A stretch of DNA of 64,000 nt from a virus (Duplodnaviria > Caudoviricetes): IMG/VR virus record IMGVR_UViG_3300009826_000020, positions 19,019-83,018 of that record, one strand, 5' to 3'. The notes below the pieces were generated by a model. It had not been told where the DNA came from, did not search any database, and saw only the letters and a list, made by a program, of their open reading frames with translations. Positions within the stretch are counted from its first letter, which is position 1; each line of letters starts with the position of its first letter. The position numbers and the translations under genes are program-made. This document shows positions 1-64,000 of the stretch, piece by piece.

Positions 1-100
1 GAAACAGCCCCCGCCGGGAAGTGACCCTGGTGGTCGACCTCGACCACGGGTCTGTTTTGGAGACGGAGGATATTACCTACGACTCCGATGACGAGGGCAT

Positions 101-988
101 ATGATCGAGGATCTGCTCGAACATATAGGTGTCGAGGACATTCGGCCCCGGGGTAATGAGATCCAGGCTCGGTGCCCGAAGCACAAGGAGCGCACCGGGA
201 GCCGGGAATTCCGTCCGATCCACTGGTCGATAAATCGGATATCTGGTGCTCACCATTGCTTCAGTTGTGACTACAGCGGGAGTCTGGTTCGGCTGATAAC
301 CGATATGACCAAGCTGAAGCCGTTCGATGCCCAGGTGCTGATCCATAAATTCAATGTCGAATTGGGAGAGATCGAGGTCCCTGATTGGGAGCCTTCCCTC
401 ACGAAGTCAGTGACGAAGCAATTGCGCCACGAGTTCATCGACCCTCCGAATGGCCCTATGACCGTCCGACACCTGAACAAAGAGGCCATTAGGCGATTCC
501 GTATCCGCTGGGATCCGAAGCAGGAGGCTTGGATCCTGCCCATAGTGGGGCCGAGTGGGGAGACGTGGGGCTGGCAGGCGAAGTCACCCGACCAGGTTCG
601 TAATTACCCGCTGGGCATCAAAAAGAGCCGTACGCTTTTCGGTATCGATGTGCTGAGGAACAGTAATTCCGTTGCCCTGGTGGAATCTCCCCTCGATGCC
701 TGCTACCTCGACACCCTGGGCATCCCGGCGGTTGCCTCCTTTGGTGCAGCCGTCTCCGACCGGCAGATGCGCCTGTTGATCGAGCGGGTGGATGAGATTG
801 TGCTGGCGCTCGACAACGACAAGGCCGGTCGTCGGGAGGTCATGCGGATCCTGGGGGAGAAATGGCACCACCGGATCCCCATGAGGGTTTTTGATTACGG
901 GAAGGTCAAGGGCAAGGATCCCGGCGAGTTGACTCGTAAGCAGGTTGAGCACGGTATGGCTAACGCCATTTTGGCTGCGTTCTGGTAG
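101..988 (+). CDS. dnaG: DNA primase (CHC2-type Zn finger + TOPRIM)
   Basis: CPKH...CFSC zinc-binding N-terminus; TOPRIM motifs LVESPLDA and LALDNDKAG. Confidence 0.9.
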   Translation: MIEDLLEHIGVEDIRPRGNEIQARCPKHKERTGSREFRPIHWSINRISGAHHCFSCDYSGSLVRLITDMTKLKPFDAQVLIHKFNVELGEIEVPDWEPSLTKSVTKQLRHEFIDPPNGPMTVRHLNKEAIRRFRIRWDPKQEAWILPIVGPSGETWGWQAKSPDQVRNYPLGIKKSRTLFGIDVLRNSNSVALVESPLDACYLDTLGIPAVASFGAAVSDRQMRLLIERVDEIVLALDNDKAGRREVMRILGEKWHHRIPMRVFDYGKVKGKDPGELTRKQVEHGMANAILAAFW

Positions 989-1285
989 GTGAAAATGAAA
1001 CAGTGTCTCGTAATCAAGGTTGAGGAGAACGGGAAGCACCGGACTTGGAACTGCCAACTGGAGGCAGGCCATGAGGGGCGTCACCGTTCCATTACTGGTC
1101 ACCGGGTTTGGGATGATCTCCCTGATCCTGTTGCACCCAGCCCTCCGATTACGTCTGTGGAGGATGCTCTTCTGGCCCTGGAGGAGATAAAGGACCATCT
1201 GTTCGAGTCAGTGCAGGTGATGGTAGATGAACGCTGTGAGGAAATTCAGAGGGTAATCGACTGTCTGTCGAAACTTGAACTGTGA
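989..1285 (+). CDS. hypothetical protein, Cys/His-rich N-terminus
   Basis: GTG start directly after the primase stop; CQLEAGHEGRH; GTGA overlap with helicase. Confidence 0.7.
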   Translation: MKMKQCLVIKVEENGKHRTWNCQLEAGHEGRHRSITGHRVWDDLPDPVAPSPPITSVEDALLALEEIKDHLFESVQVMVDERCEEIQRVIDCLSKLEL

Positions 1286-2835
1286 CCTTCGTCGGGGAGC
1301 TATATCCCTTTCAGCTTGAAGCCGTCGAGAAAATGATCGAGGCCCGTCGCCTTCTGGTTGCGTACGAGATGGGCCTGGGGAAAACGGTCATCACCATTGC
1401 CGCCATCGAGAAATTGATTGAGGACGACAAGGTGGGCGGGGGTTTGATCATCGCTCCCGCCTCGATAAAGCTCCAATGGCAGCGCATGATCCAGCAATTC
1501 GCCCCGAATGCCTCCTCCATCGTGGTGAACGGAACTGCCAAGCAACGGGGACGCCAGTACCACGATTATCACGCCGGGAAAGCTGAGTACCTCATTATCA
1601 ACCCCGAGCAGTTGGTCAACGACTGGGAAATAGTATCCAAGCTGGACCGGGATTTCATCGTGGCCGACGAGGTGCAGTGGGCGAAAAACTTCAAGCCCAA
1701 CCGGTCGAAAAAGCTCAAGCGGTTAAGGGCCACCTACTGCTGGGGTCTGACCGGCCAGCCCGTCGAGAACCGGGCTGAAGAACTGTTCAGTATTTTCCAG
1801 TGGATCGATTCCACCGTGCTGGGGGATTTCCGCACCTTCGAGGCAGCCTTTATCCGCCGGGATCACTGGGGCCGGGTGAAAAGCTACCGGAACCTGCCTA
1901 CCCTGCATCGCATCGTCTCCGAGAACATGGTGCGGCGCACAAGAGCCGAGGTGGCTGACCAGCTACCGGCGGTACAGGAGCAGCTTCTCCTGGTCGATAT
2001 CGACGCCCCTGGGGCCAGGCTGTACCGGCGGATGGTCCATGACCTGCAGCGGGATGTTGAGGACGCTATCAACACCTGGGGCAATTTCTCGCTGGCTGGG
2101 TATTATCACGGCGATGATCAGGGAGAGGCCCGGGGCCGGATCATGAGCAAGCTGATCTGTATGCGGATGCTCTGTGATCACCCCGAGCTACTGCGCCTCT
2201 CCTCGGCTCATTTCCGGGGAGATATCCCCGGTACCCGAATGGGCAGCCAGTACGCCGAGGAGTTGCACCAAAGTGGCCACCTGAGGGACGTCAATAAAAG
2301 CCCCAAGCTCGATGCCACGGTGGATCTGATCGAGGAGATCCTCGACGCCAACCCCCGCAATAAGGTGGTGTTGTTCTCCTTTTTCCGAGACATGCTTGAT
2401 ATCGTCGCCACCTCGACGGCGAAGTTCACAAAATCGGTGCTCTTCACGGGGGCGGTTTCCGTTCGGGGCCGGGATGCGGCCAAGCAGCAATTCGCCAATG
2501 ACCCTGATACCCGCCTCTTCCTCTCCTCTGATGCCGGGGGGATTGGCCTCGACCTGCCTGCAGCGAACTACCTGATTTCCTATGATCTGCCCTGGAGTGC
2601 CGGTGCTTACTCCCAGCGACAGAGTCGGATTATCCGTCTCTCCTCGGAATGGCCCGAGGTCACGCTGATTGCCACCGAGGTGGCCGGATCCATCGAGGAG
2701 TACCAGGACGCCCTTCTCGGCCAGAAGAAGAAAATAGCCGACGCCGTGGTGGATGGGAAGGGTATTTCGCCCAAGGGTCGGTTGACCATGGACCTGAAGA
2801 GCTTGACCAGGTTCCTAGAAGAGAGCGTGGTATGA
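1282..2835 (+). CDS. SNF2-like superfamily 2 helicase
   Basis: AYEMGLGKT (motif I), ADEVQ (II), LTGQP (III), GGIGLDL (V), QRQSRIIR (VI). Confidence 0.92.
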   Translation: MTFVGELYPFQLEAVEKMIEARRLLVAYEMGLGKTVITIAAIEKLIEDDKVGGGLIIAPASIKLQWQRMIQQFAPNASSIVVNGTAKQRGRQYHDYHAGKAEYLIINPEQLVNDWEIVSKLDRDFIVADEVQWAKNFKPNRSKKLKRLRATYCWGLTGQPVENRAEELFSIFQWIDSTVLGDFRTFEAAFIRRDHWGRVKSYRNLPTLHRIVSENMVRRTRAEVADQLPAVQEQLLLVDIDAPGARLYRRMVHDLQRDVEDAINTWGNFSLAGYYHGDDQGEARGRIMSKLICMRMLCDHPELLRLSSAHFRGDIPGTRMGSQYAEELHQSGHLRDVNKSPKLDATVDLIEEILDANPRNKVVLFSFFRDMLDIVATSTAKFTKSVLFTGAVSVRGRDAAKQQFANDPDTRLFLSSDAGGIGLDLPAANYLISYDLPWSAGAYSQRQSRIIRLSSEWPEVTLIATEVAGSIEEYQDALLGQKKKIADAVVDGKGISPKGRLTMDLKSLTRFLEESVV

Positions 2836-3167
2836 GTGGTCCCACGTACCTTTTCTGTGGCAGTCGACTGACGGATGACCGTAATCTCATGCGGATCCTG
2901 CTGGAGGGATTGAATACCCAGGCTCGTCAGTGGCAGGAGATGATCACGATTCAAGATGACGGTACTCTAAATGATTTAGAGTACGAGGTAGAGACGTTCA
3001 AGTATTTACGGTATGAGCGTGTCGAGGAGTGGTCGGACCCCAACGTGGTTTTTGCCTTTATTGACCGTATGAGCCACAACCGTGCCACCGAGGCCACCCT
3101 GGCGAGGGCCACTGAAGCTCACCGAGCCGCATTCATCTTCAGCGTTTACGAAAACATTCCCCAGTAG
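2832..3167 (+). CDS. SLOG/DUF2493-like protein
   Basis: ATGA overlap with helicase; YLFCGSR N-terminal motif, VVFAF strand. Confidence 0.55.
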   Translation: MSGPTYLFCGSRLTDDRNLMRILLEGLNTQARQWQEMITIQDDGTLNDLEYEVETFKYLRYERVEEWSDPNVVFAFIDRMSHNRATEATLARATEAHRAAFIFSVYENIPQ

Positions 3168-3204
3168 CACACGGGGCCTGGAGGACGCAGGTACCCTCGG
3201 TTGT

Positions 3205-3654
3205 ATGCCGAAGATCGTGACTGTGGATCTCGAAGAGGTACGCCAGGAGGTGGCTGCCTGGTGGGGCCTCAAGCGCCAGGCGAAAATGCTGGAGACGGAG
3301 ATCCAGCAGCGCCGGAAGCAGCTATCATCGCTCGTCCAAAAATACGGTGAGAAGGACGACAAGGGCAACCTTTTCCTCGACCTTGGTGTGGCGGTCACCA
3401 ACGATGGCATCAGCCAACTGAAGAATCAGATCACGATCAGCACCGGTCTGAACGAGGAAGCCGCCAAAGAGATCCTTGAGGCCAAGGGTCTGTGGGTGGA
3501 GATGACCGAGGTCGTCAGGGTCATCGATGAGGCCCGGGTCAATGCCGCCTTCTATGACAACAAGATCAATGAGGACGAGTTGACTCAAATGTTCCCTCAG
3601 CGGGTGAGCTACAGCTTCTGGCCGGTGGATGAGGCTGGGAAACAGATCCGATGA
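3205..3654 (+). CDS. hypothetical coiled-coil protein
   Basis: ATG 7 nt after a TACCCT -10-like box; helical N-terminus; ATGA overlap downstream. Confidence 0.7.
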   Translation: MPKIVTVDLEEVRQEVAAWWGLKRQAKMLETEIQQRRKQLSSLVQKYGEKDDKGNLFLDLGVAVTNDGISQLKNQITISTGLNEEAAKEILEAKGLWVEMTEVVRVIDEARVNAAFYDNKINEDELTQMFPQRVSYSFWPVDEAGKQIR

Positions 3655-3845
3655 GCAGTCCACCAATCGATCCACATACCGAGGGGCCGAAGAACCATGA
3701 CTACCTCTCGACGGCCTGCTATCACGAACTCCATGAGCGGTGCCGGTTGGTCTGTAAATTCTGTGAGACACCCTGTGCCTGTATATGCCATCAGGAGGGT
3801 GGGGAACATCCATTTCCTGAGGGTGGCGGGGTATTCCTGACATGA
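3651..3845 (+). CDS. small Cys/His metal-binding protein
   Basis: HDYLSTACYHELHERCRLVCKFCETPCACICH; 4-nt overlaps on both sides. Confidence 0.75.
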   Translation: MSSPPIDPHTEGPKNHDYLSTACYHELHERCRLVCKFCETPCACICHQEGGEHPFPEGGGVFLT

Positions 3846-4036
3846 CGGTCTGCGAGGGATTCCAGTGGATCGGCCAGACACTCGCCTCCTGTGACCGGTG
3901 CGGCCAGCCCTACTGGGAGCACACCCATGAGGAAGTCCCAGCAGAGGATCAGGCATTCGGCGGGACATGGAAATTGGTTCCTATTCCGCCGGAAAAGGCC
4001 CGAGCGGTGATGGAGAAATGGGTGCATGATGTCTGA
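3842..4036 (+). CDS. hypothetical protein (CxxC...H)
   Basis: CDRCGQPYWEH; coupled overlaps. Confidence 0.7.
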   Translation: MTVCEGFQWIGQTLASCDRCGQPYWEHTHEEVPAEDQAFGGTWKLVPIPPEKARAVMEKWVHDV

Positions 4037-4502
4037 GCCGGATCTCATGACCCCCTTCGACACCCTCAAGGACGAGTTCTATCCAGGGTCGAAAATGCTT
4101 CGGCGGGAATCTCTGGAGACGGTCAGGGAGCGTAAAAAGGATGAGCGTCGACAGGAACTTGCCGACGAATCCTGGGACGCCCATCCCAAGAAGAAATCCT
4201 ACCGGGGCGTGGAATACGAGATGTTCAACATCGGTGCCTTCGGAAAGGCCATGGGGAAAAGCCCCGTTACTCTCAGGGCGTGGATTCGTAAGGGCTGGCT
4301 GCCCCGGAATCAGTTTCAAGATCCGCCCGTGATCGGCTCCAGAGGGGATGCAGGACGGAGACTCTGGACCCGTGCCCAGATCGAGCGCATCGTCGCCATA
4401 GCCAGAGAGGAGGGACTGCTAGAACAAAGCCTGCCCCGCATTCAACAGACTAACTTCACCCAGCGGATCACCGACGAATGGAAGGATCTACGCTGGCGAT
4501 GA
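4026..4502 (+). CDS. MerR-like helix-turn-helix DNA-binding protein
   Basis: FNIGAFGKAMGKSPVTLRAWIRKGWLP...RRLWTRAQI winged-HTH pattern. Confidence 0.75.
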   Translation: MMSEPDLMTPFDTLKDEFYPGSKMLRRESLETVRERKKDERRQELADESWDAHPKKKSYRGVEYEMFNIGAFGKAMGKSPVTLRAWIRKGWLPRNQFQDPPVIGSRGDAGRRLWTRAQIERIVAIAREEGLLEQSLPRIQQTNFTQRITDEWKDLRWR

Positions 4503-4873
4503 AGCTTTCAAAAAACACCCGGTTTCTGGTTCGTGTTCGGGATTACGAGGTTGTCCACATCGAGGTCGGCAGCGAAGTGACGCACTTCGACCTGGGCTAT
4601 GACGATCTCGGATGGGCCACCTTGCCACCCAAGCAGCGTGATTCGGAAATCGAACACCTCCACTCCATACTGTCTGTCGCCGTTGAGGAAATGGCCCGGG
4701 AGGAACTGGAAATAGTGGGCCAATGGTCTGAATTTTCTCCCAACGTGGCCGAGGATTTTCTCTCCCATCACTCTGCATCTGCATCTGCACCCCTACCACT
4801 GAAAAGGAAAGACAATGCCACAGATAAGAAGACTGACTCGCCCACAACAGGACGACGACTACGAGGAGGATGA
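4499..4873 (+). CDS. hypothetical protein
   Basis: ATGA overlap at 4499; MKLSKNTRFLVRVRDYEVVHIEVG. Confidence 0.65.
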   Translation: MKLSKNTRFLVRVRDYEVVHIEVGSEVTHFDLGYDDLGWATLPPKQRDSEIEHLHSILSVAVEEMAREELEIVGQWSEFSPNVAEDFLSHHSASASAPLPLKRKDNATDKKTDSPTTGRRLRGG

Positions 4874-5513
4874 GGCTCCTCGCCGCCTCCGCACCCCTGA
4901 GCCACCTGCACGCCGCAGTTCACACAGGAATGCCGACGATGACCGGGGCCTGGCAGTGGCAAAGGGTCGGGCCGGTTACAAGCGTGTCAAGGCCAATGCG
5001 CCCAGCCCCTTCACGAAATTGTACAAGGTCGGGGATGATGAGGGTCTGATAATGCTCCTTGAGAACGAGCCGTATGCCTCTTTCCTCCAGCACTGGTGTG
5101 ACTGGGTAGGCCGTGGTCAGCGCCAGAGCTACATCTGCCTGCAGGAGGATTGCCCGCTCGATGAGGTCGACCCCAAGCCCGCCATGCGGGTGCGGTGGAA
5201 TATCCTCGACTGCAGCGGGGATCAGCCCATCCACATGCCCTTCGAGTGTGGCATCGCCGTTAGTGACATGCTGCTCGACTGGGGCGAAAATGAGCCGCTT
5301 TCCGGGCGGTATTTCGGTATTCAGATGAAGGGTCCGAAGAGGAGTCGTAGGACCCAGATCCGTCCGGTGAAGATCAGGGACCTCGAAGAGGACTGGGATT
5401 TTGTGGCCCTCAGTGAGGACGCCATCGAGGGGTTCGATCTCTTCGATGAGAAGACACTTGATGTATCCTCCCGACAGGAGCTACGTCAGGTGGCTGACGC
5501 TTTCAACGAGTGA
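4815..5513 (+). CDS. single-stranded DNA-binding protein, T4 gp32-like
   Basis: QHW...YICLQEDCPLD metal-site pattern, OB-like core, acidic C-terminus, next to the polymerase. Confidence 0.75.
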   Translation: MPQIRRLTRPQQDDDYEEDEAPRRLRTPEPPARRSSHRNADDDRGLAVAKGRAGYKRVKANAPSPFTKLYKVGDDEGLIMLLENEPYASFLQHWCDWVGRGQRQSYICLQEDCPLDEVDPKPAMRVRWNILDCSGDQPIHMPFECGIAVSDMLLDWGENEPLSGRYFGIQMKGPKRSRRTQIRPVKIRDLEEDWDFVALSEDAIEGFDLFDEKTLDVSSRQELRQVADAFNE

Positions 5514-5517
5514 CTAA

Positions 5518-7491
5518 ATGCTTATTCCCCGGACGGTACATACGCCTGAAGATCTGAAACAGTTGGTACAGGACTACTCGGAATTCTCTGAGTTCTCCTT
5601 CGACGTCGAGACGCATGCGACCCGTCACGTCCGGGCACTACAGAAGCAGAGGGTACTGGCACGGTCCCGTTACGGGGGCCGTGTCGCCTTCTGTGAGTCC
5701 TGTGGGCAGAGGCTGCCGCCTAGGCGGATGAAATTCTGCTCCGATGTCTGCCAGCGTGCCGCCGGGAAGGACAAGCCCGCCCTCGATCCCACCACGAACA
5801 GGGTCTGGTCCATCAGCCTTGCTGGCCCGGGACGATCTGACGTGATCCCTTGTGGGCACCCGGATACTGCCCAGCCCCAGCTTCACCGTAGTGAGGTCAT
5901 GCAGGCCCTGCAACCACTCTTCTTCTCCGACCGCCGCAAGATCAACCAGAACGTTGGCTTCGACCTGCTCACGATTGCTAAATACTACGACGGAAAAATC
6001 CCGCCACCACCCTATGGCGACGTGATGACGTTGATATTTATCATCAACGAAAACCTCGGTCGCTACAACCTCGCCAGTCTTGCCGAACACTATCTGGGCT
6101 ATACCTACGCCGAGAAGTTGGGTGAAGAGGCCTATCGGGTGGAGTTCGAGCGGGCAATGAACTACTCACTCACCGACGCAAAAATGGCTTGGCTCCTCTG
6201 GTGGAAAATGGCTCCCGTGCTGGAGGACCGCCCGAAGTTGTCCTGGCTCTTTGACCTGGAGATGGATGTGCTCCGGGTGCTTCTGCACATGCGCCAGCAC
6301 GGGGCCTACGTCGACTACGACGGGTTTCAGCAATTGCACCCCCAGCTTCTCGACCAATTGCACATGCTGGAGGAGGAGATCCACGAGATGGCTGGGCGTG
6401 AGATCAACCTCAATTCCACACAGCAGTTGGGACGATGGCTGTATGACAAGCCGCCCGAGGGGTTGGGATTGCCGTGTCTCTGGTACACCGAGACGGGGCA
6501 ACGTTCGACCAGTGCCGATGCTCTCAAGCGGTTGATCAAAAAACACAAAGCGCCCCAGAAGATTTTGTCCTACAAAGACGTCTCGAAGATGCTCTCCACC
6601 TATGTGGCTGGCTTCTTTCCGCACATCGATGCCGACTCACGAATCCGTCCCAGCTTCAACCAGGCCGTGGCGAAGACCGGCAGGCTCAGTTGTAGCTCAC
6701 CGAATGCCCAGAATATCCCCGCCCGATACAGGGAAAATACTGAGGCCGAGGGTGACATGGTGCGCCGTCTCTTCGTGGCCCCACCGGGGAAGAAGCTGAT
6801 CGTGGCCGACTACAGCCAGATCGAGCTACGTGTGCTCGCCCACCAGACCAAGGACCGCATGCTCCTCTACGCCTACAGGGAGGGGCTGGATCTCCACACC
6901 CAGACGGCGTCCCTGATCTACAAGGTGCCTGAGGACAAGGTCACCACAGAGCAGCGAGCCATCGCCAAAAACAGCAACTTCAACCTGAGCTTTGAGGGTG
7001 GCCCCGGGCGCATCGTGGAAATGTCCGGTATATCCAAGGACGAGGCCCAAAAGGTTTACAACGCCTGGCATGCCGCCTATCCTGGGGTGAAGAAGTGGGG
7101 TAGCTCTGTAAAGCGTCAATGCTTTACGGATGGCTATGTCGAAACCCTCTATGGACGCAAGCGGAGGCTGCCCGATATCAAGTCCTCTGACAACAAGCTA
7201 CGCAGTTATGCTGAGCGCCAGGCTGTCAACCATCCGATCCAGGGCACCGCCGCCGACATTGCAAAAATCGCTCTGATCCAGGTACACGAAGTCCTTCGCC
7301 TTTTTAACGCCAGTCTGGTGCTCCAGATCCATGATGAGTTTGTGATCGAGTGCGAGGAGGACAAGGTGGACGAGGTTCTCCCCCTGGTCAGAGAGGCCAT
7401 GGAGGATATCCGCCTGAGGGGTCGTCCTGTATTAGATGTACCATTGGAAGTCAATATAGGCATTGGAAATGATTGGGCCGCAGCAAAATGA
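5518..7491 (+). CDS. polA: family A DNA polymerase (3'-5' exonuclease + polymerase)
   Basis: ExoI FDVET; TGRLS; motif A DYSQIELR; motif B RAIAKNSNF; motif C QIHDE. Confidence 0.96.
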   Translation: MLIPRTVHTPEDLKQLVQDYSEFSEFSFDVETHATRHVRALQKQRVLARSRYGGRVAFCESCGQRLPPRRMKFCSDVCQRAAGKDKPALDPTTNRVWSISLAGPGRSDVIPCGHPDTAQPQLHRSEVMQALQPLFFSDRRKINQNVGFDLLTIAKYYDGKIPPPPYGDVMTLIFIINENLGRYNLASLAEHYLGYTYAEKLGEEAYRVEFERAMNYSLTDAKMAWLLWWKMAPVLEDRPKLSWLFDLEMDVLRVLLHMRQHGAYVDYDGFQQLHPQLLDQLHMLEEEIHEMAGREINLNSTQQLGRWLYDKPPEGLGLPCLWYTETGQRSTSADALKRLIKKHKAPQKILSYKDVSKMLSTYVAGFFPHIDADSRIRPSFNQAVAKTGRLSCSSPNAQNIPARYRENTEAEGDMVRRLFVAPPGKKLIVADYSQIELRVLAHQTKDRMLLYAYREGLDLHTQTASLIYKVPEDKVTTEQRAIAKNSNFNLSFEGGPGRIVEMSGISKDEAQKVYNAWHAAYPGVKKWGSSVKRQCFTDGYVETLYGRKRRLPDIKSSDNKLRSYAERQAVNHPIQGTAADIAKIALIQVHEVLRLFNASLVLQIHDEFVIECEEDKVDEVLPLVREAMEDIRLRGRPVLDVPLEVNIGIGNDWAAAK

Positions 7492-7982
7492 GTGACGCAG
7501 CTTCGTGGTGGGCCAGGCAGCTAGGTGGCGTGAGATCCGCCCCTACGCCGGTCTCCCAGCCCGCCGGTTACCCCCAGAAGGCCGTGCGGTGGCAGCAGCC
7601 CCAGTACCCCCCGACTGGTCCCCAACGCCCGCCCGACCAGCCGGAGGGCGAAGACGACGATAATTGGCACCGTGTCCACCGTCAAGGGTTTGTGGCGAAA
7701 AGCCCGTCGAGCGCAGGGAAAACCGGTGCCTGCCCTGAGTGTGGTGGGTCGAATTACTTCAGTCGCAAGGGGCCATTGGGTGTTGAGGCTGCTCCGCTCT
7801 GTACCGATTGCGGATATAATGGGGACTTTTTTGTGCAGTCAGGTACGCTCCTGAACGCCATCGGGGCCAAGAGCACTGGACCCGTGCAGTTCGCCAGGAC
7901 AGATAATCCCGAGGCCCAGAGTCGCCTGTGGGCCGACCCCGGACTCGCAGGCAGTGACTTCAGTTGGGGGAACGTCGGATAG
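7488..7982 (+). CDS. hypothetical Zn-ribbon protein
   Basis: ATGA overlap; CPECGG...CTDCGY. Confidence 0.75.
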   Translation: MSDAASWWARQLGGVRSAPTPVSQPAGYPQKAVRWQQPQYPPTGPQRPPDQPEGEDDDNWHRVHRQGFVAKSPSSAGKTGACPECGGSNYFSRKGPLGVEAAPLCTDCGYNGDFFVQSGTLLNAIGAKSTGPVQFARTDNPEAQSRLWADPGLAGSDFSWGNVG

Positions 7983-7990
7983 GAGGCATC

Positions 7991-8239
7991 ATGCCTAGAG
8001 GAAAATCGCCAGGACCTAGTGTCCTCAAAAAGGACTCGTACGAAAAGCTCAAGGAGAAGGGTTTTTCCAAGTCCAAGGCTGCGGCTATATCCAACGCCCA
8101 GGCTCAGGGTAAGGGTCGCCGCCATGAGATGGGGGAGAAGGCAGCCGAGACGAGGAAGTCAGGTCGGGGGGCTATGAGTAAGACGGGCGAAGCTCAGCCG
8201 ACCAATAATCCCAGGAACAAAAAGGAGAATCGTGGCTGA
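7991..8239 (+). CDS. small basic protein
   Basis: AGGAGG RBS; PSVLKKDSYEKLKEKGFSKSKAAAISNA recalls small actinobacterial basic proteins (from memory, not searched). Confidence 0.7.
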   Translation: MPRGKSPGPSVLKKDSYEKLKEKGFSKSKAAAISNAQAQGKGRRHEMGEKAAETRKSGRGAMSKTGEAQPTNNPRNKKENRG

Positions 8240-8399
8240 GAAAAAGGAACCTTTTGGTGGTAAACAGGCTCCACCTTTTGGGAAAAAGGAGGCAAAGACC
8301 CCTGGTCGTAAGCCCCGCAAGGGCGAGGTAACCCCTACTGATAAGGCGATGGGAAAAGCAGAGCGGCATTATACGCCGAAGGGCCAGAAGAGTGGCTGA
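8232..8399 (+). CDS. 55-aa Lys-rich protein (not in ORF track)
   Basis: AAGGAG RBS, GTG start; MAEKKEPFGGKQAPPFGKKE...; fills the gap and overlaps the recA start. Confidence 0.7.
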   Translation: MAEKKEPFGGKQAPPFGKKEAKTPGRKPRKGEVTPTDKAMGKAERHYTPKGQKSG

Positions 8400-9492
8400 A
8401 AAGGCCGACAAGCGGCGCACCGTCGAAGAGGTCATAGCCCAGATAAATAAAGAGCTTGGCCCCGAGACAGTCGTCTGGGGATCCCAGATCCGCTATTCGA
8501 GCCTGCCCCGGATCTCGACCGGCTCCTTCTCTCTCGATATGGCCCTCGGTGGGGGCTGGCAGACCAACGCCTGGCACGAGATCTATGGCAACGAGAGTGC
8601 CGGGAAGACCACCATCATCCTGAAGACCATCGCTACCCAGCAGGCTGCTAACCCTGAGTTCACCGTGTTCTGGGTGGCGGCTGAGGAGTTCGTGCCCTCC
8701 TGGGCACAGGATCTCGGCTGTGACACTGACAGGATTCTGGTGATGCAGACCAACATCTTGGAGGAAGCTACTAATGCTGCCATCAAGGTTCTTGAGGAAC
8801 GTACTGTAGATGCCCTGGTCATTGACTCAATGCCCGCCCTCTCGCCGGTCACCGAGGCAGAGGGCACCATGGACGATCAGCAAATAGGGCTGGCCGCTCG
8901 CCTTTTGGGCAAGTTTTTCAGAAAAGCATATACGGCCATGAAGCGCAGTCTGGTTGAGGACGATAGGCCCGTGACCTGTTTCATCGTCAATCAGTGGCGG
9001 GAGAAAATAGGTGTCCTCTTTGGGGATCCCCGCACCACTCCAGGGGGTCGAGCCAAGAACTATTGGTTCACTACAAGGCTTGAATTGGCCCGTGACGACT
9101 GGCTGACTGAGGGCACCCGGCAGAATCAGCGCAAGGTCGGAATCACGATCAAGGCCAACACCACAAAGAACAAGAGCTACCCACCACAGCGGGTGGCCGT
9201 GGTGGACTTTTACTTCGACCGGAATGAGCTACAGATCCCGCCGGGATCGTACGATACGGCCAAGGAGCTTGTCACGATGGCCCTGGCGTGTGACCTCTTC
9301 AAGGTGAAGGGGGCCTACTACCACCTCGGTGAGCAGTCCTGGCACGGGCGTGCCGCCCTTGAGGAGCAGATCAGGTGGGATCTGACCTTGCAAGAGAAGC
9401 TCCGGGGTGATATTCATGATCAACTAGCAAAGGGGAGGAACCGGGAGGAGTCCAGCCCGACCCCTCGGCGGCTTGTCAGGACGAAGGAGTGA
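8392..9492 (+). CDS. recA: RecA/UvsX-like recombinase
   Basis: STGSFSLDMALGGG, Walker A GNESAGKTT, Walker B LVIDS, TTPGGRA. Confidence 0.95.
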   Translation: MAEKADKRRTVEEVIAQINKELGPETVVWGSQIRYSSLPRISTGSFSLDMALGGGWQTNAWHEIYGNESAGKTTIILKTIATQQAANPEFTVFWVAAEEFVPSWAQDLGCDTDRILVMQTNILEEATNAAIKVLEERTVDALVIDSMPALSPVTEAEGTMDDQQIGLAARLLGKFFRKAYTAMKRSLVEDDRPVTCFIVNQWREKIGVLFGDPRTTPGGRAKNYWFTTRLELARDDWLTEGTRQNQRKVGITIKANTTKNKSYPPQRVAVVDFYFDRNELQIPPGSYDTAKELVTMALACDLFKVKGAYYHLGEQSWHGRAALEEQIRWDLTLQEKLRGDIHDQLAKGRNREESSPTPRRLVRTKE

Positions 9493-10097
9493 AGGCGGGA
9501 ACCCGCCTGTGGAGGCGGCAAGAACAGCAAGGGATGGAGCGATTTGGCGGTGTCCAGAACCCACGTTCTGGTGCGAATTGGAACCGAAAAAACGACGGTC
9601 GAACGCCCCGGGAACTCGTTGAATTCAAGCGAACCGACAACACTAGCTCCATTACGCTCAAGCACGCCGACCTCGACGCCCTCTACCGACACGCAGTGGT
9701 CGAGTCTCGCATCCCAGTTCTCTGCTTTGAGCTTCACGGAAGGGATTGGGTCGTACTCCCAGAACCCGACTATCACGAATTGGTTTTTCATCGACCAGAA
9801 TCAACTCATGCAGAACCTCTACGTTCGGGAGCGGCCCGACTGGTTCGACCACGCAAAATGTCTTGGCGTCAACGCCAGCAGCCCGACGAATCTGTTTTAC
9901 GCCGAGGGGCAGCAGAACAACGCCCAGGTACAGGCGGCAAAGGCCGTGTGCAACGGGACGCACCCGGAGCATCCGGGTCGGTGCCCGGTACTGGAGGAGT
10001 GTCTCGACTACGCAATCGAGAACAGCGAGAGGTTCGGAGTCTGGGGCGGGTGCAGCGAAAGGGAACGGCGGCGGATAAAGCGCCAGAGACACCGTGA
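9489..10097 (+). CDS. PD-(D/E)xK Holliday-junction resolvase-like protein (first ~100 aa); C-terminal half overprints whiB
   Basis: EQ...PRSGA...KNDG...LVEFKRT nuclease pattern; GTGA overlaps at both ends. Confidence 0.75.
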   Translation: MKAGTRLWRRQEQQGMERFGGVQNPRSGANWNRKNDGRTPRELVEFKRTDNTSSITLKHADLDALYRHAVVESRIPVLCFELHGRDWVVLPEPDYHELVFHRPESTHAEPLRSGAARLVRPRKMSWRQRQQPDESVLRRGAAEQRPGTGGKGRVQRDAPGASGSVPGTGGVSRLRNREQREVRSLGRVQRKGTAADKAPETP

Positions 10098-10287
10098 AGA
10101 GGCCCTTGAAGCCGGGGACATTATCCCGCTCTCGCCCGGTGACCAACAAAAATCTGAGGAGCCTTCTAGATACGACGAAGCAGGACAGTCGGCTCCTTGG
10201 CGATATTCAGCGCCACTTGTTGCGGCCTGGAGGAGAGAGCGAGCAACGAAACGACGCTCTTCACCCGTCAGCAATTTCGCACTCTGA
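9808..10287 (+). CDS. whiB: WhiB-family Fe-S transcription factor
   Basis: W..AKC...LFY...AKAVC..x10..CPVLEECLDYAI..ERFGVWGGCSERER. Confidence 0.92.
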   Translation: MQNLYVRERPDWFDHAKCLGVNASSPTNLFYAEGQQNNAQVQAAKAVCNGTHPEHPGRCPVLEECLDYAIENSERFGVWGGCSERERRRIKRQRHREEALEAGDIIPLSPGDQQKSEEPSRYDEAGQSAPWRYSAPLVAAWRRERATKRRSSPVSNFAL

Positions 10288-11185
10288 CTGGTGCCCCAGG
10301 GCTTCCTATTACCGGCTGGCCGGTGTCGAGCCTGCTGTTTCGCCCCCATCCACATCCTGGCAACTCCAGATGGTGTTCGATGAGGGGCGGGAGATCCACG
10401 GGAAATGGCAGAAAAGGATCTGGGATATCGGGCGGTTGGCTGGGACTTTCTACTGTGTTGACTGCCACTGGGCTGGGCCTGCTGTAGCTCCTGAGTCCTG
10501 TGGGAGATGCGGTGCCGGTCGAGCCTTTCTCCGGTATCAGGAGGTGCCCCTGCAGGATTCCCAGTTGTCTCTGATAGGCCACGCCGATGGCCTCGATGGC
10601 GAGAGCCTGATCGAGATCAAGTCGGTGGGCCTGGGTACGCTGCGCTTCGAGGCTCCTGACCTGATCGCTGCCCACACCTACCGGTTCAATCTCAATGGAA
10701 AATCTCGAGAATTTCTCGACTACGACGGGCTGTGGGATTCCATCCGCAGGCCTTTCCCGTCTCATATGCGCCAGGGTGACCTGTACTGCTACATGAGCAA
10801 AAAATACAAGGAGGTGATTTACCTCTACGAGTGTAAATGGAATCAACGGGTGAAGGAGTTTGTGATTCACTACCGTGAGGAGCGGATCGCAGATCGATTG
10901 AACTTATGCCGCCAGATCACCGTGGCGTTAAAGGGCGGGAAAATCCCTGTCTGTCCCTTCGGCGGGTGTGCAGATTGTCGACGTTATGAGGAGAAGCATG
11001 GAAGCCGAGGAGGCAGAGTTCTTGTCAGACGGTCGTCGGTTCCTGAAAAGGACACCAATGGACCTGCACGAGAGGCTGGTCAAAATGGTGAACGGCCACC
11101 GTCAAGACGTTTATCGAGACCTCGGGATACAGGAACCTACCAGCCCCCGGTTCGGTTTACCCAAGCTGGAAGAGGACATCGATGA
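10094..11185 (+). CDS. Cas4-like PD-(D/E)xK exonuclease
   Basis: HPSAISHSDWCPR, GREIH, GHADGLDGESLIEIKS, QGDLY, C-terminal CPFGGCADC; internal CxxC...CxxC. Confidence 0.85.
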   Translation: MKRPLKPGTLSRSRPVTNKNLRSLLDTTKQDSRLLGDIQRHLLRPGGESEQRNDALHPSAISHSDWCPRASYYRLAGVEPAVSPPSTSWQLQMVFDEGREIHGKWQKRIWDIGRLAGTFYCVDCHWAGPAVAPESCGRCGAGRAFLRYQEVPLQDSQLSLIGHADGLDGESLIEIKSVGLGTLRFEAPDLIAAHTYRFNLNGKSREFLDYDGLWDSIRRPFPSHMRQGDLYCYMSKKYKEVIYLYECKWNQRVKEFVIHYREERIADRLNLCRQITVALKGGKIPVCPFGGCADCRRYEEKHGSRGGRVLVRRSSVPEKDTNGPAREAGQNGERPPSRRLSRPRDTGTYQPPVRFTQAGRGHR

Positions 11186-11564
11186 CCTGACCGATAAGCA
11201 ACTGATGAACCTGTTCGTGCAGTTCACCCGCTGGACGGACTTCTTCCAGAATCAGCTTGCCATCGAGGAGATTTTCGAGCACCATGCCGAGATGGAGGTG
11301 CGAAAATTGGAGGGTATCTTCCTGACCAGGAACCGCCCTGAGCGGGCGTCAGAGGCCGTTACCTGGGTGCGGGCGCAGATGGAGATGGACCCCGAGATCC
11401 AGCAGGCACGTGATGACCTGAAGATCTTCTACGCCAGGCGCAAGCTCAAGCAGATGCTCTTTGAGGGAGCAGAGCGGGATGCCGCAGTAGTATCACGGGA
11501 ATTAACCCGCCGTACTGATAACAAATCGCCCGGTTACCGGCGGGCAGATCGAGGTGCGCCATGA
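10998..11564 (+). CDS. helical protein, possible UvsY-like recombination mediator
   Basis: GAGGAG RBS before ATG 10998; all-helical; lies in the recombination module. Function is inference. Confidence 0.6.
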   Translation: MEAEEAEFLSDGRRFLKRTPMDLHERLVKMVNGHRQDVYRDLGIQEPTSPRFGLPKLEEDIDDLTDKQLMNLFVQFTRWTDFFQNQLAIEEIFEHHAEMEVRKLEGIFLTRNRPERASEAVTWVRAQMEMDPEIQQARDDLKIFYARRKLKQMLFEGAERDAAVVSRELTRRTDNKSPGYRRADRGAP

Positions 11565-11755
11565 CTACTCCATCAGCATCTTCCAAGGAAGATTGCATTA
11601 AGAGAGCAATCCAGCATCGTGAGGAAGCGCTTCGTTGTGGTCGAGGAGGTTGGGAAAATCTAGACAATGCTGCTATCGTTCATGCCTTACTGGCTATTGA
11701 GGCTCGGCTGGAGCAAATGTATTGGGAAATGCCAAGCCCTGAATCGCTCCTATGA
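11561..11755 (+). CDS. hypothetical protein
   Basis: ATGA overlaps on both sides. Confidence 0.65.
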   Translation: MTTPSASSKEDCIKRAIQHREEALRCGRGGWENLDNAAIVHALLAIEARLEQMYWEMPSPESLL

Positions 11756-12132
11756 GTGAACCGGCTACCAAGTTTGAGCAGGTCCACGCTATCCTGCGCT
11801 GGTTCTCCGAGACAGAGTGTATTGAGTCGCTGTATTGGAACACGGTGCCGGGTGCAATTCTTTTCTGGGTTCAGTGCAACGACATGTTCTGGTGGGGGAC
11901 CGCCGACGCCGAGGACGTGGGGCGTGCGGATATCAAGGATCTGCAAGAGGCTTATCAGGACTTGCAGAAGGTGGACGACAATTTCACCTGTTACGCCCCG
12001 GAATTGTGGGTCGCCCGCAAGCGGGGAATGCGCCCTCAGACGCCATGGTGGGATCGGGAGAGATTCCCTCAAGAGATTAAGGATCTTTTTCTGGCTGCTG
12101 GTCCTCCCCGTGATCGAAAGGAGGAGGGATGA
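11752..12132 (+). CDS. hypothetical protein
   Basis: coupled overlaps; WVQCNDMFWWGTADAE...WVARKRGMRPQ. Confidence 0.75.
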   Translation: MSEPATKFEQVHAILRWFSETECIESLYWNTVPGAILFWVQCNDMFWWGTADAEDVGRADIKDLQEAYQDLQKVDDNFTCYAPELWVARKRGMRPQTPWWDRERFPQEIKDLFLAAGPPRDRKEEG

Positions 12133-12590
12133 TGAGTACTGAACCAGGGCACCGCAGTCCCGCTCAGGTCAAGGCATTGGCTTCACGCTTGGCGGAGGTA
12201 GGACCCTCGATTATTTTTGGAAGTGGAAAAGGTAGAGGTGATGAAGTCACCTCGGTAGTGGTCGATTTAGAAAACGGCAAGAAGGCCCTCGTTTATCCAC
12301 TCGTCCCTCCCGTCGGTGCATCGGACGAGCTACTCCTTCTCTATAGCGCACGGGCGACGGCGAATATTAAGGGTCGCTGTCCTCTTTGCGATGCTGTCAC
12401 TGGTCTGATGGGCCAGGACTCCACTGGCGTTACGGGCGGCGAGATGATGCATGATGCTGACTGCCCTGTAAGTAATGACCTATTCGTCCTTGCTGCCCGT
12501 GCCCACTGGGCAGTTGGTCCTTATGACCGATGCCCCTGTGGTTCGGGTCAGAAGTTCAAGTTCTGCCACAAGACGAGCTTGACACTTTAA
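12129..12590 (+). CDS. SEC-C motif protein
   Basis: C-terminal YDRCPCGSGQKFKFCH. Confidence 0.8.
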   Translation: MMSTEPGHRSPAQVKALASRLAEVGPSIIFGSGKGRGDEVTSVVVDLENGKKALVYPLVPPVGASDELLLLYSARATANIKGRCPLCDAVTGLMGQDSTGVTGGEMMHDADCPVSNDLFVLAARAHWAVGPYDRCPCGSGQKFKFCHKTSLTL

Positions 12591-12608
12591 AGAAACAGAG
12601 GAGCCACG

Positions 12609-12893
12609 ATGACAACGAAAAAGCCCAGCCCTTTTGATGGCCTCTTCATGGAGGACATTCTTGGGGCGATCAGACAGGGGGTTCACGATGCCTTTAGCGA
12701 GAAGCTGAAATATCTCTCGTTGGGGCAGGTAATGAACTCTATCAATGATGGTGTTGACACAGCATTCTCACGTCACTTAATTGGTAACCTCGACGGCTTC
12801 GTGGACAATCACAGTGGGCGTGATGTACTTGAGGACGGTGTTAAAGAAGCAACGGCGGGGTACCTACAGCACTACGGTCACCTACCTCGGTGA
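12609..12893 (+). CDS. hypothetical protein
   Basis: GAGGAG RBS; GTGA overlap with ruvC. Confidence 0.65.
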   Translation: MTTKKPSPFDGLFMEDILGAIRQGVHDAFSEKLKYLSLGQVMNSINDGVDTAFSRHLIGNLDGFVDNHSGRDVLEDGVKEATAGYLQHYGHLPR

Positions 12894-13486
12894 CTGACGT
12901 CTATGTCGGTATTGACCCTGGATCACGAAATTGTGCCCTGGTCGCATGGTCGCCCACCAGAGGTCTTATAACCACCTGGAAGCCCACCGGCACGATGCCC
13001 ACCGGGGTGCTGCGCCTCAAGCGGCTGATGGTGGATATTTCCCAGGAGTTGGGGAAGCTCGACGGGATCCAGAAAATCGCCCTAGAGGCTTACTCTATGG
13101 CCGAGAAATACGGCCAGCACGCCTCCGGTGAGGTGGGAGCGGCTATCAAGCTCACCATCCTCGGCCATTTCAGCTACGACCTGCGGGCATTCCCTGTTCT
13201 GGTCGCTCCGCAGCAACTCAAGAAATTCGTCTCCGGCAATGGCAACACGAAAAAGGAGATGATCCCCAAAGAGGTTTTGAAGCGGTGGGGGATGGATTTC
13301 AACGACACGAATATCGCAGAGGCGTACGTACTCGCCCGGATCGCCCATGCCGTGGATGCCGAACCAGAGATGACCGGGTTCCAGCGGGACGTGGTGAAGG
13401 CCCTGGAGGGTCGCACCGAGGCCCCTCCAGGGGGCTATGAGGGGATGCGGAAGGGAAGACGTAGGCTGGTCCGCATCGGGGCATAG
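12890..13486 (+). CDS. ruvC: RuvC-like Holliday junction resolvase
   Basis: YVGIDPG, IALEAY, LKKFVSGNGNTKKEMI, DTNIAEAYVLA. Confidence 0.88.
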   Translation: MTDVYVGIDPGSRNCALVAWSPTRGLITTWKPTGTMPTGVLRLKRLMVDISQELGKLDGIQKIALEAYSMAEKYGQHASGEVGAAIKLTILGHFSYDLRAFPVLVAPQQLKKFVSGNGNTKKEMIPKEVLKRWGMDFNDTNIAEAYVLARIAHAVDAEPEMTGFQRDVVKALEGRTEAPPGGYEGMRKGRRRLVRIGA

Positions 13487-13496
13487 GCTTGCAGGC

Positions 13497-13967
13497 ATGG
13501 CAGATCCCAGAATGGTCGGTCATGCGATCCGACGCCGGATGGGCGCACCCTCAAGCCATTTGGAAATGGCAGCAGGTGGTGCCTGGTCGCAGCCGCCCAG
13601 TGGCGATGAGGATGTCCCTATTGCAGGAGGAAGGGCTATGGCAGGTAATCATCTGCGGGGTGTTCCTGATGTCTATGAGACCGGCTCCGGTTCCTACGGG
13701 ATGGGATCCGGCCCGCCGCTGGCGGGTGACAATGCTGCCATGGCGAGTGGGGTGAAGGATGGGGTCGACGCCGAGCAGACTGGTCCCAGAGGTCGTTTAT
13801 CGCCCGCAGAATCCGCTGGAGCACGGCTGACCGTATCACCCTCCATGAAATTCCCTGAGCAGTCTCCTGTGCCCACACAGGGGGCTGGGCGGGTGGTGTC
13901 CTCCCCGAATAATCCATCGAGGCAAGGCTCCTTCTCCTTCGGCATGTCGGAGCAGCACGGCGGATGA
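13497..13967 (+). CDS. hypothetical Gly/Pro-rich protein (probably virion-associated)
   Basis: TAGGCT -10 box 7 nt upstream of ATG; ATGA overlap downstream. Confidence 0.7.
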   Translation: MADPRMVGHAIRRRMGAPSSHLEMAAGGAWSQPPSGDEDVPIAGGRAMAGNHLRGVPDVYETGSGSYGMGSGPPLAGDNAAMASGVKDGVDAEQTGPRGRLSPAESAGARLTVSPSMKFPEQSPVPTQGAGRVVSSPNNPSRQGSFSFGMSEQHGG

Positions 13968-14317
13968 GCGATCTGAGCGCAGGTGCCAACCCGAACCCCG
14001 GGGGAGGTAGTGGGTCCACGGGAGTGGCCGGTGCTGGCCAGCAGACCCAGCCCAGGCCCCCTGCTGCCCCCAAGCAGCCGCCCGCTGGGGCTGCTTCTGG
14101 GGTCGCTCCGTTCGCCCTGGGGTCCCAGGGCTATGAGTACGCCGAGCACGTCAACAAGGAGCCGCACGGTCCTACGTACGATATGGTCATGTCGGATATT
14201 TCCGGCGACATAAAGGACCCTCAGGATCCCCACTACCTCGGGGGCCTGCTGCCACCGGCTCGTCCACGCTCCGAGGAGGTCCGTAGCTTCTTCGATGCCA
14301 CGAACGTGATGGGATAA
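13964..14317 (+). CDS. hypothetical protein
   Basis: coupled ORF; TAA-ATG junction with next gene. Confidence 0.7.
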   Translation: MSDLSAGANPNPGGGSGSTGVAGAGQQTQPRPPAAPKQPPAGAASGVAPFALGSQGYEYAEHVNKEPHGPTYDMVMSDISGDIKDPQDPHYLGGLLPPARPRSEEVRSFFDATNVMG

Positions 14318-14827
14318 ATGCCCCAAGGAACCTTCACCCCATTTCAGTATCTGCCCCCGTGGAATTTCGGAGCACCGGGGAATGCCAACACCGTCAGCGG
14401 TGGCGGGGGCATGGGGCCGTTTTTCCGAGACGCTCTGGATGCAAAAAGAGCCGCACACAACCAGACGCCTGACGCTCAGTACCCACCGGGTTATCTCGGG
14501 ACCATAAATACCCGACGCCAGGATCGACTCCTCGACGCCCTGAAGAATCGCCAGAATCAAAGGAGCTACGTCAGGGGTGTGCATAAAGGGGAGCGCATAG
14601 ATCCCGCCGATTACTTCTTCCCCGCCGAGGTGCAGCCCACCGAGGGAATTGAGCGGGGAGAGGCGGCGGTGCCGATTGACTTCGGCAGCCAGTGGCTTGT
14701 CGAGCGCCATGCCCCGAAGCTCGACCTTGTGCCGTCCCTGACGACTAAGCAACAGGTGATGTGGGGGGCGGATCCCGGTATCGGTCGAACCACCCAGCTA
14801 AAGAAGCTGGCCCCACCTTGGAAGTGA
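14318..14827 (+). CDS. hypothetical protein
   Basis: QYPPGYLGTINTRRQDRLL...SYVRGVHKGERID; tight junctions. Confidence 0.75.
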   Translation: MPQGTFTPFQYLPPWNFGAPGNANTVSGGGGMGPFFRDALDAKRAAHNQTPDAQYPPGYLGTINTRRQDRLLDALKNRQNQRSYVRGVHKGERIDPADYFFPAEVQPTEGIERGEAAVPIDFGSQWLVERHAPKLDLVPSLTTKQQVMWGADPGIGRTTQLKKLAPPWK

Positions 14828-14830
14828 AAA

Positions 14831-15184
14831 ATGCCAGACGACGAAAATGGAACAACCTGGGCAGGAGCGCCCGGTACAGAAACGGCACCGGATCAGCAGA
14901 ATCAGCCCCTGAGCGGCAAGCCTCAAGCGAAGCCGGGATTTCTGGGCAAGCTCAGTAACAGTCAGTTCGGTAAAAATCACCCGGGTATCGGTCATGCCAT
15001 GGAGTCGGCCTCGAAGGCGAACTTCTTTCGTCACGCTGGCATGGGCCACGCTTTGCGCTACACCCTGAACCTCCATGGGGAAGCCCCGAAGTACGATGCC
15101 CTGATCAAGCAGCGGATGGATCCACTGAATGGAGTGCAGCCGGGGCTGAATCCGACGCCTTTCCACAGCCCAGAGACGTTCTAG
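14831..15184 (+). CDS. hypothetical protein
   Basis: tight junctions, TAG-ATG into next gene. Confidence 0.65.
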   Translation: MPDDENGTTWAGAPGTETAPDQQNQPLSGKPQAKPGFLGKLSNSQFGKNHPGIGHAMESASKANFFRHAGMGHALRYTLNLHGEAPKYDALIKQRMDPLNGVQPGLNPTPFHSPETF

Positions 15185-15985
15185 ATGGCCTTTGTCCTCG
15201 ATGAGTATTTCCCGTTCGATCCTGGCTTCGGGGCTTCAGCGAATGCCACCCGCTGGCGGAAAATGGCTGCACTGTGGCAGGCGGATGGGGTCATCAGTGG
15301 GCTGACCGCCGGGATCTCGGGTGGTACTCTCACGGTTCAGCCGGGAGCGCTTTTGATCAAGGGCTACTACGGTGAACTTGCTGCGGCCAAGAGCTTTTCG
15401 CCCATAGGGGCCAGTGGCACACTCGTAGCCCAGGCCAATCTGCCGACTGACAACGAGTATATCCAGGTGACTTACCGACCCGGTATCGTTGATTACGGTG
15501 CCGGTGGTTACCAGCAGGACAGCAATGTCTGGGAAATGCCGCTGTGGTTGGTGGATGGTGGCAACCTGATTGATCTGCGAACGCTCCTCACGCCCAGTGG
15601 GCCGGTCTGCTGGTCGGATCAGGTGGTAGGGGCGCAGACGGTGAATGGTGGGGCCACAGTGGATGTCCCGGTGCTGAGCGCACGTATTCCTCATGCTGGC
15701 TGGGCCTTGGTGCAGGGATCGGCTCTGCTCACTTTCACCTCCCAGCAGACGGCTACTTGCTCGATCTACTATGAGACTCCTGCTGGTGGTGAGAACCATG
15801 CCACCTCTACGATTGCCCCAGCGGTAGCTGCCGGAGCAGTACCTGTTTCCATCAGTGGCAGGATGCCCGTTACGTCTGGGCGGAAAATCTTAGGCTGGCG
15901 AGTAGTAGCAGGGTCGGGAGCCGCCGTGTCGATTTCTCAAATGACCGTAACAGCAACGCTGATCAGCGCAGGAGCACAGGGGTAG
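15185..15985 (+). CDS. minor tail protein
   Basis: FPFDPG...RWRKMA N-terminus paralogous to the next gene; beta-rich C-terminus. Confidence 0.7.
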   Translation: MAFVLDEYFPFDPGFGASANATRWRKMAALWQADGVISGLTAGISGGTLTVQPGALLIKGYYGELAAAKSFSPIGASGTLVAQANLPTDNEYIQVTYRPGIVDYGAGGYQQDSNVWEMPLWLVDGGNLIDLRTLLTPSGPVCWSDQVVGAQTVNGGATVDVPVLSARIPHAGWALVQGSALLTFTSQQTATCSIYYETPAGGENHATSTIAPAVAAGAVPVSISGRMPVTSGRKILGWRVVAGSGAAVSISQMTVTATLISAGAQG

Positions 15986-15992
15986 CTGACAC

Positions 15993-16967
15993 ATGACCAT
16001 GCTCGATACCTATATCCCCTTCGATCAGGGTCCCGGTGCTACGGCGACTGCCCCTCGCTGGCGGCAGATGGCCCGGAACTTCTGTGGTTCAGGGGTGATC
16101 CCCGGCTATCTCAACCAGATGACTCCTACATTGGCCGGTACCAACCTCACCATCGCTTCAGGTGGGGTCATGTGTGATGGGATGTACGGGGAAAATGCTG
16201 GCCCGAAGACCTTTGCTGTTTCTGCTGCTGGGATTGCTGTTGCACGCATGGATCCCACGGCGAGGTCGATCTCCTTTGCCTGGCTTGCTAATGCCACCAC
16301 CTATACGCAGAATCTCACGGGTATCTTCGAGGTCCCTATCGCTATGGTGGTGAACAGCGCCCTGGTCGATTTTCGAGAGTGGGCAACCGGTGGGGGTGGA
16401 GTGGGTGGCAGTCATTCAGAAGGGATGATCGGAGAAATACGGGGGTTCGCTTACTCGACTCCTCTCCCTGGTTGGATCGTCTCTGATGGGCGTTACCTTG
16501 ACCGTGCCCAGTACCCGGAACTTTTCGCTAAAATCGGCGTGGTATACGGCTCGACCTCAGCTACTAATTTCCGAATCCCTGAACTCACCGCACGGGTTCC
16601 CTTTGGTGCGAGCGCCAATTATGCCATGGGGACATGGGGTGGGTCTGCGACCGTAACGCTTACTACGGCTCAGATGCCCACCCATAACCATGGCAATACC
16701 GGTAATATTAGTGCGAACCACGTACACCGGAATACAGTACCGACGAGTGGGACAAACGGGGCGACCATCATCAGTTGGTCTGCATCCACAATCCATATCG
16801 CTTACTCGCCAAGTGGTGAGCCGGTCACGATTGACTCATCAGGAACCCAGACCTCTCAGATAGAGAGTGCCAACCACGTTCACGCTACGGCCAATGCCGG
16901 AAGCAGTAATTCCCACGAAAACATGCCGCCCTACATGGTCATTACCTGGATGATCAAGGTGCGGTAA
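15993..16967 (+). CDS. tail fibre protein with tail-collar domain
   Basis: GEIRGFA..PLPGWIVSDGRYLDRAQYPELFAKIG..YG....FRIPEL..RVPFG; HxH repeats; HENMPPY. Confidence 0.88.
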   Translation: MTMLDTYIPFDQGPGATATAPRWRQMARNFCGSGVIPGYLNQMTPTLAGTNLTIASGGVMCDGMYGENAGPKTFAVSAAGIAVARMDPTARSISFAWLANATTYTQNLTGIFEVPIAMVVNSALVDFREWATGGGGVGGSHSEGMIGEIRGFAYSTPLPGWIVSDGRYLDRAQYPELFAKIGVVYGSTSATNFRIPELTARVPFGASANYAMGTWGGSATVTLTTAQMPTHNHGNTGNISANHVHRNTVPTSGTNGATIISWSASTIHIAYSPSGEPVTIDSSGTQTSQIESANHVHATANAGSSNSHENMPPYMVITWMIKVR

Positions 16968-17398
16968 TGACCTTCGTCCAGCCCGCCAATTTTCGCCAGC
17001 TACCCCTCCAGCGGGAGATGGGGCAGCCTTTTCACATCGACGCTGCCGGGTCTGTCGCACATGAATTTGATCCGGCCCGGTGGGCACGTAGTCATATCCT
17101 GGCAATCCTGCTGACGAATCCTGGTGAGCGGGTGATGCGGCCCACCTACGGGGCAGGCCTCCAGCGGCAGTTGTTCGAGAACGATGACTCGGTCATCGAG
17201 ACGCAGTTGAACACGGCTATTCGTCAGCAACTGGCCACCTATGAGCCGAACGTCCAGATCAGCGAGTGCAAATTTGTCTTCACTGCTGATTACTCTGGAG
17301 TCATGGAATTGCAGATCGCCTTCTGGGTGGGGTCGAACCCGTCCCTGCGGACGGTGGCCATCACCATCGATGGCACGGCTATTGAGGTCAGGGTATGA
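16967..17398 (+). CDS. baseplate wedge subunit, gp25/GPW-like
   Basis: ILLTNPGERVMRPTYGAGL..QLFE...YEPNV. Confidence 0.9.
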   Translation: MTFVQPANFRQLPLQREMGQPFHIDAAGSVAHEFDPARWARSHILAILLTNPGERVMRPTYGAGLQRQLFENDDSVIETQLNTAIRQQLATYEPNVQISECKFVFTADYSGVMELQIAFWVGSNPSLRTVAITIDGTAIEVRV

Positions 17399-19266
17399 GT
17401 ACCTCGCCAGTTTCCCTCGGGACGGTCTCGGATATTATCCCGTCCTCGATCATCGTCCCCCCTGTCGATTACACCAGCCGTGATTATGCCTCGCTGGTGA
17501 ACGACATGCTCAACCTGATCCCGAGCTATTTGCCGGAGTGGACCGACCGGTCTCCAGGGGATTTTGGCATCGTGATGCTGGAATTGTTTGCCTACGTGGG
17601 CGACATCCTGAATTTCTACTCAGACCGTATCGCCAATGAGGCGTATATCGGTACAGCCCAGCAGCGGCAGTCGGTGCTGAATATCGCCAACATGCTGGAC
17701 TACACGCCTCATGGCAATGTGGCGGCGAGCGTTGTGCTCAGTTTCACGATCTCCTCGCCCTCGGGTCCTGTCCTTATTCCACAAGGGTCCCAGGTCTCCA
17801 CCATGCTCACGGGTATCAAGGCCACGATCTTCGAGACGGTGGAAGATCTCTGGGTTTATGGGGACGGTATCTCCACCACAAAAGTCATTACCAGTAATGG
17901 TCTGCCGAATCAGACCATTCTGATGGACGATCCTTCACTGCCTTACCCCTCTTACAATTTTACCGGTGGTTCCGAGCATCAATCGGTTTCGGTTGGCGGT
18001 GAGAACTGGCCGATCTCGGCTGGTAATGAATTCCATGGGATCGGGACGGACAAGCTCTACACTGTGATCAACGGTAATACAATCCAGTTCGGAAATGGGA
18101 TCAACGCCGCCATCCCCCCTGCTGGTCAGTCGATAATCGTCACCTTTATACCTGCAGTCCCGGGCACCTACGTGGGTCAGGTCAATGCTCTCCAGGGGGA
18201 GAGCCAGATCGGTGAGGGTATCGGGATCTCTGATGGTACGCCCAACCAGCAATATACCCTCTTCAATACCCCGGTGGTAGACGGCTCGATCCAGGTCTTT
18301 ATCAACGAGGGTGCGACTCCCACCGAGTGGATCTATCACCAGCGGATGATCGATGCCTTCTCCTCAGAGGGCGCATATACCTATGACGTGGACGCCAACG
18401 GTGTCGTCACCATTCGATTCGGGGATGGGATCTCAGGACGCATTCCACCCCAGGGTGTGCTGATTTCTGCCAACTATATGGTCGGTGGTGGGTCTATTGG
18501 CAATGTCGCCGCCCATTCCATCACCCAGATGATGTCCGGCATTACCGGTGTGGTTGCTGTCGACAACCCGGATGCTGCCACAGGTGGAGCCGACCAGGAG
18601 ACCATCGACCACATCCGCATCCACGCTCCCCTGTCGATGTCTGCCATCAACAGGGCCGTGACCCTGGACGACTACGCCGCTCTCACGCTCAACGTCCCGC
18701 AGATCGCCAAGGCCGCAGCCATGTCGACTGCCTACAACCAGGTGAACATTTTCATTCATCCAGCGGGTGATTTTCTTGCCACTGGCCCTGAGGACACCAC
18801 TGGAATAGCTACCCTGACGAGGCGTGTCAATGCTCTCCTGCCCTCGCTGACGAATTCCGGCTACACGGGCTACCTTGACGACAAGAAAATGGTGAGTACG
18901 TCCGTTGTCATTCTGCCTCCGCAGTACGATAATAAAGGCGTGCGCCTGACCGGCTATGTTCCCTGTAATGTCACGGCTACTGTCCAGGTCTTGCCCCAGT
19001 ATCATCAGTCGTCTGTCCGGTCACTGGCAGAAGCGGCCCTTCGTAATCTCTTTCTCTTCTCGGTGGTGGATTTTGGATCTCGAATCACACTATCGAGCGT
19101 CTATCATGCCCTCATGAATGTCGAGGGTGTTGACTACGTCAATGTCAACCTCATGGCCCGCAATGAGGCGGATCAGTCAGCGGCTCCTGCTGACATCGAG
19201 TGTGAGGCGTACGAGATCCCCAGGGCCTACCAGATCAACGTCAACGCCAACGGGGGGGTGTTGTAA
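17395..19266 (+). CDS. baseplate J / gp6-like wedge protein
   Basis: DYTSRDY, WTD..PGDFG.VMLELFAY.GD.L.FY.DR.ANE, RFGDG..GRIP, GGADQET, RAVTLDDY. Confidence 0.92.
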   Translation: MSTSPVSLGTVSDIIPSSIIVPPVDYTSRDYASLVNDMLNLIPSYLPEWTDRSPGDFGIVMLELFAYVGDILNFYSDRIANEAYIGTAQQRQSVLNIANMLDYTPHGNVAASVVLSFTISSPSGPVLIPQGSQVSTMLTGIKATIFETVEDLWVYGDGISTTKVITSNGLPNQTILMDDPSLPYPSYNFTGGSEHQSVSVGGENWPISAGNEFHGIGTDKLYTVINGNTIQFGNGINAAIPPAGQSIIVTFIPAVPGTYVGQVNALQGESQIGEGIGISDGTPNQQYTLFNTPVVDGSIQVFINEGATPTEWIYHQRMIDAFSSEGAYTYDVDANGVVTIRFGDGISGRIPPQGVLISANYMVGGGSIGNVAAHSITQMMSGITGVVAVDNPDAATGGADQETIDHIRIHAPLSMSAINRAVTLDDYAALTLNVPQIAKAAAMSTAYNQVNIFIHPAGDFLATGPEDTTGIATLTRRVNALLPSLTNSGYTGYLDDKKMVSTSVVILPPQYDNKGVRLTGYVPCNVTATVQVLPQYHQSSVRSLAEAALRNLFLFSVVDFGSRITLSSVYHALMNVEGVDYVNVNLMARNEADQSAAPADIECEAYEIPRAYQINVNANGGVL

Positions 19267-20040
19267 ATCCCCGCTTTTCCATCCTCGATCAAGGTTTTCC
19301 AGACGTTCCAGAATTACACTGATATCATCTGGGCGATCAGTATCAACGAATGTCATGATGAGATCGTCGCCCTTGAGTCAATCCTGGGCGTCAATCCTTT
19401 CATCGGCACACCCTATACGACCTTCAGTGGTGCCATTCAGGATCTATACGCCAACAAGGCTCCCGCCAACCACACCCACATTCACTCCAACCTGTTGGAC
19501 GACAACATAGGGAATGACCATCCTCAGTACATCATGGCGAGCGGGTACCCAGGCTTCAGTGCGCCCGTGGTGGGCGTGGCGGGTGGTAATGCAGCCAACC
19601 TGGTGACCCTGGCCCAGGTGCAGGGCTTCGGCTATGTCAACGAGGCCACGGTGCGCTCCATTGCCACCAGCATGATCAACAGTGCCGAGGGTGGCCTGAT
19701 GGTTGGGGCCTGGGGCACTCAGCCCTTGATAGGGGTCGCCCCCAACCCCAGTTGGACGATCCAGGGCGGGGTCTACTCAGCCTGTACAGACGCCAGTGGC
19801 CGGATAACGATCCCCTTCAACCCCCATTATTCGCATTGTGTGCAGTCCGTCTCTGTCACGAAAATGCCTGCAACGCCCCAGGCAGGTGGCCATTATCCAT
19901 GCCCACCATATGACTGGATCGAGTCCCAGGTCACCCTTCTTGGCGCATCAGGTACGGGAGCCGTTGTCCAATTCTCCCATGACTACAGTTGGCAACCCGG
20001 TATGTGGGTGACAATCATGTACATGGCTATGGGGAATTAG
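19267..20040 (+). CDS. tail/baseplate protein; apparent start is ATC (track starts at TTG 19495)
   Basis: frame open from 19267; aligns by eye with 20041-21318 (EIVALESILG vs EIVSLETVIG, HTHIH vs HNHVH, DHPQY vs DHPIY). Confidence 0.8.
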   Translation: MPAFPSSIKVFQTFQNYTDIIWAISINECHDEIVALESILGVNPFIGTPYTTFSGAIQDLYANKAPANHTHIHSNLLDDNIGNDHPQYIMASGYPGFSAPVVGVAGGNAANLVTLAQVQGFGYVNEATVRSIATSMINSAEGGLMVGAWGTQPLIGVAPNPSWTIQGGVYSACTDASGRITIPFNPHYSHCVQSVSVTKMPATPQAGGHYPCPPYDWIESQVTLLGASGTGAVVQFSHDYSWQPGMWVTIMYMAMGN

Positions 20041-21318
20041 ATGTCCGACGTACCGGATATGCCGGTAACTGACCGAGGTGAGATCCCACCGGTAGTTGCT
20101 AGTCGGCGTTATCCGCAGGCCATACGTAATTTTGTCACCTACCTTGATCAGCCCGGTGGACCGGATCGGTTCCTGGTCACCGCCAATACCCAAGGCGGCG
20201 GGACCACCACCACCGACGTCACCCTTGACGCCGCCGCCGTCACTCGTGATGTGCAGACTGAGATAGTCAGCCTGGAGACGGTTATCGGTATACGGCCTTG
20301 GACTGTGCCCGGGACGGTCGATATCGGTGGTTCAATCAGGTGGCTGTACAACAATAAGGCTGCTGGTCGAGTCGATACTCGGAACGAAATACCTCCGGCT
20401 CCCCCGCCCTCGCACAACCATGTCCACGCCCAGTCGACAGGACTCAATGCCGATGATCACCCGATCTACATGCGGGTCGATGGCACGAGGCATTTCTCGG
20501 CTGCTGTGCTGGGCAAGAACGGCACCGCCGGTAATCATCTGTTGACACTCGGGCAGGTCCAGCCGGGTGGGCCGCTTGCTGGGCTGACCTCAAGTCAGGT
20601 GCAGGCCATCATTCAGGGTCTGATCAATGCCTCCTCGAACAACCCCTGCCGTGGGCCGGATTCCCGCCGATGGAAGATGGCTGGTGGGGTAGCACAGGGC
20701 TATACGGATGCCAACGGTAACCTGGCCTTCAGTATTGCGGCGGCTAAATTCAACGGGATCCTCAGTTTTCTCTTTATGAAGATGCCCCATGCGGGTACCA
20801 CGGCTGTCAACCTGAGCTTCACGCTTTCCGGTGATGTGCTCTTTGCCTTCGACAGTTCGGCCCTCTCGTCCGGTGCTGTGGCCGAACTGAACAGCATTGC
20901 CCTCACGCTGAGGAGTTCGCCCTCTGGGAGTGTGCATGTTGTCGGTCACACCGACTCGATAGGCACGTATGCCTACAACCTCGGCCTCTCGCAGCGACGG
21001 GCTGCCAGTGTGATGTCGTACTTTTCTGCCCATGTTGGCAATTCCCAGCTTCGGTATTCGAGTGAAGGGCGCAGTTATAGCGATCCTGTGGCCCCCAACA
21101 CTCTGCCCAACGGCGCAGATAATCCCGCCGGTCGAGCGCTGAACCGCCGTGTCGAGATCAGCTACGTGCCTGACGTTCGCTACGCTTATCAATACATGGA
21201 GGATCAGCTTCTGCTCACCTCCCTGACCAATAGCAGTGCAGTCGTCACCTTCATTGAGGATGTCAGGGTGGACAAGCAGGCTCTGGTCAGCCTCTGTTGG
21301 CTGGCACTGGGGATATAG
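20041..21318 (+). CDS. tail/baseplate protein with inserted OmpA-like peptidoglycan-binding domain
   Basis: paralogue of the previous gene; SGDVLFAFDS...VVGHTDSIG..YNLGLSQRRA...GRALNRRVEI at 20818-21165. Confidence 0.9.
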   Translation: MSDVPDMPVTDRGEIPPVVASRRYPQAIRNFVTYLDQPGGPDRFLVTANTQGGGTTTTDVTLDAAAVTRDVQTEIVSLETVIGIRPWTVPGTVDIGGSIRWLYNNKAAGRVDTRNEIPPAPPPSHNHVHAQSTGLNADDHPIYMRVDGTRHFSAAVLGKNGTAGNHLLTLGQVQPGGPLAGLTSSQVQAIIQGLINASSNNPCRGPDSRRWKMAGGVAQGYTDANGNLAFSIAAAKFNGILSFLFMKMPHAGTTAVNLSFTLSGDVLFAFDSSALSSGAVAELNSIALTLRSSPSGSVHVVGHTDSIGTYAYNLGLSQRRAASVMSYFSAHVGNSQLRYSSEGRSYSDPVAPNTLPNGADNPAGRALNRRVEISYVPDVRYAYQYMEDQLLLTSLTNSSAVVTFIEDVRVDKQALVSLCWLALGI

Positions 21319-21331
21319 GGAGGAGGACACG

Positions 21332-23460
21332 ATGGGCGTATATGGCCTGGATTTTACGGAGTAGGTCGCTTCGGGCGGGATCCCGCCCTTGAGCGGCCTG
21401 ACTTCTCTGTTCAGCCCTTCGCCACCATGCCTCTCAGCTATTCCAGCCTGTACCTGTCCTGGGTGAAGCCCGTATCCCCTGACTGCGTGACTCTGCGCCT
21501 GGTGCGTACCGGCCTGAACCTCTCCCAGAATCCCGGCGCTGATCCCGGCACTACCACGAATGCCGACGCAGGCTCGGATGGTTATGTGCTCTTCACCGAC
21601 ACCGTGGATCGGCTACCGAACTTTATTGATGTGGGTCTTGGTGGTGGGTTTTTCTATTACACGATGTGGGGTTGGTCCAACCAGGACCAGATCTGGATCC
21701 GCTGCTCCGATGTGATCGGCCTGGTGCCCCTCAACTGGAACTATGGCTGGCGGCTGTACATGCTCCTCCCCGAGGCCTACCGGGACCGTGACTGGGTCCT
21801 GGTGGATCACTACAACCCTCTGGCCCTGCCCCGGCAGAATGACTTCAGGCCCTACGAGGTGGAGAGTGGTGATTCGTGGCAGACACTCGCCTCCCACTAC
21901 GGCACCACGCCAGAGAGCCTGGCGTACATCAACGGTGAGGTGATCTCGACTCCTCTGACATTGGGTCAATCGATCCTGGTGCCCTGGCCGAATTCTCCTA
22001 ACCCGGATCCGCCCCTCAGGCGATTCCTGGGTCTGATCGGATTCCAGTTCGACTTCATCCGCACCGAGCTTGAATCGCTCATGAGCGTCAATGACGCCAT
22101 GCACTGCTCGGGTGCGCTCCTGCCTCTGATGGCTCAGCAGTATGCCCTGGTGCATGAGCCGGAGATCGGGATGCAGCAGGAGCGCACCTTGGTACAGAAC
22201 GCCGTGCATCTTTTCAAGCTGAAGGGCACTCCTCGGGGTATTACTGATTGGTGTTCGATCATGACGAGCTACCCCTTCTCCAGGTTGGTTCACCATGGCT
22301 ATAACTGTCTGCTATGCCTCGATGATTCGGCCTTTACAGACGGGATAGGTACCTGGCAGTCCTGGCCCCCGAGGGGGGCGAGCTTCGAGGAGGAAAAGGA
22401 GCGCACCTGGTTCGACCCGGACTGGTTCTGTAATCAGACCTTCGGGTATTACTTCGGCTCTGGTGGTGTGAATGTCGAGGTCACTGGATTCAAGTTGACC
22501 TGGATCCCTGATCTGCCTATGGCTGGGACCTCCAGCCCTCTGGGTGACATGTACCCTGATGGATTCCCTGTGTGGTCACCGGAATATCTCAATAGCGGTA
22601 TGAGCCTGTCTGCCGATGGCCCGGGTACGCTGGACACCTGCACTGCAGGCATCCCTATCACCGACTTCGTGTCGGAGACATACGGCCCTGGAAATGCCAC
22701 CTTTCGTGTAGGTGTCTGGTCGCCCACAGCCCGTCAGGTCAACCTCTCAATCTGGGCCGACGAAGGGTCTGACGAGCCGATCCTCATTGCGGAGCAGAAC
22801 TTCACCTCGGTGGCCGGTCACTGGTCGCTGTTCACTCTGACCACGCCCATCGATGTATATCCTGACCTGGACGGCCCTGCCCAGTACTACTGGCTCTATC
22901 CCCGTATTCGGATAATAAATGCCGCCGCTCATGAGGTACATTACGTCACGCTGGCTGCCCTCTGGCCCACAACCCCAAACCTGGTGGGTCTCAACACGCC
23001 TGAGTTTGACTATGCCCGTGACCTCAAGGTGAATCTTGAGCCGGTGGCTTCCAATCTTCTCGGTAATACCCTCACGAGTTTCGACCGTCTTAACCCTGAT
23101 GATGGCAGGCTACGGATCGGATTCGATGGCCTCTGTGCTGTTGCTGACCCTATTACGAAGGCTGGCCCGCAGACAGGGCAAATGGTCTACCGCCGCCAGA
23201 CTGTCGATGATGCCCCGAGTTCCCTGACCGTCAACGGAAATGCCGCTCTGCAGTTCAACGTGACTGCGCCTGGTGGCACGGTGTGGTTTGGCAGGATACC
23301 CTCCTGGTCGCCCGAACCCCCGACTCCTGATGGATGGTGGGATCCCAAGACCAGTGACTGGTACCCGGGTGCTGGACCTGGAGCCTCTGCTGCTAGGCCA
23401 TGGATGAGTGACACACTGGGCTGGTTCGCCATGCCCTTCCCGCCGGGAGTCAGCCTGTGA
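21332..23460 (+). CDS. tail protein I/gp7-like baseplate protein with LysM; N-terminus needs a -1 shift near 21352 (main ORF 21427-23460)
   Basis: GGAGGAGG RBS + MGVYGLDF|YGVGRFG; LysM at 21853-21984; LRRFLGLIGFQFD...LFKLKGT. Confidence 0.75.
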
Positions 23461-23711
23461 GCCAAATGGATTCAGAGTCATTTTTCTGGGTCAGGGGCAA
23501 GGTTGAAAAAGGCCCCCGAATGGTGGAGATGGATGGTGGTAGCGAGATGTGTATCGCCGCTACCACCCATGGAAATATACGCTTCGATTGGCCCAGACTC
23601 AGGGATTCAATGCAGGCCCTGATGGAGTCCGGTGCTGACCCTGCCATGGTTGGTGGTGTCGGGTACGCCGACAACGTCTGGCCATTGCGGCTATGGGGCG
23701 AGGACTCCTAG
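23457..23711 (+). CDS. possible small hypothetical protein
   Basis: GTGA overlap and fills the gap to the convergent gene; no recognisable motif. Confidence 0.35.
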   Translation: MSQMDSESFFWVRGKVEKGPRMVEMDGGSEMCIAATTHGNIRFDWPRLRDSMQALMESGADPAMVGGVGYADNVWPLRLWGEDS

Positions 23712-24331
23712 ACGTCGAAGAAGAATAGGTGAACCAGCCGAGGCCCATTCACATAGCTTGTCGCTGAGTGAATGAGGCTGGCGTCCCAGAGGACGAGCCG
23801 GTTATAGATCCCGGCGACCTGGTCGACTAGCTGCCAACTGTCAGGGTGCTCCAGGTTGTACGGGTCATATACTGACGCCTCAGCGTCCTTGATTGCCTCA
23901 GGCCCGTATTTCTCCAGCCGCCTGACCTCATATGGATGTGTGGGCTTACGACGAACGCCGTCAGCAATGTGTTGCCAGAAACTCGTCCCATCTTCTGGCC
24001 CGCCGTCAGGGTTCAGGTACACCGCCCCGGCATAATCCTGACCATCGTGGTGCCAGACGAGGTTGTCCTCTTGTGAGGTCTGCTGGAAGACACCGTTCAT
24101 CCCGTGTTCCAGCCAGGCCGTGATGGGTGTGCCGAGCAGCCGAGAGAATTCCTCACGTTGCCAGGGGAAGAGGAATCGCTCCTTTGAGCGCAAGCCCTTG
24201 AAGTAGTCGAGGTCTGAACCGTACTCCTGGGCGAGGGCGAATTCTCGTATGGCGTCTGGATCCTTGTAGAATTCGTCCACCACCAGGAGGCTTGGTGGTT
24301 GGGAATTGTGCTGTACCTCTTCTAGATCCAC
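23708..24331 (-). CDS. 2OG-Fe(II) oxygenase (DUF6445-like)
   Basis: VVDEFYKDPD.IREFAL, H-x-D (WHHD), YAGAVYL, GTSFW, YNRLVLWD...HSA, RL. Confidence 0.85.
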   Translation of the reverse strand: MDLEEVQHNSQPPSLLVVDEFYKDPDAIREFALAQEYGSDLDYFKGLRSKERFLFPWQREEFSRLLGTPITAWLEHGMNGVFQQTSQEDNLVWHHDGQDYAGAVYLNPDGGPEDGTSFWQHIADGVRRKPTHPYEVRRLEKYGPEAIKDAEASVYDPYNLEHPDSWQLVDQVAGIYNRLVLWDASLIHSATSYVNGPRLVHLFFFDV

Positions 24332-27156
24332 TTGCTACCGTCCCATACCTTGGCTGGTACCCATCCACCAGCCTGTTCCATGGTGGCCTCAGAGATGAAC
24401 CTGAAGTCTCTGATGATGAAATCGACCTCGCCGCCTATCGGGCCGGTCCCCCCTGGTCCTTGCCCGCCCGTCCCTGAGATCCACAGGTTCATGTCAACGC
24501 TGGGACCGTCATCACCGACATTGGCAATCGCCTGCCCGTCAGGGAATCCGTTCCAGGTGGCCCCAGAATAGCTGCGGGGCAACTGCGGGTTTGCCTTCCA
24601 GGTGGACGGGCTGCCGGTCGGAGAGGTCCAGGTAACCGAGCGTGGTGGTCCTGAGCGCCAATCGAACCAGTGCTTGGTGGGCAGTGGCGTGTCGGCCTCG
24701 GTGTACCGGAGATCGGCCCCATTGATGCTGGGTCCTGACCAGAAGTAGTCCCGCCACTCTGTATAGGCGGGATCGGGCACGATGCTCGGCCAGGAAGACC
24801 AGTGGCCGTTGGTGGGCTGTGGGTAGCTCCACCTGGCGAACTCAATGTCGATCTCTCGGTTGCAATAATCCCAGGAGTCACTGGAGCGAGAATCCCAGGT
24901 GAACAGTCCCACCACCACATTGAGGGGCACTGGATCAACCGGCGTGTCCAGTGTCCACTCGTACCTGCCGTAGCCGAAGTTGTTTTTGCTGATAATCTCG
25001 GCGCACTCCCAGCCATTACGGGAGGCGTTGTAGGCGATTTTCAGATGGAGCCGGTCCTGGCCGTCAATAAACACCATGTTGTTAGACCAGAAGTTGTTGC
25101 CGGGTCCGACCCTTTCCCCGCCAGCATTGCGCTTGACGTTCCACTCAATGCCCTTCCACATGAGGTTGGATGACCCACCATTACCGAAGAGGGCGTAATT
25201 GCGATCTGCTGCTGGTGTGCCATATTCACGTATACCGCTGATGTCTCCACCCCATCGCCGCAGATTTCCTGATGCCCACTTCGTGCCATCCCACGCCTTG
25301 ACCGGACCAGGAGGCAAAGCTTCTACGAATGGCCCACCACGGAGGTTGTCCCAGCGTGACGTGTTCTCGGACAGTTCAATGCCAATAGCACCCGTTGTCC
25401 AAGAGGTAGCTGGTGAACCGATATTGGCAGTGCTGATGACCTCCGTCCAATGGCCACCGCTCGGACGACGGCCCACGGCGAGGACATTGCCCCGCTTGGC
25501 AAACCAGAGCGAATCACCGCTAGCAATTCCCGGTGCGATTTCACCGGCCAGGTTGGTTCCCACACCGGCAACCTCACGGCTCAGATACCATTCTGTCCCA
25601 TACTGAGCGAGACGGAGGCCGGTCTGTTCCGAACCAGGGTTCTGCAACATTATCCAGAAGGAGAACTGGGCACCGCCAGGACTGGTCACGCAGTCGATCA
25701 ATACATCGCAGTCAGGCCCTTGCAATTCCTTGAAGGTGGGGCGCACGAAGCCCTGGTTCCAACCGCTGGCAGTTTGTCCAAGCGTGTTGCTGATAACCCG
25801 CAGACTGCCGGGATAGCCAGAGTTGATCCAGCCGCTGACCCAAATGGGCGCACCGTCCCCGGCGTCGAGGTTACCGTCAGTCCGGTTGAAATTATCGATC
25901 AGGTCTTCATGATCCGGTTCAGGTCCGGTAATAGCAAGAGGCCCGCCCCGAAGATCGTCCCACCGCTGGGTGGCGTCGGTTACCTGAAGACCGAAATACC
26001 CGTCAGCCGGGAGGTACAGATTCGATGTGGCGGTGAAGAGTTGTGTCCACTGCCCACTGGCTGGCTTGGCATAAGCAGTGAACACGTTCCCACGCTTGGA
26101 GAACCACAACTCCTCATTGGCAGTAATGCGGTGTGCGATGCCACCGATATAGGTCCACTGCGTGTAGTCGGTCCCCTCGATGAGGTACAGGAGGAGTTCG
26201 CCTTCATAAATCTGCCAGCCCCAGGTTTTCATGTTGCTGGTTTCGACGTTGTTCGCCAGCATGTACCAGGTGACTACATCGTCTGCTGCCTGATCCGGCG
26301 GTACAACGCATTTGACGATCAGGTCGCAGTTCTCTCCTTGGATTTTCTTCTTGGAAGTTGTGCTCTCCCAGTTCTGGCCGGTGGGGCTGCCGAGGGTATT
26401 GCCAATGACCTGGAAATCAGACGCCCAACTACCCCAAGCACTGTGACCGGTCCAGATGTCCGCTCCTGCACCGTCTTGTACTGGCCCGTTGGCCCGATTG
26501 AAGTCATCGATTAGCTCATCGTATTCCGGTGGGTCTACTGGGGGCGGCTGCTCCTCGGTGATCTCGATGGTGTGCGCCCGATAGGGCGAAGAGGAGAATC
26601 CGGTCACCGTGTCTGCTGCGGGGTTTGCTGCCAGTCCTGCCCTGGTGTGGACCGCCATGAGTGCCGAGGCCCCAGCAGGCTGGGCAATGCTGTTCGTCCA
26701 CCCTGAGGGAGGAGAGCCAGCGGTGTTGGCGTGTGCCGCCCCTCTGGTCACCACCCTGACGCCCATTGATGTCCCACCTGTGGTGGAGAGAGTCAGCGCT
26801 GGATAAATGGTGTTGGTCTGGTTGTTGGCATTTCCGCTTGAGGATCCACCGGTAGGAACAGCTAGGGTTCCGCCGTGACTGGAGCGCAGGACAAGAACGC
26901 AGATGTGGCTGGCGTTTGCTGAGGTGACGGTCCCATGATTCGAGGCCGTCGCTTTTGTCCACGCAGTGACCAAGGCGAGGGTGTTTGCTGCGCCGGTCTG
27001 GAGGCTCGTAAAGGTCAGCCCGGAAATAGTGGGGAGGCTGTTTGCCGTATTGTTCGCCCGCCGAGCCGTGACCAGGATCAGATCGCCAGCCTGATGGGCT
27101 GGCATAGCGACATTGGTGGCTGCTGCCGAAGCACTACTGGCAATCGTGATGGTCAT
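24322..27156 (-). CDS. tail fibre / receptor-binding protein with two ConA-like repeats and C-terminal GH16-like domain
   Basis: LIDDFNRANG and LIDNFNRTDG repeats; FGYGRYEW...GLFTW...EIDIEF (24841-24855). Confidence 0.85.
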   Translation of the reverse strand: MTITIASSASAAATNVAMPAHQAGDLILVTARRANNTANSLPTISGLTFTSLQTGAANTLALVTAWTKATASNHGTVTSANASHICVLVLRSSHGGTLAVPTGGSSSGNANNQTNTIYPALTLSTTGGTSMGVRVVTRGAAHANTAGSPPSGWTNSIAQPAGASALMAVHTRAGLAANPAADTVTGFSSSPYRAHTIEITEEQPPPVDPPEYDELIDDFNRANGPVQDGAGADIWTGHSAWGSWASDFQVIGNTLGSPTGQNWESTTSKKKIQGENCDLIVKCVVPPDQAADDVVTWYMLANNVETSNMKTWGWQIYEGELLLYLIEGTDYTQWTYIGGIAHRITANEELWFSKRGNVFTAYAKPASGQWTQLFTATSNLYLPADGYFGLQVTDATQRWDDLRGGPLAITGPEPDHEDLIDNFNRTDGNLDAGDGAPIWVSGWINSGYPGSLRVISNTLGQTASGWNQGFVRPTFKELQGPDCDVLIDCVTSPGGAQFSFWIMLQNPGSEQTGLRLAQYGTEWYLSREVAGVGTNLAGEIAPGIASGDSLWFAKRGNVLAVGRRPSGGHWTEVISTANIGSPATSWTTGAIGIELSENTSRWDNLRGGPFVEALPPGPVKAWDGTKWASGNLRRWGGDISGIREYGTPAADRNYALFGNGGSSNLMWKGIEWNVKRNAGGERVGPGNNFWSNNMVFIDGQDRLHLKIAYNASRNGWECAEIISKNNFGYGRYEWTLDTPVDPVPLNVVVGLFTWDSRSSDSWDYCNREIDIEFARWSYPQPTNGHWSSWPSIVPDPAYTEWRDYFWSGPSINGADLRYTEADTPLPTKHWFDWRSGPPRSVTWTSPTGSPSTWKANPQLPRSYSGATWNGFPDGQAIANVGDDGPSVDMNLWISGTGGQGPGGTGPIGGEVDFIIRDFRFISEATMEQAGGWVPAKVWDGSKWI

Positions 27157-28139
27157 GCTGTTGTCTCAAACCAGAGATCTCCAATACCTGGATTGTTGGG
27201 CTGGGCAGGGCCTACACTCATATTCGCACCGCCCCCTCCACCGGCTATCACCTGCTCCCATGCAGCACCATTCCAGAAGTGGAAAATCCCCCCCTCAGTC
27301 AAAGGAGGTGGTGGAGGTGCTGTCGATGTGGCAATGACCTCGAAGGACAATGCTCGCCAGGCAGAAGAGCCGCTGATGGCCACGGTGTCTGCTGTCAGAT
27401 CAGTGGTCAATCCTGCCCTGTAATGCACTGTCAGCAGAGCACCGGCACCAGCCGGTTGTACTAGGCGATTGTTCCATCCCGGCGGCGGGTCTGCCATTGC
27501 AGTGGCCGCTGTTGTCCTGATGGCTACCCGTACACCCATTGAACTGCCGTCTGTCTTTTGCAGGCTGAGTGCCGGATAGGTGACATCGGCAGCATTTCCG
27601 TTACCCTGTGAAGTCGCCCCGAGAGCCAAGGTTGCATCTGCTGCTCTGAGCGTGATGGCTGCCGTGTGGTTGGCGTTCGTCCAGGTTCCCGAGGTGAGAT
27701 TGGAACCGTTGGCGACGACATGGCCACTCTGGATACTCAGGCTGTCGGCACCTCCGTTGGGTCCCTGCTCCCAGGTGAGGTTGGGAGAACCGCCCCCAGT
27801 TGTATTCGGCTTGGTTGGTGGTGTGTTATTACCTGCTCGACGGGCGACGAGGATCACCAAGTCGCCTGCCTGAGCGGAGGGGAGCGTTGTCGGAGATAGA
27901 GCAGCACCGGCATTGGAAGATGATCCGGCGACGGTGATGGTGGGGATGACTGGCGACGGCGGGGGTGGTGGCTCTAGCCATAGTAGGAAATTATCACGGG
28001 GGTTTGGCGGATTTGTACCAACCCAGATCTGTTCTGCGCTGCCTCCACCTGGAGCGCCCTGAGCACCCTGAGGCCCCTGGTAAGCGAGATCCCGCCAGCC
28101 CGTGGAGGTGCGGATGCGTACCGCTCGTTGGTCACTCAA
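27153..28139 (-). CDS. tail fibre-associated protein
   Basis: short GPQG segment; central domain duplicated in the N-terminus of 24322-27156 (QAGDL..V.ARR, YPAL.L, MGVRV). Confidence 0.8.
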   Translation of the reverse strand: MSDQRAVRIRTSTGWRDLAYQGPQGAQGAPGGGSAEQIWVGTNPPNPRDNFLLWLEPPPPPSPVIPTITVAGSSSNAGAALSPTTLPSAQAGDLVILVARRAGNNTPPTKPNTTGGGSPNLTWEQGPNGGADSLSIQSGHVVANGSNLTSGTWTNANHTAAITLRAADATLALGATSQGNGNAADVTYPALSLQKTDGSSMGVRVAIRTTAATAMADPPPGWNNRLVQPAGAGALLTVHYRAGLTTDLTADTVAISGSSAWRALSFEVIATSTAPPPPPLTEGGIFHFWNGAAWEQVIAGGGGGANMSVGPAQPNNPGIGDLWFETTA

Positions 28140-28293
28140 AGTCTCTCTCCATTTTCCGCAGAATATCCGATTCGTATTGGAGTCGCTGCAACCGTTTCAA
28201 CTCTCGGCCTAGGCGTCGGAATGACAACCAGAGATCCACGTTAAGCCCTAGCAGAAATCCGAGCAGGACCAGTAGGACGTGGACGGCGGTCAT
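28132..28293 (-). CDS. 53-aa single-TM membrane protein
   Basis: MTAVHVLLVLLGFLLGLNVDLW + basic tail; ATGA overlap. Confidence 0.65.
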   Translation of the reverse strand: MTAVHVLLVLLGFLLGLNVDLWLSFRRLGRELKRLQRLQYESDILRKMERDFE

Positions 28294-30008
28294 GGGACAG
28301 TGACCCCAGTGGCAATGGCGATGCGGGGACGGTCGCCCTCCAGCCAGTCCTCTTGGGTTGTAAGCAGGTTGTAGGATGCGCCCCAGGTGCCGTTGAATTG
28401 AATAGCGGGAGTGACCCATCGACCATGATCACGGGTACCATTCGGATTCATACCGAACATGCCGTTCAGCCCGAATAAGAACTGACGGGTCGGTACAGCA
28501 CCGAGTAGGTTGTAGTCCCTGATGCCGTCCCAGTTAAAGTTATCGGCAACGACCCGCATCGTCCCGCCCACCGCTCCGATGACGGGGACCAGCACTTCGC
28601 CAACCTCGACTGGGCAGTTGATCCCCATCTGGTAAAGACCGGCGGGAGTGCCCGATGGAACGGTGGAAGCGGCGGTCGCCCGGTGGCTGATGATTCCCGT
28701 CTGACGGTCGAGGACGTAGATAGCGAGGTGGCCAGTGACCCCTGAGTCGACCGCCTCCTCCAACCCGATTGTCATACCTGTGATCGTGCAGGTTCTACCG
28801 GCGGTGAGAAAGGCGAACCGAAACCATCCAGAGGGGAGAGTGACTGCAACGTGAGGACCGGCACCGATGTTCTCAGGGACATACCACCGACCGTCGACCA
28901 ACGGTGTTGCCCCCGGCAAACCAGCAACGCTAGCGCCACCTGGGCTGGGTTGTAATTGCTCCTCGGTAATCCAGAGGGCACCGGCATTTTGTGTGTCCGG
29001 TTGTTGGGCCTGCTCATGAACTTCGACAAGCCCTGGGGATCCCTGTGGCCCCTGACTCCCTGCGCCTCCTCCAGCGAGATCCTTCCAGCCCTCTCCGTTC
29101 CACATCGATAGGGCGTAGCCGACATCCCCACCACTACTGCTCTGATCGTTGATTGCTTCGTAGTCGCCCAGTATTTCCTGTGGTGTCAGCGCCCGATTGA
29201 ATATCGCCACTTCATCCAGAACCCCAGCAAAGGAGGTACCTCCACGCCCCAAGGTGAATTTGGTGGTGAGCGAGGATATTGCTGTTGCCAATTGTGGTTG
29301 AGTGGAGGTGGTGACCGGCGTGGCGGCAACCCCGTCGCAGTAGGCGATTGCTGAAGTGCCATCACAGGTGACGACACCATGATGGGTCACGTTGTCTGCA
29401 AAGCCGGGTGGACGGGTGCCAGGGGATTGACGGGTTGTGCCGCCGGTTCCAGATGGGCCTGGACGAAATTGCAAGTCGCCGCTGGTATTGGTTAGGCATT
29501 GCCAGGGAAGAGGAACTAGATCTTCAGGGGTACCGAAGCACCACATGATCCTGTTCTCCGTACCCGTGCGGAAGAGTACGCTCACCGACCACTGATTGCC
29601 GAGGCCGGTGATGTCTCCCTCGGCTCTGGAGGTGTTTCCCCAGGCGGCGGCGGTGTCTTCATCCCATGGCAACAATCCGATAGAGGAGGAGATATTACCG
29701 GTACCGAGGAGGGTGGAATTGGCTGGGCTGGAGTCGGTGAAATTCGGTGGATCGTCCATCCGCCAGTAGCGGAATAGTCCACTCCTGCTAGCAATGCGAG
29801 AGTGGTAGGCAGAGGAGGCTGATCGGCGTGGCTCTACCCATAGCTCTCCGCTGCGTGGGTTTGGTGGTGCTAGCTCAGCGAATACTGGCTGTGCTCCTGG
29901 TGGGCCTGTCTGTCCACGAATTGTCGCCTGCCATGGCTGGACCGGAGCATCAACACCATCATCACCATCACCGGAAATGGGGTCGCCGGGATCACCGCTT
30001 ATGCTCAT
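28290..30008 (-). CDS. tail fibre protein with LamG/ConA-like domain
   Basis: YWRMDD...FAGVLDEVAIFNRALTPQEI. Confidence 0.82.
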   Translation of the reverse strand: MSISGDPGDPISGDGDDGVDAPVQPWQATIRGQTGPPGAQPVFAELAPPNPRSGELWVEPRRSASSAYHSRIASRSGLFRYWRMDDPPNFTDSSPANSTLLGTGNISSSIGLLPWDEDTAAAWGNTSRAEGDITGLGNQWSVSVLFRTGTENRIMWCFGTPEDLVPLPWQCLTNTSGDLQFRPGPSGTGGTTRQSPGTRPPGFADNVTHHGVVTCDGTSAIAYCDGVAATPVTTSTQPQLATAISSLTTKFTLGRGGTSFAGVLDEVAIFNRALTPQEILGDYEAINDQSSSGGDVGYALSMWNGEGWKDLAGGGAGSQGPQGSPGLVEVHEQAQQPDTQNAGALWITEEQLQPSPGGASVAGLPGATPLVDGRWYVPENIGAGPHVAVTLPSGWFRFAFLTAGRTCTITGMTIGLEEAVDSGVTGHLAIYVLDRQTGIISHRATAASTVPSGTPAGLYQMGINCPVEVGEVLVPVIGAVGGTMRVVADNFNWDGIRDYNLLGAVPTRQFLFGLNGMFGMNPNGTRDHGRWVTPAIQFNGTWGASYNLLTTQEDWLEGDRPRIAIATGVTVP

Positions 30009-32341
30009 CAGGCACCTCCGAGTGGTGGACGGGCAAGGAGGCGCACGCCCTGGAGATTACGACGACTCATCCCACGATGGAAGAAAGGTGGCTTCGCCCC
30101 AGGGTAGGTTGTCGTCCCTGTTGTCACCTCATAGATGGCAGGCCGACCATAGGATAAGCGGATGCTGGAGAATTCGGACGGCTCGATGTCGAGGTAGTTC
30201 CCGACATCGTCCCGCTTCCCCACCGCACACCGGAAATAAGCAGCACCCCGAGGCACTGGGCACCAGGCTCGCCCCCGCCGACCCATGTAGCCGAAGCCCA
30301 ACCCCTTGGCACCGTTGGAACAGATCCAGGTGTTCACATCGGGCCAAGAGTAGAAGTGCGTGCTGATGAAGCAGTACGGCTCAGGCAATGCCAAGAGCAG
30401 GCCGTCGAAAATGGGGTGAACAGGGAGTGGCAATCCCTGTGTCATACGTGCTCGGTTCGTCACGTTCTGGTGACTTGCCGAGAGGTTCCGGCCCGTTGAG
30501 ATCGAGATGCTGCCTGCCTCCCACGGTACTGCTGAGGTGAATTCCAGATCACTGTCGGCAATCTGGACATGGCTGATCCAGCCGTAGCGTGTGCCCCATG
30601 TCCCGTGGGCACTTGCAGCGCCCTGTGCCTGGAAGATGATGTCGCCTCCCCGCACATTCTCCCAGTTCTGACCTGCCTCAAAATTCCACCCGTTGGTGAC
30701 GCACCACCTGGCCTGCTCGGAGGCATTGCGTGGCATGGAGTTCGCCCAGGTGTTCGGGCCGTTGTTGGAGTTGCCCGTACTGGCATACTTGGAGTTCTCG
30801 ATGGTGATTCCCCGCATGACCAGGCTCACGAAGGTGGAGCAGTCAATCTGTGACGCTCCTGACCAATCCTCGTTGAGTGCCCCGTCGTAGCCGTACACGC
30901 TGGGTCTGTATGACTGGGTGGTGTTGAACCAGGCATCAGCGAGGGAAATAACCGAACTGATCTGCGATGAGCCATTCTGCGGGAGCGAGAAATCGCCCGC
31001 AAATCGAGGGCCTGATACAACTCCTCTGACTTTCCAGTCACCTGACGAGGTGGCGTTCCGAGGCCGGATGTAGCCGAAGTCGATCCGATAGTGGGCCTTG
31101 GCCTTGGGTAGGAAAACGCCCTCATCGGTGCAATCCCGTCCCTCAAGCCATAGACCTGGTGCCTGCCAGAACTTGATCCTGTCGGTGTCAACCTGGGTGC
31201 GAAAGGTGAGTGCCGACCTATAGCTGGGGTCGACTGTCGCTGGCATTTGGAATGCCAGTGCCGTCAGGGCCGTCGAGGTGAAATCGTGGAATTCTCCAGC
31301 CTGGATCGTGGGAGCGGTCGATTCTGTGTAAGAAGCCCCGCTCTGGGTGACCAGGGTCAGTTCTCCAGCGGAGCCTTGGTACCCCTGGTGGCCTTGCGCC
31401 CCTGGTCCTCCAGCCTCTCCAGTGCCCCCAGGTGACCCCTGGTGGCCCTGTGCGCCCTGCTCTCCGGTAGTCGAGGTACCTGGTCCCCCCTGGGATCCTG
31501 GCCCCCCCTGATGCCCCTGAGCACCCTGGCTCCCCTGTGCTCCACCCTCTCCTGATCCTGCCCCCTCACCGACGAGCAGTCGGTGAATCCTGACGTTGTC
31601 CAGCAGGACTGTTTTGTCGTTTGTCCAGCCATCGAAGAGAACCCGTACGAAAGCAGCATTTTCTGGTGCCCTTGGTTCCCAGTCATCGAGGTCGTTACTC
31701 CATCTGCTGGCGGATCTCAAGGCAACCGAATGCCACCCCGCTCTTTTCCTGAGGAGTGTGAATTTGATGCCTGCGGAGGAGAAGTGATCCTCATTGGCTG
31801 CACTCCATTGCCACTCCACCCGAACACCTGCATCGATTGTCGTCGGTATGGTTGGGATGAAGATATCAGCCAAGAAAACATAAATTTCCCCAGGCTCTAC
31901 TGCAATGGGAGATGATGTGTACCCTAGCTCAATTGCGAAGTTATGTACGTCATAGGGTAGGGCGTCTGTTATGGCTAAAGCTCGGTCACCGACTGTCGCA
32001 TTACCTGTCACCACTTCAATCGTGGTGTTCGCTGATCCTGTGACGCCCCAAGCTCCTGAAGTGCCGCCTTCAAAAGAAGAACTTTCTGCATCCAGCAGGT
32101 TTGGGCCGACTATCAGGGCATTCCCTATGTCACCGATTATTCCAGAGGTTCCCTCACCGGAGGCCCCCTGCGCTCCCTGGTGGCCCTGAGGTCCGGTAGT
32201 GCCCTGAGGTATTTGCTCCTCGGTTATCCACAGAGAACCGAGATTCAAGGTATCTGGCTGCTGCGTCCCTTCATAGACCTCTACGGCCCCAGAGTCGCCC
32301 TGTGGCCCCCGCAGGTTCCCGGCGTTGTTCCAGTTACTCAT
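30008..32341 (-). CDS. collagen-like fibre with CBM-like domain and C-terminal NlpC/P60-like domain
   Basis: GxQ repeats; NLLDAESSSFEGG; IDCSTFV...RNASEQARW...GDIIF...ISHVQI. Confidence 0.78.
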   Translation of the reverse strand: MSNWNNAGNLRGPQGDSGAVEVYEGTQQPDTLNLGSLWITEEQIPQGTTGPQGHQGAQGASGEGTSGIIGDIGNALIVGPNLLDAESSSFEGGTSGAWGVTGSANTTIEVVTGNATVGDRALAITDALPYDVHNFAIELGYTSSPIAVEPGEIYVFLADIFIPTIPTTIDAGVRVEWQWSAANEDHFSSAGIKFTLLRKRAGWHSVALRSASRWSNDLDDWEPRAPENAAFVRVLFDGWTNDKTVLLDNVRIHRLLVGEGAGSGEGGAQGSQGAQGHQGGPGSQGGPGTSTTGEQGAQGHQGSPGGTGEAGGPGAQGHQGYQGSAGELTLVTQSGASYTESTAPTIQAGEFHDFTSTALTALAFQMPATVDPSYRSALTFRTQVDTDRIKFWQAPGLWLEGRDCTDEGVFLPKAKAHYRIDFGYIRPRNATSSGDWKVRGVVSGPRFAGDFSLPQNGSSQISSVISLADAWFNTTQSYRPSVYGYDGALNEDWSGASQIDCSTFVSLVMRGITIENSKYASTGNSNNGPNTWANSMPRNASEQARWCVTNGWNFEAGQNWENVRGGDIIFQAQGAASAHGTWGTRYGWISHVQIADSDLEFTSAVPWEAGSISISTGRNLSASHQNVTNRARMTQGLPLPVHPIFDGLLLALPEPYCFISTHFYSWPDVNTWICSNGAKGLGFGYMGRRGRAWCPVPRGAAYFRCAVGKRDDVGNYLDIEPSEFSSIRLSYGRPAIYEVTTGTTTYPGAKPPFFHRGMSRRNLQGVRLLARPPLGGA

Positions 32342-32824
32342 TTACGCCCAGACCCACAAATTGCCGTCGATGTCGAGCCACGCATCTCCTGGTTGCCCGC
32401 CTGAAGGCGGCGGTCCCTGGCCCGGGAGAGTGCCGACAATGCGAATACCGGCCCCAGAATCGCCCTGTGCGCCGGGACCACCCTGGTGCCCTTGGTGTCC
32501 TTGCTGACCCAGTTCCCCAGCGTTGCCAGCCCCACCCTGGTTCCCCTGATTTCCCTGATGCCCTTGATTTCCTTGCGCTCCGGTTCCGCCCGCAGTTCCG
32601 GCGGTCCCAGGACCGCCCTGGTTACCCTGTGTTCCGACATTTCCCTGGTGGCCCTGGTGTCCCTGCTGGCCGATGCCTCCATCAACCCCAGCGGTTCCTG
32701 GCCCGCCCTGATGGCCTTGAGATCCTTGATTCCCTGTGGCCCCATCGGCTCCTGTATTACCGGGATCCCCTTGTAGGCCCTGAGGCCCTCGGATTACACC
32801 GACATTCGACCAATCACCGGACAT
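32342..32824 (-). CDS. collagen-like protein (GxQ repeats)
   Basis: ~35 G-X-Y triplets flanked by WSNVGVIRGP and GDAWLDIDGNLWVW. Confidence 0.88.
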   Translation of the reverse strand: MSGDWSNVGVIRGPQGLQGDPGNTGADGATGNQGSQGHQGGPGTAGVDGGIGQQGHQGHQGNVGTQGNQGGPGTAGTAGGTGAQGNQGHQGNQGNQGGAGNAGELGQQGHQGHQGGPGAQGDSGAGIRIVGTLPGQGPPPSGGQPGDAWLDIDGNLWVWA

Positions 32825-32841
32825 TGCCTGCCCTGCCTTCC

Positions 32842-33396
32842 TTAGCTATAGACCCACAGTTCGCCGGTTTCACCAATAATCCAGCCATCCCCCGGCTGTG
32901 GATCCTCGATGGAGGACAGATCCATCACGAATGGCACGGTGCCCTTGATCGTCGTTCTCGGTCCCGGCTCTCCCTGATATCCCTGCATACCAAAAGGCCC
33001 TTGTGGTCCCTCCGGCCCGGATATCTGTTCAAGCTTTGTCCAGCCGACAGGATCGCCCTTGATCAGTCTTGAGTCATACCACCAGACTTCATAGCTGCCG
33101 TTGACCGGCCCGACGAGCCAGACCTTGCCCATCTGCGTCACGTCAGGGGTACATGGCAGGAAACGGAGGTCAGGTATTACTGCCTGGATATTGAATCCAC
33201 CAGGAGGCCCGGTGTGTCCCTGTAATCCCTGAGGCCCTTGTAGCCCCTGTGGTCCCGGCTGGATGCCCGGTGGGCCTTGAGGCCCTTGCCGTCCGACCGG
33301 CCCAGCTAAGCCAGGTACCAGTATCTCCACGATCTCCGAGGTCGGAGAGACGGTGATGGGAAGCTCGGGATAAAGATCGACGTCAGTGTTGGACAT
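32842..33396 (-). CDS. collagen-like protein
   Basis: GPQG repeats, ends GDGWIIGETGELWVYS. Confidence 0.85.
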   Translation of the reverse strand: MSNTDVDLYPELPITVSPTSEIVEILVPGLAGPVGRQGPQGPPGIQPGPQGLQGPQGLQGHTGPPGGFNIQAVIPDLRFLPCTPDVTQMGKVWLVGPVNGSYEVWWYDSRLIKGDPVGWTKLEQISGPEGPQGPFGMQGYQGEPGPRTTIKGTVPFVMDLSSIEDPQPGDGWIIGETGELWVYS

Positions 33397-33859
33397 GGCT
33401 ACCTCGTCGCCCTATCGGAAGGGGTAGGTTGTCTGGTTCGTCTGGCCTGGTGATATTGGGGTCGACGTAGAAAAAGCCCCGCATGAGACGGCCCCGTACG
33501 GACTCCTCTTCCTCTTCCTCTTCATTGGTGTACCAGACGAGAAGATCGTAGAGATAGGACCTGCCGATGCCCCAAAAACCTACGGCCTGTACTGCCCCTG
33601 GGTAATTACCTGACCGGAAATAGTGCTCGATCTCTTCGGCGGTTAGGTGCAACTGGATCGTCGTCCCGTCTTCGAGGACGACGCATCGCCCGTTCTCGGC
33701 GTCGAGCCGGAGAGCCAGTACGAAATTCGTATTCCGAACGTCCATCATGGCCTGATGGATCTTGACGAAGCTCCAGGTGTCGACGTCACGTACTCGGATC
33801 TCCCGGTGCCAGTCACTCCCTCCGTTGCAATGGAAATTGTAGCTTTTGACCAGTGCCAT
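33383..33859 (-). CDS. fibre-attachment / BppU-like virion protein
   Basis: beta-rich, YLYDLLVW...LMRGFFYVDPNIT; upstream of the collagen genes. Confidence 0.6.
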   Translation of the reverse strand: MALVKSYNFHCNGGSDWHREIRVRDVDTWSFVKIHQAMMDVRNTNFVLALRLDAENGRCVVLEDGTTIQLHLTAEEIEHYFRSGNYPGAVQAVGFWGIGRSYLYDLLVWYTNEEEEEEESVRGRLMRGFFYVDPNITRPDEPDNLPLPIGRRGSHVQH

Positions 33860-33860
33860 C

Positions 33861-34373
33861 TCACCACACCATGGTCTGGTGGAAGAAGTCATGCTGCTGC
33901 ATGTCGTTGACCATCTCCTCGGTCTTCATTTCCTCTCCCATGGCGGTGATGGTCAGATATTGCCCGTGGACAAAGCCCTGCTTTTCGTAGTGAGCCACCC
34001 GGTAATGCCGACTGTCGTAGCTGAACCGGTCACGAAAATGAGCCGCCGTCTCAAGGGGATTGAATCTGAACCGGTCATGCGCCACCGATACCTGGAAGGT
34101 GATGCTGGCCGTGGACAAGGTGTAGAGGCCATCGGCCCCCTCCATCGGATCGTCCTGGCGGAAGAGTAGAAACATGACCGGTAGCTCGATGGGTGGATAC
34201 CAGGCTCGGCTCGGCCCCTCATCGTAGACATCGTGCTTCCTGGCTGATAGCTGGTCATATTCCATCCATAGGACGTTTTCGCCCCAGGTACGCTGGTAAT
34301 TCCTCATGATGTCATTCATCATGGTCATCTCGTACTTGGACCACCACTCAGGAACGTAAAGATTACTGCCCAC
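33861..34373 (-). CDS. head closure / head-tail adaptor-like protein
   Basis: HDVYDEG, DRFSYD...YRV; structural context. Confidence 0.6.
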   Translation of the reverse strand: MGSNLYVPEWWSKYEMTMMNDIMRNYQRTWGENVLWMEYDQLSARKHDVYDEGPSRAWYPPIELPVMFLLFRQDDPMEGADGLYTLSTASITFQVSVAHDRFRFNPLETAAHFRDRFSYDSRHYRVAHYEKQGFVHGQYLTITAMGEEMKTEEMVNDMQQHDFFHQTMVW

Positions 34374-34500
34374 CTGACACCTCTTTGTCCTGGTCTTTGT
34401 CCTCCATCATTTTTGCATGCCAGTCGTTCAGCATTTTGACCACTATGGGAACAAGGGCGGCAACGATTGCGGCGAGAGCTTGCTGCCAGGCTGCGCTCAT
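34363..34500 (-). CDS. 45-aa single-TM protein (holin-associated candidate)
   Basis: ATGA overlap; QALAAIVAALVPIVV hydrophobic stretch + charged tail. Confidence 0.6.
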   Translation of the reverse strand: MSAAWQQALAAIVAALVPIVVKMLNDWHAKMMEDKDQDKEVSGGQ

Positions 34501-34856
34501 GTTTCCCGGTACCTCCCCAGCCGCCAGTTGGTGTAGGTGGCAAGCGCACTGAAGGCCATCGCCAGGAAGATCAGAGCGACACCCCATTTTGCATAGGTGT
34601 CGGTGACCCTAACGAGTTCGATCACGATGGCATAGATCCAGGCTGCGGCCACGATCAGCCACATCATGATTTTGCCGGTGAAGAGCAGGATCAGTAATGC
34701 GATGATGGTAGCAATGCCCGCTCCGAAAATCGCCCACTGGTCATAGAGAAAGTGGTCCCACGCCAGAATGGCCAACCCTACTGAAGCGATGATGTGCGTG
34801 GAGACACGCATGATGCGGTCGAAAGTGGGACGCATGAATTGAATTTTCACCACCAC
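34497..34856 (-). CDS. four-TM membrane protein (holin candidate)
   Basis: four hydrophobic segments in 119 aa. Confidence 0.7.
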   Translation of the reverse strand: MVVKIQFMRPTFDRIMRVSTHIIASVGLAILAWDHFLYDQWAIFGAGIATIIALLILLFTGKIMMWLIVAAAWIYAIVIELVRVTDTYAKWGVALIFLAMAFSALATYTNWRLGRYRET

Positions 34857-34862
34857 CCCACC

Positions 34863-35462
34863 TCACTTGAGGGCATCCTCTGGAGCCATCCCTTTCTGGA
34901 GGCGAGCGTAGACCGTGTGGTATTTCGCCCCGCAGCGAGGGTCCTCGATCCACTCAGGCAAGGATTTGGTTTCGCCCCAGGCTGTGATGCGTATGGTCTT
35001 CTGAGTGTTGCGACGTTGTTGTCGCTTAGGTATCCAAGTGCAGTTTTCTGGGGTATAGTTGCCATCGTTGTCACGTCGCTCGATGGTGAGGCCATCCTCG
35101 TAACCAGAGGATTTCGCCCAGGTGGCGAAGGTGCTGAACAATACCCACTCGTCACAGACCTTGATCCCTCTAGCGCCGTAGTTTTTATAGCGCTGGTTCT
35201 TGGGATTATTGCATCTAGCCCACATGGTGTCCCAGACACGGTATAGAGGTGTCTTGGACTGCCCGTGAGATTCAGCCTGTCGGCCCCAGCGAGAGCAGCC
35301 ACAGGATGTTGATCCTCCATTCTGGAGGAGGTCGTCTCGTACGAGTTTGACCGTTCCGCACTCACATTGGCATGTCCACTTGGGATGGTTCGGGTCGGTG
35401 AAGAAGGGGCCAGCGATGACAGTCCATCGTCCGATCTTCTTGTTGAGGGTGATCGTCTCCAT
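34863..35462 (-). mobile_element. free-standing HNH-type homing endonuclease gene
   Basis: GRWTV...CQCECG...SCGC, YKNYGARGIKVCDEW, TIERRDNDGNYTPENCTW; own TAGTGT -10 box; duplicated flank. Confidence 0.88.
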
Positions 35463-35499
35463 ACAGGAGACACTACCACTCGATCCTCATACACCATCT

Positions 35500-36645
35500 C
35501 TACCACCAACCCACCCAACCCATATTGATGCTAGTCCAACTCCAGTACCAGCCCTGGCCTGCGCTCGGTCCCTCGGCGCAGACCTCGGTGTCGGGATTGA
35601 TGCCAGCCGGTACGGCCTGGTTGGCGACATAGCGCCGGTTTCTTGAGTCGACCAGGTCATTGGCCTGGTAACTCCGCTGTGGATTCCACTGTCCCTGGTA
35701 GGTATATTGCACGTCCACCTCGTCAATGGGTGGCATGATCCGCTGCGGCCAGGTGAGGTCGTCGTATTCCTTGCTGCGGTAGAGGGGCACCAACCTCTTT
35801 GTGGTGCGAGAGACTCGCCGGAGTCGGGACTGCGTTATTCGGTAGAGGCCGACGCCGAGTGCCGCACAGATCGAGTCGTACTGTGCCTCCAGACCCTGCA
35901 CCATCTGCATGATCTGGCTGAAGGTCTGGCTGATCGGGATCGTGACGCCGTCAGGAGTGTGGACATCGTGCTGCTGGGATACCCCGATGGCAATATCCCA
36001 CAGGGCCAAAATGGTGACCTTCAGTGAGAGCGGATAGATCTGCACCTCGGGGATCATGGCAGGAGGTGTCATGCCACCTGAGCCGTCCGGGCCACAGGGA
36101 TCGATGGGCATGCCGTCGCAGTTTCTCTGCGGTCCTGTGGGTGCCGGGTAGCCCATGTCCAGGCTGGCTGTCGGCTCGGTGCCGAACATCTGCAGGGTAT
36201 AAGCCGTGCGAACGTACATGTCCAGTTCGGATGGGAGAAAATCCCTGTAGTACGTTCCGCCCGCCACCAGAAGGAGGCTCGTCTTGGGTGCCTCATTGAA
36301 GATCAATAACCCGCCGTGGTCATCGAGAAAATAGTCGACGTCGAGCCGTAATTCTCGAGAATTTTGTTCTGTGGTGTCGGTTATTACGACCTGTAGGTCA
36401 TCCCGCAGCACATTTTGTACGGGTAGCTCGAATCGCCAAGCGTTTCCGGTGCAGGTCTGCCGACAGATAAATGGCCGAGGAAAATCCCGCAGGTGGAGTC
36501 GAGCCATCTGGGCGATGCGCTGGATCGACATCGGGTTGACCGGTGGGTAGAGCAGAGCCTGATCGGTGTTGGGATATTGGCCCGGGTTACCCGCCGTCAT
36601 GTCATACGGGTTCGGAAGTCCTGATGGTCTGCCGATCATTGCCAC
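35500..36645 (-). CDS. head-to-tail connector/adaptor with C-terminal CBM-like repeat
   Basis: RLHLRD...HTPDGVTIP.SQ...RLRRVSRTT.RLVPLY; YQGQWNPQRSYQANDLV. Confidence 0.7.
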   Translation of the reverse strand: MAMIGRPSGLPNPYDMTAGNPGQYPNTDQALLYPPVNPMSIQRIAQMARLHLRDFPRPFICRQTCTGNAWRFELPVQNVLRDDLQVVITDTTEQNSRELRLDVDYFLDDHGGLLIFNEAPKTSLLLVAGGTYYRDFLPSELDMYVRTAYTLQMFGTEPTASLDMGYPAPTGPQRNCDGMPIDPCGPDGSGGMTPPAMIPEVQIYPLSLKVTILALWDIAIGVSQQHDVHTPDGVTIPISQTFSQIMQMVQGLEAQYDSICAALGVGLYRITQSRLRRVSRTTKRLVPLYRSKEYDDLTWPQRIMPPIDEVDVQYTYQGQWNPQRSYQANDLVDSRNRRYVANQAVPAGINPDTEVCAEGPSAGQGWYWSWTSINMGWVGWW

Positions 36646-36768
36646 CTTCCAAGGCTACGCCGAGGTGGTCAGGGTGCCTGCGCCATGCCGCCCTACGATT
36701 GAACGATCCGGCCCGCTAACGCCGGATGAGCAGTAAATCGCCTGAGAACGCCTAGAAGTGGAGGGAAA

Positions 36769-37149
36769 ATGGCCTCCCGATACAACTGTGTCAACACGTA
36801 TGCCTTGTCACAACTCAAGAAGTTGGCCCAGATGTATGAGGGGATGTCCGATCCCGAGACGCTCAAGGCGGCTGCAGCCCAGGCGGGTGCTCAGTTACGG
36901 GACGAGATGCAGAAGAGGGTCGAGGGCGAGCACAGCCTGCCCGACCACCAGGATGTGGGTCAGGCCTTGCAGGTCTATGAGGACGAGGACGGTCTCAGTG
37001 TCGGCATCCCGGCTGATCATCCCCTGCGGGACAAGGCCCAGGAGATGCATGGCATCTATCAGTTGACCGACGTGACCCAGGATCTGGAGCAGCAGTCGGG
37101 AAATGCCGAGCGTGCTTTCTATGCTGCCCTTAGGAACGCCGTCTCGTGA
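36769..37149 (+). CDS. neck/tail-completion region protein
   Basis: GGAGG RBS; first gene of the tail operon. Confidence 0.6.
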   Translation: MASRYNCVNTYALSQLKKLAQMYEGMSDPETLKAAAAQAGAQLRDEMQKRVEGEHSLPDHQDVGQALQVYEDEDGLSVGIPADHPLRDKAQEMHGIYQLTDVTQDLEQQSGNAERAFYAALRNAVS

Positions 37150-37853
37150 CCGATACCGGCCATGTCACGTTCCCTGATTTTGATATTGACCCCAATCCGC
37201 CCTTCCTCGGCCTCTATACCGAGGAGGACATGGGGCTGAAGACCCTTCTTCAGGGCATGACGGTCACAGACCTGAACTCCGAGCCGATGGCACCTCGTCC
37301 CGTGCCGGTCTGGTTCCACAACCCTGAGCGTGAAGAGCGGCGGATCACCTACCCGAATATCACGATCAATTTCATGAGCGAGCGTGTCGCCCATGAGCGT
37401 GAGCACAGTGGGCTGATCCCTATTGCTTGGCGGTACCTGCAGAACATCCCCTTCAGCCAGGGCCATGAAGACGACGATCTTCCCTATGCCCCGCCGATAA
37501 TCCAGTACCCCATCCCCATGGATTTTGACTATGAGGTCACGGTATCGGCTCGGATAAATCAGCACATCAGCCAGATCAGTTCCGCCCTGGCGCTCGGCAG
37601 GCTGGATCCTCGGTTCGCCGTGGTGCATTGCCCGGGAGGTACGGCCCGACGCCTTGAGGTGCTCGGCACCACACGCACCAACACCCTGGAATCAGACAAG
37701 CGGATTTTCCGCCAGATTTATCGTGTCCGCATTCCGACCGAAGTGGAATGGCCTGTGGCCACCTCTCACTACCGTGTCAAGCATGTCATCCTCAGTCTGG
37801 TCGAGAAGGATGACCCCGAGCAGCGTGTCCTCTGGACCAACGAAGGAGAGTAG
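37146..37853 (+). CDS. tail terminator/completion protein
   Basis: VPVWFHNPEREER.ITYPNITI, P.PMDFDYEV; directly upstream of sheath. Confidence 0.72.
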   Translation: MTDTGHVTFPDFDIDPNPPFLGLYTEEDMGLKTLLQGMTVTDLNSEPMAPRPVPVWFHNPEREERRITYPNITINFMSERVAHEREHSGLIPIAWRYLQNIPFSQGHEDDDLPYAPPIIQYPIPMDFDYEVTVSARINQHISQISSALALGRLDPRFAVVHCPGGTARRLEVLGTTRTNTLESDKRIFRQIYRVRIPTEVEWPVATSHYRVKHVILSLVEKDDPEQRVLWTNEGE

Positions 37854-37856
37854 AAA

Positions 37857-39452
37857 ATGCCAGCGCTAACTCACCCGGGGGTATACGTCGATGAGTCGGC
37901 CTTCCCCACGTACATCAGTGCCACTCCCGGCAATGCGGTGGCCTGCTTCGTGGGTGTTGCTCCTCGTGGTCCGATAGGCCCGAAGATCGTAAATTCGTGG
38001 AAGCAGTTCACCACGCTGTACGGTGGCTTCGAGACGCAGTATCCACCGAGCAGTCTGCACCTGGCGGTGTTCGGGTATTTCTCTGCCGGTGGAACCAGTG
38101 CCGTGATTATTCGAGCTATTCGGCTGGATACTCAGGGGCCTTCCACTGCCTCTGCCAGCCTCGATGACCAGAATTCTGAGGGGGCACAGCCTTCCATAGA
38201 GGTCCAGGCGGCGAACCCGGGAACCTGGGGCAACGATGTGTACGTCGACATCCTGCCTGGGCGGGTGCTCGACCCCCTGACATCGGTGCCGATCACCTTC
38301 AGTATTGTGGTGAAATACCAGGGCACGGCACCCATAAATGTTGTGGAGCGGTGGACAGACCTCTCGATGGTCCCGGGGTCCACCCATCTGGGTCAGCACA
38401 ATTACGCCCTCGATCTGGTCAACTCCACCTATAACGGGTCGAATTTCATTCGGTTGGTGGACTTGGCGAACGACCCTGGTGTCCTTGAACCCACGCCAGC
38501 CCCTGCTAATAATCCTGCCCCGACGCCGTCGAATGTTTCGACACAGCTATCAGGTGGCGATGAGGGCCAGCCTATTACCTTCAATGACCAGTACCAGGCA
38601 CTGACACAACTGGATCAGTACCCGAACCAGCCCTTCGTGATCAATATGCCAGGCGTCACCAACGTCACCGACGTTGGCCAGGTGGTGTCCTACGCTGAGC
38701 AGCGTACCGATGGCTTTGTGGTCATCGATCCGCCCGCCGGGATGGCCCCTGATGGAATGGTCGCTTACGCCCAGTCACCCGGGATCCCGGCCAGTGCCCA
38801 GGCTGCGATCTATTACCCTCAGGTGCTCATCGCTGATCCGTACAGCATGAACCCCGGTATCACCAGACTCATGCCACCTGGTGGATTCGTGGTGGGCCAG
38901 TACATTAACACCGACATCACGAGAGGTGTGCAAAAGGCCCCCGCCGGTCTGGGTGCCTCACTGAACGGTGTCCTCGGTCTGGAATACACCCTGACCAACC
39001 AGGACCAGGGTGATTTGAACCTCGCCAATGTCAACTGCCTCGTGGCCATGTCGGGATATGGCGTGGTGATCTGGGGTGCCCGGACGCTCTCGCCCTACCT
39101 GATTACCAGGTATGTATCAGTCGAGCGCACCATCATTTACCTGGCCACTGAGTTGGTGGCCATGTCGAGATTCGCCGTGTTCGAGCCGAATGACTGGGTG
39201 CTCTGGAATCAGGTAACACAGATCCTGGCTCAATTCCTGACCCAGTTCTGGCAGAGCGGTGGCCTGTCAGGTAAAAGCGCTTCGGAGGCGTTCTATATTA
39301 TCTGTGACCAGACCAACAACACACCCTTGACTATCCAGCAGGGCGTCCTCAATATTGAGATTGGTGTTGCCCTGGAATTCCCCGCCGAGTTCGTGGTCAT
39401 CAAGATTGGCCAGTGGGCTGGCGGGCAGAATGTTTCAGTGACCACCACCTAG
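37857..39452 (+). CDS. contractile tail sheath protein
   Basis: PGVYVDE, ANPGTWGN, PPGGFVVG, KAPAG, WGARTL, YVSVER, FEPND, PAEFVVIKI. Confidence 0.96.
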   Translation: MPALTHPGVYVDESAFPTYISATPGNAVACFVGVAPRGPIGPKIVNSWKQFTTLYGGFETQYPPSSLHLAVFGYFSAGGTSAVIIRAIRLDTQGPSTASASLDDQNSEGAQPSIEVQAANPGTWGNDVYVDILPGRVLDPLTSVPITFSIVVKYQGTAPINVVERWTDLSMVPGSTHLGQHNYALDLVNSTYNGSNFIRLVDLANDPGVLEPTPAPANNPAPTPSNVSTQLSGGDEGQPITFNDQYQALTQLDQYPNQPFVINMPGVTNVTDVGQVVSYAEQRTDGFVVIDPPAGMAPDGMVAYAQSPGIPASAQAAIYYPQVLIADPYSMNPGITRLMPPGGFVVGQYINTDITRGVQKAPAGLGASLNGVLGLEYTLTNQDQGDLNLANVNCLVAMSGYGVVIWGARTLSPYLITRYVSVERTIIYLATELVAMSRFAVFEPNDWVLWNQVTQILAQFLTQFWQSGGLSGKSASEAFYIICDQTNNTPLTIQQGVLNIEIGVALEFPAEFVVIKIGQWAGGQNVSVTTT

Positions 39453-39460
39453 GAGAAGCC

Positions 39461-40072
39461 ATGACCTCTCGACCACTCAACTCAGATCCCCTGCGGAATT
39501 TCCGGTTCATTGTCTCCCTCAACCATCCGAACCTGCCCAATCTGGTTCGTATGGGATTCATGGCGGTGTCAGGATTGGCCGTGAACAACGAGGTCATTCC
39601 CTACCGTGAGGGCGGCAACAACACCACCACCCGGAAGATGCCCGGGCAGTCTGACTTCGGCCCGTTGACGATGACCCGTGGCCTGATGGCCGCTCCGGTC
39701 AAGGCAGGTGTCGGGAACGTCTCCGGCATGGAGGTGTACCAATGGTTCTCCCAAATTTTCTCGGTGAATATCGGGGCTGGATTTGGCAGTGCCTCCACTG
39801 ACTTTCGTATCAGTTGCACCATCGATGTGCTGCAGCACCCCATCACCTCGGGTGCCGGAGCCGCCGGTAATGAGCCGTATAGCGTGCCCCCGATCAAGGT
39901 GCGGTTCGTGGTACAGAACTGCTGGCCCATGGGTTATTCGTTCTCCGACCTCGAAGCTGGGGGTAATGCCGTCTTCATCGAGAACCTGACCCTGGCGCAC
40001 GAGGGCTGGGGCATGATCACCGCCGCCTCGCCGGATCCTGGTGTCTACGTGAGTTCCTCGGCCACGTACTGA
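39461..40072 (+). CDS. tail tube protein (T4 gp19-like)
   Basis: DPLRNFRF, GFMAVSGL, YREGG..TTRKMPGQSDFGPLTMTRG, NCWP, IENLTLAHEG. Confidence 0.93.
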   Translation: MTSRPLNSDPLRNFRFIVSLNHPNLPNLVRMGFMAVSGLAVNNEVIPYREGGNNTTTRKMPGQSDFGPLTMTRGLMAAPVKAGVGNVSGMEVYQWFSQIFSVNIGAGFGSASTDFRISCTIDVLQHPITSGAGAAGNEPYSVPPIKVRFVVQNCWPMGYSFSDLEAGGNAVFIENLTLAHEGWGMITAASPDPGVYVSSSATY

Positions 40073-40950
40073 TGAGCCTGAGCCAACCATTCAATCCCAA
40101 GGTTCACCCGCAGGCTGGGGTTTTTGACCCCAATGTTTTTGAGGGCAGCCTCATGGATCCCACTGAGAATCCTGAGCAGGCGAACCAGATTGTCAGGGAG
40201 CTAACCAGTCCTGATGTCCCTCTCATGCCGTCCCTGCCCTCGGACAAAATGTTCCTGCCTGGTGGGTATGTCGATCAGGACGGTGAGCTTCACCAAGAGG
40301 CCCACATTCGAGAGATCAATGGGGCCGACGAAGAGGCCATGGCCCGGGAGCTACGCAACCCCAACGTGAGTGTGGCCAAGGTGGTCGACCTGCTTCTCAA
40401 ACGGTGCGTGCTGGAGGTAGGTCCACACCGTGCCACGCCCCAGATATTGGGAGAAATGCTGGCAGGTGATCGAGCGTCCATGATGCTGGCCATCAGGGTG
40501 CTGACCTTCGGCAGTGACTGGGAGGTGGAGGAATTCCCTTGCCGGTTGTGTGGCAAGAACTTCGGCACGGTGGTCGAGCTTGACTCCATCGGGGAAAAGC
40601 GGATGGACAACCCGAGGGTGCAGGAAATCGACGTCAGGCTCCGCAATAATCACACTGCCACTGTGGCTCTGCTCGATGGTGCCTCACAGATGGCTATGAT
40701 CGGTGACGGGAACAGGACCGGCCCTGAGGAGATCAGCATCGCCATTGATCGTTGCCTCAAGCGCTATGACGGGAAGCCGGTGCCACTTAACGGTATAGCC
40801 CAGACCTTGAGCATGGCTGACCGCCGTGCGATCTCGACCGCCATGTCCGAGGCCCAGCCTGGGCCGAAAATGGAGGAGGTGATGGTCACATGTACCGAGT
40901 GTGGGCAAGAGGCGTCGTATTCCATCAGCCTCCTCGACTTATTTCGTTGA
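40072..40950 (+). CDS. tail assembly chaperone
   Basis: between tube and tape measure; REINGADEE, GDRASMMLAIR, CxxC pairs. Confidence 0.8.
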   Translation: MSLSQPFNPKVHPQAGVFDPNVFEGSLMDPTENPEQANQIVRELTSPDVPLMPSLPSDKMFLPGGYVDQDGELHQEAHIREINGADEEAMARELRNPNVSVAKVVDLLLKRCVLEVGPHRATPQILGEMLAGDRASMMLAIRVLTFGSDWEVEEFPCRLCGKNFGTVVELDSIGEKRMDNPRVQEIDVRLRNNHTATVALLDGASQMAMIGDGNRTGPEEISIAIDRCLKRYDGKPVPLNGIAQTLSMADRRAISTAMSEAQPGPKMEEVMVTCTECGQEASYSISLLDLFR

Positions 40951-41092
40951 GTCAGTCACCAATACCGGCCTGCTCTATCTCCAGTATCAACGTATCGCTG
41001 AACGGTTTCCTGGTTGGAGTCTCTCTGAGATCAAGCTCATGTCCTACCCGGAGCGGAAACACTGGGTCGATGTCATCCTGAATGAGGTTTGA
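40943..41092 (+). CDS. chaperone downstream segment (gpT-like), possibly reached by frameshift
   Basis: FPGWSLSEIKLMSYPERKHW; no standard start between GTG 40901 and ATG 41039. Confidence 0.65.
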   Translation, partial: FVESVTNTGLLYLQYQRIAERFPGWSLSEIKLMSYPERKHWVDVILNEV

Positions 41093-41095
41093 TAA

Positions 41096-44000
41096 ATGCC
41101 TGATGGTGGTGGGTACGGCCTTGGGGTGCTTAATCCGAGTACGCTGAAAGAATTCGCTACTGGTCTGGGTGGGATCAGTAGTCAATTCACCAAGTTGGTG
41201 AGCGGGGTCACCAATTTTGGTACGGCTGTCTCCAAAACGATCCAGCAGGCGAACACCCAGCTTGACACTCTGGATAAGAAATTCCAGTCCTTGGTGACCA
41301 GGATGGGGCAGATGGGGGCGGGTGGTCCCTCGACCGGGATGGGCGGGGGCAGTGGGGGCACTGGTTCTCCCAGTGGATTAGGCAGCCAGTGGGGGTCAGC
41401 CCTGACCCCTGCAGGTACGTCAGTTGCTTCTGGCACCCCTAGTCTTCCCAAGCAGCCCACTAATTCCATTGCCGGGACGAGTTATCCCACTCAGGCTCCT
41501 CAGGCTGTTTCTACTCCTGGTGTGCAGACTACGGCCCCTAATGGTGGTGGTGCCCCGCTGGGTTCAGCCGAAGCCGCTGCCAAGGCCTTCGCCCCTCAGC
41601 CCAGTCAGGCAGCCCCTGCTGCCCCCACACAGACGACTGCAGGCAACGGTGGGTGGGGTCCTGCTCCTGGCGCTACTCCTGCCCCTACAGCCCCGAGTGG
41701 TGGCAATAACTGGCCCACCACACCCAGTGCTCCTGAGACACAGACGACCTCACCGAATGGCGGTAGTGGGTCGACAGGTGGTGGGGGTTCGATGATGCAG
41801 AGGGCGGCGACCTCGATCCTGCCCGCTGCTGCCGGTTATGCGGCGGGAGCCGTGGGTGAGGGCGGGGGTGGCGGTGCGATAGCAACGTCAGTCCAGGGTG
41901 CCACCATCGGCCAGCTTCTCTCCGGGCAGAACTACACCTCGGCGGCGGCAAAGCAGTACTACGTGATGCCCAAGGACATGATGGCGCAGAGTCCCGCCGA
42001 TTATGCCCAAGGCAATTACTATGCCGCTCAGAGTATGGGATTGCAGCCTGGTGTGGGTGGGCTGACCAGTCAGAATTTTGCCACTGTTCAAAAAGGCACC
42101 CAGCAATTGATGACCCTGTCACCTGGCATGAGCTACCAGAGTGCCATGGCGGCGCAGAACCAGATGAACCAGCCACAAACCCTGAATGCGGCCCTGAGAG
42201 TCGGCATAAATCTTCGCCCTGGTGGCAAGATGTTGACCCCCGAGCAGCAGAACGAACAGATCTTCAACCGTATGTTCCAGGGGAAAAAGCCGACCAAGGA
42301 TGAGTTCGACCAGGTCATGTCCTCTGGCTATGGCCAATCGAACCTGGCCTCGATTGGCATCACACCCGGTAGTGATGAGTACAACCAGTTCATGAACTAC
42401 TCCCGTACGAAAATCGGTATGCAGGAGCAAGGCAAAGGCATGCCAGATGTGGGCACCAAGAAGGGTGCCCAGGAGGCTGGGCTGAACACACCATATAACG
42501 ATCAACTACGGGTGCAGTCGAAGGAATCCCAGTTGAAGTCCCAGGCTGAGCCGACGCTCGCCAAGGCTGCGGATACCTTGAATAAGGCAGCGAACGCCTT
42601 GCTCGGTGCTGTCCAGAAAATCGGTGCCACTCCCGGGGGCGGCGGCGGATTTTTCAGCCAGATCGGCCAGCACCTGGGATTGACCGGGGGAGGTGGTGGC
42701 GGATTACTGAGTGGGTTCAGCCTGCATCTCCAGGGTGGTGGTGAGGTCCCTGATGTATGGCAGGGTGATCTCAACAAGACACCCATGGGTAAACTGCCGG
42801 GTGTTAGTAGCAATTTCTTCAAGAATATCGGCAGGCTTTTCGGTGGGCTGAACGGTGAGGCTGACACTGATAAGGTGCCCACTCTCCTTAGCCCAGGGGA
42901 GCGTGTGCTGTCGAAGTCGGAAAAGAAGTCGGTTGAAAAATCTCTGGCAGGGCAGTCTGGAACTTCTCGTGGGTACTGGGGGCCGAAGGTAGCTGGGAGT
43001 CAGGCTGATTCGAGCACGGTTGCCGGATTGCTGAGCACAAAAATCAACGATCTGGACCAGACCACCGTCGCCTACTCTCTGTTCAATAAGCCCCCTGACG
43101 GATCGCTTATCTCAATGATGCTCTCTCAGGGTGGTCAGAAGGGTGGTGGTGCCCAAGGTGGGAAACCACCCGATGCCTGGGTGGAGGGGCAGATAGACGC
43201 CTCCGGCAAGACGGGGCAGACAGGGAAGGCCAGTGGCACCAGGACCGGCCAGCAGACCGGCGGGAAGACCAACGCCAATCAGCCAGAGGAGAGCCAGAAG
43301 AAAAAGAGCGGTGGGATTCTTGGCACCATCGGTGATGTCCTCGGCGGGGTGGTGAAGGGTGTCGGTGGAGTAGTCGGCAGTCTCCTCGGTGGAGGTGCGG
43401 GTCTCGGTGGGGCTGGTGGCGGTGCCGGGGGCCTGGGGGGTGGGCCTGGGGGAGGTTTGTTGGGGACCGGATTTGCTGGTGCGCCTGCGCCATCAGTCGG
43501 CACCTTGCCCTGGAATTACAAAATGCTGACGAGCACGCCTGTTGATATGTCGAGTCTTTTCGACAAGCAGTCAGCCAGTTCTGATGACTCGTCGTCGGAT
43601 GACTCCTCATCCAGTGTGGTCGGATCTGCGCCCTCAGGTAATTTGAAGGGCTGGATCTCTCAGGCGATGAAGATCACCAATGTGAGTGGTGACGCCTGGA
43701 CGAATGGCCTCAACCTGATCATCCAGAAAGAGTCTGGAGGGAACCCAGGGGTCACGAATAACTGGGACAGCAATGCGGCTGCCGGTCATGCTTCGACTGG
43801 CTTGATGCAGCTAATTCCCAGTACCTTTAAGGCCAATGCGGTCCCTGGATATGACAAGAATATCAACGATCCCGTCAGTAATATCGCAGCAGGAATCAAG
43901 TATATTGAGTCTCGGTACCATGATATAAGTAATGTCCCTGGGGTCAAGGCCGTGGCCGCAGGTGGAGCATATGTGGGGTATGCCCGTGGCACACAACGTA

Positions 44001-44257
44001 TAGCCGAGACCCAACTAGCACTTCTTCACCGAGGTGAGTCGGTGGTACCCGCCGCCGACAACTACGGTACCGCACCTTATAACCGTAATGGTGCCATGAA
44101 CGGTGGTGGGAATGTAACCCATCTGAACTTCAAGACCGGTTCGATTACTCTCCAAGTTCCAGCCAACAGTACACAGACACAAATGGAAAATATCGCCAAG
44201 CAATTTGTGCAGGCAGTGTCCAAGCCTGGTGTCATCGCCGCCGTGAGGAGTAGCTGA
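41096..44257 (+). CDS. tape measure protein with SLT lytic transglycosylase
   Basis: 1053 aa after the chaperone; IIQKESGGNP...GLMQLIPSTF...NIAAGIKYI. Confidence 0.92.
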   Translation: MPDGGGYGLGVLNPSTLKEFATGLGGISSQFTKLVSGVTNFGTAVSKTIQQANTQLDTLDKKFQSLVTRMGQMGAGGPSTGMGGGSGGTGSPSGLGSQWGSALTPAGTSVASGTPSLPKQPTNSIAGTSYPTQAPQAVSTPGVQTTAPNGGGAPLGSAEAAAKAFAPQPSQAAPAAPTQTTAGNGGWGPAPGATPAPTAPSGGNNWPTTPSAPETQTTSPNGGSGSTGGGGSMMQRAATSILPAAAGYAAGAVGEGGGGGAIATSVQGATIGQLLSGQNYTSAAAKQYYVMPKDMMAQSPADYAQGNYYAAQSMGLQPGVGGLTSQNFATVQKGTQQLMTLSPGMSYQSAMAAQNQMNQPQTLNAALRVGINLRPGGKMLTPEQQNEQIFNRMFQGKKPTKDEFDQVMSSGYGQSNLASIGITPGSDEYNQFMNYSRTKIGMQEQGKGMPDVGTKKGAQEAGLNTPYNDQLRVQSKESQLKSQAEPTLAKAADTLNKAANALLGAVQKIGATPGGGGGFFSQIGQHLGLTGGGGGGLLSGFSLHLQGGGEVPDVWQGDLNKTPMGKLPGVSSNFFKNIGRLFGGLNGEADTDKVPTLLSPGERVLSKSEKKSVEKSLAGQSGTSRGYWGPKVAGSQADSSTVAGLLSTKINDLDQTTVAYSLFNKPPDGSLISMMLSQGGQKGGGAQGGKPPDAWVEGQIDASGKTGQTGKASGTRTGQQTGGKTNANQPEESQKKKSGGILGTIGDVLGGVVKGVGGVVGSLLGGGAGLGGAGGGAGGLGGGPGGGLLGTGFAGAPAPSVGTLPWNYKMLTSTPVDMSSLFDKQSASSDDSSSDDSSSSVVGSAPSGNLKGWISQAMKITNVSGDAWTNGLNLIIQKESGGNPGVTNNWDSNAAAGHASTGLMQLIPSTFKANAVPGYDKNINDPVSNIAAGIKYIESRYHDISNVPGVKAVAAGGAYVGYARGTQRIAETQLALLHRGESVVPAADNYGTAPYNRNGAMNGGGNVTHLNFKTGSITLQVPANSTQTQMENIAKQFVQAVSKPGVIAAVRSS

Positions 44258-45705
44258 TGCCTGGTGACAAGCCTGGCGATCAGGCATACCAAGAGGCCCA
44301 GAAACACAAAGGTGCAGCCTATGTCTACGGTGCCCAGGGACCAGACACATTCGACTGCTCTGGGCTGATGGTCTACTCCTACCTTCATGGTCCTGGGATC
44401 ACAATCCCTCGGGTGGTGTCTGATATCTGGTCCAATCAAGCGGTGCTGAGCACGGTTATGCCTAAGGGCAGCAAGAACGCCAAGGATGTTAAGGAATCCG
44501 ACCTTGAGGTCGGAGACATGCTGTGTTACCTACAGCCTGGCAATAATGGTCAGAACCAGCACGTAAAAATGTATGCGGGTGGTGGGCAGACCATCGAGGC
44601 TCCACACACAGGGGCCAATGTTTGCATGAATCCCTTAGACCTCAACGGGAGCGGCACTGAGCCATTTGTCGGGGCCAAGCGGGTGGGTGGTGGCGGGTCC
44701 TCCGGCGGGAGTGGTACTGACCAGGGTGACAACAAGAAATCTGACTCCCCCATTTCTGGATCCCAGGACACGGGGTCTGCTGATACTGCCTATATAGATA
44801 CAGCCCTGTCTGACCCCCGTAATAATCTTCCCTTTTCCCCGCTCTTCATGGGCAGTGCTGGTGGGTTCAAATTCACCTACCAGCCATCCCCGAACAGTCC
44901 TCTGCGTCAGGTTTCAGCCGCATGGCAGTTGGTACGTGGTGGCATTGTTCAGTTGCTGTCGACCTCGGACAAGAACCCCAACCCCCACGGTCAAAAAGGT
45001 GGTCAGTTTGCTGCCTTTTTCATGATGAATCCGTCGAGTATTTCAACCGACTGCACCATGAGTGACCAGACTCCTGCTCCGGCCACGATGTCAGCTACTG
45101 CAGCACAGATAGCTCCCTCATGGTTGGCGCAGCAGACGATCAGCTTCTCCTTCATTTTCAATCGCATGTACGAGGTCTGGCAGGGGCCTGATGCCCACCC
45201 TGGGCCGAACAATTCCCCTGGCCCTGGTGCTATCGGTGTTCGGTGGGATATTCGAGCCTTCGAGCGACTCATGGGAATGTATGACGCTGTGCAGCAGGAT
45301 ACCTCTGTCGGGGCCGGATATAGCCAGGGCGTCCAGCCTGGACTGGGGGCTTCGGGGGCTGGGTCTGCCCCTCCGGCCTCGATGCCGGTACAGGTGGTGT
45401 TCGGTGGTCCCTTCTCGATCCAGTTCCAGGGTTACATCGCCAGCTTCGACTATACGTACACGATGTTCGATGCCAACATGGTTCCTGTTGAATGCACCTG
45501 TGACATATCAATTCTCAGGCAGTATCTGCCTACTCAGAGCAGTTATGACCTCGTGAATCCAATGGTCACCCGGATGTACGGCTCGACTGCTGAACCTCTC
45601 AACCCGAACACAGCGGCTATGGAATTCCCCTACGCTACCGGTTCGTCCTTCAATGCCAAGACCGGCATCATCCAGATAAACAGGAAGGGAGGGATCAGCA
45701 TATGA
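44257..45705 (+). CDS. NlpC/P60 peptidase fused to tube-initiator-like domain
   Basis: YVYGAQGPDTFDCSGL...HVKMYAGGGQTIEAPHTG; FMMNPSSI, V.VVFGG, YTMFDANMVP. Confidence 0.85.
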   Translation: MPGDKPGDQAYQEAQKHKGAAYVYGAQGPDTFDCSGLMVYSYLHGPGITIPRVVSDIWSNQAVLSTVMPKGSKNAKDVKESDLEVGDMLCYLQPGNNGQNQHVKMYAGGGQTIEAPHTGANVCMNPLDLNGSGTEPFVGAKRVGGGGSSGGSGTDQGDNKKSDSPISGSQDTGSADTAYIDTALSDPRNNLPFSPLFMGSAGGFKFTYQPSPNSPLRQVSAAWQLVRGGIVQLLSTSDKNPNPHGQKGGQFAAFFMMNPSSISTDCTMSDQTPAPATMSATAAQIAPSWLAQQTISFSFIFNRMYEVWQGPDAHPGPNNSPGPGAIGVRWDIRAFERLMGMYDAVQQDTSVGAGYSQGVQPGLGASGAGSAPPASMPVQVVFGGPFSIQFQGYIASFDYTYTMFDANMVPVECTCDISILRQYLPTQSSYDLVNPMVTRMYGSTAEPLNPNTAAMEFPYATGSSFNAKTGIIQINRKGGISI

Positions 45706-45971
45706 TCTTGACCGGATCCCGGTACTTCGGCCAGCCCGTCCTCTCGGTGCCTACGGCTGACCTGGGCATGCAGCAGTGTGTTTTCAGTCCCCCTCGAACG
45801 TTCCCAAGGAACTTCACCTATTACACCGTAAAGCACGGAGATCGTTTTGATCTCATTGCAGCCAACGTCTACGGTGTCTCCGAATATTGGTACAAAATTG
45901 CCAACGCCAACCCCGAAGTCTGGTACCCGGAAATGCTGACCCCAGGCGCAGTGATCAGGATTCCGGCGTGA
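45702..45971 (+). CDS. LysM / tail X-like baseplate protein
   Basis: YTVKHGDRFDLIAANVYG...WYKIANANP...L.PG.VIRIP. Confidence 0.88.
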   Translation: MILTGSRYFGQPVLSVPTADLGMQQCVFSPPRTFPRNFTYYTVKHGDRFDLIAANVYGVSEYWYKIANANPEVWYPEMLTPGAVIRIPA

Positions 45972-47182
45972 CCATACGCCAGTTTGGCCAGATGGGTCAA
46001 CTGGCTTACGGCTATGCCGTCTTCGACCCCGGCGGGCGACAGGCCGTCAAGACCACGAACTCGGTCAAGATCCTGATGTCCGAGGGCATGCATGACACCG
46101 CCATTGTGACGCTGCGGGGTGAGTCGATGAACGTGCCCGAGCTTCAGCCGGGTACGCCGGTCCAGATCCAGTACGGTTGGAGTGCCCTCGATCTCGACTG
46201 GTTCTACGGCTACGTGGACCACATTGAGACGCAGTATCAGTGGGCACAACCAGATCCGAATCATTTCAACGATGTCGTATGTCTCGGTGTGAGCTATGCC
46301 CTGAAGGATCCTTACCTTGGCTCGTGGAGCAACGTCGCTGCCTCCTCTATCGTGGCCCAGATCGCCAAGCAGTACTTCCTATCGTCTGTCATTGAGGCCA
46401 ATGATTACCTGTGGCCGAGCCTCGGTGCCACTGGCTGTACCATCTGGCAATTCCTCTGTCAGTTGGCCGACAAGGTGGGTTACACCCTGTCCTGCAACCA
46501 GAGCCTGCTGCGATTCGTCTCCAGTGACACCAGTACAGAGCAGCACTGGCCCTCGATGCCGGTATTCCGCACCCGTAACAGCGCAGCCGGAATTGTCGCT
46601 CAGACGATCAGTAATTTTCAGGCTCTTCAGGGTGACGCTATGCCGACACAGGTGAAGGCTATACGCCAGGTCAATGGGCTTGATCTGAATACCGGTCAGA
46701 TTATCGGTGCTGTCAACGACGGCACAGATAGTGAGCCTCTCGGATCGACCACCGTGTACCCGCTCTTCTACCAGCAGGTGTCCGACACGGTGGTGCCGAG
46801 CAGTGGTGCCGCCCTCGCCACCCTCGCCGGTATGTCTGAGGCCAACCGTTGGACCTACCAGGCAACGGCGACACTGAGCGGCTACACCGGAGTGAAGCAG
46901 GGTATGCCCATCGGCATAGACGGTGTCGATGCCGCCAATGATGGGACCTGGTGGGTACGGGAGGTCTGCCATCGTATCGACAGCAGCAATTACGCCATGG
47001 ATGTCCTGCTGGGCCGTGACGCCATAGGGAGTACAGGGAAGCAGCCCATCCAGGGATTGATGGTGGCCTACTCGCCCCAGAATCCCTACAGTTACACGGC
47101 TGCCAACGTGCCGCCCACGATTCTGGTCAACAATAGGTGGAGAGCACAGAACACCTTCACTGCCTATGTCAACTCAGCCTAG
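45968..47182 (+). CDS. baseplate hub protein (gp27/gpD-like)
   Basis: GTGA overlap; FYGYVDHI, TIWQFLCQLADKVG, GTWWVREVCH; position before the spike. Confidence 0.8.
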   Translation: MTIRQFGQMGQLAYGYAVFDPGGRQAVKTTNSVKILMSEGMHDTAIVTLRGESMNVPELQPGTPVQIQYGWSALDLDWFYGYVDHIETQYQWAQPDPNHFNDVVCLGVSYALKDPYLGSWSNVAASSIVAQIAKQYFLSSVIEANDYLWPSLGATGCTIWQFLCQLADKVGYTLSCNQSLLRFVSSDTSTEQHWPSMPVFRTRNSAAGIVAQTISNFQALQGDAMPTQVKAIRQVNGLDLNTGQIIGAVNDGTDSEPLGSTTVYPLFYQQVSDTVVPSSGAALATLAGMSEANRWTYQATATLSGYTGVKQGMPIGIDGVDAANDGTWWVREVCHRIDSSNYAMDVLLGRDAIGSTGKQPIQGLMVAYSPQNPYSYTAANVPPTILVNNRWRAQNTFTAYVNSA

Positions 47183-50100
47183 CTACCCCGGTGTCTATGC
47201 GGCCAAGGTCGTTTCTATTGATGATCCCAATCGTCAAGACCGCATCCAGATGTTCATACCCCAGGTCTATGGCACCACGCCGGTACGGATCTGGGCACCG
47301 CCGCTCATCAAGGTGGATGCTCCTCCCGTGGTGGGCAGCGTGGTCTGGTGCATATTCCAGGGTGGTGATCCCTCGTACCCCACCTATCTGCCCACAGTGC
47401 CGCTCGGGAGTGGTGGTGGCGGGGGAGGAGAGGGCGCTCAGGGACCACAGGGTGACCCCGGGGTCTCGATCTCTGTACAGGGTGAGGTGGAAGACCTCTC
47501 GGAATTGCCTGTCATTGGTGAGCCTGGTGAGGCCTGGCTATATGAGGGGACTATATGGGTCTGGTCCCAGTCCCGAGGAGAGTGGATCTTCGGTGGCAAT
47601 ATTCGAGGCCACCAGGGTTGGGATGGGGAGCAGGGTGAGCAGGGCTTCCAGGGATACCAAGGGCTACAAGGATGGCAAGGCCAGCAGGGTTTTCAAGGAA
47701 CTCAGGGGTACCAAGGTGGGCAGGGGTACCAAGGGTGGCAAGGTGCCCCCTCGACCCAAGCCGGTCCCCAAGGTGATCAAGGCCACCAGGGTACGCAGGG
47801 TCCTGAGGTCAGCATCACCTGGTGGGGATTAGGTGGAACCCCAGGTGCCCAGGGCGCTCAGGGCGCTCAAGGTACAGCCGGTTCCGGCATCATTATCCGG
47901 GGTAGCTTTACTAACCCCAACCAATTGCCTTCGACTGCTGATACCAACGAAGCGTATTTAATCGATGGCAATGTTTGGGTTTGGACCCCTGGAGCACCAG
48001 GTCCACCTCCCAATTGGGTGAATGCGGGTCGGATCGAGGGACCACAAGGTGGCGTAGGTCCCCAGGGTTCTCAGGGTAATGTCGGAGTCCAGGGTGGGCC
48101 TGGTGCTCAGGGTGGGCTTGGTGGCCCTGGTCCTCAAGGCGAGCAGGGACAGCAGGGATTCCAGGGCGAGTCTGTCCAGGGGTCGCAGGGTGGTGCAGGC
48201 CCGCAAGGATTCACAGGATCTGGAGGACCACAAGGTTGGCAGGGGTACCAAGGCATTGCTGGTACCGGCGTAAATATCATCTCAACTCTGAACAACACCA
48301 GCCAACTCCCAGCAACTGGAGCACCAGGTGATGCCTATTTGATTGCTGGTAATCTCTGGGTCTGGACGCCGGGAGCACTGGGACCGCCCCCTAATTGGTC
48401 GAACGTGGGGAATATCCAGGGGCCTGTAGGAAATACCGGTGTCCAAGGCTCAGCGGGTGATCAAGGATTCCAAGGTCGCCAAGGTGAGCAGGGCCGTCAG
48501 GGATTTCAAGGTGGGCAGGGGTATCAAGGGCAGCAAGGATTTCAAGGTTGGCAGGGTTGGCAGGGAGTACAGGGGTCCGCATCGAATCAACCCGGCCCAC
48601 AGGGATGGCAAGGATGGCAGGGATTCCAAGGCCGTGAAGGTCCCGAGAGGGACATTACCTGGTGGGGACTGGGTGGCACTCCTGGTGCCCAAGGTGCCCA
48701 AGGTGCTCAGGGGGTAGCAGGATCCGGCATCATCATCAAGGGCAGTCTTGCCAATACAGGCTTATTGCCCTCTACTGCCACTACCAATGACTCCTATTTA
48801 ATCGGCGGTAACCTCTGGGTTTGGTCGCCAGGTGCGCCCGGTCCTCCAGCGAACTGGTCGAATGTTGGCAATATACAGGGGCCAATCGGGCAGCAGGGAC
48901 TCCAGGGATTGCAGGGTTCCATCGGAGTTCAGGGTGGCCTCGGGGTTCAGGGTGGTCTTGGTGGTCCTGGTCCGCAAGGAAGTCAGGGTCAGCAAGGATT
49001 TGACGGCGTCCAGGGCTGGCAAGGTGACATTGGCTGGCAAGGTGTCCAGGGGCCAGTCGGCCAGCAGGGTTATCAGGGTCTGGCTGGGTCGGGCGTCAAT
49101 ATCATTGGCACTCTTGCCAACACAGGACTTCTGCCCCTCGCAGGAAATTCAGGTGACGCTTATCTGATCGGGGGAAACCTCTGGATTTGGACACCAGGAG
49201 CGACAGGTCCTCCACCGAACTGGTCGAATGTTGGCAGCATCCAAGGGCCTACCGGGAATACAGGGAATACCGGCCCTCAAGGTGAGCAGGGCCGACAGGG
49301 CTGGCAGGGGGGCGTGGGTGCTCAGGGAGCACAGGGGGCGAGTGTTCAAGGTGCTCAGGGCTATCAAGGTTTTCAGGGCTGGCAGGGAAATTCAGGACAG
49401 GCCGGTACTCCCGGCACCAATGGTGTCCAAGGAGCACAGGGTTTCCAAGGGGTAACCGGGTATACCTGGCGTGGTACCTACAATTACTCCACCCAATATG
49501 GTCGGGGCGATCTGGTTGAGTGGAATGGCTCGGTTTTCCTGAACATAAACCCTGTCGGGACGACTAGCACCCACATACCAGTGGTTAGCCCTGATCGTTG
49601 GCAGATGCTCGGTGGATTCACTGCTGGTGAACGAGAGGGTGACCTCAATACTGCTCCTGCCGGTGTTCATCGTGTCTATCGGTTCGAGGCCAATTCCATC
49701 CCTGTTGCCGGGAACAGAGTGGATTTTCTGTTCCACATCTCCAGCAGTGAGGCGGTAGACACAGCAAGGCAGCAGCAACTCCTGTTGTCCCAGACGGATG
49801 GGATCTGGACCCGTGAGAGGACCTCCAGTGGTTGGGGTGAATGGCGGCGGCTGGCCTTTTCCACCGAGCTTGTTCAGAGATCCTATTTCGCCACTGACGT
49901 CCCCCTTCCTGCCCATACGGGATCTCTTGGGATGGCTGCTCAGGGCTTCAAGGGTGGCCCGCCTAATGGTCGACTGACGGCAGCCGCAAACGGGAATGGC
50001 CCGAATGTCGATGGTTGGGGTCCGGTAAATCTTGTCCTGGTCAAGGACGTCGAGCCTTCTGGCACGGCAGGCGGCACGGTGCCAGGGCTTTATCGGCTCG

Positions 50101-50609
50101 TCCAATCCGGTGATGCCACCCGGCCATGGATTCTGGAATGGGTGCCTGACCAACCCTTCAATATCGAGGGCACCGTTGTTGCTGTCATGCGTGGCACCGT
50201 TAACGCTCTGTCTTTTTGGATGTGGAGTGGAGGCTTCACTGGGTCTGGTGCGAACGGTAAATGGGAGCAGATGCTCGCTGACACGGGGTCGGTCAACTTG
50301 ACCCTAAACGCCCCGTGGGCTGCTTATGGTGGCGAGTTTCGGATTCCTTTTTATCGACGCATCGGCAAGGTGGTTTATCTGGGCGGGCTGCTCAATCCCA
50401 CTGCGGCGGTAGCCGCCAACGGTGTAATAGCTACGCTCCCTGTCGGATTCCGCCCAACAGCACGGCGACTCTACGCCGCACTCTCTAATGTCGCCACATC
50501 GGGACAGGTCAGGGTGGATGTCACGTCTACCGGTGCAATTGTTATCGGTGCTGCTCTGGGGGCCGGTGCATGGACATCTCTTGATGGAATGCACTTCGAT
50601 GTCGCATAG
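47166..50609 (+). CDS. gp5/gpV-like central spike (OB fold) with long collagen-like repeats and fibre-type C-terminus
   Basis: GVYAAKVVSIDDP..DRIQMFIP...PVVGSVVWCIFQGGDPSYP; many GxQ triplets; IATLPVGFRP. Confidence 0.9.
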   Translation: MSTQPSYPGVYAAKVVSIDDPNRQDRIQMFIPQVYGTTPVRIWAPPLIKVDAPPVVGSVVWCIFQGGDPSYPTYLPTVPLGSGGGGGGEGAQGPQGDPGVSISVQGEVEDLSELPVIGEPGEAWLYEGTIWVWSQSRGEWIFGGNIRGHQGWDGEQGEQGFQGYQGLQGWQGQQGFQGTQGYQGGQGYQGWQGAPSTQAGPQGDQGHQGTQGPEVSITWWGLGGTPGAQGAQGAQGTAGSGIIIRGSFTNPNQLPSTADTNEAYLIDGNVWVWTPGAPGPPPNWVNAGRIEGPQGGVGPQGSQGNVGVQGGPGAQGGLGGPGPQGEQGQQGFQGESVQGSQGGAGPQGFTGSGGPQGWQGYQGIAGTGVNIISTLNNTSQLPATGAPGDAYLIAGNLWVWTPGALGPPPNWSNVGNIQGPVGNTGVQGSAGDQGFQGRQGEQGRQGFQGGQGYQGQQGFQGWQGWQGVQGSASNQPGPQGWQGWQGFQGREGPERDITWWGLGGTPGAQGAQGAQGVAGSGIIIKGSLANTGLLPSTATTNDSYLIGGNLWVWSPGAPGPPANWSNVGNIQGPIGQQGLQGLQGSIGVQGGLGVQGGLGGPGPQGSQGQQGFDGVQGWQGDIGWQGVQGPVGQQGYQGLAGSGVNIIGTLANTGLLPLAGNSGDAYLIGGNLWIWTPGATGPPPNWSNVGSIQGPTGNTGNTGPQGEQGRQGWQGGVGAQGAQGASVQGAQGYQGFQGWQGNSGQAGTPGTNGVQGAQGFQGVTGYTWRGTYNYSTQYGRGDLVEWNGSVFLNINPVGTTSTHIPVVSPDRWQMLGGFTAGEREGDLNTAPAGVHRVYRFEANSIPVAGNRVDFLFHISSSEAVDTARQQQLLLSQTDGIWTRERTSSGWGEWRRLAFSTELVQRSYFATDVPLPAHTGSLGMAAQGFKGGPPNGRLTAAANGNGPNVDGWGPVNLVLVKDVEPSGTAGGTVPGLYRLVQSGDATRPWILEWVPDQPFNIEGTVVAVMRGTVNALSFWMWSGGFTGSGANGKWEQMLADTGSVNLTLNAPWAAYGGEFRIPFYRRIGKVVYLGGLLNPTAAVAANGVIATLPVGFRPTARRLYAALSNVATSGQVRVDVTSTGAIVIGAALGAGAWTSLDGMHFDVA
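47815..49260 (+). repeat. two large internal repeats, each with two W-x-W..PGA.GPPPNW modules
   Basis: ITWWGLGGTPGAQGAQGAQG.AGSGIII.GS occurs at ~47815 and ~48654. Confidence 0.85.
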
Positions 50610-50618
50610 GCTAGAGCC

Positions 50619-50957
50619 ATGATCGCTGAGCCGCAGCGCCCCGAGAGGCTGCAAAATTCAGGTGATATTTACCAGGAGCTTGGCCCGAATTATTCGAGCC
50701 AGGAGCTACTGGTCACCGCCGCCCTGCGTACCGCCATGATCCCTGGTGAAGAGGTGGTGGCAGAAACCCGCCCGCCGCTTGACATCGACCCTTTCCCGCC
50801 CCGGTACGGATATCCGCCCTACGAACAGCGTCAGTCCTCTATCGAGGAGGTGCTCGACGTGAACCGCAGCTATCCCAACCGCCGCTGGGATCTCTCCGGT
50901 GGAGTGGCCGGTATCCAGACGAGCGCCCGGAACGTAGGAGTGGAGGACGTCTGGTGA
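50619..50957 (+). CDS. hypothetical protein
   Basis: TAGGCT 6 nt upstream of ATG; GTGA overlap downstream. Confidence 0.72.
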   Translation: MIAEPQRPERLQNSGDIYQELGPNYSSQELLVTAALRTAMIPGEEVVAETRPPLDIDPFPPRYGYPPYEQRQSSIEEVLDVNRSYPNRRWDLSGGVAGIQTSARNVGVEDVW

Positions 50958-51145
50958 ATTTGCCCCGATGGTGGTGGCTGGGTGACGCCCATGAAAATTG
51001 TATTGCCTTCGACGGTGAGGCGGATCGCCTTATTTGCAATCGTGAGGAGTGTGAAACGGCGGAAGGTAGTACCCTCTGTGGCCTAGTCTGGGGTGTGGAC
51101 TTCGACCAGGACGAAATTCCCGAAGAGGACAGGATAAATGGTTGA
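50954..51145 (+). CDS. hypothetical Cys-containing protein
   Basis: coupled ORF. Confidence 0.55.
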   Translation: MNLPRWWWLGDAHENCIAFDGEADRLICNREECETAEGSTLCGLVWGVDFDQDEIPEEDRING

Positions 51146-51857
51146 CATCGGCTCAATGGGGAGAATCGGCCCGAGCGGGGAGCGACCTGTCGGAGGTGTC
51201 TTCGGTGGCACTACTGGTCGTCTGCTCGGTCGGGCCATCATGGGCGGTGTAGGCCTGGCGATTAACACAGGGGTTCTCGGTGGGTATATGCACCACAAGG
51301 AGGAGAGAGACCACAATGACCAGCCGACTGCCCCCGTGAAGGGGAGTGCGGGTGGTCAGAGTGTCCGGGCGAAGACGCCCCAAGGTGGTGGCTGGCCTGC
51401 TCCTGCCCAGGCGTACCACCCCACCGTCACCCCGCCGCCCGCCCCGCCCACTGCTGAAATGAATAGGTCTCGACGTGAGGCGTTGGAGTCGCAGAGACTA
51501 CGGACACGGGAGTCGAGGGCGAAGACTGCCGAACTGCGCCAGGCTACCAAGCAGATGGAGGCCGAGCACCGATACGTGCAGGCAAAGATCGACCAGAGAA
51601 ATGCCGGTCCTGGTTCAGCGGCGAGCTATGGTGCGGGTGGGAAGAACGAAATACTGGGGCGGCAATTGCACCCTGGGCAGAAACCGCCACCTGAGGAGCC
51701 TGCACAGGCAACACCGGGGATGGGGGGCTTGGAGCGCCGCCCAGGATTGTCAGCACACAAGGAGGTATCGATGTCTGATTTTCGTGTCACTGATCCAGCG
51801 GAGAGGGAAAGAGCCTTGCATGGTAAATATCGCTACGACCCGGATGAGCTTTTCTGA
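51138..51857 (+). CDS. hypothetical low-complexity protein
   Basis: GAGGA RBS; tight junctions. Confidence 0.65.
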   Translation: MVDIGSMGRIGPSGERPVGGVFGGTTGRLLGRAIMGGVGLAINTGVLGGYMHHKEERDHNDQPTAPVKGSAGGQSVRAKTPQGGGWPAPAQAYHPTVTPPPAPPTAEMNRSRREALESQRLRTRESRAKTAELRQATKQMEAEHRYVQAKIDQRNAGPGSAASYGAGGKNEILGRQLHPGQKPPPEEPAQATPGMGGLERRPGLSAHKEVSMSDFRVTDPAERERALHGKYRYDPDELF

Positions 51858-52084
51858 TGGCCGTCGTACGTGATCGTTCCATGAACGCCGAATTGATCGA
51901 GGGCATGTGTGACGGCACCTATAAGCGTCACCACATGAACGTGTCCAACTACCCCGACGCCGACCGGCGAATGAACTGGGCCGACCGGAAGAATCTCAAT
52001 CGGGGAGCTAACGGATTTGGGATATTTGAGGCTGGCCCTGACGGTGGGGAGAAAAGGACCAGCGACGGCAGGTTCGCCATTTAA
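51857..52084 (+). CDS. hypothetical protein
   Basis: TGATG and TAATG overlaps. Confidence 0.7.
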   Translation: MAVVRDRSMNAELIEGMCDGTYKRHHMNVSNYPDADRRMNWADRKNLNRGANGFGIFEAGPDGGEKRTSDGRFAI

Positions 52085-52590
52085 TGCCTCGTCTTCTCGT
52101 CTGCCGTGAATGCAAGACCATCGAGACACTCCCGCTCTTCGACGGTCCCAAAGAGCTAGAGGCCCAGGATCCTGTATTGGGTCAGGTTGTGGCCCGCCAC
52201 GTCCAGAAACACGGTGACGTCAAGATGGATTCAGCGGCTCTGCTGGTGGCGTCAGAGGACGCCTGCTCCTGCCCCAAGGAGAAATTGCTTGGCTTCCATA
52301 CCTTTTGGGAGGGGCACCGGGACGACGTCTTAAAGGGCTTGCAGGAGCGCTGGACAGGTTTCCACCCAGAGTTCTACGCCACCCATGACACGTACAAAGA
52401 GGACGCCCTGCGTTGCTATAGCCGCCACAACCGGCCCAAAGGTGCCGATTGCATCGACTACCACGATGACTCCAAGCGGGTGACACCGAGCACCTGGAAG
52501 GGTCGAGAGGTCTGGCTGTGCGAATTCTGTCCTGTAAATTCCGCCGTGGAGACGGCCAAAAATCTCAAGGCCCATGCCTATGACGACTAA
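52084..52590 (+). CDS. Zn-binding hypothetical protein
   Basis: CRECKT...CYSRH..C...CEFCP. Confidence 0.78.
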   Translation: MPRLLVCRECKTIETLPLFDGPKELEAQDPVLGQVVARHVQKHGDVKMDSAALLVASEDACSCPKEKLLGFHTFWEGHRDDVLKGLQERWTGFHPEFYATHDTYKEDALRCYSRHNRPKGADCIDYHDDSKRVTPSTWKGREVWLCEFCPVNSAVETAKNLKAHAYDD

Positions 52591-52798
52591 GCATTCCGGC
52601 TCACCCTTCTCCTGTCCAGTGTGCAAGCCCTTGAACGATGCCCAAAAATCCGCCAAGGCTGAATGGGATAGGGTAAATACCATGGGGTCAAATATCCGTC
52701 GAGGTAGTAAGAAGCGTGACGAGCTTCACTTCCGCTCGGCCCAGGCTGGGCGGGCCTACGTGGAGGCACGGGCTGAGCATTCAAGGCAGGTCAAATGA
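52580..52798 (+). CDS. hypothetical protein (CxxC)
   Basis: CPVCK; ATGA overlap downstream. Confidence 0.6.
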   Translation: MTTKHSGSPFSCPVCKPLNDAQKSAKAEWDRVNTMGSNIRRGSKKRDELHFRSAQAGRAYVEARAEHSRQVK

Positions 52799-53073
52799 CG
52801 ACTAACGGAGATCACGAAGAGAATCCGCCCGGAGAAGTCGTTTGCCTATTCCTTGTTGTGGTGCAGCCGGATGGATCCAGCCGGGTGGTGCTCAACCAGG
52901 AGGAGCGGTTCATCGCTCAGAGATTGGCGACCCCGAAGGATGTTTTTCCGGCCTTATCTAATTGCCTGGCTGACTTCCAGGGGATGAAGACCGCTGAGGC
53001 CCTGATGTCCTTCCAATTGGCGATGCAGCAACAGGCTGCTCAACAGCAGCCTGTTACTGAGCGTGATGGCTAG
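52795..53073 (+). CDS. hypothetical protein
   Basis: coupled ORF, Gln-rich C-terminus. Confidence 0.7.
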   Translation: MTTNGDHEENPPGEVVCLFLVVVQPDGSSRVVLNQEERFIAQRLATPKDVFPALSNCLADFQGMKTAEALMSFQLAMQQQAAQQQPVTERDG

Positions 53074-53150
53074 TCGGGCAGGGTTGGGGCGGCAGAGGGC
53101 GTTGGGGGTAGGGACGGGTCGGCTTGTCGATTTTCGGTGAGAATATCGTA

Positions 53151-53348
53151 CTAGCCTTGGGCTGTCCAGCCTGGTGCAAATTCATACGCATCTTGTAGCT
53201 CGACCTCCTGGCTGTGATCATGCCCACAGACCCAGGTGCCCCAGTGATCCTGGTAGCAGGGTGGCTCGGGGGATTCCTCGGCCACAACGAATTTGCGCCC
53301 TGACTCCCAGAGTTGCCAGGGGGTGAGGACGCCTTTCTGTGTGGTCAT
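53151..53348 (-). CDS. hypothetical protein
   Basis: AAGGA RBS; C..HWG.WVCGH.H. Confidence 0.55.
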   Translation of the reverse strand: MTTQKGVLTPWQLWESGRKFVVAEESPEPPCYQDHWGTWVCGHDHSQEVELQDAYEFAPGWTAQG

Positions 53349-53430
53349 ATCTCAATCCTTGCGGTAGTATGGGCAGTATGGGTAAACCTGCCGTCCAAGT
53401 GGGGGATGTTTACGGGCGCTGGACTGTTAA

Positions 53431-54675
53431 TTAGATTTCTACCCGACCTCCCTGTCGAGGCATCGGTTCCTTCAATGCAATCAGGTTGGCAGTCACGTAG
53501 CTGATCTGGTGCTGTTCATGCCATGCCGAGGGATAGCCGGAGAAGAGGCGTGACACCTGGAAATGGCACTTCAGATCAGGGACGTATTTCTGCATGCTGG
53601 CCTGGGTGTAATACCAGAAGGAATTCTCGTTGTAGAAGGCGACGTGCGTCGGGTCCTGAAAAGCGCCCCGACCATCTGTTGATGGGGTCAGGCTGAGCAG
53701 CATTCCGCCCGGTGCCAGGAGTCGGTAGATCTCGTTGATCAGCCCGACCTTGTCGGCAATATGCTCTAGAAAATCGCACGCTCTGATAACCCCAACTGAA
53801 CTATCTGGTAGATCTATCGGCTTCGGTAGCTCGGCTACGATGTCGACGCCCGGTCCCTCTCGCTGATCCACGCCGATATATCCCTCGACCTGGTTGTGAG
53901 CCGCCCCGAAATCCAGGGCAATCAAGCCCTCTCTTTTACACCACGAGAGTACGTTGGGCTGGATGTAGTAGTCGTAGAGCTTCACCGTTTCGGCCTGAAT
54001 ATCTGCATTGCGCTGGGTCTGGGTATTCTGCCCGTGGACACGTTGCAGATAAAGGCACTTGTGGATGGGGACAAACGGCCCGACCTGGTACAGCCTGCAC
54101 ATGAGGTCTTGGTCATCGCAGATGTACCGGGCCGGGTCGTACCCCCCTGCTGTGTCATACGCCAAGTGGGAAATACCCTTGACGTGGTTCGGAGCGTACC
54201 AGATATAGCTGACGTTGTGCGGCGTCGGTTCCATCGACCTGAAGGGCATGACCGCCCGCCCGTCGACCGTGTCCTCGTAATACTCCCAGCCGTGCGAGGT
54301 GTCGAACTTCGAGGTGTCCTTCTTCCCGCCAGCGGTGATCTGGGCCGTCTCCGAGTACACCATTGAGGCCCCGGGGTGGATGTCGAAGGCTCGCCCGATT
54401 TCCTCCAGGCAGGTGGAGGCCAGGATGTCATCGTGGTCGAGTTCGACCAGGATCTCCCCGTGGCAACAGGCGCAGGCCCGCTCCTTGGCTGCGCCTACAC
54501 CGTTGAGCGCCGCCGTGGTGACCCAGACACGGGGATCGTCGGGTGGATTCCATTTTGCGCCACCGTTGAGCACCACAACCCATTCAAAGTCCTGCACTGT
54601 CTGTTTTCGGAGAGACTCCCAGCACTCATTCAGCCATCGTGGGTCATGGCTCGGGGTATATACCGAAAATCTCAA
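53431..54675 (-). CDS. GT2 glycosyltransferase fused to class I SAM methyltransferase
   Basis: FSVYTP...FEWVVV...ELDHDD (DxD), DDQDL; LDFGAA...VD...DFLEH...EIYRLLAPGG..DPTH. Confidence 0.9.
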   Translation of the reverse strand: MRFSVYTPSHDPRWLNECWESLRKQTVQDFEWVVVLNGGAKWNPPDDPRVWVTTAALNGVGAAKERACACCHGEILVELDHDDILASTCLEEIGRAFDIHPGASMVYSETAQITAGGKKDTSKFDTSHGWEYYEDTVDGRAVMPFRSMEPTPHNVSYIWYAPNHVKGISHLAYDTAGGYDPARYICDDQDLMCRLYQVGPFVPIHKCLYLQRVHGQNTQTQRNADIQAETVKLYDYYIQPNVLSWCKREGLIALDFGAAHNQVEGYIGVDQREGPGVDIVAELPKPIDLPDSSVGVIRACDFLEHIADKVGLINEIYRLLAPGGMLLSLTPSTDGRGAFQDPTHVAFYNENSFWYYTQASMQKYVPDLKCHFQVSRLFSGYPSAWHEQHQISYVTANLIALKEPMPRQGGRVEI

Positions 54676-55046
54676 CCCTGCGTGCCCTGGGTGCCCTGCG
54701 TCCCCTGGCCACCTTCGCCACCGCTATCCCCGCCACCACTGACGGCCTCTTGCAAAATGGTGATGAGAGCGTTGATTTTCTCGCCCTCGGCGGCAATAGC
54801 TGTGGTGGCTGTTTCCTCTCTGACATCAAGGTCGGTGTCTGGCCAGGTGGCTGGGAGAGGAGCGTCGGTCCCATCGTGGGGAGAAGAGGCCCAGAGGGTA
54901 TCGCTCACGATGTTGTATTCGCCCCCGGGACGGGGCTTGGTGAACATGGTATGCGCCAGAGGATTCGCCGGGAGTTCCATTTCGTTGATCTGGTACGGAG
55001 CGACCCACTCATTCGGGGGTAGCAGGAATTCCTCGGGCAGGCTCAT
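54672..55046 (-). CDS. hypothetical protein
   Basis: ATGA overlaps; INEMELPANP; ends in GTQG repeats. Confidence 0.68.
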   Translation of the reverse strand: MSLPEEFLLPPNEWVAPYQINEMELPANPLAHTMFTKPRPGGEYNIVSDTLWASSPHDGTDAPLPATWPDTDLDVREETATTAIAAEGEKINALITILQEAVSGGGDSGGEGGQGTQGTQGTQG

Positions 55047-55390
55047 CGCTTCACAGCCTCCATCTGCTCCTCGGCCACCTTGTGGGCCTCTTCGAGCTTC
55101 TTCGCCTCGGCCTCGATTGCCTTACCGGCCTGCTCCTTGCGCTTGTCGGACATGGGAGCTTCCTCGCTCAATTCGACATGGCCGAGGTAGTGGAGTGCGG
55201 CAGCCGGATTCGCCGGGAGTTCGAGAGGATTGATGACCTGCTTGTACGGGTCCTGGTATTTTTCCTCTTCTTTTTTCTCCTCTTTTTTGGCAGCCCTTGC
55301 AGGAGCATGGCTTTCGGCCTGATGCTCCTCTCGGTGTTCCCGGTGCTGGCGTTGATGTGGCTGGTGTTCCGGCTGAGAGGTTTCAGACAT
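55043..55390 (-). CDS. hypothetical charged protein
   Basis: INPLELPANP; His/Glu/Lys-rich. Confidence 0.68.
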   Translation of the reverse strand: MSETSQPEHQPHQRQHREHREEHQAESHAPARAAKKEEKKEEEKYQDPYKQVINPLELPANPAAALHYLGHVELSEEAPMSDKRKEQAGKAIEAEAKKLEEAHKVAEEQMEAVKR

Positions 55391-55429
55391 GACTCAAGTC
55401 TTGTCTATGACCTCACTAGGCTTCGTGGC

Positions 55430-55705
55430 ATGCTCTTTTATCTGTGCATTTTTGCCATGACCAAATTGTGCGGGCCGCTCCTCGCCGGGGCAGGGGAGGC
55501 GGCGGGAGGGGAAGCTGCAGCCGGTGCTGCTGGCGGTGCAGCCGAGGGTGGTGCTGCGAGTGGCCTGGGTAGCAAGATGTGGAGTCAGGCGGGGTCCTCG
55601 GGTGGGCAGTTGGTCCAGAGTGCAGCCCACGGCATTGCCGGAGCCATCGGGACCGGCCCGAACTACGAGCAGGTCAACATCGGTTCAATCAGCCACGCCA
55701 CCTGA
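55430..55705 (+). CDS. Gly/Ala-rich hypothetical protein (start 55430 or 55457)
   Basis: TAGGCT 7 nt before ATG 55430; followed by a hairpin. Confidence 0.6.
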   Translation: MLFYLCIFAMTKLCGPLLAGAGEAAGGEAAAGAAGGAAEGGAASGLGSKMWSQAGSSGGQLVQSAAHGIAGAIGTGPNYEQVNIGSISHAT

Positions 55706-55714
55706 GAAACGACA

Positions 55715-55740
55715 AGGCCCCCCAACGGGCTGGGGGGCCT
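55715..55740. terminator. hairpin at convergent gene ends
   Basis: perfect 10-bp stem AGGCCCCCCA/TGGGGGGCCT with 6-nt loop. Confidence 0.65.
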
Positions 55741-55788
55741 CATCTATGGCTACCAATGGCGCTACCAAACACCAAAGGAGAGACGACC

Positions 55789-56109
55789 TCAAGGGTCACC
55801 CGTCAGTATACCGGTCAGGACGCCTTGAGCAAGTCCCGGGGTGATGCCCCGCCGGGTCAGGCTGCCCCGTATGGCCTGGTAGGGGTGCCAGTTCATGGAA
55901 CGGGCGATCTCAGGCGTGCTGAGTCCCTGCAGGAAAAGTTCCACCGACACCTCGTCTCGGATCTGCACGTCCGACTCTGGCCACTTCGCCATGGGGGTGT
56001 CGGCGCACTCGATGCTGCACCAGGATCGGGCCGGTCGGTCATAGGCCTTGCGGAGGCCCAGAAATATCCCGCAGGACCGGCAACGTATTTCGATGAGGTC
56101 AGGATCCAT
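55789..56109 (-). CDS. Zn-finger + HTH protein
   Basis: CRSCG...WCSIEC; GLSTPEIARSM...IRGSLTRRG. Confidence 0.7.
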   Translation of the reverse strand: MDPDLIEIRCRSCGIFLGLRKAYDRPARSWCSIECADTPMAKWPESDVQIRDEVSVELFLQGLSTPEIARSMNWHPYQAIRGSLTRRGITPGLAQGVLTGILTGDP

Positions 56110-56392
56110 GGGACGGGTGCCTCTCTCTTGATTTAGCCAGGGCATTTTTCTTCACCACGTAGTCGATGGCGCAGACATAGCAATAGAACCGTGGCCCAGG
56201 AGCGTCGTCGTCCGAGCATTCGACGGCGACCTCAGCCCCATTCTGGCATTCACCCTCGGGCCGGTAACCGAAGGGCAGGGTGCCCTTGATGACGAGGGTC
56301 TGTTGCTGGTGGACGCTCAGTCCGTTCCAGCAGGGGAGTCCGAACCAGCTATCCCGCACGTAGTTTTCATCCTGGTCATAGAGTCTGGCCAT
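56099..56392 (-). CDS. Cys-containing hypothetical protein
   Basis: C...C...PRFYCYVCA; coupled. Confidence 0.65.
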   Translation of the reverse strand: MARLYDQDENYVRDSWFGLPCWNGLSVHQQQTLVIKGTLPFGYRPEGECQNGAEVAVECSDDDAPGPRFYCYVCAIDYVVKKNALAKSRERHPSHGS

Positions 56393-56589
56393 TAGCTCAC
56401 CTTCCTCAGTGCCGAGATCACGTCATCGATGTAGCTGATGGGGAAAACCGCCCCCGACATGTTTTCGCCCCCGGGTAGAAGATTGATCCCGACCCTGATG
56501 AGATCCTCATGTACGCCGGTATGGATCTTGGTGACCCTCACCTCCCGGTTGTCTCCAAGGGGCACTCGGCTCACGATCTTTGAGTCCAT
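56392..56589 (-). CDS. small protein, possibly PC4-like
   Basis: GGAG RBS; beta-beta-beta-alpha pattern (inference). Confidence 0.55.
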   Translation of the reverse strand: MDSKIVSRVPLGDNREVRVTKIHTGVHEDLIRVGINLLPGGENMSGAVFPISYIDDVISALRKVS

Positions 56590-56590
56590 T

Positions 56591-57214
56591 TTACTCCTCC
56601 TCTTCGTTGATTTTCGACCAGTACGCCTTTTCCAGATCTTTGGCCTTGATCCGCACGATGCTCTCGATGGTGGCGACACTGAGGTCCCCATAATGAGCCA
56701 TGTCCTGAACAGCGCTCACAGCCTTCTGGTGTGTTACCAGTGCAGCCTGCTCTTTGTCCCAATAGGCCTCGGGTTGGATTTTCCCTTTTTCTTCCCAGTA
56801 GGCCTTATCGATGGCCTCGTTACGGGCACGCTGTATATTTGGCTTCCCCAACCAGGCGTCCTTGGCGTTCGCATCCACCAAGGCTCTTACAGCATCAAAG
56901 AACTCCGAGAGGAATCTGACCTGGAACTGGATATCCTGTGGAGCGATTTTTCCAAGGACTTCATCGATCTCGTCCTTGATCACGTCCACATGTGGCTTGA
57001 TGCGGCGCTCGAAATACCAGAGCTTGCCATGAGCCTCTGGTCCTCCCGCATCCTCGATGGCCTCTGCTCGCTCGATCTCCCTGTCTTCCAGGTTGAATTG
57101 GGCCTTGAGCCGCTCGATCTGCCTTGTGGCAGCTTCTCTCTCGCCCGCACTGGTGGTGCTGGCTGCCAGCTTGGTCATCTGCATGATTCTGTCGATGGCC
57201 TCGGCTTTATTCAT
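56591..57214 (-). CDS. DUF2786-like N-terminal domain protein
   Basis: IDRIMQMTKLAASTTSAGEREAA.RQIERLKAQFNL; ATGA overlap. Confidence 0.75.
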   Translation of the reverse strand: MNKAEAIDRIMQMTKLAASTTSAGEREAATRQIERLKAQFNLEDREIERAEAIEDAGGPEAHGKLWYFERRIKPHVDVIKDEIDEVLGKIAPQDIQFQVRFLSEFFDAVRALVDANAKDAWLGKPNIQRARNEAIDKAYWEEKGKIQPEAYWDKEQAALVTHQKAVSAVQDMAHYGDLSVATIESIVRIKAKDLEKAYWSKINEEEE

Positions 57215-57486
57215 TGTTGGGCCTTCCACCAGGCAAGCTCTTCTTCGTCGGTATCGAAGTCCTCGGCATTCTTGATACCCAGGATCTCGGCGCACTCAGG
57301 ACAGAGGTTGCCGGTTGTGAATTCGCCAGGGGTCCCAAGGGTTCCCTTCCCACAGACTGCTGTGGTGTTCCCCAGGTCGAGGATGACGAGGTGGATCATG
57401 CGGTTCTTGGGGGACGTGCTGGCTCTGCCCCAGCCGTAGCCTGTTTTGTATTGTCCGTACTCGACGGGGATTTTGGTAGCGCTCAT
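57211..57486 (-). CDS. hypothetical Zn-binding protein
   Basis: IHLV...VCG...LCPEC; TACACT box 9 nt upstream. Confidence 0.7.
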   Translation of the reverse strand: MSATKIPVEYGQYKTGYGWGRASTSPKNRMIHLVILDLGNTTAVCGKGTLGTPGEFTTGNLCPECAEILGIKNAEDFDTDEEELAWWKAQQ

Positions 57487-57502
57487 AGGTCAACCAGTGT
57501 AC

Positions 57503-57571
57503 CGGACAGCGAGCAGGGAGCTATGTGACGCATGTCACATCCTCGAGCCGTAGCCTTCTGCTCGCTGTCCG
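57503..57571. promoter_or_regulatory. divergent promoter region: 14-bp inverted repeat enclosing a perfect TGTGA-N6-TCACA box (57524-57539)
   Basis: CGGACAGCGAGCAG (57503-16) / CTGCTCGCTGTCCG (57558-71); -10 boxes TACCAT (+, 57573) and TACACT (-). Confidence 0.75.
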
Positions 57572-57585
57572 ATACCATGCCTGCC

Positions 57586-57819
57586 ATGGCTAACGATGAC
57601 TACCGTAAACTCCTGATCGAGACGGGGCAGCCCCAGGCTGATCTCGCCGCCAACACTGAGCAGACCTGGGATACCGACCAGCTACGGGCCGACTTCGAGG
57701 TGATCGGCTTCGCCGCCCCCTTCGTGGTGGTGCGCCGCAAGGCTGATGGCAAAAAGGGCACCCTCGAATTTGTGCCCGGTGAGCACCCTCGCCTCTATTT
57801 CGGCTGGGTGGAGGAATGA
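57586..57819 (+). CDS. conserved hypothetical protein
   Basis: ATG 7 nt after TACCAT; WDTDQLRADFEVIGFAAPFVVVRRKADGKKGTLEF. Confidence 0.8.
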   Translation: MANDDYRKLLIETGQPQADLAANTEQTWDTDQLRADFEVIGFAAPFVVVRRKADGKKGTLEFVPGEHPRLYFGWVEE

Positions 57820-58718
57820 GGATCCCCGACGCCCTCAAGGTTCGCCAGTGGTCTGAGAATCTCCTCCGACTCTCCTATGGAGGGCAGGAATTCGGATTCA
57901 AAGAGATGCAGACTGTGGTGGTGTCAAGGGATTTCTCCCGTTATGTTGCCGCCATGGCTGATCAATGGCCTCCGAATGACGTACTCGATTGGCCCTCGAT
58001 GGAGGATGTTGGTTGGCCGTTTCCTAACCATTCGACGCTCTTCGTCTTCGAGGAGCCGATCTTCATGGAGTTCCTCATAACCTCTGAGGACAATGAGGAG
58101 GCAAGGGTACCGATCATGCCCTTCAGGGATGAGCGGGAAGTTGTGGCCATGTTTTTGCTCGACAACAGGTTGATGAATATCAGTGTCGAGATTGACGGTA
58201 CGGCTAAAAGGCGTTTGGTGGTGCCACAGAATCAAGGTCCTTACAGGATGCAGGCTTCTGTCTTCATTCACCCTGACACCTCAACAACCTCGGGTTATTT
58301 CAACTGGGGCCTGGGTGTCACCCGGAATCCCGCCGAAGATCGCATGGGCTACTGCGCCCGGTGGGAACGATCCTTTGCCGAGGCTGTCGGTCACCGTATG
58401 TCTGTGGTGGCCGAGCCGCAGAATCTCCCCCGGCATGAGCGTCGGGCCATCCAACGCACAGAGGCCCCTTATCGGGTGCTTGACCTGCGTACCCCGGAGC
58501 GAGCCAAGGACAAGGCTGGGACTAGGAAGGTGGAATGGACAAAGCGCTGGGGTGTGCGGGGGCACTGGCGCAACCAGCCTTACGGTCCTCGGAAGGATCC
58601 GAAATACCGGCGGATCTGGATCGACTGGTTCCTTAAGGGGCCGGAAGACAAGCCCCTCGACATCCGGCCTACTATCTTCAAGCTCGACAACCCGTCCCCG
58701 AAGGAAGAAAATGGCTGA
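57816..58718 (+). CDS. hypothetical phage protein
   Basis: ATGA overlap; C-terminal WGVRGHWRNQPYGP...IWI...KGP motif. Confidence 0.8.
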   Translation: MRIPDALKVRQWSENLLRLSYGGQEFGFKEMQTVVVSRDFSRYVAAMADQWPPNDVLDWPSMEDVGWPFPNHSTLFVFEEPIFMEFLITSEDNEEARVPIMPFRDEREVVAMFLLDNRLMNISVEIDGTAKRRLVVPQNQGPYRMQASVFIHPDTSTTSGYFNWGLGVTRNPAEDRMGYCARWERSFAEAVGHRMSVVAEPQNLPRHERRAIQRTEAPYRVLDLRTPERAKDKAGTRKVEWTKRWGVRGHWRNQPYGPRKDPKYRRIWIDWFLKGPEDKPLDIRPTIFKLDNPSPKEENG

Positions 58719-59013
58719 GGCCTTTGAAGATGAATTCCCCCGCCACCTAGGCCCGCCGCCGGTCGCCAATTACACGGGCGCAAAACTCCACGATGCCACC
58801 AAGCCGGTCTACACCGTGGAATTGGATGCCGGTGCCTTTATGGCCCTGTGGGGTCACATGGAGGCCGAGGCGAAGCATCGCTTTCCGGTTCGGGAATCAA
58901 TGTCCTACGTCCGGGCATATCTCCGGGCCGTAACCGCCCTGAGGAAAAGCTACTGGGCAGCTAATCCGGCTCCTGATGCCCCGCCTCCCAGAAAGTTGGT
59001 GCGGAAGAGGTAA
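58711..59013 (+). CDS. hypothetical protein
   Basis: AAGGA RBS; ends PRKLVRKR. Confidence 0.72.
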   Translation: MAEAFEDEFPRHLGPPPVANYTGAKLHDATKPVYTVELDAGAFMALWGHMEAEAKHRFPVRESMSYVRAYLRAVTALRKSYWAANPAPDAPPPRKLVRKR

Positions 59014-59017
59014 TGAG

Positions 59018-59081
59018 AAAAGCCCCTGGGCAATATCCTGCCATGGGAAGGGGGATATTGGATGCTCCCAGGGGCTTTTTC
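59018..59081. terminator. bidirectional intrinsic terminator-like long hairpin
   Basis: 13-bp stem AAAAGCCCCTGGG/CCCAGGGGCTTTT plus inner 8-bp CAATATCC/GGATATTG, between convergent genes. Confidence 0.75.
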
Positions 59082-59095
59082 GTTGTGGACCTGCC

Positions 59096-59347
59096 TTATG
59101 AGGGTAGCACGTTGTCGAGCATGCCTAGTGCTGCCTCAAGGTGTAGGCGCAATTCATGTAGCTGTGTGTCCTGCTCCTCACCGGTTGCAGCGTGCCGGTA
59201 ATAGGTGACCGCCCGCCCCGCCGACATGATGGCCAGGTCGATCTGGCTGACGACCTCGCCCCGGGGCAGGGTCTCCGACCGGCGGCGGGCAGCCGCCCAG
59301 TAGCTCTCCTCCCGCCGCCCCCGACGCCAGGCTTTAAGAGCCGACAC
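59096..59347 (-). CDS. hypothetical protein
   Basis: GTG at 59347 overlapping the upstream stop region; helical; start uncertain. Confidence 0.55.
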   Translation of the reverse strand: MSALKAWRRGRREESYWAAARRRSETLPRGEVVSQIDLAIMSAGRAVTYYRHAATGEEQDTQLHELRLHLEAALGMLDNVLPS

Positions 59348-59720
59348 GCACCAGCCGCCGTCGAGGCGCAGGCTCAGGTTCTGGTGTCGGCAGCGGGGTG
59401 ATCGTGGCTCCCTCGCTCTTCGGCTTCCTGCGCTTGGCGGCGTCGGCTGCTTTCGCCTCGGGGGAGCCAGGTACCAATCCGTCCTTCCTGGGCCTCCCAC
59501 GGGGCCGTACAGCCCCGTTCGCCGGATGGGCTGATGCTGGTGTCTTCTGACGCTCAGGACGCCTCTGTGAGCCTTCAGGGGCCTCAGTGAGCAGTTCTAT
59601 CACCTGCATGGCCCACTCGATATCGGCCTGCCAGTCGGCTTCGCCGTTTACGGCATCCATCAGGTTCCGCAGGTGCTCGGCTGCTTCAGCGGTGGTACCC
59701 GGTATCTCGATTTTGCTCAC
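59334..59720 (-). CDS. AT-hook-containing protein
   Basis: GGAG RBS, GTGA overlap; RPRGRPRK; ends RRRLVRVGS. Confidence 0.72.
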   Translation of the reverse strand: MSKIEIPGTTAEAAEHLRNLMDAVNGEADWQADIEWAMQVIELLTEAPEGSQRRPERQKTPASAHPANGAVRPRGRPRKDGLVPGSPEAKAADAAKRRKPKSEGATITPLPTPEPEPAPRRRLVRVGS

Positions 59721-60064
59721 TTGCTCTCCAGTTCGTTCGCCCTGGCGACGGTGCTGCGCCAGTCCTTTTCCACAGGCTGGCCGCTCAGGATCCTGGGTGC
59801 CTTTCCAGGCGTCCATATACCTACGGCGTAGGCTCGCTGCGACCACCGGCACATAATACCCACGCCACGCCGCCACGGGGGCAAAATTTCCCGGGTCAAA
59901 GCGATGGAGATTCGTCGCTGGCGGGGATTGGGCTGGCCCTGCCAGGAGTAGAAGATCAGGAAAGAGGAAGTGTTATCAGGAACCGAGCGGGGGTCGGGGA
60001 GCTTCGGCAGAATCCACTCGTCGTTCTCCTCGGGGTCGACGTAGGCGTCGGGGTGTATCTCCAT
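59717..60064 (-). CDS. hypothetical protein (possibly fused to the upstream Pup-like segment)
   Basis: 115-aa ORF; ATG directly after a C6 run. Confidence 0.65.
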   Translation of the reverse strand: MEIHPDAYVDPEENDEWILPKLPDPRSVPDNTSSFLIFYSWQGQPNPRQRRISIALTREILPPWRRGVGIMCRWSQRAYAVGIWTPGKAPRILSGQPVEKDWRSTVARANELESK

Positions 60065-60167
60065 GGGGGGTGTTCTCTTCTAATACCTTGTCGATTTGAG
60101 CGAGCAGACTGGCGGTCTGCTCACTTACTTTTGGGTCTGGTTTCTGCTCCGACTTCTTTTGGCGCAC
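59976..60167 (-). CDS. Pup-like peptide
   Basis: GGGAG RBS + GTG; EQTASLLAQIDKVLEEN vs Pup EETDDLLDEIDDVLEEN. Confidence 0.6.
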   Translation of the reverse strand: MRQKKSEQKPDPKVSEQTASLLAQIDKVLEENTPHGDTPRRLRRPRGERRVDSAEAPRPPLGS

Positions 60168-60176
60168 ACCATCTCC

Positions 60177-60704
60177 CTACTCGGCTGCCCCCCAGCCTCC
60201 TCTTTCGCCGCCACCGTCTGGATGCTCTGGATGCTCGTTCTCCCCCAGCATGAATCCATGCGCCCCCCGAATGAAAGCGTGCGTCGATCCCGACATCTTG
60301 AATTGGTGCCAGGTGGAGGGCGGAATTCCGTTCCACTGCCAGGGCGTTCCGTCCGAGGTGAAAATCACCTCGACTGTTTGTCGGTTCCTCGAATACCTGG
60401 CCATCTGGGTGTATTTACGCATCGGTGACCGGGTATGCGTCGGCCAGTAATAGTCCCAGTCATCGTGGCTCTGGTAATTGGGCCGGTTCCGCTCTTCTGG
60501 GATGGTCGGGAAGTCCTGGGTGGCCTCCTGGCGTGCCTTTTGAAAGCTGGCTTCCTGCCGGTAGCTCCAGGGCTGATCTTCTGGTCGGTCCCCACTTGAA
60601 CCACGCTGGGCCGCTCGATCCGCTCGAACCCGATAGACGCTGACGCCCCTGCGGGCCGCTTCAGCCCGCAGGGATTCGGATCGAGGGTGTACAGGGGGCG
60701 GCAA
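60177..60704 (-). CDS. KTSC-like domain protein
   Basis: ARYSRNRQTVEVIF..GTPWQWNGIPPSTWHQFKMSGS..FI; TAA-TTG junction. Confidence 0.7.
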   Translation of the reverse strand: MPPPVHPRSESLRAEAARRGVSVYRVRADRAAQRGSSGDRPEDQPWSYRQEASFQKARQEATQDFPTIPEERNRPNYQSHDDWDYYWPTHTRSPMRKYTQMARYSRNRQTVEVIFTSDGTPWQWNGIPPSTWHQFKMSGSTHAFIRGAHGFMLGENEHPEHPDGGGERGGWGAAE

Positions 60705-61025
60705 TTAGGGAGAGGTCAGGCCCGGGATGGCTGGCCGCATGATCGCCCCTGAGGGGAATGTCTTGCCAGGCAGACCCGTCCAGTCCTCCGGGTGTTCCAT
60801 GGGAGCGACCCAGCCGCCGCCATCGGGCCAGGTTCCGGCCCAGAAGGGATCGATGGCATTGACTTGTGTCGGCACGTTGGGGTAGGTCGGGATGGAAAGC
60901 TCGCCGTCGACAAAGTCAGGTGGCAGAAGGGGAATCGGCAGTACGCCCGGGAACATGACCGGTGCGACACCAGCCAGCCGTCCACCTTCCTGTGCGACCC
61001 AGGCTCTCCAGTCAGTAACGGCCAT
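60705..61025 (-). CDS. Pro/Trp-rich hypothetical protein
   Basis: GGAGG RBS before ATG 61025. Confidence 0.62.
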   Translation of the reverse strand: MAVTDWRAWVAQEGGRLAGVAPVMFPGVLPIPLLPPDFVDGELSIPTYPNVPTQVNAIDPFWAGTWPDGGGWVAPMEHPEDWTGLPGKTFPSGAIMRPAIPGLTSP

Positions 61026-61027
61026 AT

Positions 61028-61369
61028 TCAGTCTTCCTCCATTTTGATGATATTGCCTTCCCTGACTCGCATGACCGGGATCCCGCCCTTTAAGTGAGCG
61101 AGTCTCTGACGTACGAGGTACATCTCCTGAAACGCAGCGTCCAGCCCGTCGATCTGTGTCTGCCGGTCGGATTCGACCTCGACCTTTTCCAGCAGAGAAA
61201 TGATGTGGTGCAGTCGATCCTGCCAGGACATTTTTGCAGCACGTATTTTCCGAGCAGCGACAGGATGAGCATTCTCCATGTGCTCGGTCAGGTCGCCCTC
61301 GACCGTTGTGCCGCAAATGGCGCACCAGCCCGGTAGCGGTGGTTCAGGAACAGGTTCGACGTCACTCAT
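61028..61369 (-). CDS. hypothetical protein with C2H2-like finger
   Basis: CAICG...HMENAH; TAGGCT 9 nt upstream. Confidence 0.7.
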   Translation of the reverse strand: MSDVEPVPEPPLPGWCAICGTTVEGDLTEHMENAHPVAARKIRAAKMSWQDRLHHIISLLEKVEVESDRQTQIDGLDAAFQEMYLVRQRLAHLKGGIPVMRVREGNIIKMEED

Positions 61370-61399
61370 ACGGCTCTCAGCCTAACCTAGGCTTGGGGC

Positions 61400-61675
61400 A
61401 TGAGCGTGGCCCTGAATACGCACCAGTTCCAAGAAAAACCGAACCGGTTTATGCCCAAGACTCGTGTGCGTGTGGACAAGCTCGTCGCCACCCAGGGCAA
61501 GGTCAACGAGAAAAAGGTCCATGCCATCGCCCAAAAATCCCCCGATGAGATTTCCGCAACTCCCGTGGTGAGCAGTAGGCACAAGGGCTACTACCACGTC
61601 CTCGACGGCCACCATCGGGTGGGAGCCGCCATAGAGCGGGGTGACAAATACATCACCGTGAAAAGAGTCCGATGA
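61400..61675 (+). CDS. ParB/Srx-like N-terminal domain protein
   Basis: KLVATQ, PVV...YHVLDGHHRVGAA. Confidence 0.82.
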   Translation: MSVALNTHQFQEKPNRFMPKTRVRVDKLVATQGKVNEKKVHAIAQKSPDEISATPVVSSRHKGYYHVLDGHHRVGAAIERGDKYITVKRVR

Positions 61676-61902
61676 AGGGCGACCAGAAAAAGAAGACGCA
61701 GTCGAGGGTAAATGCTCGTACGCCCAGGGCCACAAATTGGTCGATGTTCTACGCCGGGACGAATGGTGCCCGTGATCCGGGCCAGTGGCCGAGCATTATG
61801 CGAAGGGCCTGGGAAGCCCGCCAGGGTGGCACACAGCCGTACCCTATGGCTGCTGACAACATCCAGAGCCGTGGCTCCAGAGCGGAGCAGTACAGCCGGT
61901 GA
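61672..61902 (+). CDS. hypothetical protein
   Basis: ATGA and GTGA overlaps. Confidence 0.6.
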   Translation: MKGDQKKKTQSRVNARTPRATNWSMFYAGTNGARDPGQWPSIMRRAWEARQGGTQPYPMAADNIQSRGSRAEQYSR

Positions 61903-62267
61903 GTGCTACGGCCCTCAATCCCCGGCAGTTCGAGTACATCGATGTGAAGGGTGAGTCGCATCAGGTGTCCTCGACTGACTATGGGGTGGGTCGTATATCG
62001 ATTGAGAAAATCAAGGGTGGCATGAAGGTTCGTCCTGATTGGCAGAGCCGTACTGATATTCCCTTTGAAGAGACGGCTGGGCCGTCAATAAATGAACCTG
62101 AGACTGCTCATGATCCTGATACTTGGAATGTCACCTACCCTCGCAAGTACGGGCCTCATTATCCGAGTGGTACGAAATATCACGTTCTGATGACCAATCA
62201 GGAGATGGCCCCTATACGTGAAGCTCGACGGCGGGTACAGCGGGCCAGGATGGCGGCAGTGCGATGA
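61899..62267 (+). CDS. hypothetical protein
   Basis: coupled; N-terminal ALNPRQF. Confidence 0.72.
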   Translation: MSATALNPRQFEYIDVKGESHQVSSTDYGVGRISIEKIKGGMKVRPDWQSRTDIPFEETAGPSINEPETAHDPDTWNVTYPRKYGPHYPSGTKYHVLMTNQEMAPIREARRRVQRARMAAVR

Positions 62268-62455
62268 GTCGCCACGCCAATTTCCTTCAGGGCTTCCATG
62301 AACACGCCCTCACCACCAACCAGTATTCCCCAGGTCCCCCTGGAGGCCCACCTGGAAAAGGCAAGGGTCACTACTTCGTCCCTGAGTCGAAAGGCTCCCA
62401 GTGGTGCTCTGTCTGCGGGCAGCACTCCACCACTACCTCCCATCCGAGCCGATGA
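62264..62455 (+). CDS. hypothetical protein (CxxC..H)
   Basis: coupled; GH.F...WCSVCGQH. Confidence 0.62.
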   Translation: MSRHANFLQGFHEHALTTNQYSPGPPGGPPGKGKGHYFVPESKGSQWCSVCGQHSTTTSHPSR

Positions 62456-63090
62456 GTCACGCCGCCCTCTCCCGCCAGCAGTTCCCGGTTCATTCCTGGC
62501 AGACGGCGGATCCGCCCCCCTTCCCTATCGGTCCTGCCTCTGCCCAACGGAAGTCAGCCGGGGATTGGATAGGAAAACACGTTCACTCCACCGTGAAGCC
62601 CTCTGAAGAAGAGGGGTCGTATGTCATGAGTTCCTCTGGCATAAATGCCGTGGCTCGTGGGGCGAGTGACGTGCCGCCGGAGTTTAGGAAGGAGATGCAG
62701 CCTATCATCAAGGCTGTCGATAAATCGATTGCCGGGAGTCATGTGGACGTCAATACGACGGCCTATCGAGGTCAGCCGAAATCCATCCTTGCCGGGAAAA
62801 AGCGTGGTGACATAATTACCGACCCTGGTTTTAGCTCGACATCGCTCCTGAACCGTACAGCCGAAAGTTATACGGGGTCCAGTGGTGAGGTTGCCGAAGT
62901 ACGTATTCCTCAGGGTACCGAGGTCGGTGCGCCCACGATGAACATCAACCGGCAGATGCACGGGGCTGGTCGAGGAAATGCCGATCAGGAACTCCTCCTC
63001 GGTCGAGGCAGAAAATACATGGTCACCCGCACAGGCCCCCACCCGAGGGTGGAAGTGGTGCCCCGCTATGAACAGGGGAAGCTGTTTTGA
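62452..63090 (+). CDS. ADP-ribosyltransferase, VIP2/C3/Alt-like (R-S-E clade)
   Basis: YVMSSSGINAVARG, AYRG, GFSSTS, EVRIPQG, DQELLLGRG. Confidence 0.88.
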   Translation: MSHAALSRQQFPVHSWQTADPPPFPIGPASAQRKSAGDWIGKHVHSTVKPSEEEGSYVMSSSGINAVARGASDVPPEFRKEMQPIIKAVDKSIAGSHVDVNTTAYRGQPKSILAGKKRGDIITDPGFSSTSLLNRTAESYTGSSGEVAEVRIPQGTEVGAPTMNINRQMHGAGRGNADQELLLGRGRKYMVTRTGPHPRVEVVPRYEQGKLF

Positions 63091-64000
63091 GTCATCGAGC
63101 ACTGAGTCTCCAGCAGTTTCCAGAAGGCGGGATACACGCCAACCCAGCCGGTCCCGTCCACCCCTACTTTCCCCAGAGGGGAGGGGATAAAGGTCCTTCT
63201 ACCGGGGTGCAGGGCAAATTCTTCAAGGATCCCAAGCCTGAGGCATCGGCACGATACCCACGGGGATATACGCCCGAGCGTATGCATGAGATCGTTGAGT
63301 CGGGCATCGAGGTCAACCCACCACGGTATGGAGGCAAGGGTAAGCCCCCACTGCCCGGTTGGAGTGAGTCGGGGGCATTCTCCGGCCCTGGTGGGACTGC
63401 TCAGGTCAGGCAGACTCTCGCTCGATCCACCATGCCACTGGAGGATCTTGAGACTCATGGGCCGAAGAATCCAGGGTATGGTGAAAAACTACCACTAGGT
63501 AGTCTCGTCACGATTAAAACCGGACAGAGGCTGAATGGTCTTGCAGGATTAACCAGTCTGGGTCGAGTCCAATTGGCTCCCAGCGGGATCTCTGGGGGCA
63601 AGGGTTCCGCCCGAGAGCAGCAGGCGGCACAGGGTGAGACGCTCATCCATGAAATGGGACATGCTGTTTCCTCTGCTCGTAATCTGCGGACTACTCGTGA
63701 ATGGGGTGAAGGAGGCAAAACTCCGACCGAGGAACGCCAAAATGTTGGGCGTGAGGAGGCCTTCGCTGACGATTATATGCGGACACATTTTCGTCCTGAT
63801 CCCCGTGACGTCCGTAGGGGTATAAAGGGGAGGAAGTGGTCAGGGTATGAAGACCCCCGGACTTGGCGTAATTACCAGGCCGGATGGGGTGTCGGTGGAT
63901 CGGTAAGAAGGCAAGGCACCCCTGTTAAGGGTGGGCAGACAGCGTACAAAGCCTATATGGGTGCCAGGAAAACTCCTATGGTGCCGTATGAGGCCGAACC
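63087..64000 (+). CDS. HExxH zinc metallopeptidase-like protein, truncated by the window end (not in ORF track)
   Basis: TTGA overlap; 304 open codons checked by hand; TLIHEMGH (63648-63662) ... REEAFADDY. Confidence 0.85.
   Translation, partial: MSHRALSLQQFPEGGIHANPAGPVHPYFPQRGGDKGPSTGVQGKFFKDPKPEASARYPRGYTPERMHEIVESGIEVNPPRYGGKGKPPLPGWSESGAFSGPGGTAQVRQTLARSTMPLEDLETHGPKNPGYGEKLPLGSLVTIKTGQRLNGLAGLTSLGRVQLAPSGISGGKGSAREQQAAQGETLIHEMGHAVSSARNLRTTREWGEGGKTPTEERQNVGREEAFADDYMRTHFRPDPRDVRRGIKGRKWSGYEDPRTWRNYQAGWGVGGSVRRQGTPVKGGQTAYKAYMGARKTPMVPYEAE

Follow-up and report, generated by a model that had tools for sequence, protein, structure and literature searches.

Organization of the locus

The window, i.e. 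the whole 64,000-nucleotide stretch of DNA that was analysed, belongs to an 83 kb IMG/VR contig of an uncultivated contractile-tailed phage (myovirus). It is a soil-type phage, the relatives of which form an uncultivated group of soil myoviruses, and all features described below lie on the plus strand. Its baseplate module encodes, in that order, a gp25-like protein, a Baseplate_J-like protein, two tail fibres, hereafter termed A and B, and a gpI-like protein; the same gene order occurs in 22 related viral loci. The Baseplate_J-like wedge protein (17395..19266) was recognized by Pfam (PF04865, E 5e-11) and by two families of baseplate wedge proteins (phrog_219 and phrog_6). The fibre genes A (P0001, 257 aa; 19267..20040) and B (P0002, 425 aa; 20041..21318, a stop-free reading frame) are tandem paralogues downstream of Baseplate_J, and the second copy carries the OmpA-like domain studied here. 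No ATG, GTG or TTG start occurs upstream of position 19495 in gene A, which shows ATC at 19267, where its relatives have ATG.

The gpI-like baseplate protein (21427..23460; Pfam LysM and Tail_P2_I) carries, between aa 132 and 185 (nt 21820-21981), a LysM insert specific to its lineage, which Pfam detects at aa 143-186 (E 3.1e-5). A loop of about 20 aa occupies this site in all 22 relatives, and the six of them that were scanned with Pfam returned Tail_P2_I only. Two tail peptidoglycan hydrolase domains lie further downstream (41096..45705), namely an SLT transglycosylase in a 1053-aa tape-measure-like protein (41096-44257; PF01464, E 2.3e-14), and an NlpC/P60 domain in the protein that comes next (44257-45705; PF00877, E 2.2e-15). 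Fibre B itself contains no catalytic domain (lysozyme, SLT, amidase or peptidase) detectable by Pfam, the hydrolases being in these other tail genes. A weak Pup-like match was also noticed elsewhere in the genome.

Fibre B is a short tail fibre with a split distal knob

The preliminary description, made by eye, had aligned fibre B with its neighbour along its length, and BLASTP shows that this paralogy is real, since aa 27-201 of A pair with aa 69-249 of B (E 8e-17) and aa 215-256 of A with aa 383-424 of B (E 2e-4). Fibre B comprises an N-terminal attachment region, a shaft bearing an HxHxH...DDHP.Y motif and, at the C-terminus, a beta-sandwich knob split by the OmpA insert. The first half of the knob (aa 205-249; 20653..20787) and the second half (aa 381-425; 21181..21315) contribute three strands each in the AlphaFold2 (AF2) model (aa 212-221, 227-231 and 240-247; aa 389-395, 399-405 and 415-424, respectively), and the alignment shows that the second half is 56-69% identical to its relatives.

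The knob resembles the tips of the R1-pyocin (6CXB, Z 7.6) and of AP22 gp53 (4MTM, Z 7.5), with an rmsd of 3.1 over 85-88 residues, a middling score knowing that, according to the search program's own warning, Z values below 8 are common; H-type lectins were also among these middling fold matches. The best knob matches in BFVD are tail fibres (E 1.4e-6), and profile searches with the fibre family retrieved many tail-fibre-like proteins, including long fibre-like ones in which the HxH...DDHPQY shaft motif is repeated up to 18 times. The BFVD, pyocin/AP22 and profile matches lead us to regard the carrier, which the preliminary description had called a tail/baseplate protein, as a short tail fibre ending in a probably lectin-like knob rather than as a component of the baseplate plate.

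An OmpA-like domain is spliced into a knob loop

The insert consists of 131 aa (aa 250-380; 20788..21180), delimited by alignments, Pfam and Foldseek, in which the OmpA-like domain lies between two linkers. A subfamily HMM built in this analysis placed the core of the domain at aa 260-375, i.e. nt 20818-21165, exactly where it had been located by eye. The two BLASTP blocks mentioned above are separated by 133 aa in fibre B and by 13 aa in paralogue A, in keeping with the earlier estimate of about 125 and 13 aa between the 'KMP' and 'Y..E.Q..L' motifs. An alignment with 16 orthologues revealed that the insert stands in place of a knob loop of about 9 aa ('FPGxSMLGW'), between 'KMP' and 'YAYQYMEDQL'. 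A second alignment combined the orthologues with nine OmpA domain sequences, a larger set of 53 domains having misaligned the orthologues onto the insert. In the AF2 model, the pLDDT drops at the two insert junctions, to 64 over aa 251-260 and to 68 over aa 381-390, and the model of an insert-free orthologue shows the same knob strands, the insertion site being there a loop with pLDDT <50. The OmpA domain has entered, in frame, a flexible loop at the surface of the fibre knob.

The insertion was judged against relatives lacking it, as the preliminary description had recommended, and the insert is absent from paralogue A, from 32/32 orthologues (fibre B orthologues being 273-314 aa long and 36-55% identical) and from 22/22 related viral loci. 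Among them are relatives with a RecA 78-80% identical to that of this phage, and the OmpA-bearing fibre B sequence was seen in one contig only. A search of the ESM Atlas yielded only OmpA-family clusters, and a tblastn search against 50,697 phage records yielded only two matches. The best of them, 'UNVERIFIED Pseudomonas phage Y1', corresponds to a DUF4398-OmpA lipoprotein encoded by a cellular-type gene next to a P-type ATPase, and was discarded as not being a tail protein; the second record is unannotated at the matching site.

The inserted domain retains the OmpA fold and the presumed ligand-binding residues

OmpA (PF00691) is the sole Pfam family present in fibre B; the match covers aa 267-359 and positions 1-94 of the 98 in the profile (E 7.5e-14), and its score of 52.3 bits stands well above the curated cut-off of 27.2 bits. 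The motifs on which the domain had been recognized by eye were all found, namely GDVLFAFDS (aa 264-272), GHTD (302-305), SQRRA (317-321) and NRRVEI (368-373). The AF2 model has high pLDDT values for aa 205-425, mostly 83-94 over aa 258-377, and its OmpA-like region matched the solved OmpA, Pal, TagL and MotB domains in Foldseek with a probability of 1.0 (TMt 0.7-0.78, and 0.72-0.78 to 5NHX, 4G4W and 4RHA). The HMM match, the predicted fold and these motifs together bear out the initial view that the OmpA-like domain is intact.

The preliminary description had also pointed to the Asp of GHTD and the Arg of LSxxRA as the peptidoglycan-binding pair, and both residues are present. Asp305 (codon 20953..20955) and Arg320, the second Arg of SQRRA (codon 20998..21000), are 15 residues apart and share alignment columns with their equivalents in the solved OmpA-like domains, where Asp305 falls in the conserved TD column; they are therefore predicted to contact diaminopimelate (DAP). 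We take them to be the counterparts of D271 and R286 of the Acinetobacter baumannii protein (PDB 3TD5). The TD-N14-R spacing is retained in 114 of the 116 domains of the subfamily set, Asp305 is invariant in the putative donor subfamily, and each of the 31 columns without variation in 16 cellular homologues, those of Asp305 and Arg320 included, is unchanged in the phage copy.

Origin of the inserted domain

In the phylogenetic tree the insert falls within a clade of OmpA domains (66 rows, SH-aLRT 97) that is restricted to Actinomycetota, and within a subclade dominated by Solirubrobacterales (SH-aLRT 87-90), a fine placement that is unsure because the alignment comprises few columns (119). Its nearest cellular sequences are the central domains of OmpA-family lipoproteins of about 550 aa from Actinomycetota (50-58% identity, the highest value for any cellular domain), found in Solirubrobacterales MAGs, Nonomuraea and Micromonospora. 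These candidate donors possess a lipobox, and their genes adjoin tad pilus genes (T2SSE/T2SSF). The domains of the gammaproteobacterial Competibacteraceae score nearly as high in pairwise comparisons (51-54% identity). The insert matches its flanks in GC content (59.8% against 58.9%) and in GC3, indicating that the insertion is not a fresh accident; the GC content of the phage (58%) is well below those of the candidate donors (63-73%). The domain is of cellular origin, as its nesting in an Actinomycetota clade shows, and the Actinomycetota lipoprotein subfamily is the candidate donor. Of the earlier proposal that a host domain was captured, the cellular origin thus stands, donor and host being both putative.

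Grafting of wall-binding domains recurs in the fibre family

Besides fibre B, two distant members of the fibre family carry an OmpA domain and a third one carries LysM, all of them in knob loops and on independent contigs. One of the two distant OmpA grafts occupies a different knob loop, showing that grafting recurs. The OmpA domains of fibre B and of the distant member P0175 are sisters (SH-aLRT 82), both on long branches, and their insertion sites differ, which implies at least two insertion events. In the other distant member, P0214, the OmpA domain is degenerate, having lost the Arg and scoring under the Pfam cut-off, so that a graft is not always kept in a binding-competent form. These distant members show that the architecture of fibre B is not unique. 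The earlier remark that no standard phage tail protein with this domain is known agrees with the literature searched, where we found no paper on an OmpA-type peptidoglycan-binding domain in a phage tail fibre.

Proposed function of the OmpA insert

The presence of the OmpA graft, together with a LysM graft encoded by the next gene, suggests that the phage grips the cell wall of its host directly. The likeliest function of the OmpA insert would be adhesion or anchoring to peptidoglycan of the DAP type, exposed on a Gram-positive actinobacterial host. We propose, as a rather probable explanation of the whole locus, that the spliced OmpA domain and the adjacent LysM serve as a wall adhesin or anchor on a monoderm actinobacterial host. 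The OmpA domain would bind the DAP-containing stem peptide of the exposed peptidoglycan, allowing the fibre knob to hold the baseplate on the wall, and the LysM of the gpI-like protein would provide further attachment by gripping the glycan strands. Opening of the wall by the SLT and NlpC/P60 hydrolases of the tail would follow, with contraction of the sheath. Assuming that the fibre is a trimer, each tip would present three copies of OmpA. Solirubrobacter is Gram-positive and has meso-DAP (PMC10722151).

As regards the host, no tRNA was found in the window, Pfam scans over the remainder of the genome revealed no endolysin indicative of the envelope type, and the RecA search returned phage-like relatives only. 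The fibre family had no match in 401 sampled Actinomycetota genomes, a result that is uninformative for the host.

Four other explanations were weighed. [quoted passage not shown] OmpA-like domains are indeed best known from diderm periplasms, the solved matches being OmpA, Pal, TagL and MotB, and the pairwise identity to Competibacteraceae domains goes in the same direction. However, the domain is carried by the fibre knob, which remains external to the outer membrane, the insert belongs to an Actinomycetota-only clade with strong support, and the weak Pup-like match in the genome also points to Actinomycetota, so that we regard a diderm host as unlikely.

Second, the domain might be a passenger, accidentally inserted in frame into a permissive loop and playing no role in infection, or decaying. 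It is true that the insert was seen in a single contig and that the OmpA domain of P0214 is degenerate. Nevertheless, an intact reading frame, the retention of 31/31 invariant residues even though identity to relatives does not exceed 58%, a composition fully adjusted to the phage, and the recurrence of wall-binding grafts in the fibre family and the neighbouring gene all make a passenger quite improbable.

Third, OmpA might have another ligand, pairing with the OmpA-like domain of a host surface lipoprotein of the donor family, or binding another wall polymer. OmpA-like domains often dimerise, and the donor-family lipoprotein, with its lipobox and its gene beside T2SSE/T2SSF, should be surface-exposed in a monoderm. 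Yet Asp305, Arg320 and all the subfamily-invariant residues are retained, the simplest explanation of which is that the ancestral ligand was kept, and the co-acquired LysM likewise points to peptidoglycan; we therefore give a different ligand very little credence.

Fourth, a chimeric contig made up of phage and bacterial DNA, or an annotation error, would fit the occurrence of the insert in one contig with one member sequence, but is scarcely believable in view of an in-frame insert flanked by the two halves of the same small domain, with an exact loop boundary, GC and GC3 values that agree with the flanks but differ from the donors, and the same kind of graft on independent contigs.

Returning to the proposal of a wall adhesin, the occurrence of two wall-binding domains in adjacent tail genes and of grafts in distant relatives renders this functional reading testable. 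Should the domain bind the wall, the phage would be borrowing the envelope anchor of its host lineage to hold that same envelope, with peptidoglycan as the receptor, and the grafted domains could serve as natural probes for the hosts of uncultivated soil phages, e.g. through cell labelling with tagged domains. More tentatively, the fibre knob and the neighbouring baseplate protein may be acceptor sites for repeated, independent grafts of peptidoglycan-binding domains (at least two OmpA-like and at least two LysM grafts), in which case bare peptidoglycan could be a primary and evolvable receptor for the phages of deep-branching Gram-positive Actinomycetota, a generalization that we hold as possible rather than probable.

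Comparison with known systems

Modular receptor-binding proteins are a known kind of phage protein, which evolves by swapping or inserting binding modules. In Gram-positive phages, the baseplates have binding modules in protein loops ('evolved' Dit and BppA carbohydrate-binding modules), and endolysins and virion-associated lysins carry cell-wall-binding domains (LysM, SH3b). The present fibre follows the same logic, i.e. the addition of an adhesion module to a tail protein by insertion or fusion, whereas those modules are carbohydrate-binding or lysin-linked. What is new in this analysis is the LysM graft in the adjacent gpI-like gene and the recurrence of grafts in the fibre family.

The knobs of R-type pyocins and AP22, as well as the H-type lectins, are similar small beta-sandwiches (with the middling scores given above), and the fibre B gene belongs to a baseplate module; however, the sequence similarity of the pyocin and AP22 knobs to fibre B is undetectable, and they bind surface sugars themselves. 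To our knowledge, the tip knobs of R-type pyocins and AP22 carry no inserted domain.

The insert shares its HMM match, its fold and its Asp/Arg pair with the OmpA/Pal/MotB domains (PF00691), such as those of A. baumannii with a bound DAP pentapeptide (3TD5), the C-domain of Klebsiella pneumoniae OmpA (5NHX) and Pal (4G4V). These are C-terminal modules acting in the cell's own envelope, whereas the phage domain lies within a fibre knob and would engage a foreign cell from its exterior. With the Actinomycetota lipoproteins it has in common the C-terminal motif PVAPN..DNPxGRAxNRRV and the internal position of the domain, but it corresponds to their central domain only, without the lipobox and the two flanking beta-rich domains.

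Finally, the TagL/TssL proteins of T6SS (4B62, Foldseek rank 5; PMC8253398) likewise use an OmpA-like domain to tie a contractile, phage-tail-like machine to peptidoglycan. Instead of an inner-membrane attachment of the TagL/TssL type, the flanks of the phage OmpA domain are the fibre-knob halves common to the insert-less orthologues. TagL/TssL reside in the inner membrane of the attacking cell, as part of its own envelope complex, whereas the phage domain is carried by a distal virion fibre and would bind the wall of the target.

The insert of fibre B is an intact OmpA-like domain

The tail-fibre paralogue fibre B (20041-21318, +) contains a single Pfam family, OmpA (PF00691; aa 267-359; E 7.5e-14; 52.3 bits for a cut-off of 27.2), and the subfamily HMM built in this analysis spans aa 260-375, i.e. 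nt 20818-21165, exactly the extent that the preliminary description had attributed to an OmpA-like domain. The motifs it had quoted were all located, namely GDVLFAFDS (aa 264-272), GHTD (302-305), SQRRA (317-321) and NRRVEI (368-373). Its claim that the domain is intact holds for the following reasons. First, Foldseek matched the insert to solved OmpA C-domains, Pal, YfiB, MotB and a T6SS anchor, with a probability of 1.0 and a TMt of up to 0.78. Second, the 31 columns that are invariant in 16 close cellular homologues are all kept in the phage copy. Third, the predicted ligand residues Asp305 and Arg320 are present and 15 residues apart, a spacing that we take to match that of Asp271 and Arg286, which contact diaminopimelate in the A. 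baumannii domain (PDB 3TD5), itself among the Foldseek matches. The best solved sequence relative is the OmpA-like C-terminal extension (residues 751-864) of the 872-aa PsaB (7F4V chain aB; E 3.5e-19), followed by PA0833, OprF and OmpA. This photosystem I chain is another graft of the same domain subtype onto an unrelated protein.

The neighbouring gene product, fibre A (19267-20040, +), is a true paralogue of fibre B, as had been proposed: BLASTP aligned its aa 27-201 with aa 69-249 of fibre B (E 8e-17) and its aa 215-256 with aa 383-424 (E 2e-4), on either side of the insert, leaving about 133 fibre B residues unmatched. No ATG, GTG or TTG from which fibre A could start occurs before 19495, although relatives conserve its first 76 codons. 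The gene shares the Baseplate_J reading frame, and only one TAA, with ATC after it, lies between the two (19264-19269); in relatives, stop and start overlap here as TAATG or TGATG. Translation might begin at the ATC or by re-initiation, or the sequence may be in error near a G7 run.

The insert is absent from relatives

A search of 5.8 billion proteins yielded no other member of fibre B's own cluster and 32 orthologues (273-314 aa; 36-55% identity), in none of which a Pfam domain was found. In their alignment, 'KMPFPGxSMLGW' runs directly into 'YAYQYMEDQL', where fibre B has 131 residues (aa 250-380) replacing the loop. The tandem fibre gene pair is kept in all 22 related viral loci with the same baseplate gene block, including relatives whose RecA is 78-80% identical to that of the window (e.g. 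the contigs of P0020, P0026 and L005), and tblastn of the insert against these 22 loci gave a best E of 2.7. The insertion that had been suggested from the neighbouring gene is thus upheld by the orthologues, and the insert is a real, intact and lineage-specific domain graft.

The carrier is probably a short tail fibre with a distal knob

The source record, of which the window covers bases 19019-83018, is linear (83,018 bp; completeness estimated at 71% by CheckV) and belongs to a tailed phage with a contractile tail. Its capsid, SPP1-type portal and terminase genes lie outside the window, which holds the sheath (37857-39452), the tube (39413-40072) and a replication and recombination set (primase, SNF2 helicase, DNA polymerase and RecA). 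Two peptidoglycan hydrolase domains are carried by the same tail, both encoded within 41096-45705 (+): the tape-measure-like protein (1053 aa) has an SLT domain (aa 868-971), and the next protein has an NlpC/P60 domain at its N-terminus and a weakly tube-like C-terminus. The baseplate block comprises a tail-collar protein (15993-16967), a gp25-like protein (16967-17398), Baseplate_J (17395-19266), the two fibres and a gpI-like protein (Tail_P2_I; 21427-23460, +).

A profile made from the insert-less orthologues, run against 1.84 billion representatives, found 393 proteins, the full-length members of which have 255-326 aa. Their central 'HxHxH ... DDHPQY' segment, with invariant histidines H125, H127, H129 and H140 in the orthologue alignment, is repeated, in up to 18 copies, within proteins of 500-2600 aa, in the manner of fibre-shaft repeats. 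AF2 confidently modelled the C-terminus of an orthologue as a six-stranded sandwich, best matched by the R1 pyocin fibre tip (6CXB; Z 7.6 over 88 residues) and the AP22 fibre gp53 (4MTM; Z 7.5), then by tailspike C-terminal domains and H-type lectins; such Z scores below 8 are only middling, so that the knob fold call is suggestive. The top BFVD matches are annotated tail fibres. Fold and gene position together suggest that the protein is a short tail fibre whose distal knob is lectin-like. Hence, the assignment to a tail or baseplate protein stands as to the gene block, and we would read the carrier instead as a fibre. The insert-site loop (aa 239-248) of the orthologue model has a pLDDT below 50. 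In the fibre B model, both the knob (aa 212-247 and 389-424) and the OmpA domain (aa 258-377) are predicted with confidence, which is lower in the two linkers between them.

Elsewhere in the window, three collagen-repeat proteins, one of 1147 aa (47166-50609, +; 32342-32824, -; 32842-33396, -), are probably further fibres. We also noticed a Laminin_G_3 protein (28290-30008, -), a 944-aa protein weakly matching the PHROG 'minor tail protein' (24322-27156, -) and, close to the window end, an ADP-ribosyltransferase exoenzyme domain (PF03496; E 5e-9) in the protein encoded at 62401-63090 (+).

Origin of the insert

The proteins nearest to the insert, which are 50-58% identical over the domain, are lipoproteins that have about 550 aa, a lipobox and, between two similar beta-rich domains, a central OmpA domain. 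The cellular proteins thus already carry the domain internally. In the candidate donor loci L024, L025 and L026, from Solirubrobacterales-like genomes, the lipoprotein gene has a conserved position beside tad-type pilus genes (T2SSE, T2SSF and DUF5936), together with a HisKA_3/GerE two-component pair. Among species-representative genomes, the best matches were Solirubrobacterales MAGs (50-53%), with further matches in Streptosporangiaceae, Nonomuraea and Micromonospora, and in Competibacteraceae (51-54%). A maximum-likelihood tree built from 116 domains placed the phage insert in a 66-row clade (SH-aLRT 97) in which Actinomycetota, with all 35 of their rows, are the sole named phylum and, within it, in a 32-row subclade composed mostly of Solirubrobacterales (SH-aLRT 87); with an alignment of only 119 columns and a long phage branch, the exact sister is unreliable. 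In GC content, the insert (59.8%; GC3 65.6%) is on a par with its flanks (58.9%; GC3 64.3%) and far from the candidate donors (63-73%), indicating that the capture is old or that its source is unsampled.

A 63-aa ORF (59976-60167, -) has a sub-threshold Pfam match to Pup (E 0.0021; 19.4 bits for a cut-off of 27; profile positions 31-56 of 69), which hints, though only faintly, at an actinobacterial host.

A second graft, and recurrence in distant fibres

In the gpI-like protein, 54 residues (aa 132-185; nt 21820-21981, +) form an insert with a LysM domain (aa 143-186; E 3.1e-5). This insert is absent from all 22 relatives, where a loop of about 20 residues occurs instead; a Pfam scan of the gpI-like proteins of six relatives returned Tail_P2_I only. 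Neighbouring tail genes of one phage have thus each gained a peptidoglycan-binding domain, and the two domains are unrelated.

Among the best 150 of the 393 fibre-family representatives, OmpA occurs in two others and LysM in one, all distant members from other metagenomes. P0175 (368 aa; L111:738-1844) has a strong OmpA domain (PF00691; E 1.5e-11) in a different loop, right before the last knob strand, with an insert-less paralogue immediately upstream. P0214 (371 aa; L112:6001-7116), in a syntenic baseplate module with gp25 and J-like genes, carries its OmpA-like segment where fibre B does, in the same loop; this segment is divergent (25 bits, under the Pfam cut-off) and has lost the Arg ('SQQQA'). 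In P0192 (410 aa; L113:655-1887), a LysM domain precedes the last strand. The OmpA domains of fibre B and P0175 are 45% identical and are sisters on long branches (SH-aLRT 82), a topology compatible with one capture or with two; their insertion sites differ, implying at least two insertion events. Another member, P0143 (838 aa), has the fibre N-terminal part fused to a Tail_P2_I protein.

Proposed function

We propose that the fibre tip, presumably trimeric, would display the OmpA-like domain, which would bind the DAP-containing stem peptide of exposed peptidoglycan, while LysM at the baseplate periphery would add affinity for glycan. Jointly, they might keep the baseplate attached to a thick Gram-positive wall, and so influence adsorption, while the tail lysins cut the wall and the sheath contracts. 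The wall of the Gram-positive Solirubrobacter contains meso-diaminopimelate (PMC10722151). Given the Actinomycetota clade of the insert, a diderm host in whose periplasm the domain would anchor seems unlikely. A ligand other than peptidoglycan, such as the host's own OmpA-family lipoprotein, is improbable too, the diaminopimelate-type Asp and Arg being kept in fibre B. We also doubt that the insert is a tolerated passenger devoid of function: the loss of the Arg in P0214 would fit this reading, but fibre B retains every invariant column. An assembly artefact has little to commend it; that the insert is seen in a single contig would fit one, but the reading frame runs through 425 codons without interruption and the GC content of insert and flanks agrees. 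A role in the producer cell was considered briefly, and nothing was found in its support. A wall-binding function of the graft is plausible and can be tested.

Comparison with known systems

Whole OmpA genes occur in huge phages (bioRxiv 10.64898/2026.10.24.761521). The literature searched reports OmpA-like domains in T6SS anchors, and none was found there in a tail fibre; the earlier statement that no standard phage tail protein is known to have this domain agrees with the literature searched, but two distant fibre-family members share the architecture. Similarly to the T6SS anchors TagL/TssL, in which an OmpA-like domain ties a contractile machine to peptidoglycan, the domain of fibre B would link a contractile tail to peptidoglycan; belonging to a virion fibre, it is no member of the T6SS. 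Phages of Gram-positive bacteria insert carbohydrate-binding modules into their baseplate proteins, and their lysins carry wall-binding domains. The fibre B graft resembles both, and would fall among the modular receptor-binding proteins, an already known kind.

Follow-up and report, generated by a model that had tools for sequence, protein, structure and literature searches.

The locus lies within a 64,000-nt stretch of DNA (from here on the window) taken from a linear IMG/VR virus record of 83 kb, ~71% complete. Tail sheath, baseplate J, a family A DNA polymerase and an SNF2 helicase are all encoded by this phage. On the minus strand a KTSC-domain gene is followed by two short open reading frames, here termed ORF A and ORF B, and then by a gene for a basic AT-hook-like protein (Table 1). 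The product of ORF A contains the sequence EQTASLLAQIDKVLEEN and consists of a lysine-rich N-terminus, one helix and a basic tail rich in proline and arginine. A GGGAG element is located 4 nt 5' of its GTG start codon and directly past the stop codon of the KTSC gene. The ATG of ORF B starts at the second base of a CAT codon of ORF A, which places ORF B in the +1 frame relative to ORF A, and in the resulting 89-nt overlap one frame encodes the basic tail of ORF A (HGDTPRRLRRPRGERR) and the +1 frame the acidic N-terminus of ORF B (MEIHPDAYVDPEENDEW). At the other end of ORF B its TGA overlaps the GTG of the AT-hook-like gene (GTGA), the product of which ends in ...PRRRLVRVGS.

Table 1. Features of the ORF A/ORF B locus (positions are those of the window)
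Feature	Position	Strand	Basis or remark
ORF A, 63-aa microprotein, GTG start	59976..60167	-	ORF list
Pup-like segment of ORF A, residues 8-33	60069..60146	-	Pfam Pup positions 31-56 of 69; M. tuberculosis Pup ~27-53
GGGAG Shine-Dalgarno-like element	60172..60176	-	read from sequence
C6 homopolymer, Thr-Pro codons of ORF A, directly 5' of the ORF B ATG	60065..60070	-	sequence
Dual-coding overlap, 89 nt	59976..60064	-	present in 17/17 loci
ORF B, 115 aa	59717..60064	-	homologues 49-72% identity, common start point
KTSC-domain gene, 175 aa, 5' of ORF A	60177..60704	-	Pfam KTSC E 7.5e-6
Basic AT-hook-like gene, 128 aa, 3' of ORF B	59334..59720	-	sequence, relatives' contexts, motif scan

Metagenomes and IMG/VR yielded 16 further distinct loci with ORF A-like ORFs of 56-79 aa, which makes 17 loci together with the window. 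The gene order is kept in these relatives, with the KTSC gene directly 5' of ORF A throughout and a DUF6424 protein occupying the place of the AT-hook-like gene. ORF A in the relatives usually starts with ATG, 0-5 nt past the KTSC stop and behind GGGGAG, and in one locus (L006) the KTSC stop and the ORF A start overlap as TAATG. Searches of PHROGs gave no match for ORF A, the KTSC gene or the AT-hook-like gene, and blastn of the region against GenBank phages gave none either. A motif scan identified a C-terminal P.RRLVR motif in three other proteins of this phage, the AT-hook-like gene product included, and the tail of ORF A, PRRL(R/V)RP, resembles it.

A family alignment of 14 ORF A sequences was made, from which a profile was built. 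In the block of the alignment that covers the helix the variation at the three codon positions is 0.37, 0.34 and 0.58, the third position being the highest. In the tail an RRLRRPRG.RLG core persists in the most divergent members, while the LGTT motif otherwise kept by the family is absent from the tail of ORF A in the window. The predicted structure (AF2) of ORF A is a single helix at residues 12-31 with disorder elsewhere; in that of ORF B (AF2, pLDDT 71) a beta core of five strands lies between a disordered acidic N-terminus and a C-terminal helix. For ORF B no Pfam or PHROG family, no Foldseek match in PDB and no lead in the ESM Atlas was obtained. A scan of viral contigs with the ORF B sequence alone revealed no relatives, the same scan with an ORF B alignment gave 10 loci, and a prophage and host search with this alignment among 185,579 species genomes gave no match.

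When analysing the overlap it was found to be 70-100 nt long across the family, the ORF A frame staying open for 26-34 codons past the ORF B start in all 17 loci, while after synonymous resampling of ORF B the ORF A frame closes at a median of 6-12 codons (per-locus P 0.04-0.23). Within the overlap ORF B shows 496 synonymous differences, where the remainder of the gene predicts 804. Rare codons of ORF B are frozen, GTA CTA and TCA GTT CCT being invariant: its W-V-L-P is written TGG GTA CTA CCC in 13 of 14 loci, exactly as needed for G-T-T in ORF A, its S-V-P-D is TCA GTT CCT GAC, which yields the ...SS-stop of ORF A, and TGGGTACTACCC is identical across the 14 fetched loci (12 distinct). Judged by these substitution patterns, both reading frames of the overlap are under selection. 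From the openness of the frame and the frozen codons it follows that the last ~30 residues of ORF A are overprinted on the disordered acidic N-terminus of ORF B, and both products are disordered where they overlap. Since ORF A is present in 17 of 17 loci with a placed start, a coding substitution pattern and a tail under selection, it is regarded as a real gene.

The only Pfam match of ORF A is Pup (E 0.0019, 19.5 bits). Within the family the same model matches 12 of the 14 members at HMM positions ~26-56 of 69, the best at 24.3 bits (E 6e-5), and every member falls below the Pfam gathering threshold of 27 bits. Similarity to PF05639 thus extends to the homologues, at sub-threshold scores. When the family profile was run against PDB, ranks 1-6 were all Pup chains (best E 1.1e-6, 31.6 bits, with residues 8-34 of ORF A aligned to Pup 27-53), and the next matches were designed coiled coils from E 0.064. 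A comparison by hhalign of the ORF A family with four real Pups from Acidimicrobiia genomes gave a probability of 94% (E 1.3e-7). These four Pups score 17.9-19.0 bits against the ORF A profile, where 10,000 composition-matched shuffles reach at most 10.5 bits. The claim of the sequence-only reading that ORF A matches a segment of M. tuberculosis Pup is borne out by these searches. The invariant residues of the family, L22, I25, D26, L29 and E31, together with the nearly invariant N32, correspond to L40, I43, D44, L47, E49 and N50 of Pup. On this evidence the resemblance is real, holds across the family and is more than chance, and the helix of ORF A is best described as a specific look-alike of Pup's central helix, from which it probably derives.

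The matched stretch comprises ~25 residues of an amphipathic helix, and its ID..L.EN pattern is not unique to Pup, as indicated by two other matches. The IDEAL domain (PF08858), a family of Firmicutes, matches 5 of the 14 members at E up to 1 (best 1.4e-4) by means of a short I-D-x-A-L motif, more weakly and more rarely than Pup does. The BRC repeat (PF00634) was rejected, since only its helical half is matched, at 4-10 bits per repeat, and ORF A lacks FxxA; BRCA2-repeat proteins that the ORF A profile retrieved with totals of 40-84 bits owe these to the sum of 4-10 weak repeats and are not homologues. The phage helix is also much less acidic than that of Pup, D41, E42 and D45 of Pup being mostly replaced by A, E/Q and K, and as a whole protein ORF A is basic where Pup is acidic. 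A second weak match to the Pup HMM (window ~56951-61, minus strand, 13.5 bits) was discarded as noise, since a longer plus-strand ORF runs across the ORF that contains it.

These observations bear on the most serious alternative, in which the likeness to Pup has arisen by convergence or chance and ORF A, without any link to the Pup-proteasome system, is a small basic protein that serves in regulation or binds nucleic acids. The amphipathic helix would then be used for oligomerisation and be joined to the Arg-rich tail, and the partner might be ORF B or a hub that reads the RRLVR motif. The sub-threshold Pfam scores, the recurrence of the motif in the unrelated helices of IDEAL and the BRC repeat, the basic character of ORF A and the similarity of its tail to the P.RRLVR of the three other phage proteins all favour such a protein. 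It is opposed by the distance of ~15 bits that separates Pup from the best generic coiled coil in PDB (31.6 vs 16.4 bits), by the hhalign probability and by the shuffles, and the match covers exactly the receptor-binding helix with its hydrophobic positions kept. Convergence is a possibility that we take seriously and rate only somewhat below the reading preferred here.

The nearest known relative to which ORF A can be compared is Pup itself (PF05639, TIGR03687; M. tuberculosis Rv2111c; PDB 3M9D, 3M91 and 7PX9). Both proteins come from the world of Actinomycetota, are of similar size (~60-70 aa) and combine intrinsic disorder with one helix-forming segment, and both have the central helix motif ..D.LL.EID.(V/A)LEEN, in which the hydrophobic L40, I43 and L47 of Pup are kept. 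What differs are the two ends. The C-terminal FV..YVQKGG(Q/E) of Pup, containing the helix that binds PafA and Dop and the end that is ligated, is absent from ORF A, where its place is taken by 30 residues of Pro/Arg-rich tail encoded out of frame over ORF B, and the HMM match of the family stops at position 56 of 69. That neither ORF carries a terminal GGQ/E was correctly noted from the sequence alone: ORF A ends in ...PPLGS, its family in ...LSS and ORF B in ...ELESK. With this C-terminus missing, ORF A should be neither ligatable by PafA nor processable by Dop. At the N-terminus ORF A is ~18-20 residues shorter than Pup and lacks its threading segment, residue 1 corresponding by the alignment offset to ~Pup residue 19 (the gap relative to the Acidimicrobiia Pups is ~14 residues). 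In Pup, the helix of residues 21-51 attaches to the Mpa coiled coil in antiparallel orientation, the disordered N-terminal segment is threaded into the pore, and the distance between pore entrance and pore loops takes ~22 residues to span (PMC8755798). Set against this, the position of residue 1 indicates that ORF A has the docking helix and not the threader.

Two WhiB genes are present in the phage of the window. Of four related records that were searched, three have two as well, among them the two records of 98-100% completeness (~115 kb), and the fourth, a 37% fragment, has none; among the control genomes WhiB was found in the actinobacterium only. The carriers of ORF A form a clade of roughly 115-kb, contractile-tailed phages of Actinomycetota that carry WhiB. 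Because of its two WhiB genes the phage is assigned, at the level of phylum, to an actinobacterial host. Actinobacteria are the main phylum using Pup, which counts against convergence as an explanation of the likeness. The nearest bacterial relatives of the phage WhiB proteins are mostly from Acidimicrobiia (40-49% identity), a weak hint at this class as the host lineage, and in each of the five Acidimicrobiia genomes tested a single cluster contains Pup, ARC and Dop/PafA. The ORF A profile scores M. tuberculosis Pup at 31 bits, above the Acidimicrobiia Pups (18-19 bits), and Acidimicrobiia are therefore no more than one candidate for the donor or host lineage. Pup differs from the phage-borne ORF A in its setting as well: there are no genes for Dop, PafA, ARC or the proteasome near ORF A, and neither a Pup ligase, a canonical Pup nor an Mpa-like ATPase was found in the phage of the window or in the four related records, an absence that fits the decoy proposed below and also speaks for convergence. 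The sole AAA match is weak and falls in a 200-aa ORF far from the ORF A locus.

Our preferred reading, to which we assign a probability of roughly 0.4, is that ORF A is a non-conjugatable decoy for the host receptor ARC/Mpa. ORF A would be made early in infection, its helix would dock on the N-terminal coiled coil of host ARC/Mpa, and the protein would be neither ligated to other proteins nor pulled into the pore; it would thereby compete with pupylated proteins for the receptor, and as an outcome pupylated phage proteins would be protected or the proteostasis of the host disturbed. It is the inability to be ligated and to be threaded into the pore that would make ORF A a decoy, the binding to ARC/Mpa and its effect being the steps that we infer. 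The conserved basic tail, PRRLRRPRG.RLGTT, probably adds a second contact. Four lines of evidence point to the decoy: the likeness to Pup, the reality of the gene, a docking helix that comes without a threader and a host phylum that uses Pup. It has been suggested that mycobacteriophage proteins escape pupylation by avoiding lysines (PMC10665810), which would provide a motive for a decoy and is the sole hint found on a role of the Pup-proteasome in phage infection. The proposal of the sequence-only reading, a Pup mimic without GGQ/E, is partly supported: a look-alike of the Mpa/ARC-docking helix is found family-wide, and the possible fusion to ORF B through the C6 run finds no support.

Counting against the decoy are the failure of any member to reach the Pfam threshold (24.3 vs 27 bits) with a match of only ~25 residues, the IDEAL and BRC-helix matches of the same motif, and the neighbouring genes (KTSC, ORF B and DUF6424), which give no link to proteolysis. 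The interface is in part electrostatic and could be weakened by the lower acidity of the phage helix, and the basic character of the whole protein, opposite to that of Pup, counts against the decoy as well.

The logic proposed for the decoy is the same as in PinA-type inhibitors of host AAA+ proteases, where a small early phage protein neutralises an ATP-dependent degradation machine. PinA of T4 is a phage-encoded inhibitor of Lon. It has no sequence relation to ORF A, the proposed target of which would be ARC/Mpa, approached by mimicry of the tag. No description of a phage Pup mimic or of a phage Mpa inhibitor was found in the part of the literature covered. In a more specific version, which we hold slightly more tentatively than the decoy as such, an actinophage clade would have trimmed Pup to its docking helix, giving a non-ligatable and non-degradable plug for ARC/Mpa with an overprinted tail that possibly works together with the N-terminus of ORF B. 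If true, a host tag would have been turned into an inhibitor through the loss of both its ends, and ORF A would be the first antagonist of viral origin for the bacterial Pup-proteasome system and would show directly that phages are in conflict with the Pup degradation pathway. Mpa is a validated vulnerability of M. tuberculosis, and ORF A would, if the reading holds, provide a natural peptide template for blocking it.

Instead of blocking the receptor, ORF A could act on it as an adaptor or a degron in trans, the helix sitting on ARC/Mpa and the basic tail holding a target, be it a protein of host or phage or a complex on DNA, that is delivered to the proteasome without pupylation. This would agree with a tail that is conserved and selected independently of ORF B (the frozen rare codons for G-T-T and the conserved stop) and that keeps its core even in the most divergent members; given the antiparallel binding of Pup (PMC8755798), the tail of ORF A would be directed away from the pore, where it could take up cargo. 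ORF A has no threading segment, however, so that the cargo would need an initiation region of its own, and the LGTT motif has been lost from the tail in the window; delivery by an adaptor is considered unlikely.

Less likely again is an action on the Pup enzymes, with the helix occupying part of the groove of PafA or Dop and inhibiting pupylation or depupylation. The profile does align to 28-residue Pup peptides co-crystallised with Pup enzymes (7oy3_B and 7oxy_B, E ~0.007), although over their first 15 residues only, and the Lys-rich N-terminus of ORF A might in principle serve as a lysine sink. ORF A lacks the second helix of Pup as well as the C-terminal residues that are inserted into the active site, in keeping with a Pfam match that ends at position 56 of 69, and they are not restored by reading ORF A and ORF B as one.

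Such a joint reading was part of the sequence-only account, according to which the removal of one C from the C6 run would fuse ORF A to the 115-aa ORF. The C6 run, ORF A and the 115-aa ORF in the +1 frame are all present as described, and with CCCC taken as one codon the fused reading gives VLEENTPMEIHPDAYVD. It was further held that the fusion would restore an AYV close to where Pup has it; the Pup HMM match in the fused reading still covers residues 8-33 at 20.0 bits and no C-terminus is regained. When the junction was followed into the homologues, as had been proposed, the C6 run was absent from the same position in 16 of 16 other loci, all of which have the same +1 layout without a homopolymer. 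The start of ORF B is retained at the homologous position (ATG in 12 loci, TTG in 5), and in 13 of the 14 loci examined its frame is closed 5-19 codons upstream of the start. No slippery site is common to the junctions (ACC CCC CAT, GAA TGG CAT, ACC ATT CAT, AAG GTT CTT, CCG ATT GAG and others). The occurrence of the layout without a homopolymer rules out that the two frames result from an error of sequencing in the C6 run, and together with the differing junctions and the separate ORF B starts it makes a programmed frameshift between ORF A and ORF B unlikely. The locus consists of two distinct genes in an out-of-frame overlap and not of one broken gene. That ORF A and ORF B are a single 148-aa protein with a built-in Pup-like degron, produced through an error in the C6 run or a programmed +1 shift, is very improbable: in the genome of the window CCC_CCC_C before the ATG could plausibly serve as a +1 slip site, and the weak start codon TTG is used by ORF B in 5 of 17 loci, but beyond the junction evidence above, a fusion would have no use for an ORF A frame that continues past the junction to a conserved stop.

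As in other overprinted gene pairs of phages and viruses, the overlap is long and conserved with both frames open and constrained; what sets this pair apart is that the same DNA encodes a basic tail and an acidic N-terminus. The ORF A/ORF B locus offers a clean and well-sampled case of a conserved out-of-frame overlap in which selection is measurable on both frames. Standard gene callers handle an overlap of this kind poorly and usually annotate one gene of the two.

The coding sequences of A, the 63-aa microprotein with a Pup-like helix, and B, the 115-aa ORF in the +1 frame relative to A, overlap, and comparison of the fetched loci of related phages revealed a 12-mer, TGGGTACTACCC, that is invariant across 14 of them (12 distinct; L003, L004, L006, L007 and L010–L019), about 45–55 nt inside gene B (e.g. 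L010:3043–3054), while nearby silent sites are ~50% diverged. The invariance is explained by dual coding, the 12-mer encoding W-V-L-P in B and G-T-T in A. It also contains the palindrome GGGTA-C-TACCC and could conceivably have an additional role at the nucleic-acid level. In the window the 12-mer is replaced by TGGATTCTGCCG, and A of the window therefore lacks the LGTT motif.

When analysing the start of gene B in the 17 loci, a TTG located within the coding sequence of A was found in five, an unusually large share for this rare start codon. Expression of B may be held low, or may depend on ribosomes translating A. In relatives, B is followed by a gene encoding a DUF6424 protein of 192–284 aa. 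The corresponding window gene encodes a product of only 128 aa, from which the DUF6424 domain is absent and in which the basic C-terminal part, RPRGRPRKDGLVPGSPEAK ... RRLVR, is retained.

A motif scan showed that a C-terminal P.RRLVR followed by three residues is shared by three proteins of the window phage, the 128-aa protein being one of them, and that the RRLVR motif lies within the last 15 residues of the protein in three out of five genome matches. The tail of A (59976–60064, minus strand) contains PRRLRRP and that of its relative in L013 PRRLVRRP. Judging from these sequences, the motif of the phage proteins and the tail of A may represent a common short linear motif for a putative hub.

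Features of the window phage and related loci
Feature	Position	Strand	Evidence
Protein ending ...PTPRRLVRTKE	window 8392-9492	+	motif scan
Protein ending ...GRRRLVRIGA	window 12890-13486	+	motif scan
Protein ending ...PRRRLVRVGS (gene after B)	window 59334-59720	-	motif scan
TTG starts of B	L007:1269, L010:3001, L012:3001, L015:2995, L019:2986		
DUF6424 genes after B	L006:1038-1808, L007:1613-2407, L021:1982-2836		
WhiB-family gene	window 9841-10074	+	64.7 bits
WhiB-family gene	C1 (whole phage record):16568-16750, outside window		36.8 bits
ORF with ADP-ribosyltransferase exoenzyme domain	window 62401-63090	+	PF03496, E 5e-9
ParB-like gene, adjoining the preceding ORF	window 61400-61675		

Four metagenome proteins retrieved with the A profile (P0013, P0017, P0018 and P0021) are large, 1131–1659 aa. 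The three scanned against Pfam contain 12–14 BRCA2 (BRC) repeats, and the helical half of each repeat, ..IMQQIDRSLQENSAE.., gives a marginal match to the Pfam Pup model as well, at a summed score of 25 bits.

The phage carries two WhiB-family genes, the larger of which lies within an ORF of ~250 aa and therefore has an extra domain; three related phage records, among them the two that are near-complete, likewise carry WhiB genes in pairs. The ADP-ribosyltransferase ORF belongs to a neighbouring, divergently transcribed operon.

Follow-up and report, generated by a model that had tools for sequence, protein, structure and literature searches.

A modular N-terminal peptide shared by unrelated candidate effector enzymes in relatives of Streptomyces phages, with a possible role in head loading

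A short peptide of 9-11 residues found at the N-terminus of otherwise unrelated phage proteins is a real and modular element that is under selection, is restricted to one clade of phages and lies in predicted disorder. It came to light in a 64,000-nt stretch of a phage genome (the window; IMG/VR record IMGVR_UViG_3300009826_000020, positions 19,019 to 83,018) and is carried by about 50 proteins of approximately 23 unrelated families, including ParB/Srx-like proteins, ADP-ribosyltransferases (ART), zincin metallopeptidases, GNAT and 2H phosphoesterases (the latter two in relatives) and many proteins of unknown function. The phages that bear this tag are uncultured, of soil type and related to Streptomyces phages. 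The explanation that we prefer, and to which we give a probability of roughly 0.4 as a whole, is that the tag is a docking peptide that would serve in head loading and subsequent ejection of these enzymes, with a second motif that may dock many of them on the host sliding clamp.

Within the window, the tag is found in an operon of six forward-strand genes that are all coupled via 4-nt stop/start overlaps (ATGA, GTGA, TTGA). The operon is preceded by a promoter-like element (61383..61399, + strand) containing TAGGCT, a -10 hexamer of the TAnnnT type at 61388-61393, which lies 6 nt 5' of the start codon and within a short inverted repeat (AGCCTA...TAGGCT). The arrangement CCTAGGCTTGGGGC-[A/G]TG is kept 5' of the first operon gene in five genomes; the element would act as a promoter, with leaderless transcription. 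The first gene (61400..61675, ATG start, 91 aa) begins with MSVALNTHQF and continues into a ParB/Srx-like domain with a DGHHR helix; a tagged gene of this type opens the operon in G000, G001, G006, G007 and G008, and its orthologues retain Q9 and F10. Its conserved partner (61672..61902) encodes a 76-aa basic protein that lacks an N-terminal tag but has a degenerate internal tag-like stretch, ATNWSMF, at residues 20-26 (ATNISQF in the G001 orthologue); this protein is conserved in G001, G006, G007 and G008 and had no match in Pfam and PHROG searches. The third gene (61899..62267, GTG start) encodes a 122-aa protein beginning with MSATALNPRQF, the body of which forms a singleton family with no usable lead from Pfam, PHROG or an atlas search. 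It is followed by a 63-aa ORF (62264..62455), also without a Pfam or PHROG family match, which possesses a degenerate N-terminal tag, MSRHANFLQGF, with A5, Q9 and F11 in the tag register, and a second copy, ALTTNQY, at residues 15-21. The tagged ART (62452..63090, ATG start, 212 aa) begins with MSHAALSRQQF, followed by a Pro-rich linker and the ART domain from about residue 59, and has QGKLF at its extreme C-terminus (63073-63087). The last gene (63087..64000, TTG start) encodes the second paralogue of a tagged zincin metallopeptidase; it begins with MSHRALSLQQF, is cut by the contig end at residue 304, and contains QGKFF at residues 42-46 (63210-63224) and HEMGH at residues 188-192 (63648-63662), with EEAFADD after it. 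Thus four of the six coupled genes begin M-S-x-x-A-L-[NS]-x-x-Q-F, another combines a degenerate in-register tag with an internal copy, and the remaining one has a weak copy inside the protein. An earlier note on this DNA had reported five carriers of AL[NST]xxQ[FY] in the operon, and all of the starts and peptides it claimed are present in the sequence; its observation that the motif was not seen elsewhere in the window also holds, as the strict motif is limited to these five places in six frames.

The strict motif occurs seven times in the whole 83-kb contig, compared to an expectation of 0.32 from shuffles. The sixth match is the N-terminus of a tagged zincin paralogue adjoining the portal gene, outside the window, and the seventh, which falls in a conserved segment of the capsid protein shared with a tag-less relative, is regarded as a coincidence. 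Contigs from tag-bearing relatives, 686,438 bp in all, contain 41 matches versus 2.9 expected, with a start codon located exactly four codons 5' of the motif in 35 of them (binomial p = 1e-40); five of the other six are also N-terminal in a shifted register, bringing the N-terminal total to 40 of 41. Occurrence above background and conservation in orthologues (30-66% identity), both of which the earlier note had left as points to be checked, are borne out, as is its view of the tag as a modular unit on unrelated enzymes. Selection acts on the tag peptide, since synonymous codon families vary within it: Leu6 is written with six codons, Ser7 with both the AGY and TCN families and Ala5 with four, and a DNA-level repeat was rejected on this variation. 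The peptide is also retained in a relative of 46% GC and in zincins from distant lineages whose DNA is different. Conservation breaks off sharply at F11, and the residues beyond it are unconserved and often Pro. Ser2 is present in 38 of 40 tags, always as an AGY codon, and 41 of 62 tagged starts overlap an upstream stop codon (NTGA). The tagged genes lie in arrays in which cassette turnover is rapid.

A scan of 596 Gb of cellular genomes with one codon spelling of the canonical tag returned only 34 scattered singletons and no cellular protein family that begins with it; the relatives infect Streptomyces. GiJojo, a cultured relative, has neither the tag nor any cargo family, and tblastn and blastn searches with the zincin, GNAT and first operon genes found no tag or cargo carrier among cultured phages. 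Single-protein scans of IMG/VR gave nothing useful. Among the tag-bearing genomes compared we found no untagged enzyme or receptor specific to these genomes, and the DpdA and hydrolase genes near the main array are also present in GiJojo. This suggests that the partner of the tag is either a core phage part or a host part. Two capsid segments that resemble the tag, ALTASQY and VLRFEQF, were considered as models that the tag might mimic and were rejected: both are present in GiJojo, ALTASQY varies in G002, and there is no correlation with the tag.

The domain identities proposed for the cargo enzymes held up to differing degrees: the ART and HExxH calls stand, and the ParB-like call is weakly supported. 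The ART is of the exoenzyme type: it matches PF03496 at 36.6 bits, above the cut-off of 23.4, and its Arg (TAYRG) and S-T-S motifs align with those of the Vis toxin; judged by sequence, its third motif reads D-Q-E. An ART orthologue, P0006, which is 66% identical, keeps both a short tag (MTVLSSQQF) and the QGKLF end. For the product of the first operon gene, the Pfam matches to DUF6551 (3.6e-5) and ParBc_2 (0.007) are both below cut-off, the PHROG match is to a ParB-like family (3.5e-6), and profile matches in the PDB are to the ParB/Srx domains of SbnI and serine kinases at E values of 0.025-1, weak but concordant; its AF2 model is of low confidence (pLDDT 52). The HExxH protein is, as judged by alignment and modeling, of a zincin (gluzincin-like) fold for which assignment at the level of a MEROPS family is impossible. 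Residues H165, E166 and H169 and the downstream E199 are invariant in alignments. In the AF2 model of paralogue g14 the zincin core is confident, residues 1-40 are disordered and the tag is not docked on the enzyme body; nearly all of the top 50 structural matches are zincins, the best being the M30 peptidase lugdulysin (Z 7.8, rmsd 3.4 over 134 residues). In Pfam both zincin paralogues give only a weak match to Peptidase_M91 and no membership in Phage_Mu_F. The most widely shared cargo is the GNAT, itself tagged, which is present in G001, G002, G005-G008 and L041 and was not found in the incomplete genomes G003 and G004. The zincin is missing from the 98%-complete tag-bearing genome G006, which has 8-10 tagged genes.

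Tagged zincins are located between the portal and scaffold genes, or adjoining portal or terminase, at nine loci. The portal-scaffold slot is occupied in this way in G001, G004, L010, L011, L107, L108, L109 and L124; in this genome the zincin adjoins the portal, and in L114 it follows the terminase. We take this slot to be the one in which SPP1 gp7/MuF-type minor head proteins are encoded. The only untagged zincin with a resolved context lies between RNR and RecA, and the portal-adjacent zincin of G001 has lost the QF. A GiJojo gene 5' of the portal (gp68) was considered as an untagged zincin and set aside, as its product has no HExxH and is a different, beta-rich protein. Tagged genes are also inserted in the late structural operon, between the homologues of g73 and g69, with overlapping stop and start codons; this position is a general insertion hot spot, since it also holds an HNH endonuclease in this genome. 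The main tag array lies near the DpdA and hydrolase genes, outside the head module, with its own conserved promoter-like element. The occupation of the portal-scaffold slot by tagged zincins and the presence of tagged genes inside the late structural operon make head targeting by the tag plausible on the grounds of gene arrangement. In the proposed mechanism, the tag would act as a portable docking peptide, carried on a flexible tail at the N-terminus, and would address a changing set of small host-directed enzymes to one common partner, most likely a core component of the assembling head such as the scaffold, the portal or the inner capsid surface. The enzymes would be packed into the procapsid and reach the next host together with the DNA. 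Removal of the tag by a prohead protease dedicated to it is improbable.

Many tagged proteins also have a second motif, Q-x-x-L-F, at their C-terminal end or just past the tag. It resembles the bacterial sliding-clamp-binding motif, with Q1, L4 and F5 conserved and positions 2-3 free. The form Qxx[LMF][FWL] ends 22 of 148 zincins (0.1 expected), and a motif of this type falls inside the first 60 residues of 117 of the 148 (1.0 expected). Since no phage-encoded clamp was detected, the clamp targeted would be that of the host, and once inside the cell many of the tagged proteins may dock on it via Q-x-x-L-F. The bacterial beta-sliding-clamp-binding motif is given as QL[S/D]LF (Dalrymple et al. 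2001, as cited in PMC3716654), and the motif described here is similarly placed, either at the very C-terminal end of the protein or in a disordered stretch near the N-terminus. Unlike the beta-clamp motif, it prefers Gly at position 2, and its carriers, which are predicted clamp binders, are effector enzymes of phages and not proteins of replication or repair. A resemblance of QGKLF to the scaffold C-terminus was also considered and rejected, as the scaffolds end in the dissimilar ...SQSRRGQ.

An alternative that we consider doubtful, although it is the most serious of the competing readings, is that the tag acts after intracellular expression as a docking or regulatory motif for a host factor (a hub, a chaperone, a protease adaptor, or a degron that limits toxic early enzymes), with no packaging involved. 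The separate promoter-like element of the main array, outside the structural genes, would fit such a role, as would the clamp-like character of the second terminal motif, which implies that host-directed short motifs are already part of the design of these proteins. The lack of a detected phage-encoded partner specific to tag-bearing genomes points in the same direction. Across the wider zincin family QF can stand at either end of the protein and is C-terminal in 23 of 148 members versus 4.4 expected; it thus behaves like a generic docking motif of protein ends, for which a host hub would be a possible target. The near-exclusive N-terminal placement of strict motifs within the clade (40/41) would nonetheless be unusual for a generic host-hub motif, we know of no bacterial hub motif that matches L-[NS]-x-x-Q-F, and the tagged genes embedded in head and late operons argue against this reading. 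Less probable still is a propeptide that a host protease, or the phage zincin, cuts after Q-F and that keeps toxic enzymes inactive until they are needed. The sharp end of conservation at the invariant Q-F does resemble a leader peptide, there is a precedent in the host protease Prp, which cuts after F in a motif common to non-homologous phage proteins (PMC5744158), and a zincin peptidase co-occurs with the tag in many genomes, though the first count of this co-occurrence was biased because the genomes had been found through the zincin. Against a propeptide stand the unconserved residue after F, the absence of the zincin from G006, the undocked tag in the AF2 model and the searches for proteases. 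Searches of five genomes, of which two are 98-100% complete, found no S78 (PF04586) or ClpP (PF00574) prohead protease, and their controls did match; S77 (PF03420) had no match in the five genomes, and its control matched nowhere either; and Prp (PF04327) was not found in the contig, with a Corynebacterium control genome also giving no match. The earlier note had offered maturation cleavage as one role for the tag, and a T4-style maturation cut is unsupported here, as the searches turned up no prohead protease and not every tag-bearing genome has the zincin. The zincin as an obligatory tag protease was rejected on the evidence of G006, and a proteasome-beta-like gene beside the G002 portal was rejected because it occurs in G002 only. 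A Prp/L27-type host-mimicking leader was likewise dismissed as the main reading: no Prp was found, no cellular family starts with the tag, and the relatives infect Streptomyces.

We regard as very unlikely the idea that a modifying enzyme encoded alongside recognizes the tag, much as a maturase acts on many tagged substrates; N-terminal acetylation of Ser2 by the tagged GNAT would be an example. The almost invariant Ser2 and the wide sharing of the GNAT would agree with it, but the GNAT bears the tag too and went undetected in two of the (incomplete) genomes, the AGY codon of Ser2 is largely explained by ATGA/GTGA stop-start overlaps, and no untagged enzyme is specific to the tag-bearing genomes, with DpdA and the hydrolase shared with GiJojo. 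The slimmest chance is given to the shared start being a nucleic-acid element, either a context for translational re-initiation or a joint at which cassettes recombine and are shuffled, or a remnant of gene duplication. The frequent stop-codon overlaps with a constant AGY second codon and the rapid turnover of cassettes are in line with such an element; the codon variation at Ala5, Leu6 and Ser7, the retention of the peptide in genomes with different DNA and the unrelated bodies of the tagged proteins speak against it.

Phage T4 packages the ART Alt in addition to its internal proteins. The diverse internal proteins of T4 share only a capsid targeting sequence (CTS), and the tag is like the CTS of IPI-III in being an N-terminal peptide of about 10 residues that is the sole shared feature of diverse, fast-changing, side-by-side anti-host proteins (PMC3012670). 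The mark of a T4-type CTS, one short N-terminal peptide on unrelated, co-encoded small proteins, is found here. The two differ in that their sequences are unrelated and the T4 CTS is removed by the prohead protease gp21, no counterpart of which was detected here. Also, unlike T4, the head is SPP1/P22-like with a separate scaffold and no recognizable protease, and the host lineage is different. A motif common to the capsid and scaffold proteins of Staphylococcus phage 80alpha, the Prp/L27 motif, is trimmed by the host Prp (PMC5744158). It is similarly short, N-terminal, Phe-ending and present on non-homologous phage proteins, but it mimics the leader of the host protein L27 and belongs to capsid and scaffold proteins, whereas the tag is carried by enzymes. 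The likely hosts here are actinobacteria, unlike that of 80alpha. Encapsulin cargo-loading peptides are short terminal sequences, at either end of unrelated enzymes, that dock inside an HK97-fold shell. The occurrence of QF at either end in the wider zincin family is reminiscent of these peptides, although their motif is unrelated and the shell in this case would be a phage capsid with portal and scaffold. With MuF/SPP1 gp7, only the gene position (portal-X-scaffold) is common to the zincins.

Phage polyvalent proteins have been described as hubs of effector domains with predicted delivery alongside the DNA (Iyer, Burroughs, Anand, de Souza, Aravind 2017, PMC5512222). They resemble the present system in their zincin MPTase (HExxH plus a downstream Glu), ART, ParB-like and 2H domains and in their MuF-slot location; they differ in being one MPTase-processed polypeptide rather than separate coupled genes (63-304 aa), each of them tagged, and the tag has no counterpart in the part of that account considered here. 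The cargo set as a whole, with the GNAT and 2H phosphoesterase of relatives included, matches their domain repertoire, which counts in favor of head loading. On the head-loading reading, the tag and its effectors would amount to polyvalent proteins in "split" form, with the tag functioning like the T4 CTS or encapsulin cargo peptides. The fuller form of this proposal, in which an 11-residue address loads exchangeable enzymes (ART, GNAT, 2H phosphoesterase, a ParB-like nuclease, zincin) into a protease-less, scaffold-built head and Q-x-x-L-F parks many of them on the host clamp, is one that we put forward tentatively and think unlikely to hold in every part; if it does, both the injected effectors of actinobacterial phages and their target site could be inferred straight from sequence. 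Should the tag serve as a head-loading address, the T4 way of targeting varied cargo would extend to relatives of Streptomyces phages whose heads are of the SPP1/P22 type and lack a protease; sequence alone would then suffice to recognize injected anti-host effectors, and the tag might be used as a handle by which foreign proteins are packaged into phages of this sort. About 50 fast-evolving effector candidates, most of them of unknown function, are marked by the tag regardless of what its partner is. Judging by its likeness to known clamp binders, the second motif may point to the host sliding clamp as a hub addressed by a large family of phage zincin peptidases, of which we found no description in the open literature searched. 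The relatives of these zincins number over 400 clusters (423), and one distant member, P0040, which has no Pfam match, is a giant protein of 3,478 aa.

The source contig (83,018 bp in IMG/VR, estimated to be 71% complete) has the window as its last 64 kb, so that genome positions equal window positions plus 19,018. A crude gene map combined with Pfam and PHROG scans indicates a contractile-tailed phage, the closest cultured relatives of which are the ~115-kb Streptomyces phages BRock, GiJojo, Alone3, and pSt2308 (portal identity ~55%). The starts and peptides listed in the earlier note for the coupled genes at window 61400-64000 were all found in the sequence, and 4-nt stop/start overlaps join all six genes, the last of which, encoding a zincin (HExxH protein), is cut by the contig end. 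The 62264 ORF begins with MSRHANFLQGF, a degenerate copy of the N-terminal tag in register, and the 61672 ORF, previously considered untagged, contains a degenerate copy inside the protein. Across six frames of the whole contig, the strict motif AL[NST]xxQ[FY] occurs seven times (0.32 expected): five times in the tag operon, once heading g14, a second zincin gene beside the portal gene, and once in the capsid protein. This last match is treated as a coincidence, as the segment is conserved in a relative that lacks the tag. Two other ORFs have tag-like starts outside the strict pattern, one at window 57816-58718 (plus strand; MRIPDALKVRQW, a Trp variant) and one at 34497-34856 (minus strand; MVVKIQF). 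A D-W variant aligns with Q-F in some members of the zincin family.

Relatives were found by alignment-based and pattern-based scans of IMG/VR, and eight related contigs were retrieved in full. The motif is not lost in orthologues: HExxH proteins of 34-40% identity keep it at the N terminus and never vary at Q10 or F11. Tag-bearing DNA totalling 686 kb contains the strict motif 41 times, far above the background of 2.9 expected; 35 of the 41 copies begin exactly four codons after a start codon (p = 1e-40), and five of the remaining six are N-terminal with a shifted register. The logo built from the 40 nucleotide-unique tags in canonical register reads M1 S2 H3 R4 A5 L6 [NS]7 P8 [EQ]9 Q10 F11, and positions 12-15 show no conservation. 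These tags use six codons for Leu6, both codon families for Ser7, and four codons for Ala5, and selection therefore acts at the peptide level; the Ser2 codon is AGY in every tag, consistent with the ATGA/GTGA overlaps. Each genome has 2-10 tagged genes, and a typical operon has 4-8 in a row. Once stripped of the tag, the proteins fall into ~23 unrelated families, as the earlier note had observed on fewer examples, and the idea of a modular tag is supported by this diversity together with the N-terminal register and peptide-level selection. The cargo, which is small (median 116 aa) and nearly devoid of Cys, includes ParB/Srx-like, ART, zincin, GNAT, and 2H/LigT phosphoesterase proteins, a weak PARP-like protein, and many unknowns. 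In certain conserved ORFs of 45 aa, the tag and a short acidic tail make up nearly the whole protein (MSHQVLS[QS]QQF...; L035:1152-1289, plus strand, and G007 24518-24655, minus strand), and one of these ORFs lies immediately upstream of a tagged zincin in G005; they may act as decoys or regulators, or may be remnants. The ART orthologue P0008 (236 aa, 48% identical, from a 116-kb contig), which is more distant, has no tag and instead bears a different N-terminal extension of ~70 residues containing FSPDEARDDHGRW, an indication that other N-terminal modules can stand in for the tag.

As a control outside these phages, GiJojo has neither an N-terminal tag nor homologues of the tagged families. 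A search of 596 Gb of prokaryotic genomes with one codon spelling of the canonical tag identified no cellular protein family or prophage carrying it, returning 34 scattered single matches, mostly off ORF starts, which we estimate to be about the chance level; the same pattern gave 17 matches in the far smaller IMG/VR, nearly all of them true tags. The IMG/VR scans and the retrieved contigs show the tag to be the hallmark of one phage clade.

Gene placement bears on a possible loading into the phage head. Outside the window, the minus strand of the source genome carries the head module, which starts with the large terminase and continues with a group of small ORFs, g14 (genome 8927-9796), an SPP1-type portal (7188-8930), scaffold (6390-7187), and major capsid protein (5336-6286). 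In the source genome the tagged zincin immediately precedes the portal; in L114 it follows the terminase, and in eight relatives (G001, G004, L010, L011, L107, L108, L109, and L124) it lies between portal and scaffold, the slot in which minor head proteins of the SPP1 gp7/MuF type are encoded. The only untagged zincin whose context is resolved (L129/L113) has ribonucleotide reductase on one side and RecA on the other. In G001, G004, G006, and G007, tagged genes belonging to different families occupy the g73-g69 homologue slot of the late structural operon, where the source genome has an HNH endonuclease in their place. The HNH endonuclease at window 34863-35462 (minus strand) matches PHROG 374 (E 9e-55), and in L109 an HNH gene is located right behind the portal gene; the g73-g69 slot and the post-portal site are insertion hot spots of the late operon. 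The T4 internal proteins, which are diverse and have only a capsid targeting sequence in common, provide a precedent for one tag on diverse proteins (PMC3012670). The cargo also corresponds to the hub domains found in phage polyvalent proteins (MPTase, ART, DdrB-ParB, 2H, and MuF), for which packaging and delivery are predicted (PMC5512222). Among the explanations considered for the tag, loading into the head is the most likely, with a probability of roughly 0.4, and the system would represent either cargo tagging like that of the T4 capsid targeting sequence or polyvalent proteins in split form. Two features of the main operon speak against head loading: it adjoins DpdA, and it is preceded by a conserved promoter-like element of its own. 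In the window 61290-61399 region, an inverted repeat (AGCCTAGGTG ... CACCTAGGCT) that is conserved in the orthologous regions of G001, G006, G007, and G008 encloses a TAGGCT -10-like hexamer, 6 nt ahead of the operon's first start codon. This is a candidate regulated promoter that may produce a leaderless transcript.

Several candidates for the component that reads or cuts the tag were considered. The tag is similar to the leader cut by host Prp from the 80alpha capsid and scaffold proteins (PMC5744158), but the evidence is against a cleavage leader read by a Prp/L27-type host protease, as the scan with one codon spelling found no cellular family with the tag and the residues after F11 are unconserved and often Pro. 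The contig contains no Prp gene, although an actinobacterial control genome gave no Prp match either. The zincin was the sole family common to all genomes first examined, a sample that had been chosen through the zincin itself; G006 (98% complete), from an independent, tag-selected sample, has many tags and no zincin, and the zincin is rejected as the obligatory protease of the tag. Phyletic profiles against GiJojo yielded nothing tag-specific besides cargo, and the untagged conserved operon neighbors, a DpdA-like protein and a hydrolase, are both also in GiJojo and were discarded as dedicated partners. No S78 or ClpP prohead protease turned up in the five genomes searched, of which two are nearly complete, and a search for S77, conducted without a positive control, gave no match. 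With neither a dedicated partner gene nor these proteases detected, the tag partner would therefore belong either to the core phage parts or to the host. A T4-style maturation cut at the tag, which the earlier note had offered as one option, is unsupported given the undetected prohead protease and the unconserved residues after F11. The complete relative G002 (46% GC) encodes a proteasome-beta/HslV-like protein two genes upstream of the portal (L026:16501-17139, minus strand, = G002 56501-57139; PF00227, 24.4 bits against a cut-off of 22.4; N-terminal region ...MTTIVA...), which is absent from the other genomes compared with it.

The wider zincin family bears on whether the tag must be N-terminal. 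The AF2 model has a confident zincin core and a disordered 40-residue tail, and structural comparison matches it to zincins from many families (best Z 7.8). Relatives formed 423 clusters in an exhaustive profile search, and among 148 representatives Q[FY] occurs at residues 5-14 in 53 (4.1 expected), 28 of which fit the stricter tag pattern (0.3 expected), and within the final ten residues in 23 (4.4 expected). By these counts QF behaves in the wider family as a terminal docking motif that can sit at either end, which weakens readings requiring a free N terminus and keeps alive the reading in which the tag addresses a host hub.

A second motif, Qxx[LMF]F, is present in the first 60 residues of 117/148 zincins (1.0 expected), and 22/148 end in Qxx[LMF][FWL] (0.1 expected). 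Among tagged proteins it takes the form QG[KRQ][LF]F, at the extreme C terminus of several or behind the tag in the disordered tail. On the plus strand of the window it forms the C terminus of the ART (63073-63087), where the QG[KR]LF ending is shared with the orthologue P0006 and several other tagged proteins, and residues 42-46 of the zincin (63210-63224); other carriers are at genome 10005-10388 (minus strand), L020:14013-14654 (minus strand), and G007 55517-56149. Q1, L4, and F5 are kept, positions 2-3 are free, and placement is at a terminus or in disorder. This pattern and placement are shared with bacterial sliding-clamp-binding motifs, of which the beta-clamp-binding QL[S/D]LF is usually C-terminal (PMC3716654). 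In these phages no gene for a clamp was detected, and we infer that the host sliding clamp may serve as a docking site for many of these effectors. A third motif also recurs: [LF][FH]HDRR, in many cases with EG[KR]R behind it, occurs at the ends of some array genes and in small ORFs of the terminase-portal interval (source genome 11959 and 12141, minus strand, outside the window; G001 4654, 6411, 23564, and 23818; G003 13387 and 14248), as well as at the N or C termini of 12/148 zincin relatives against 0 expected.
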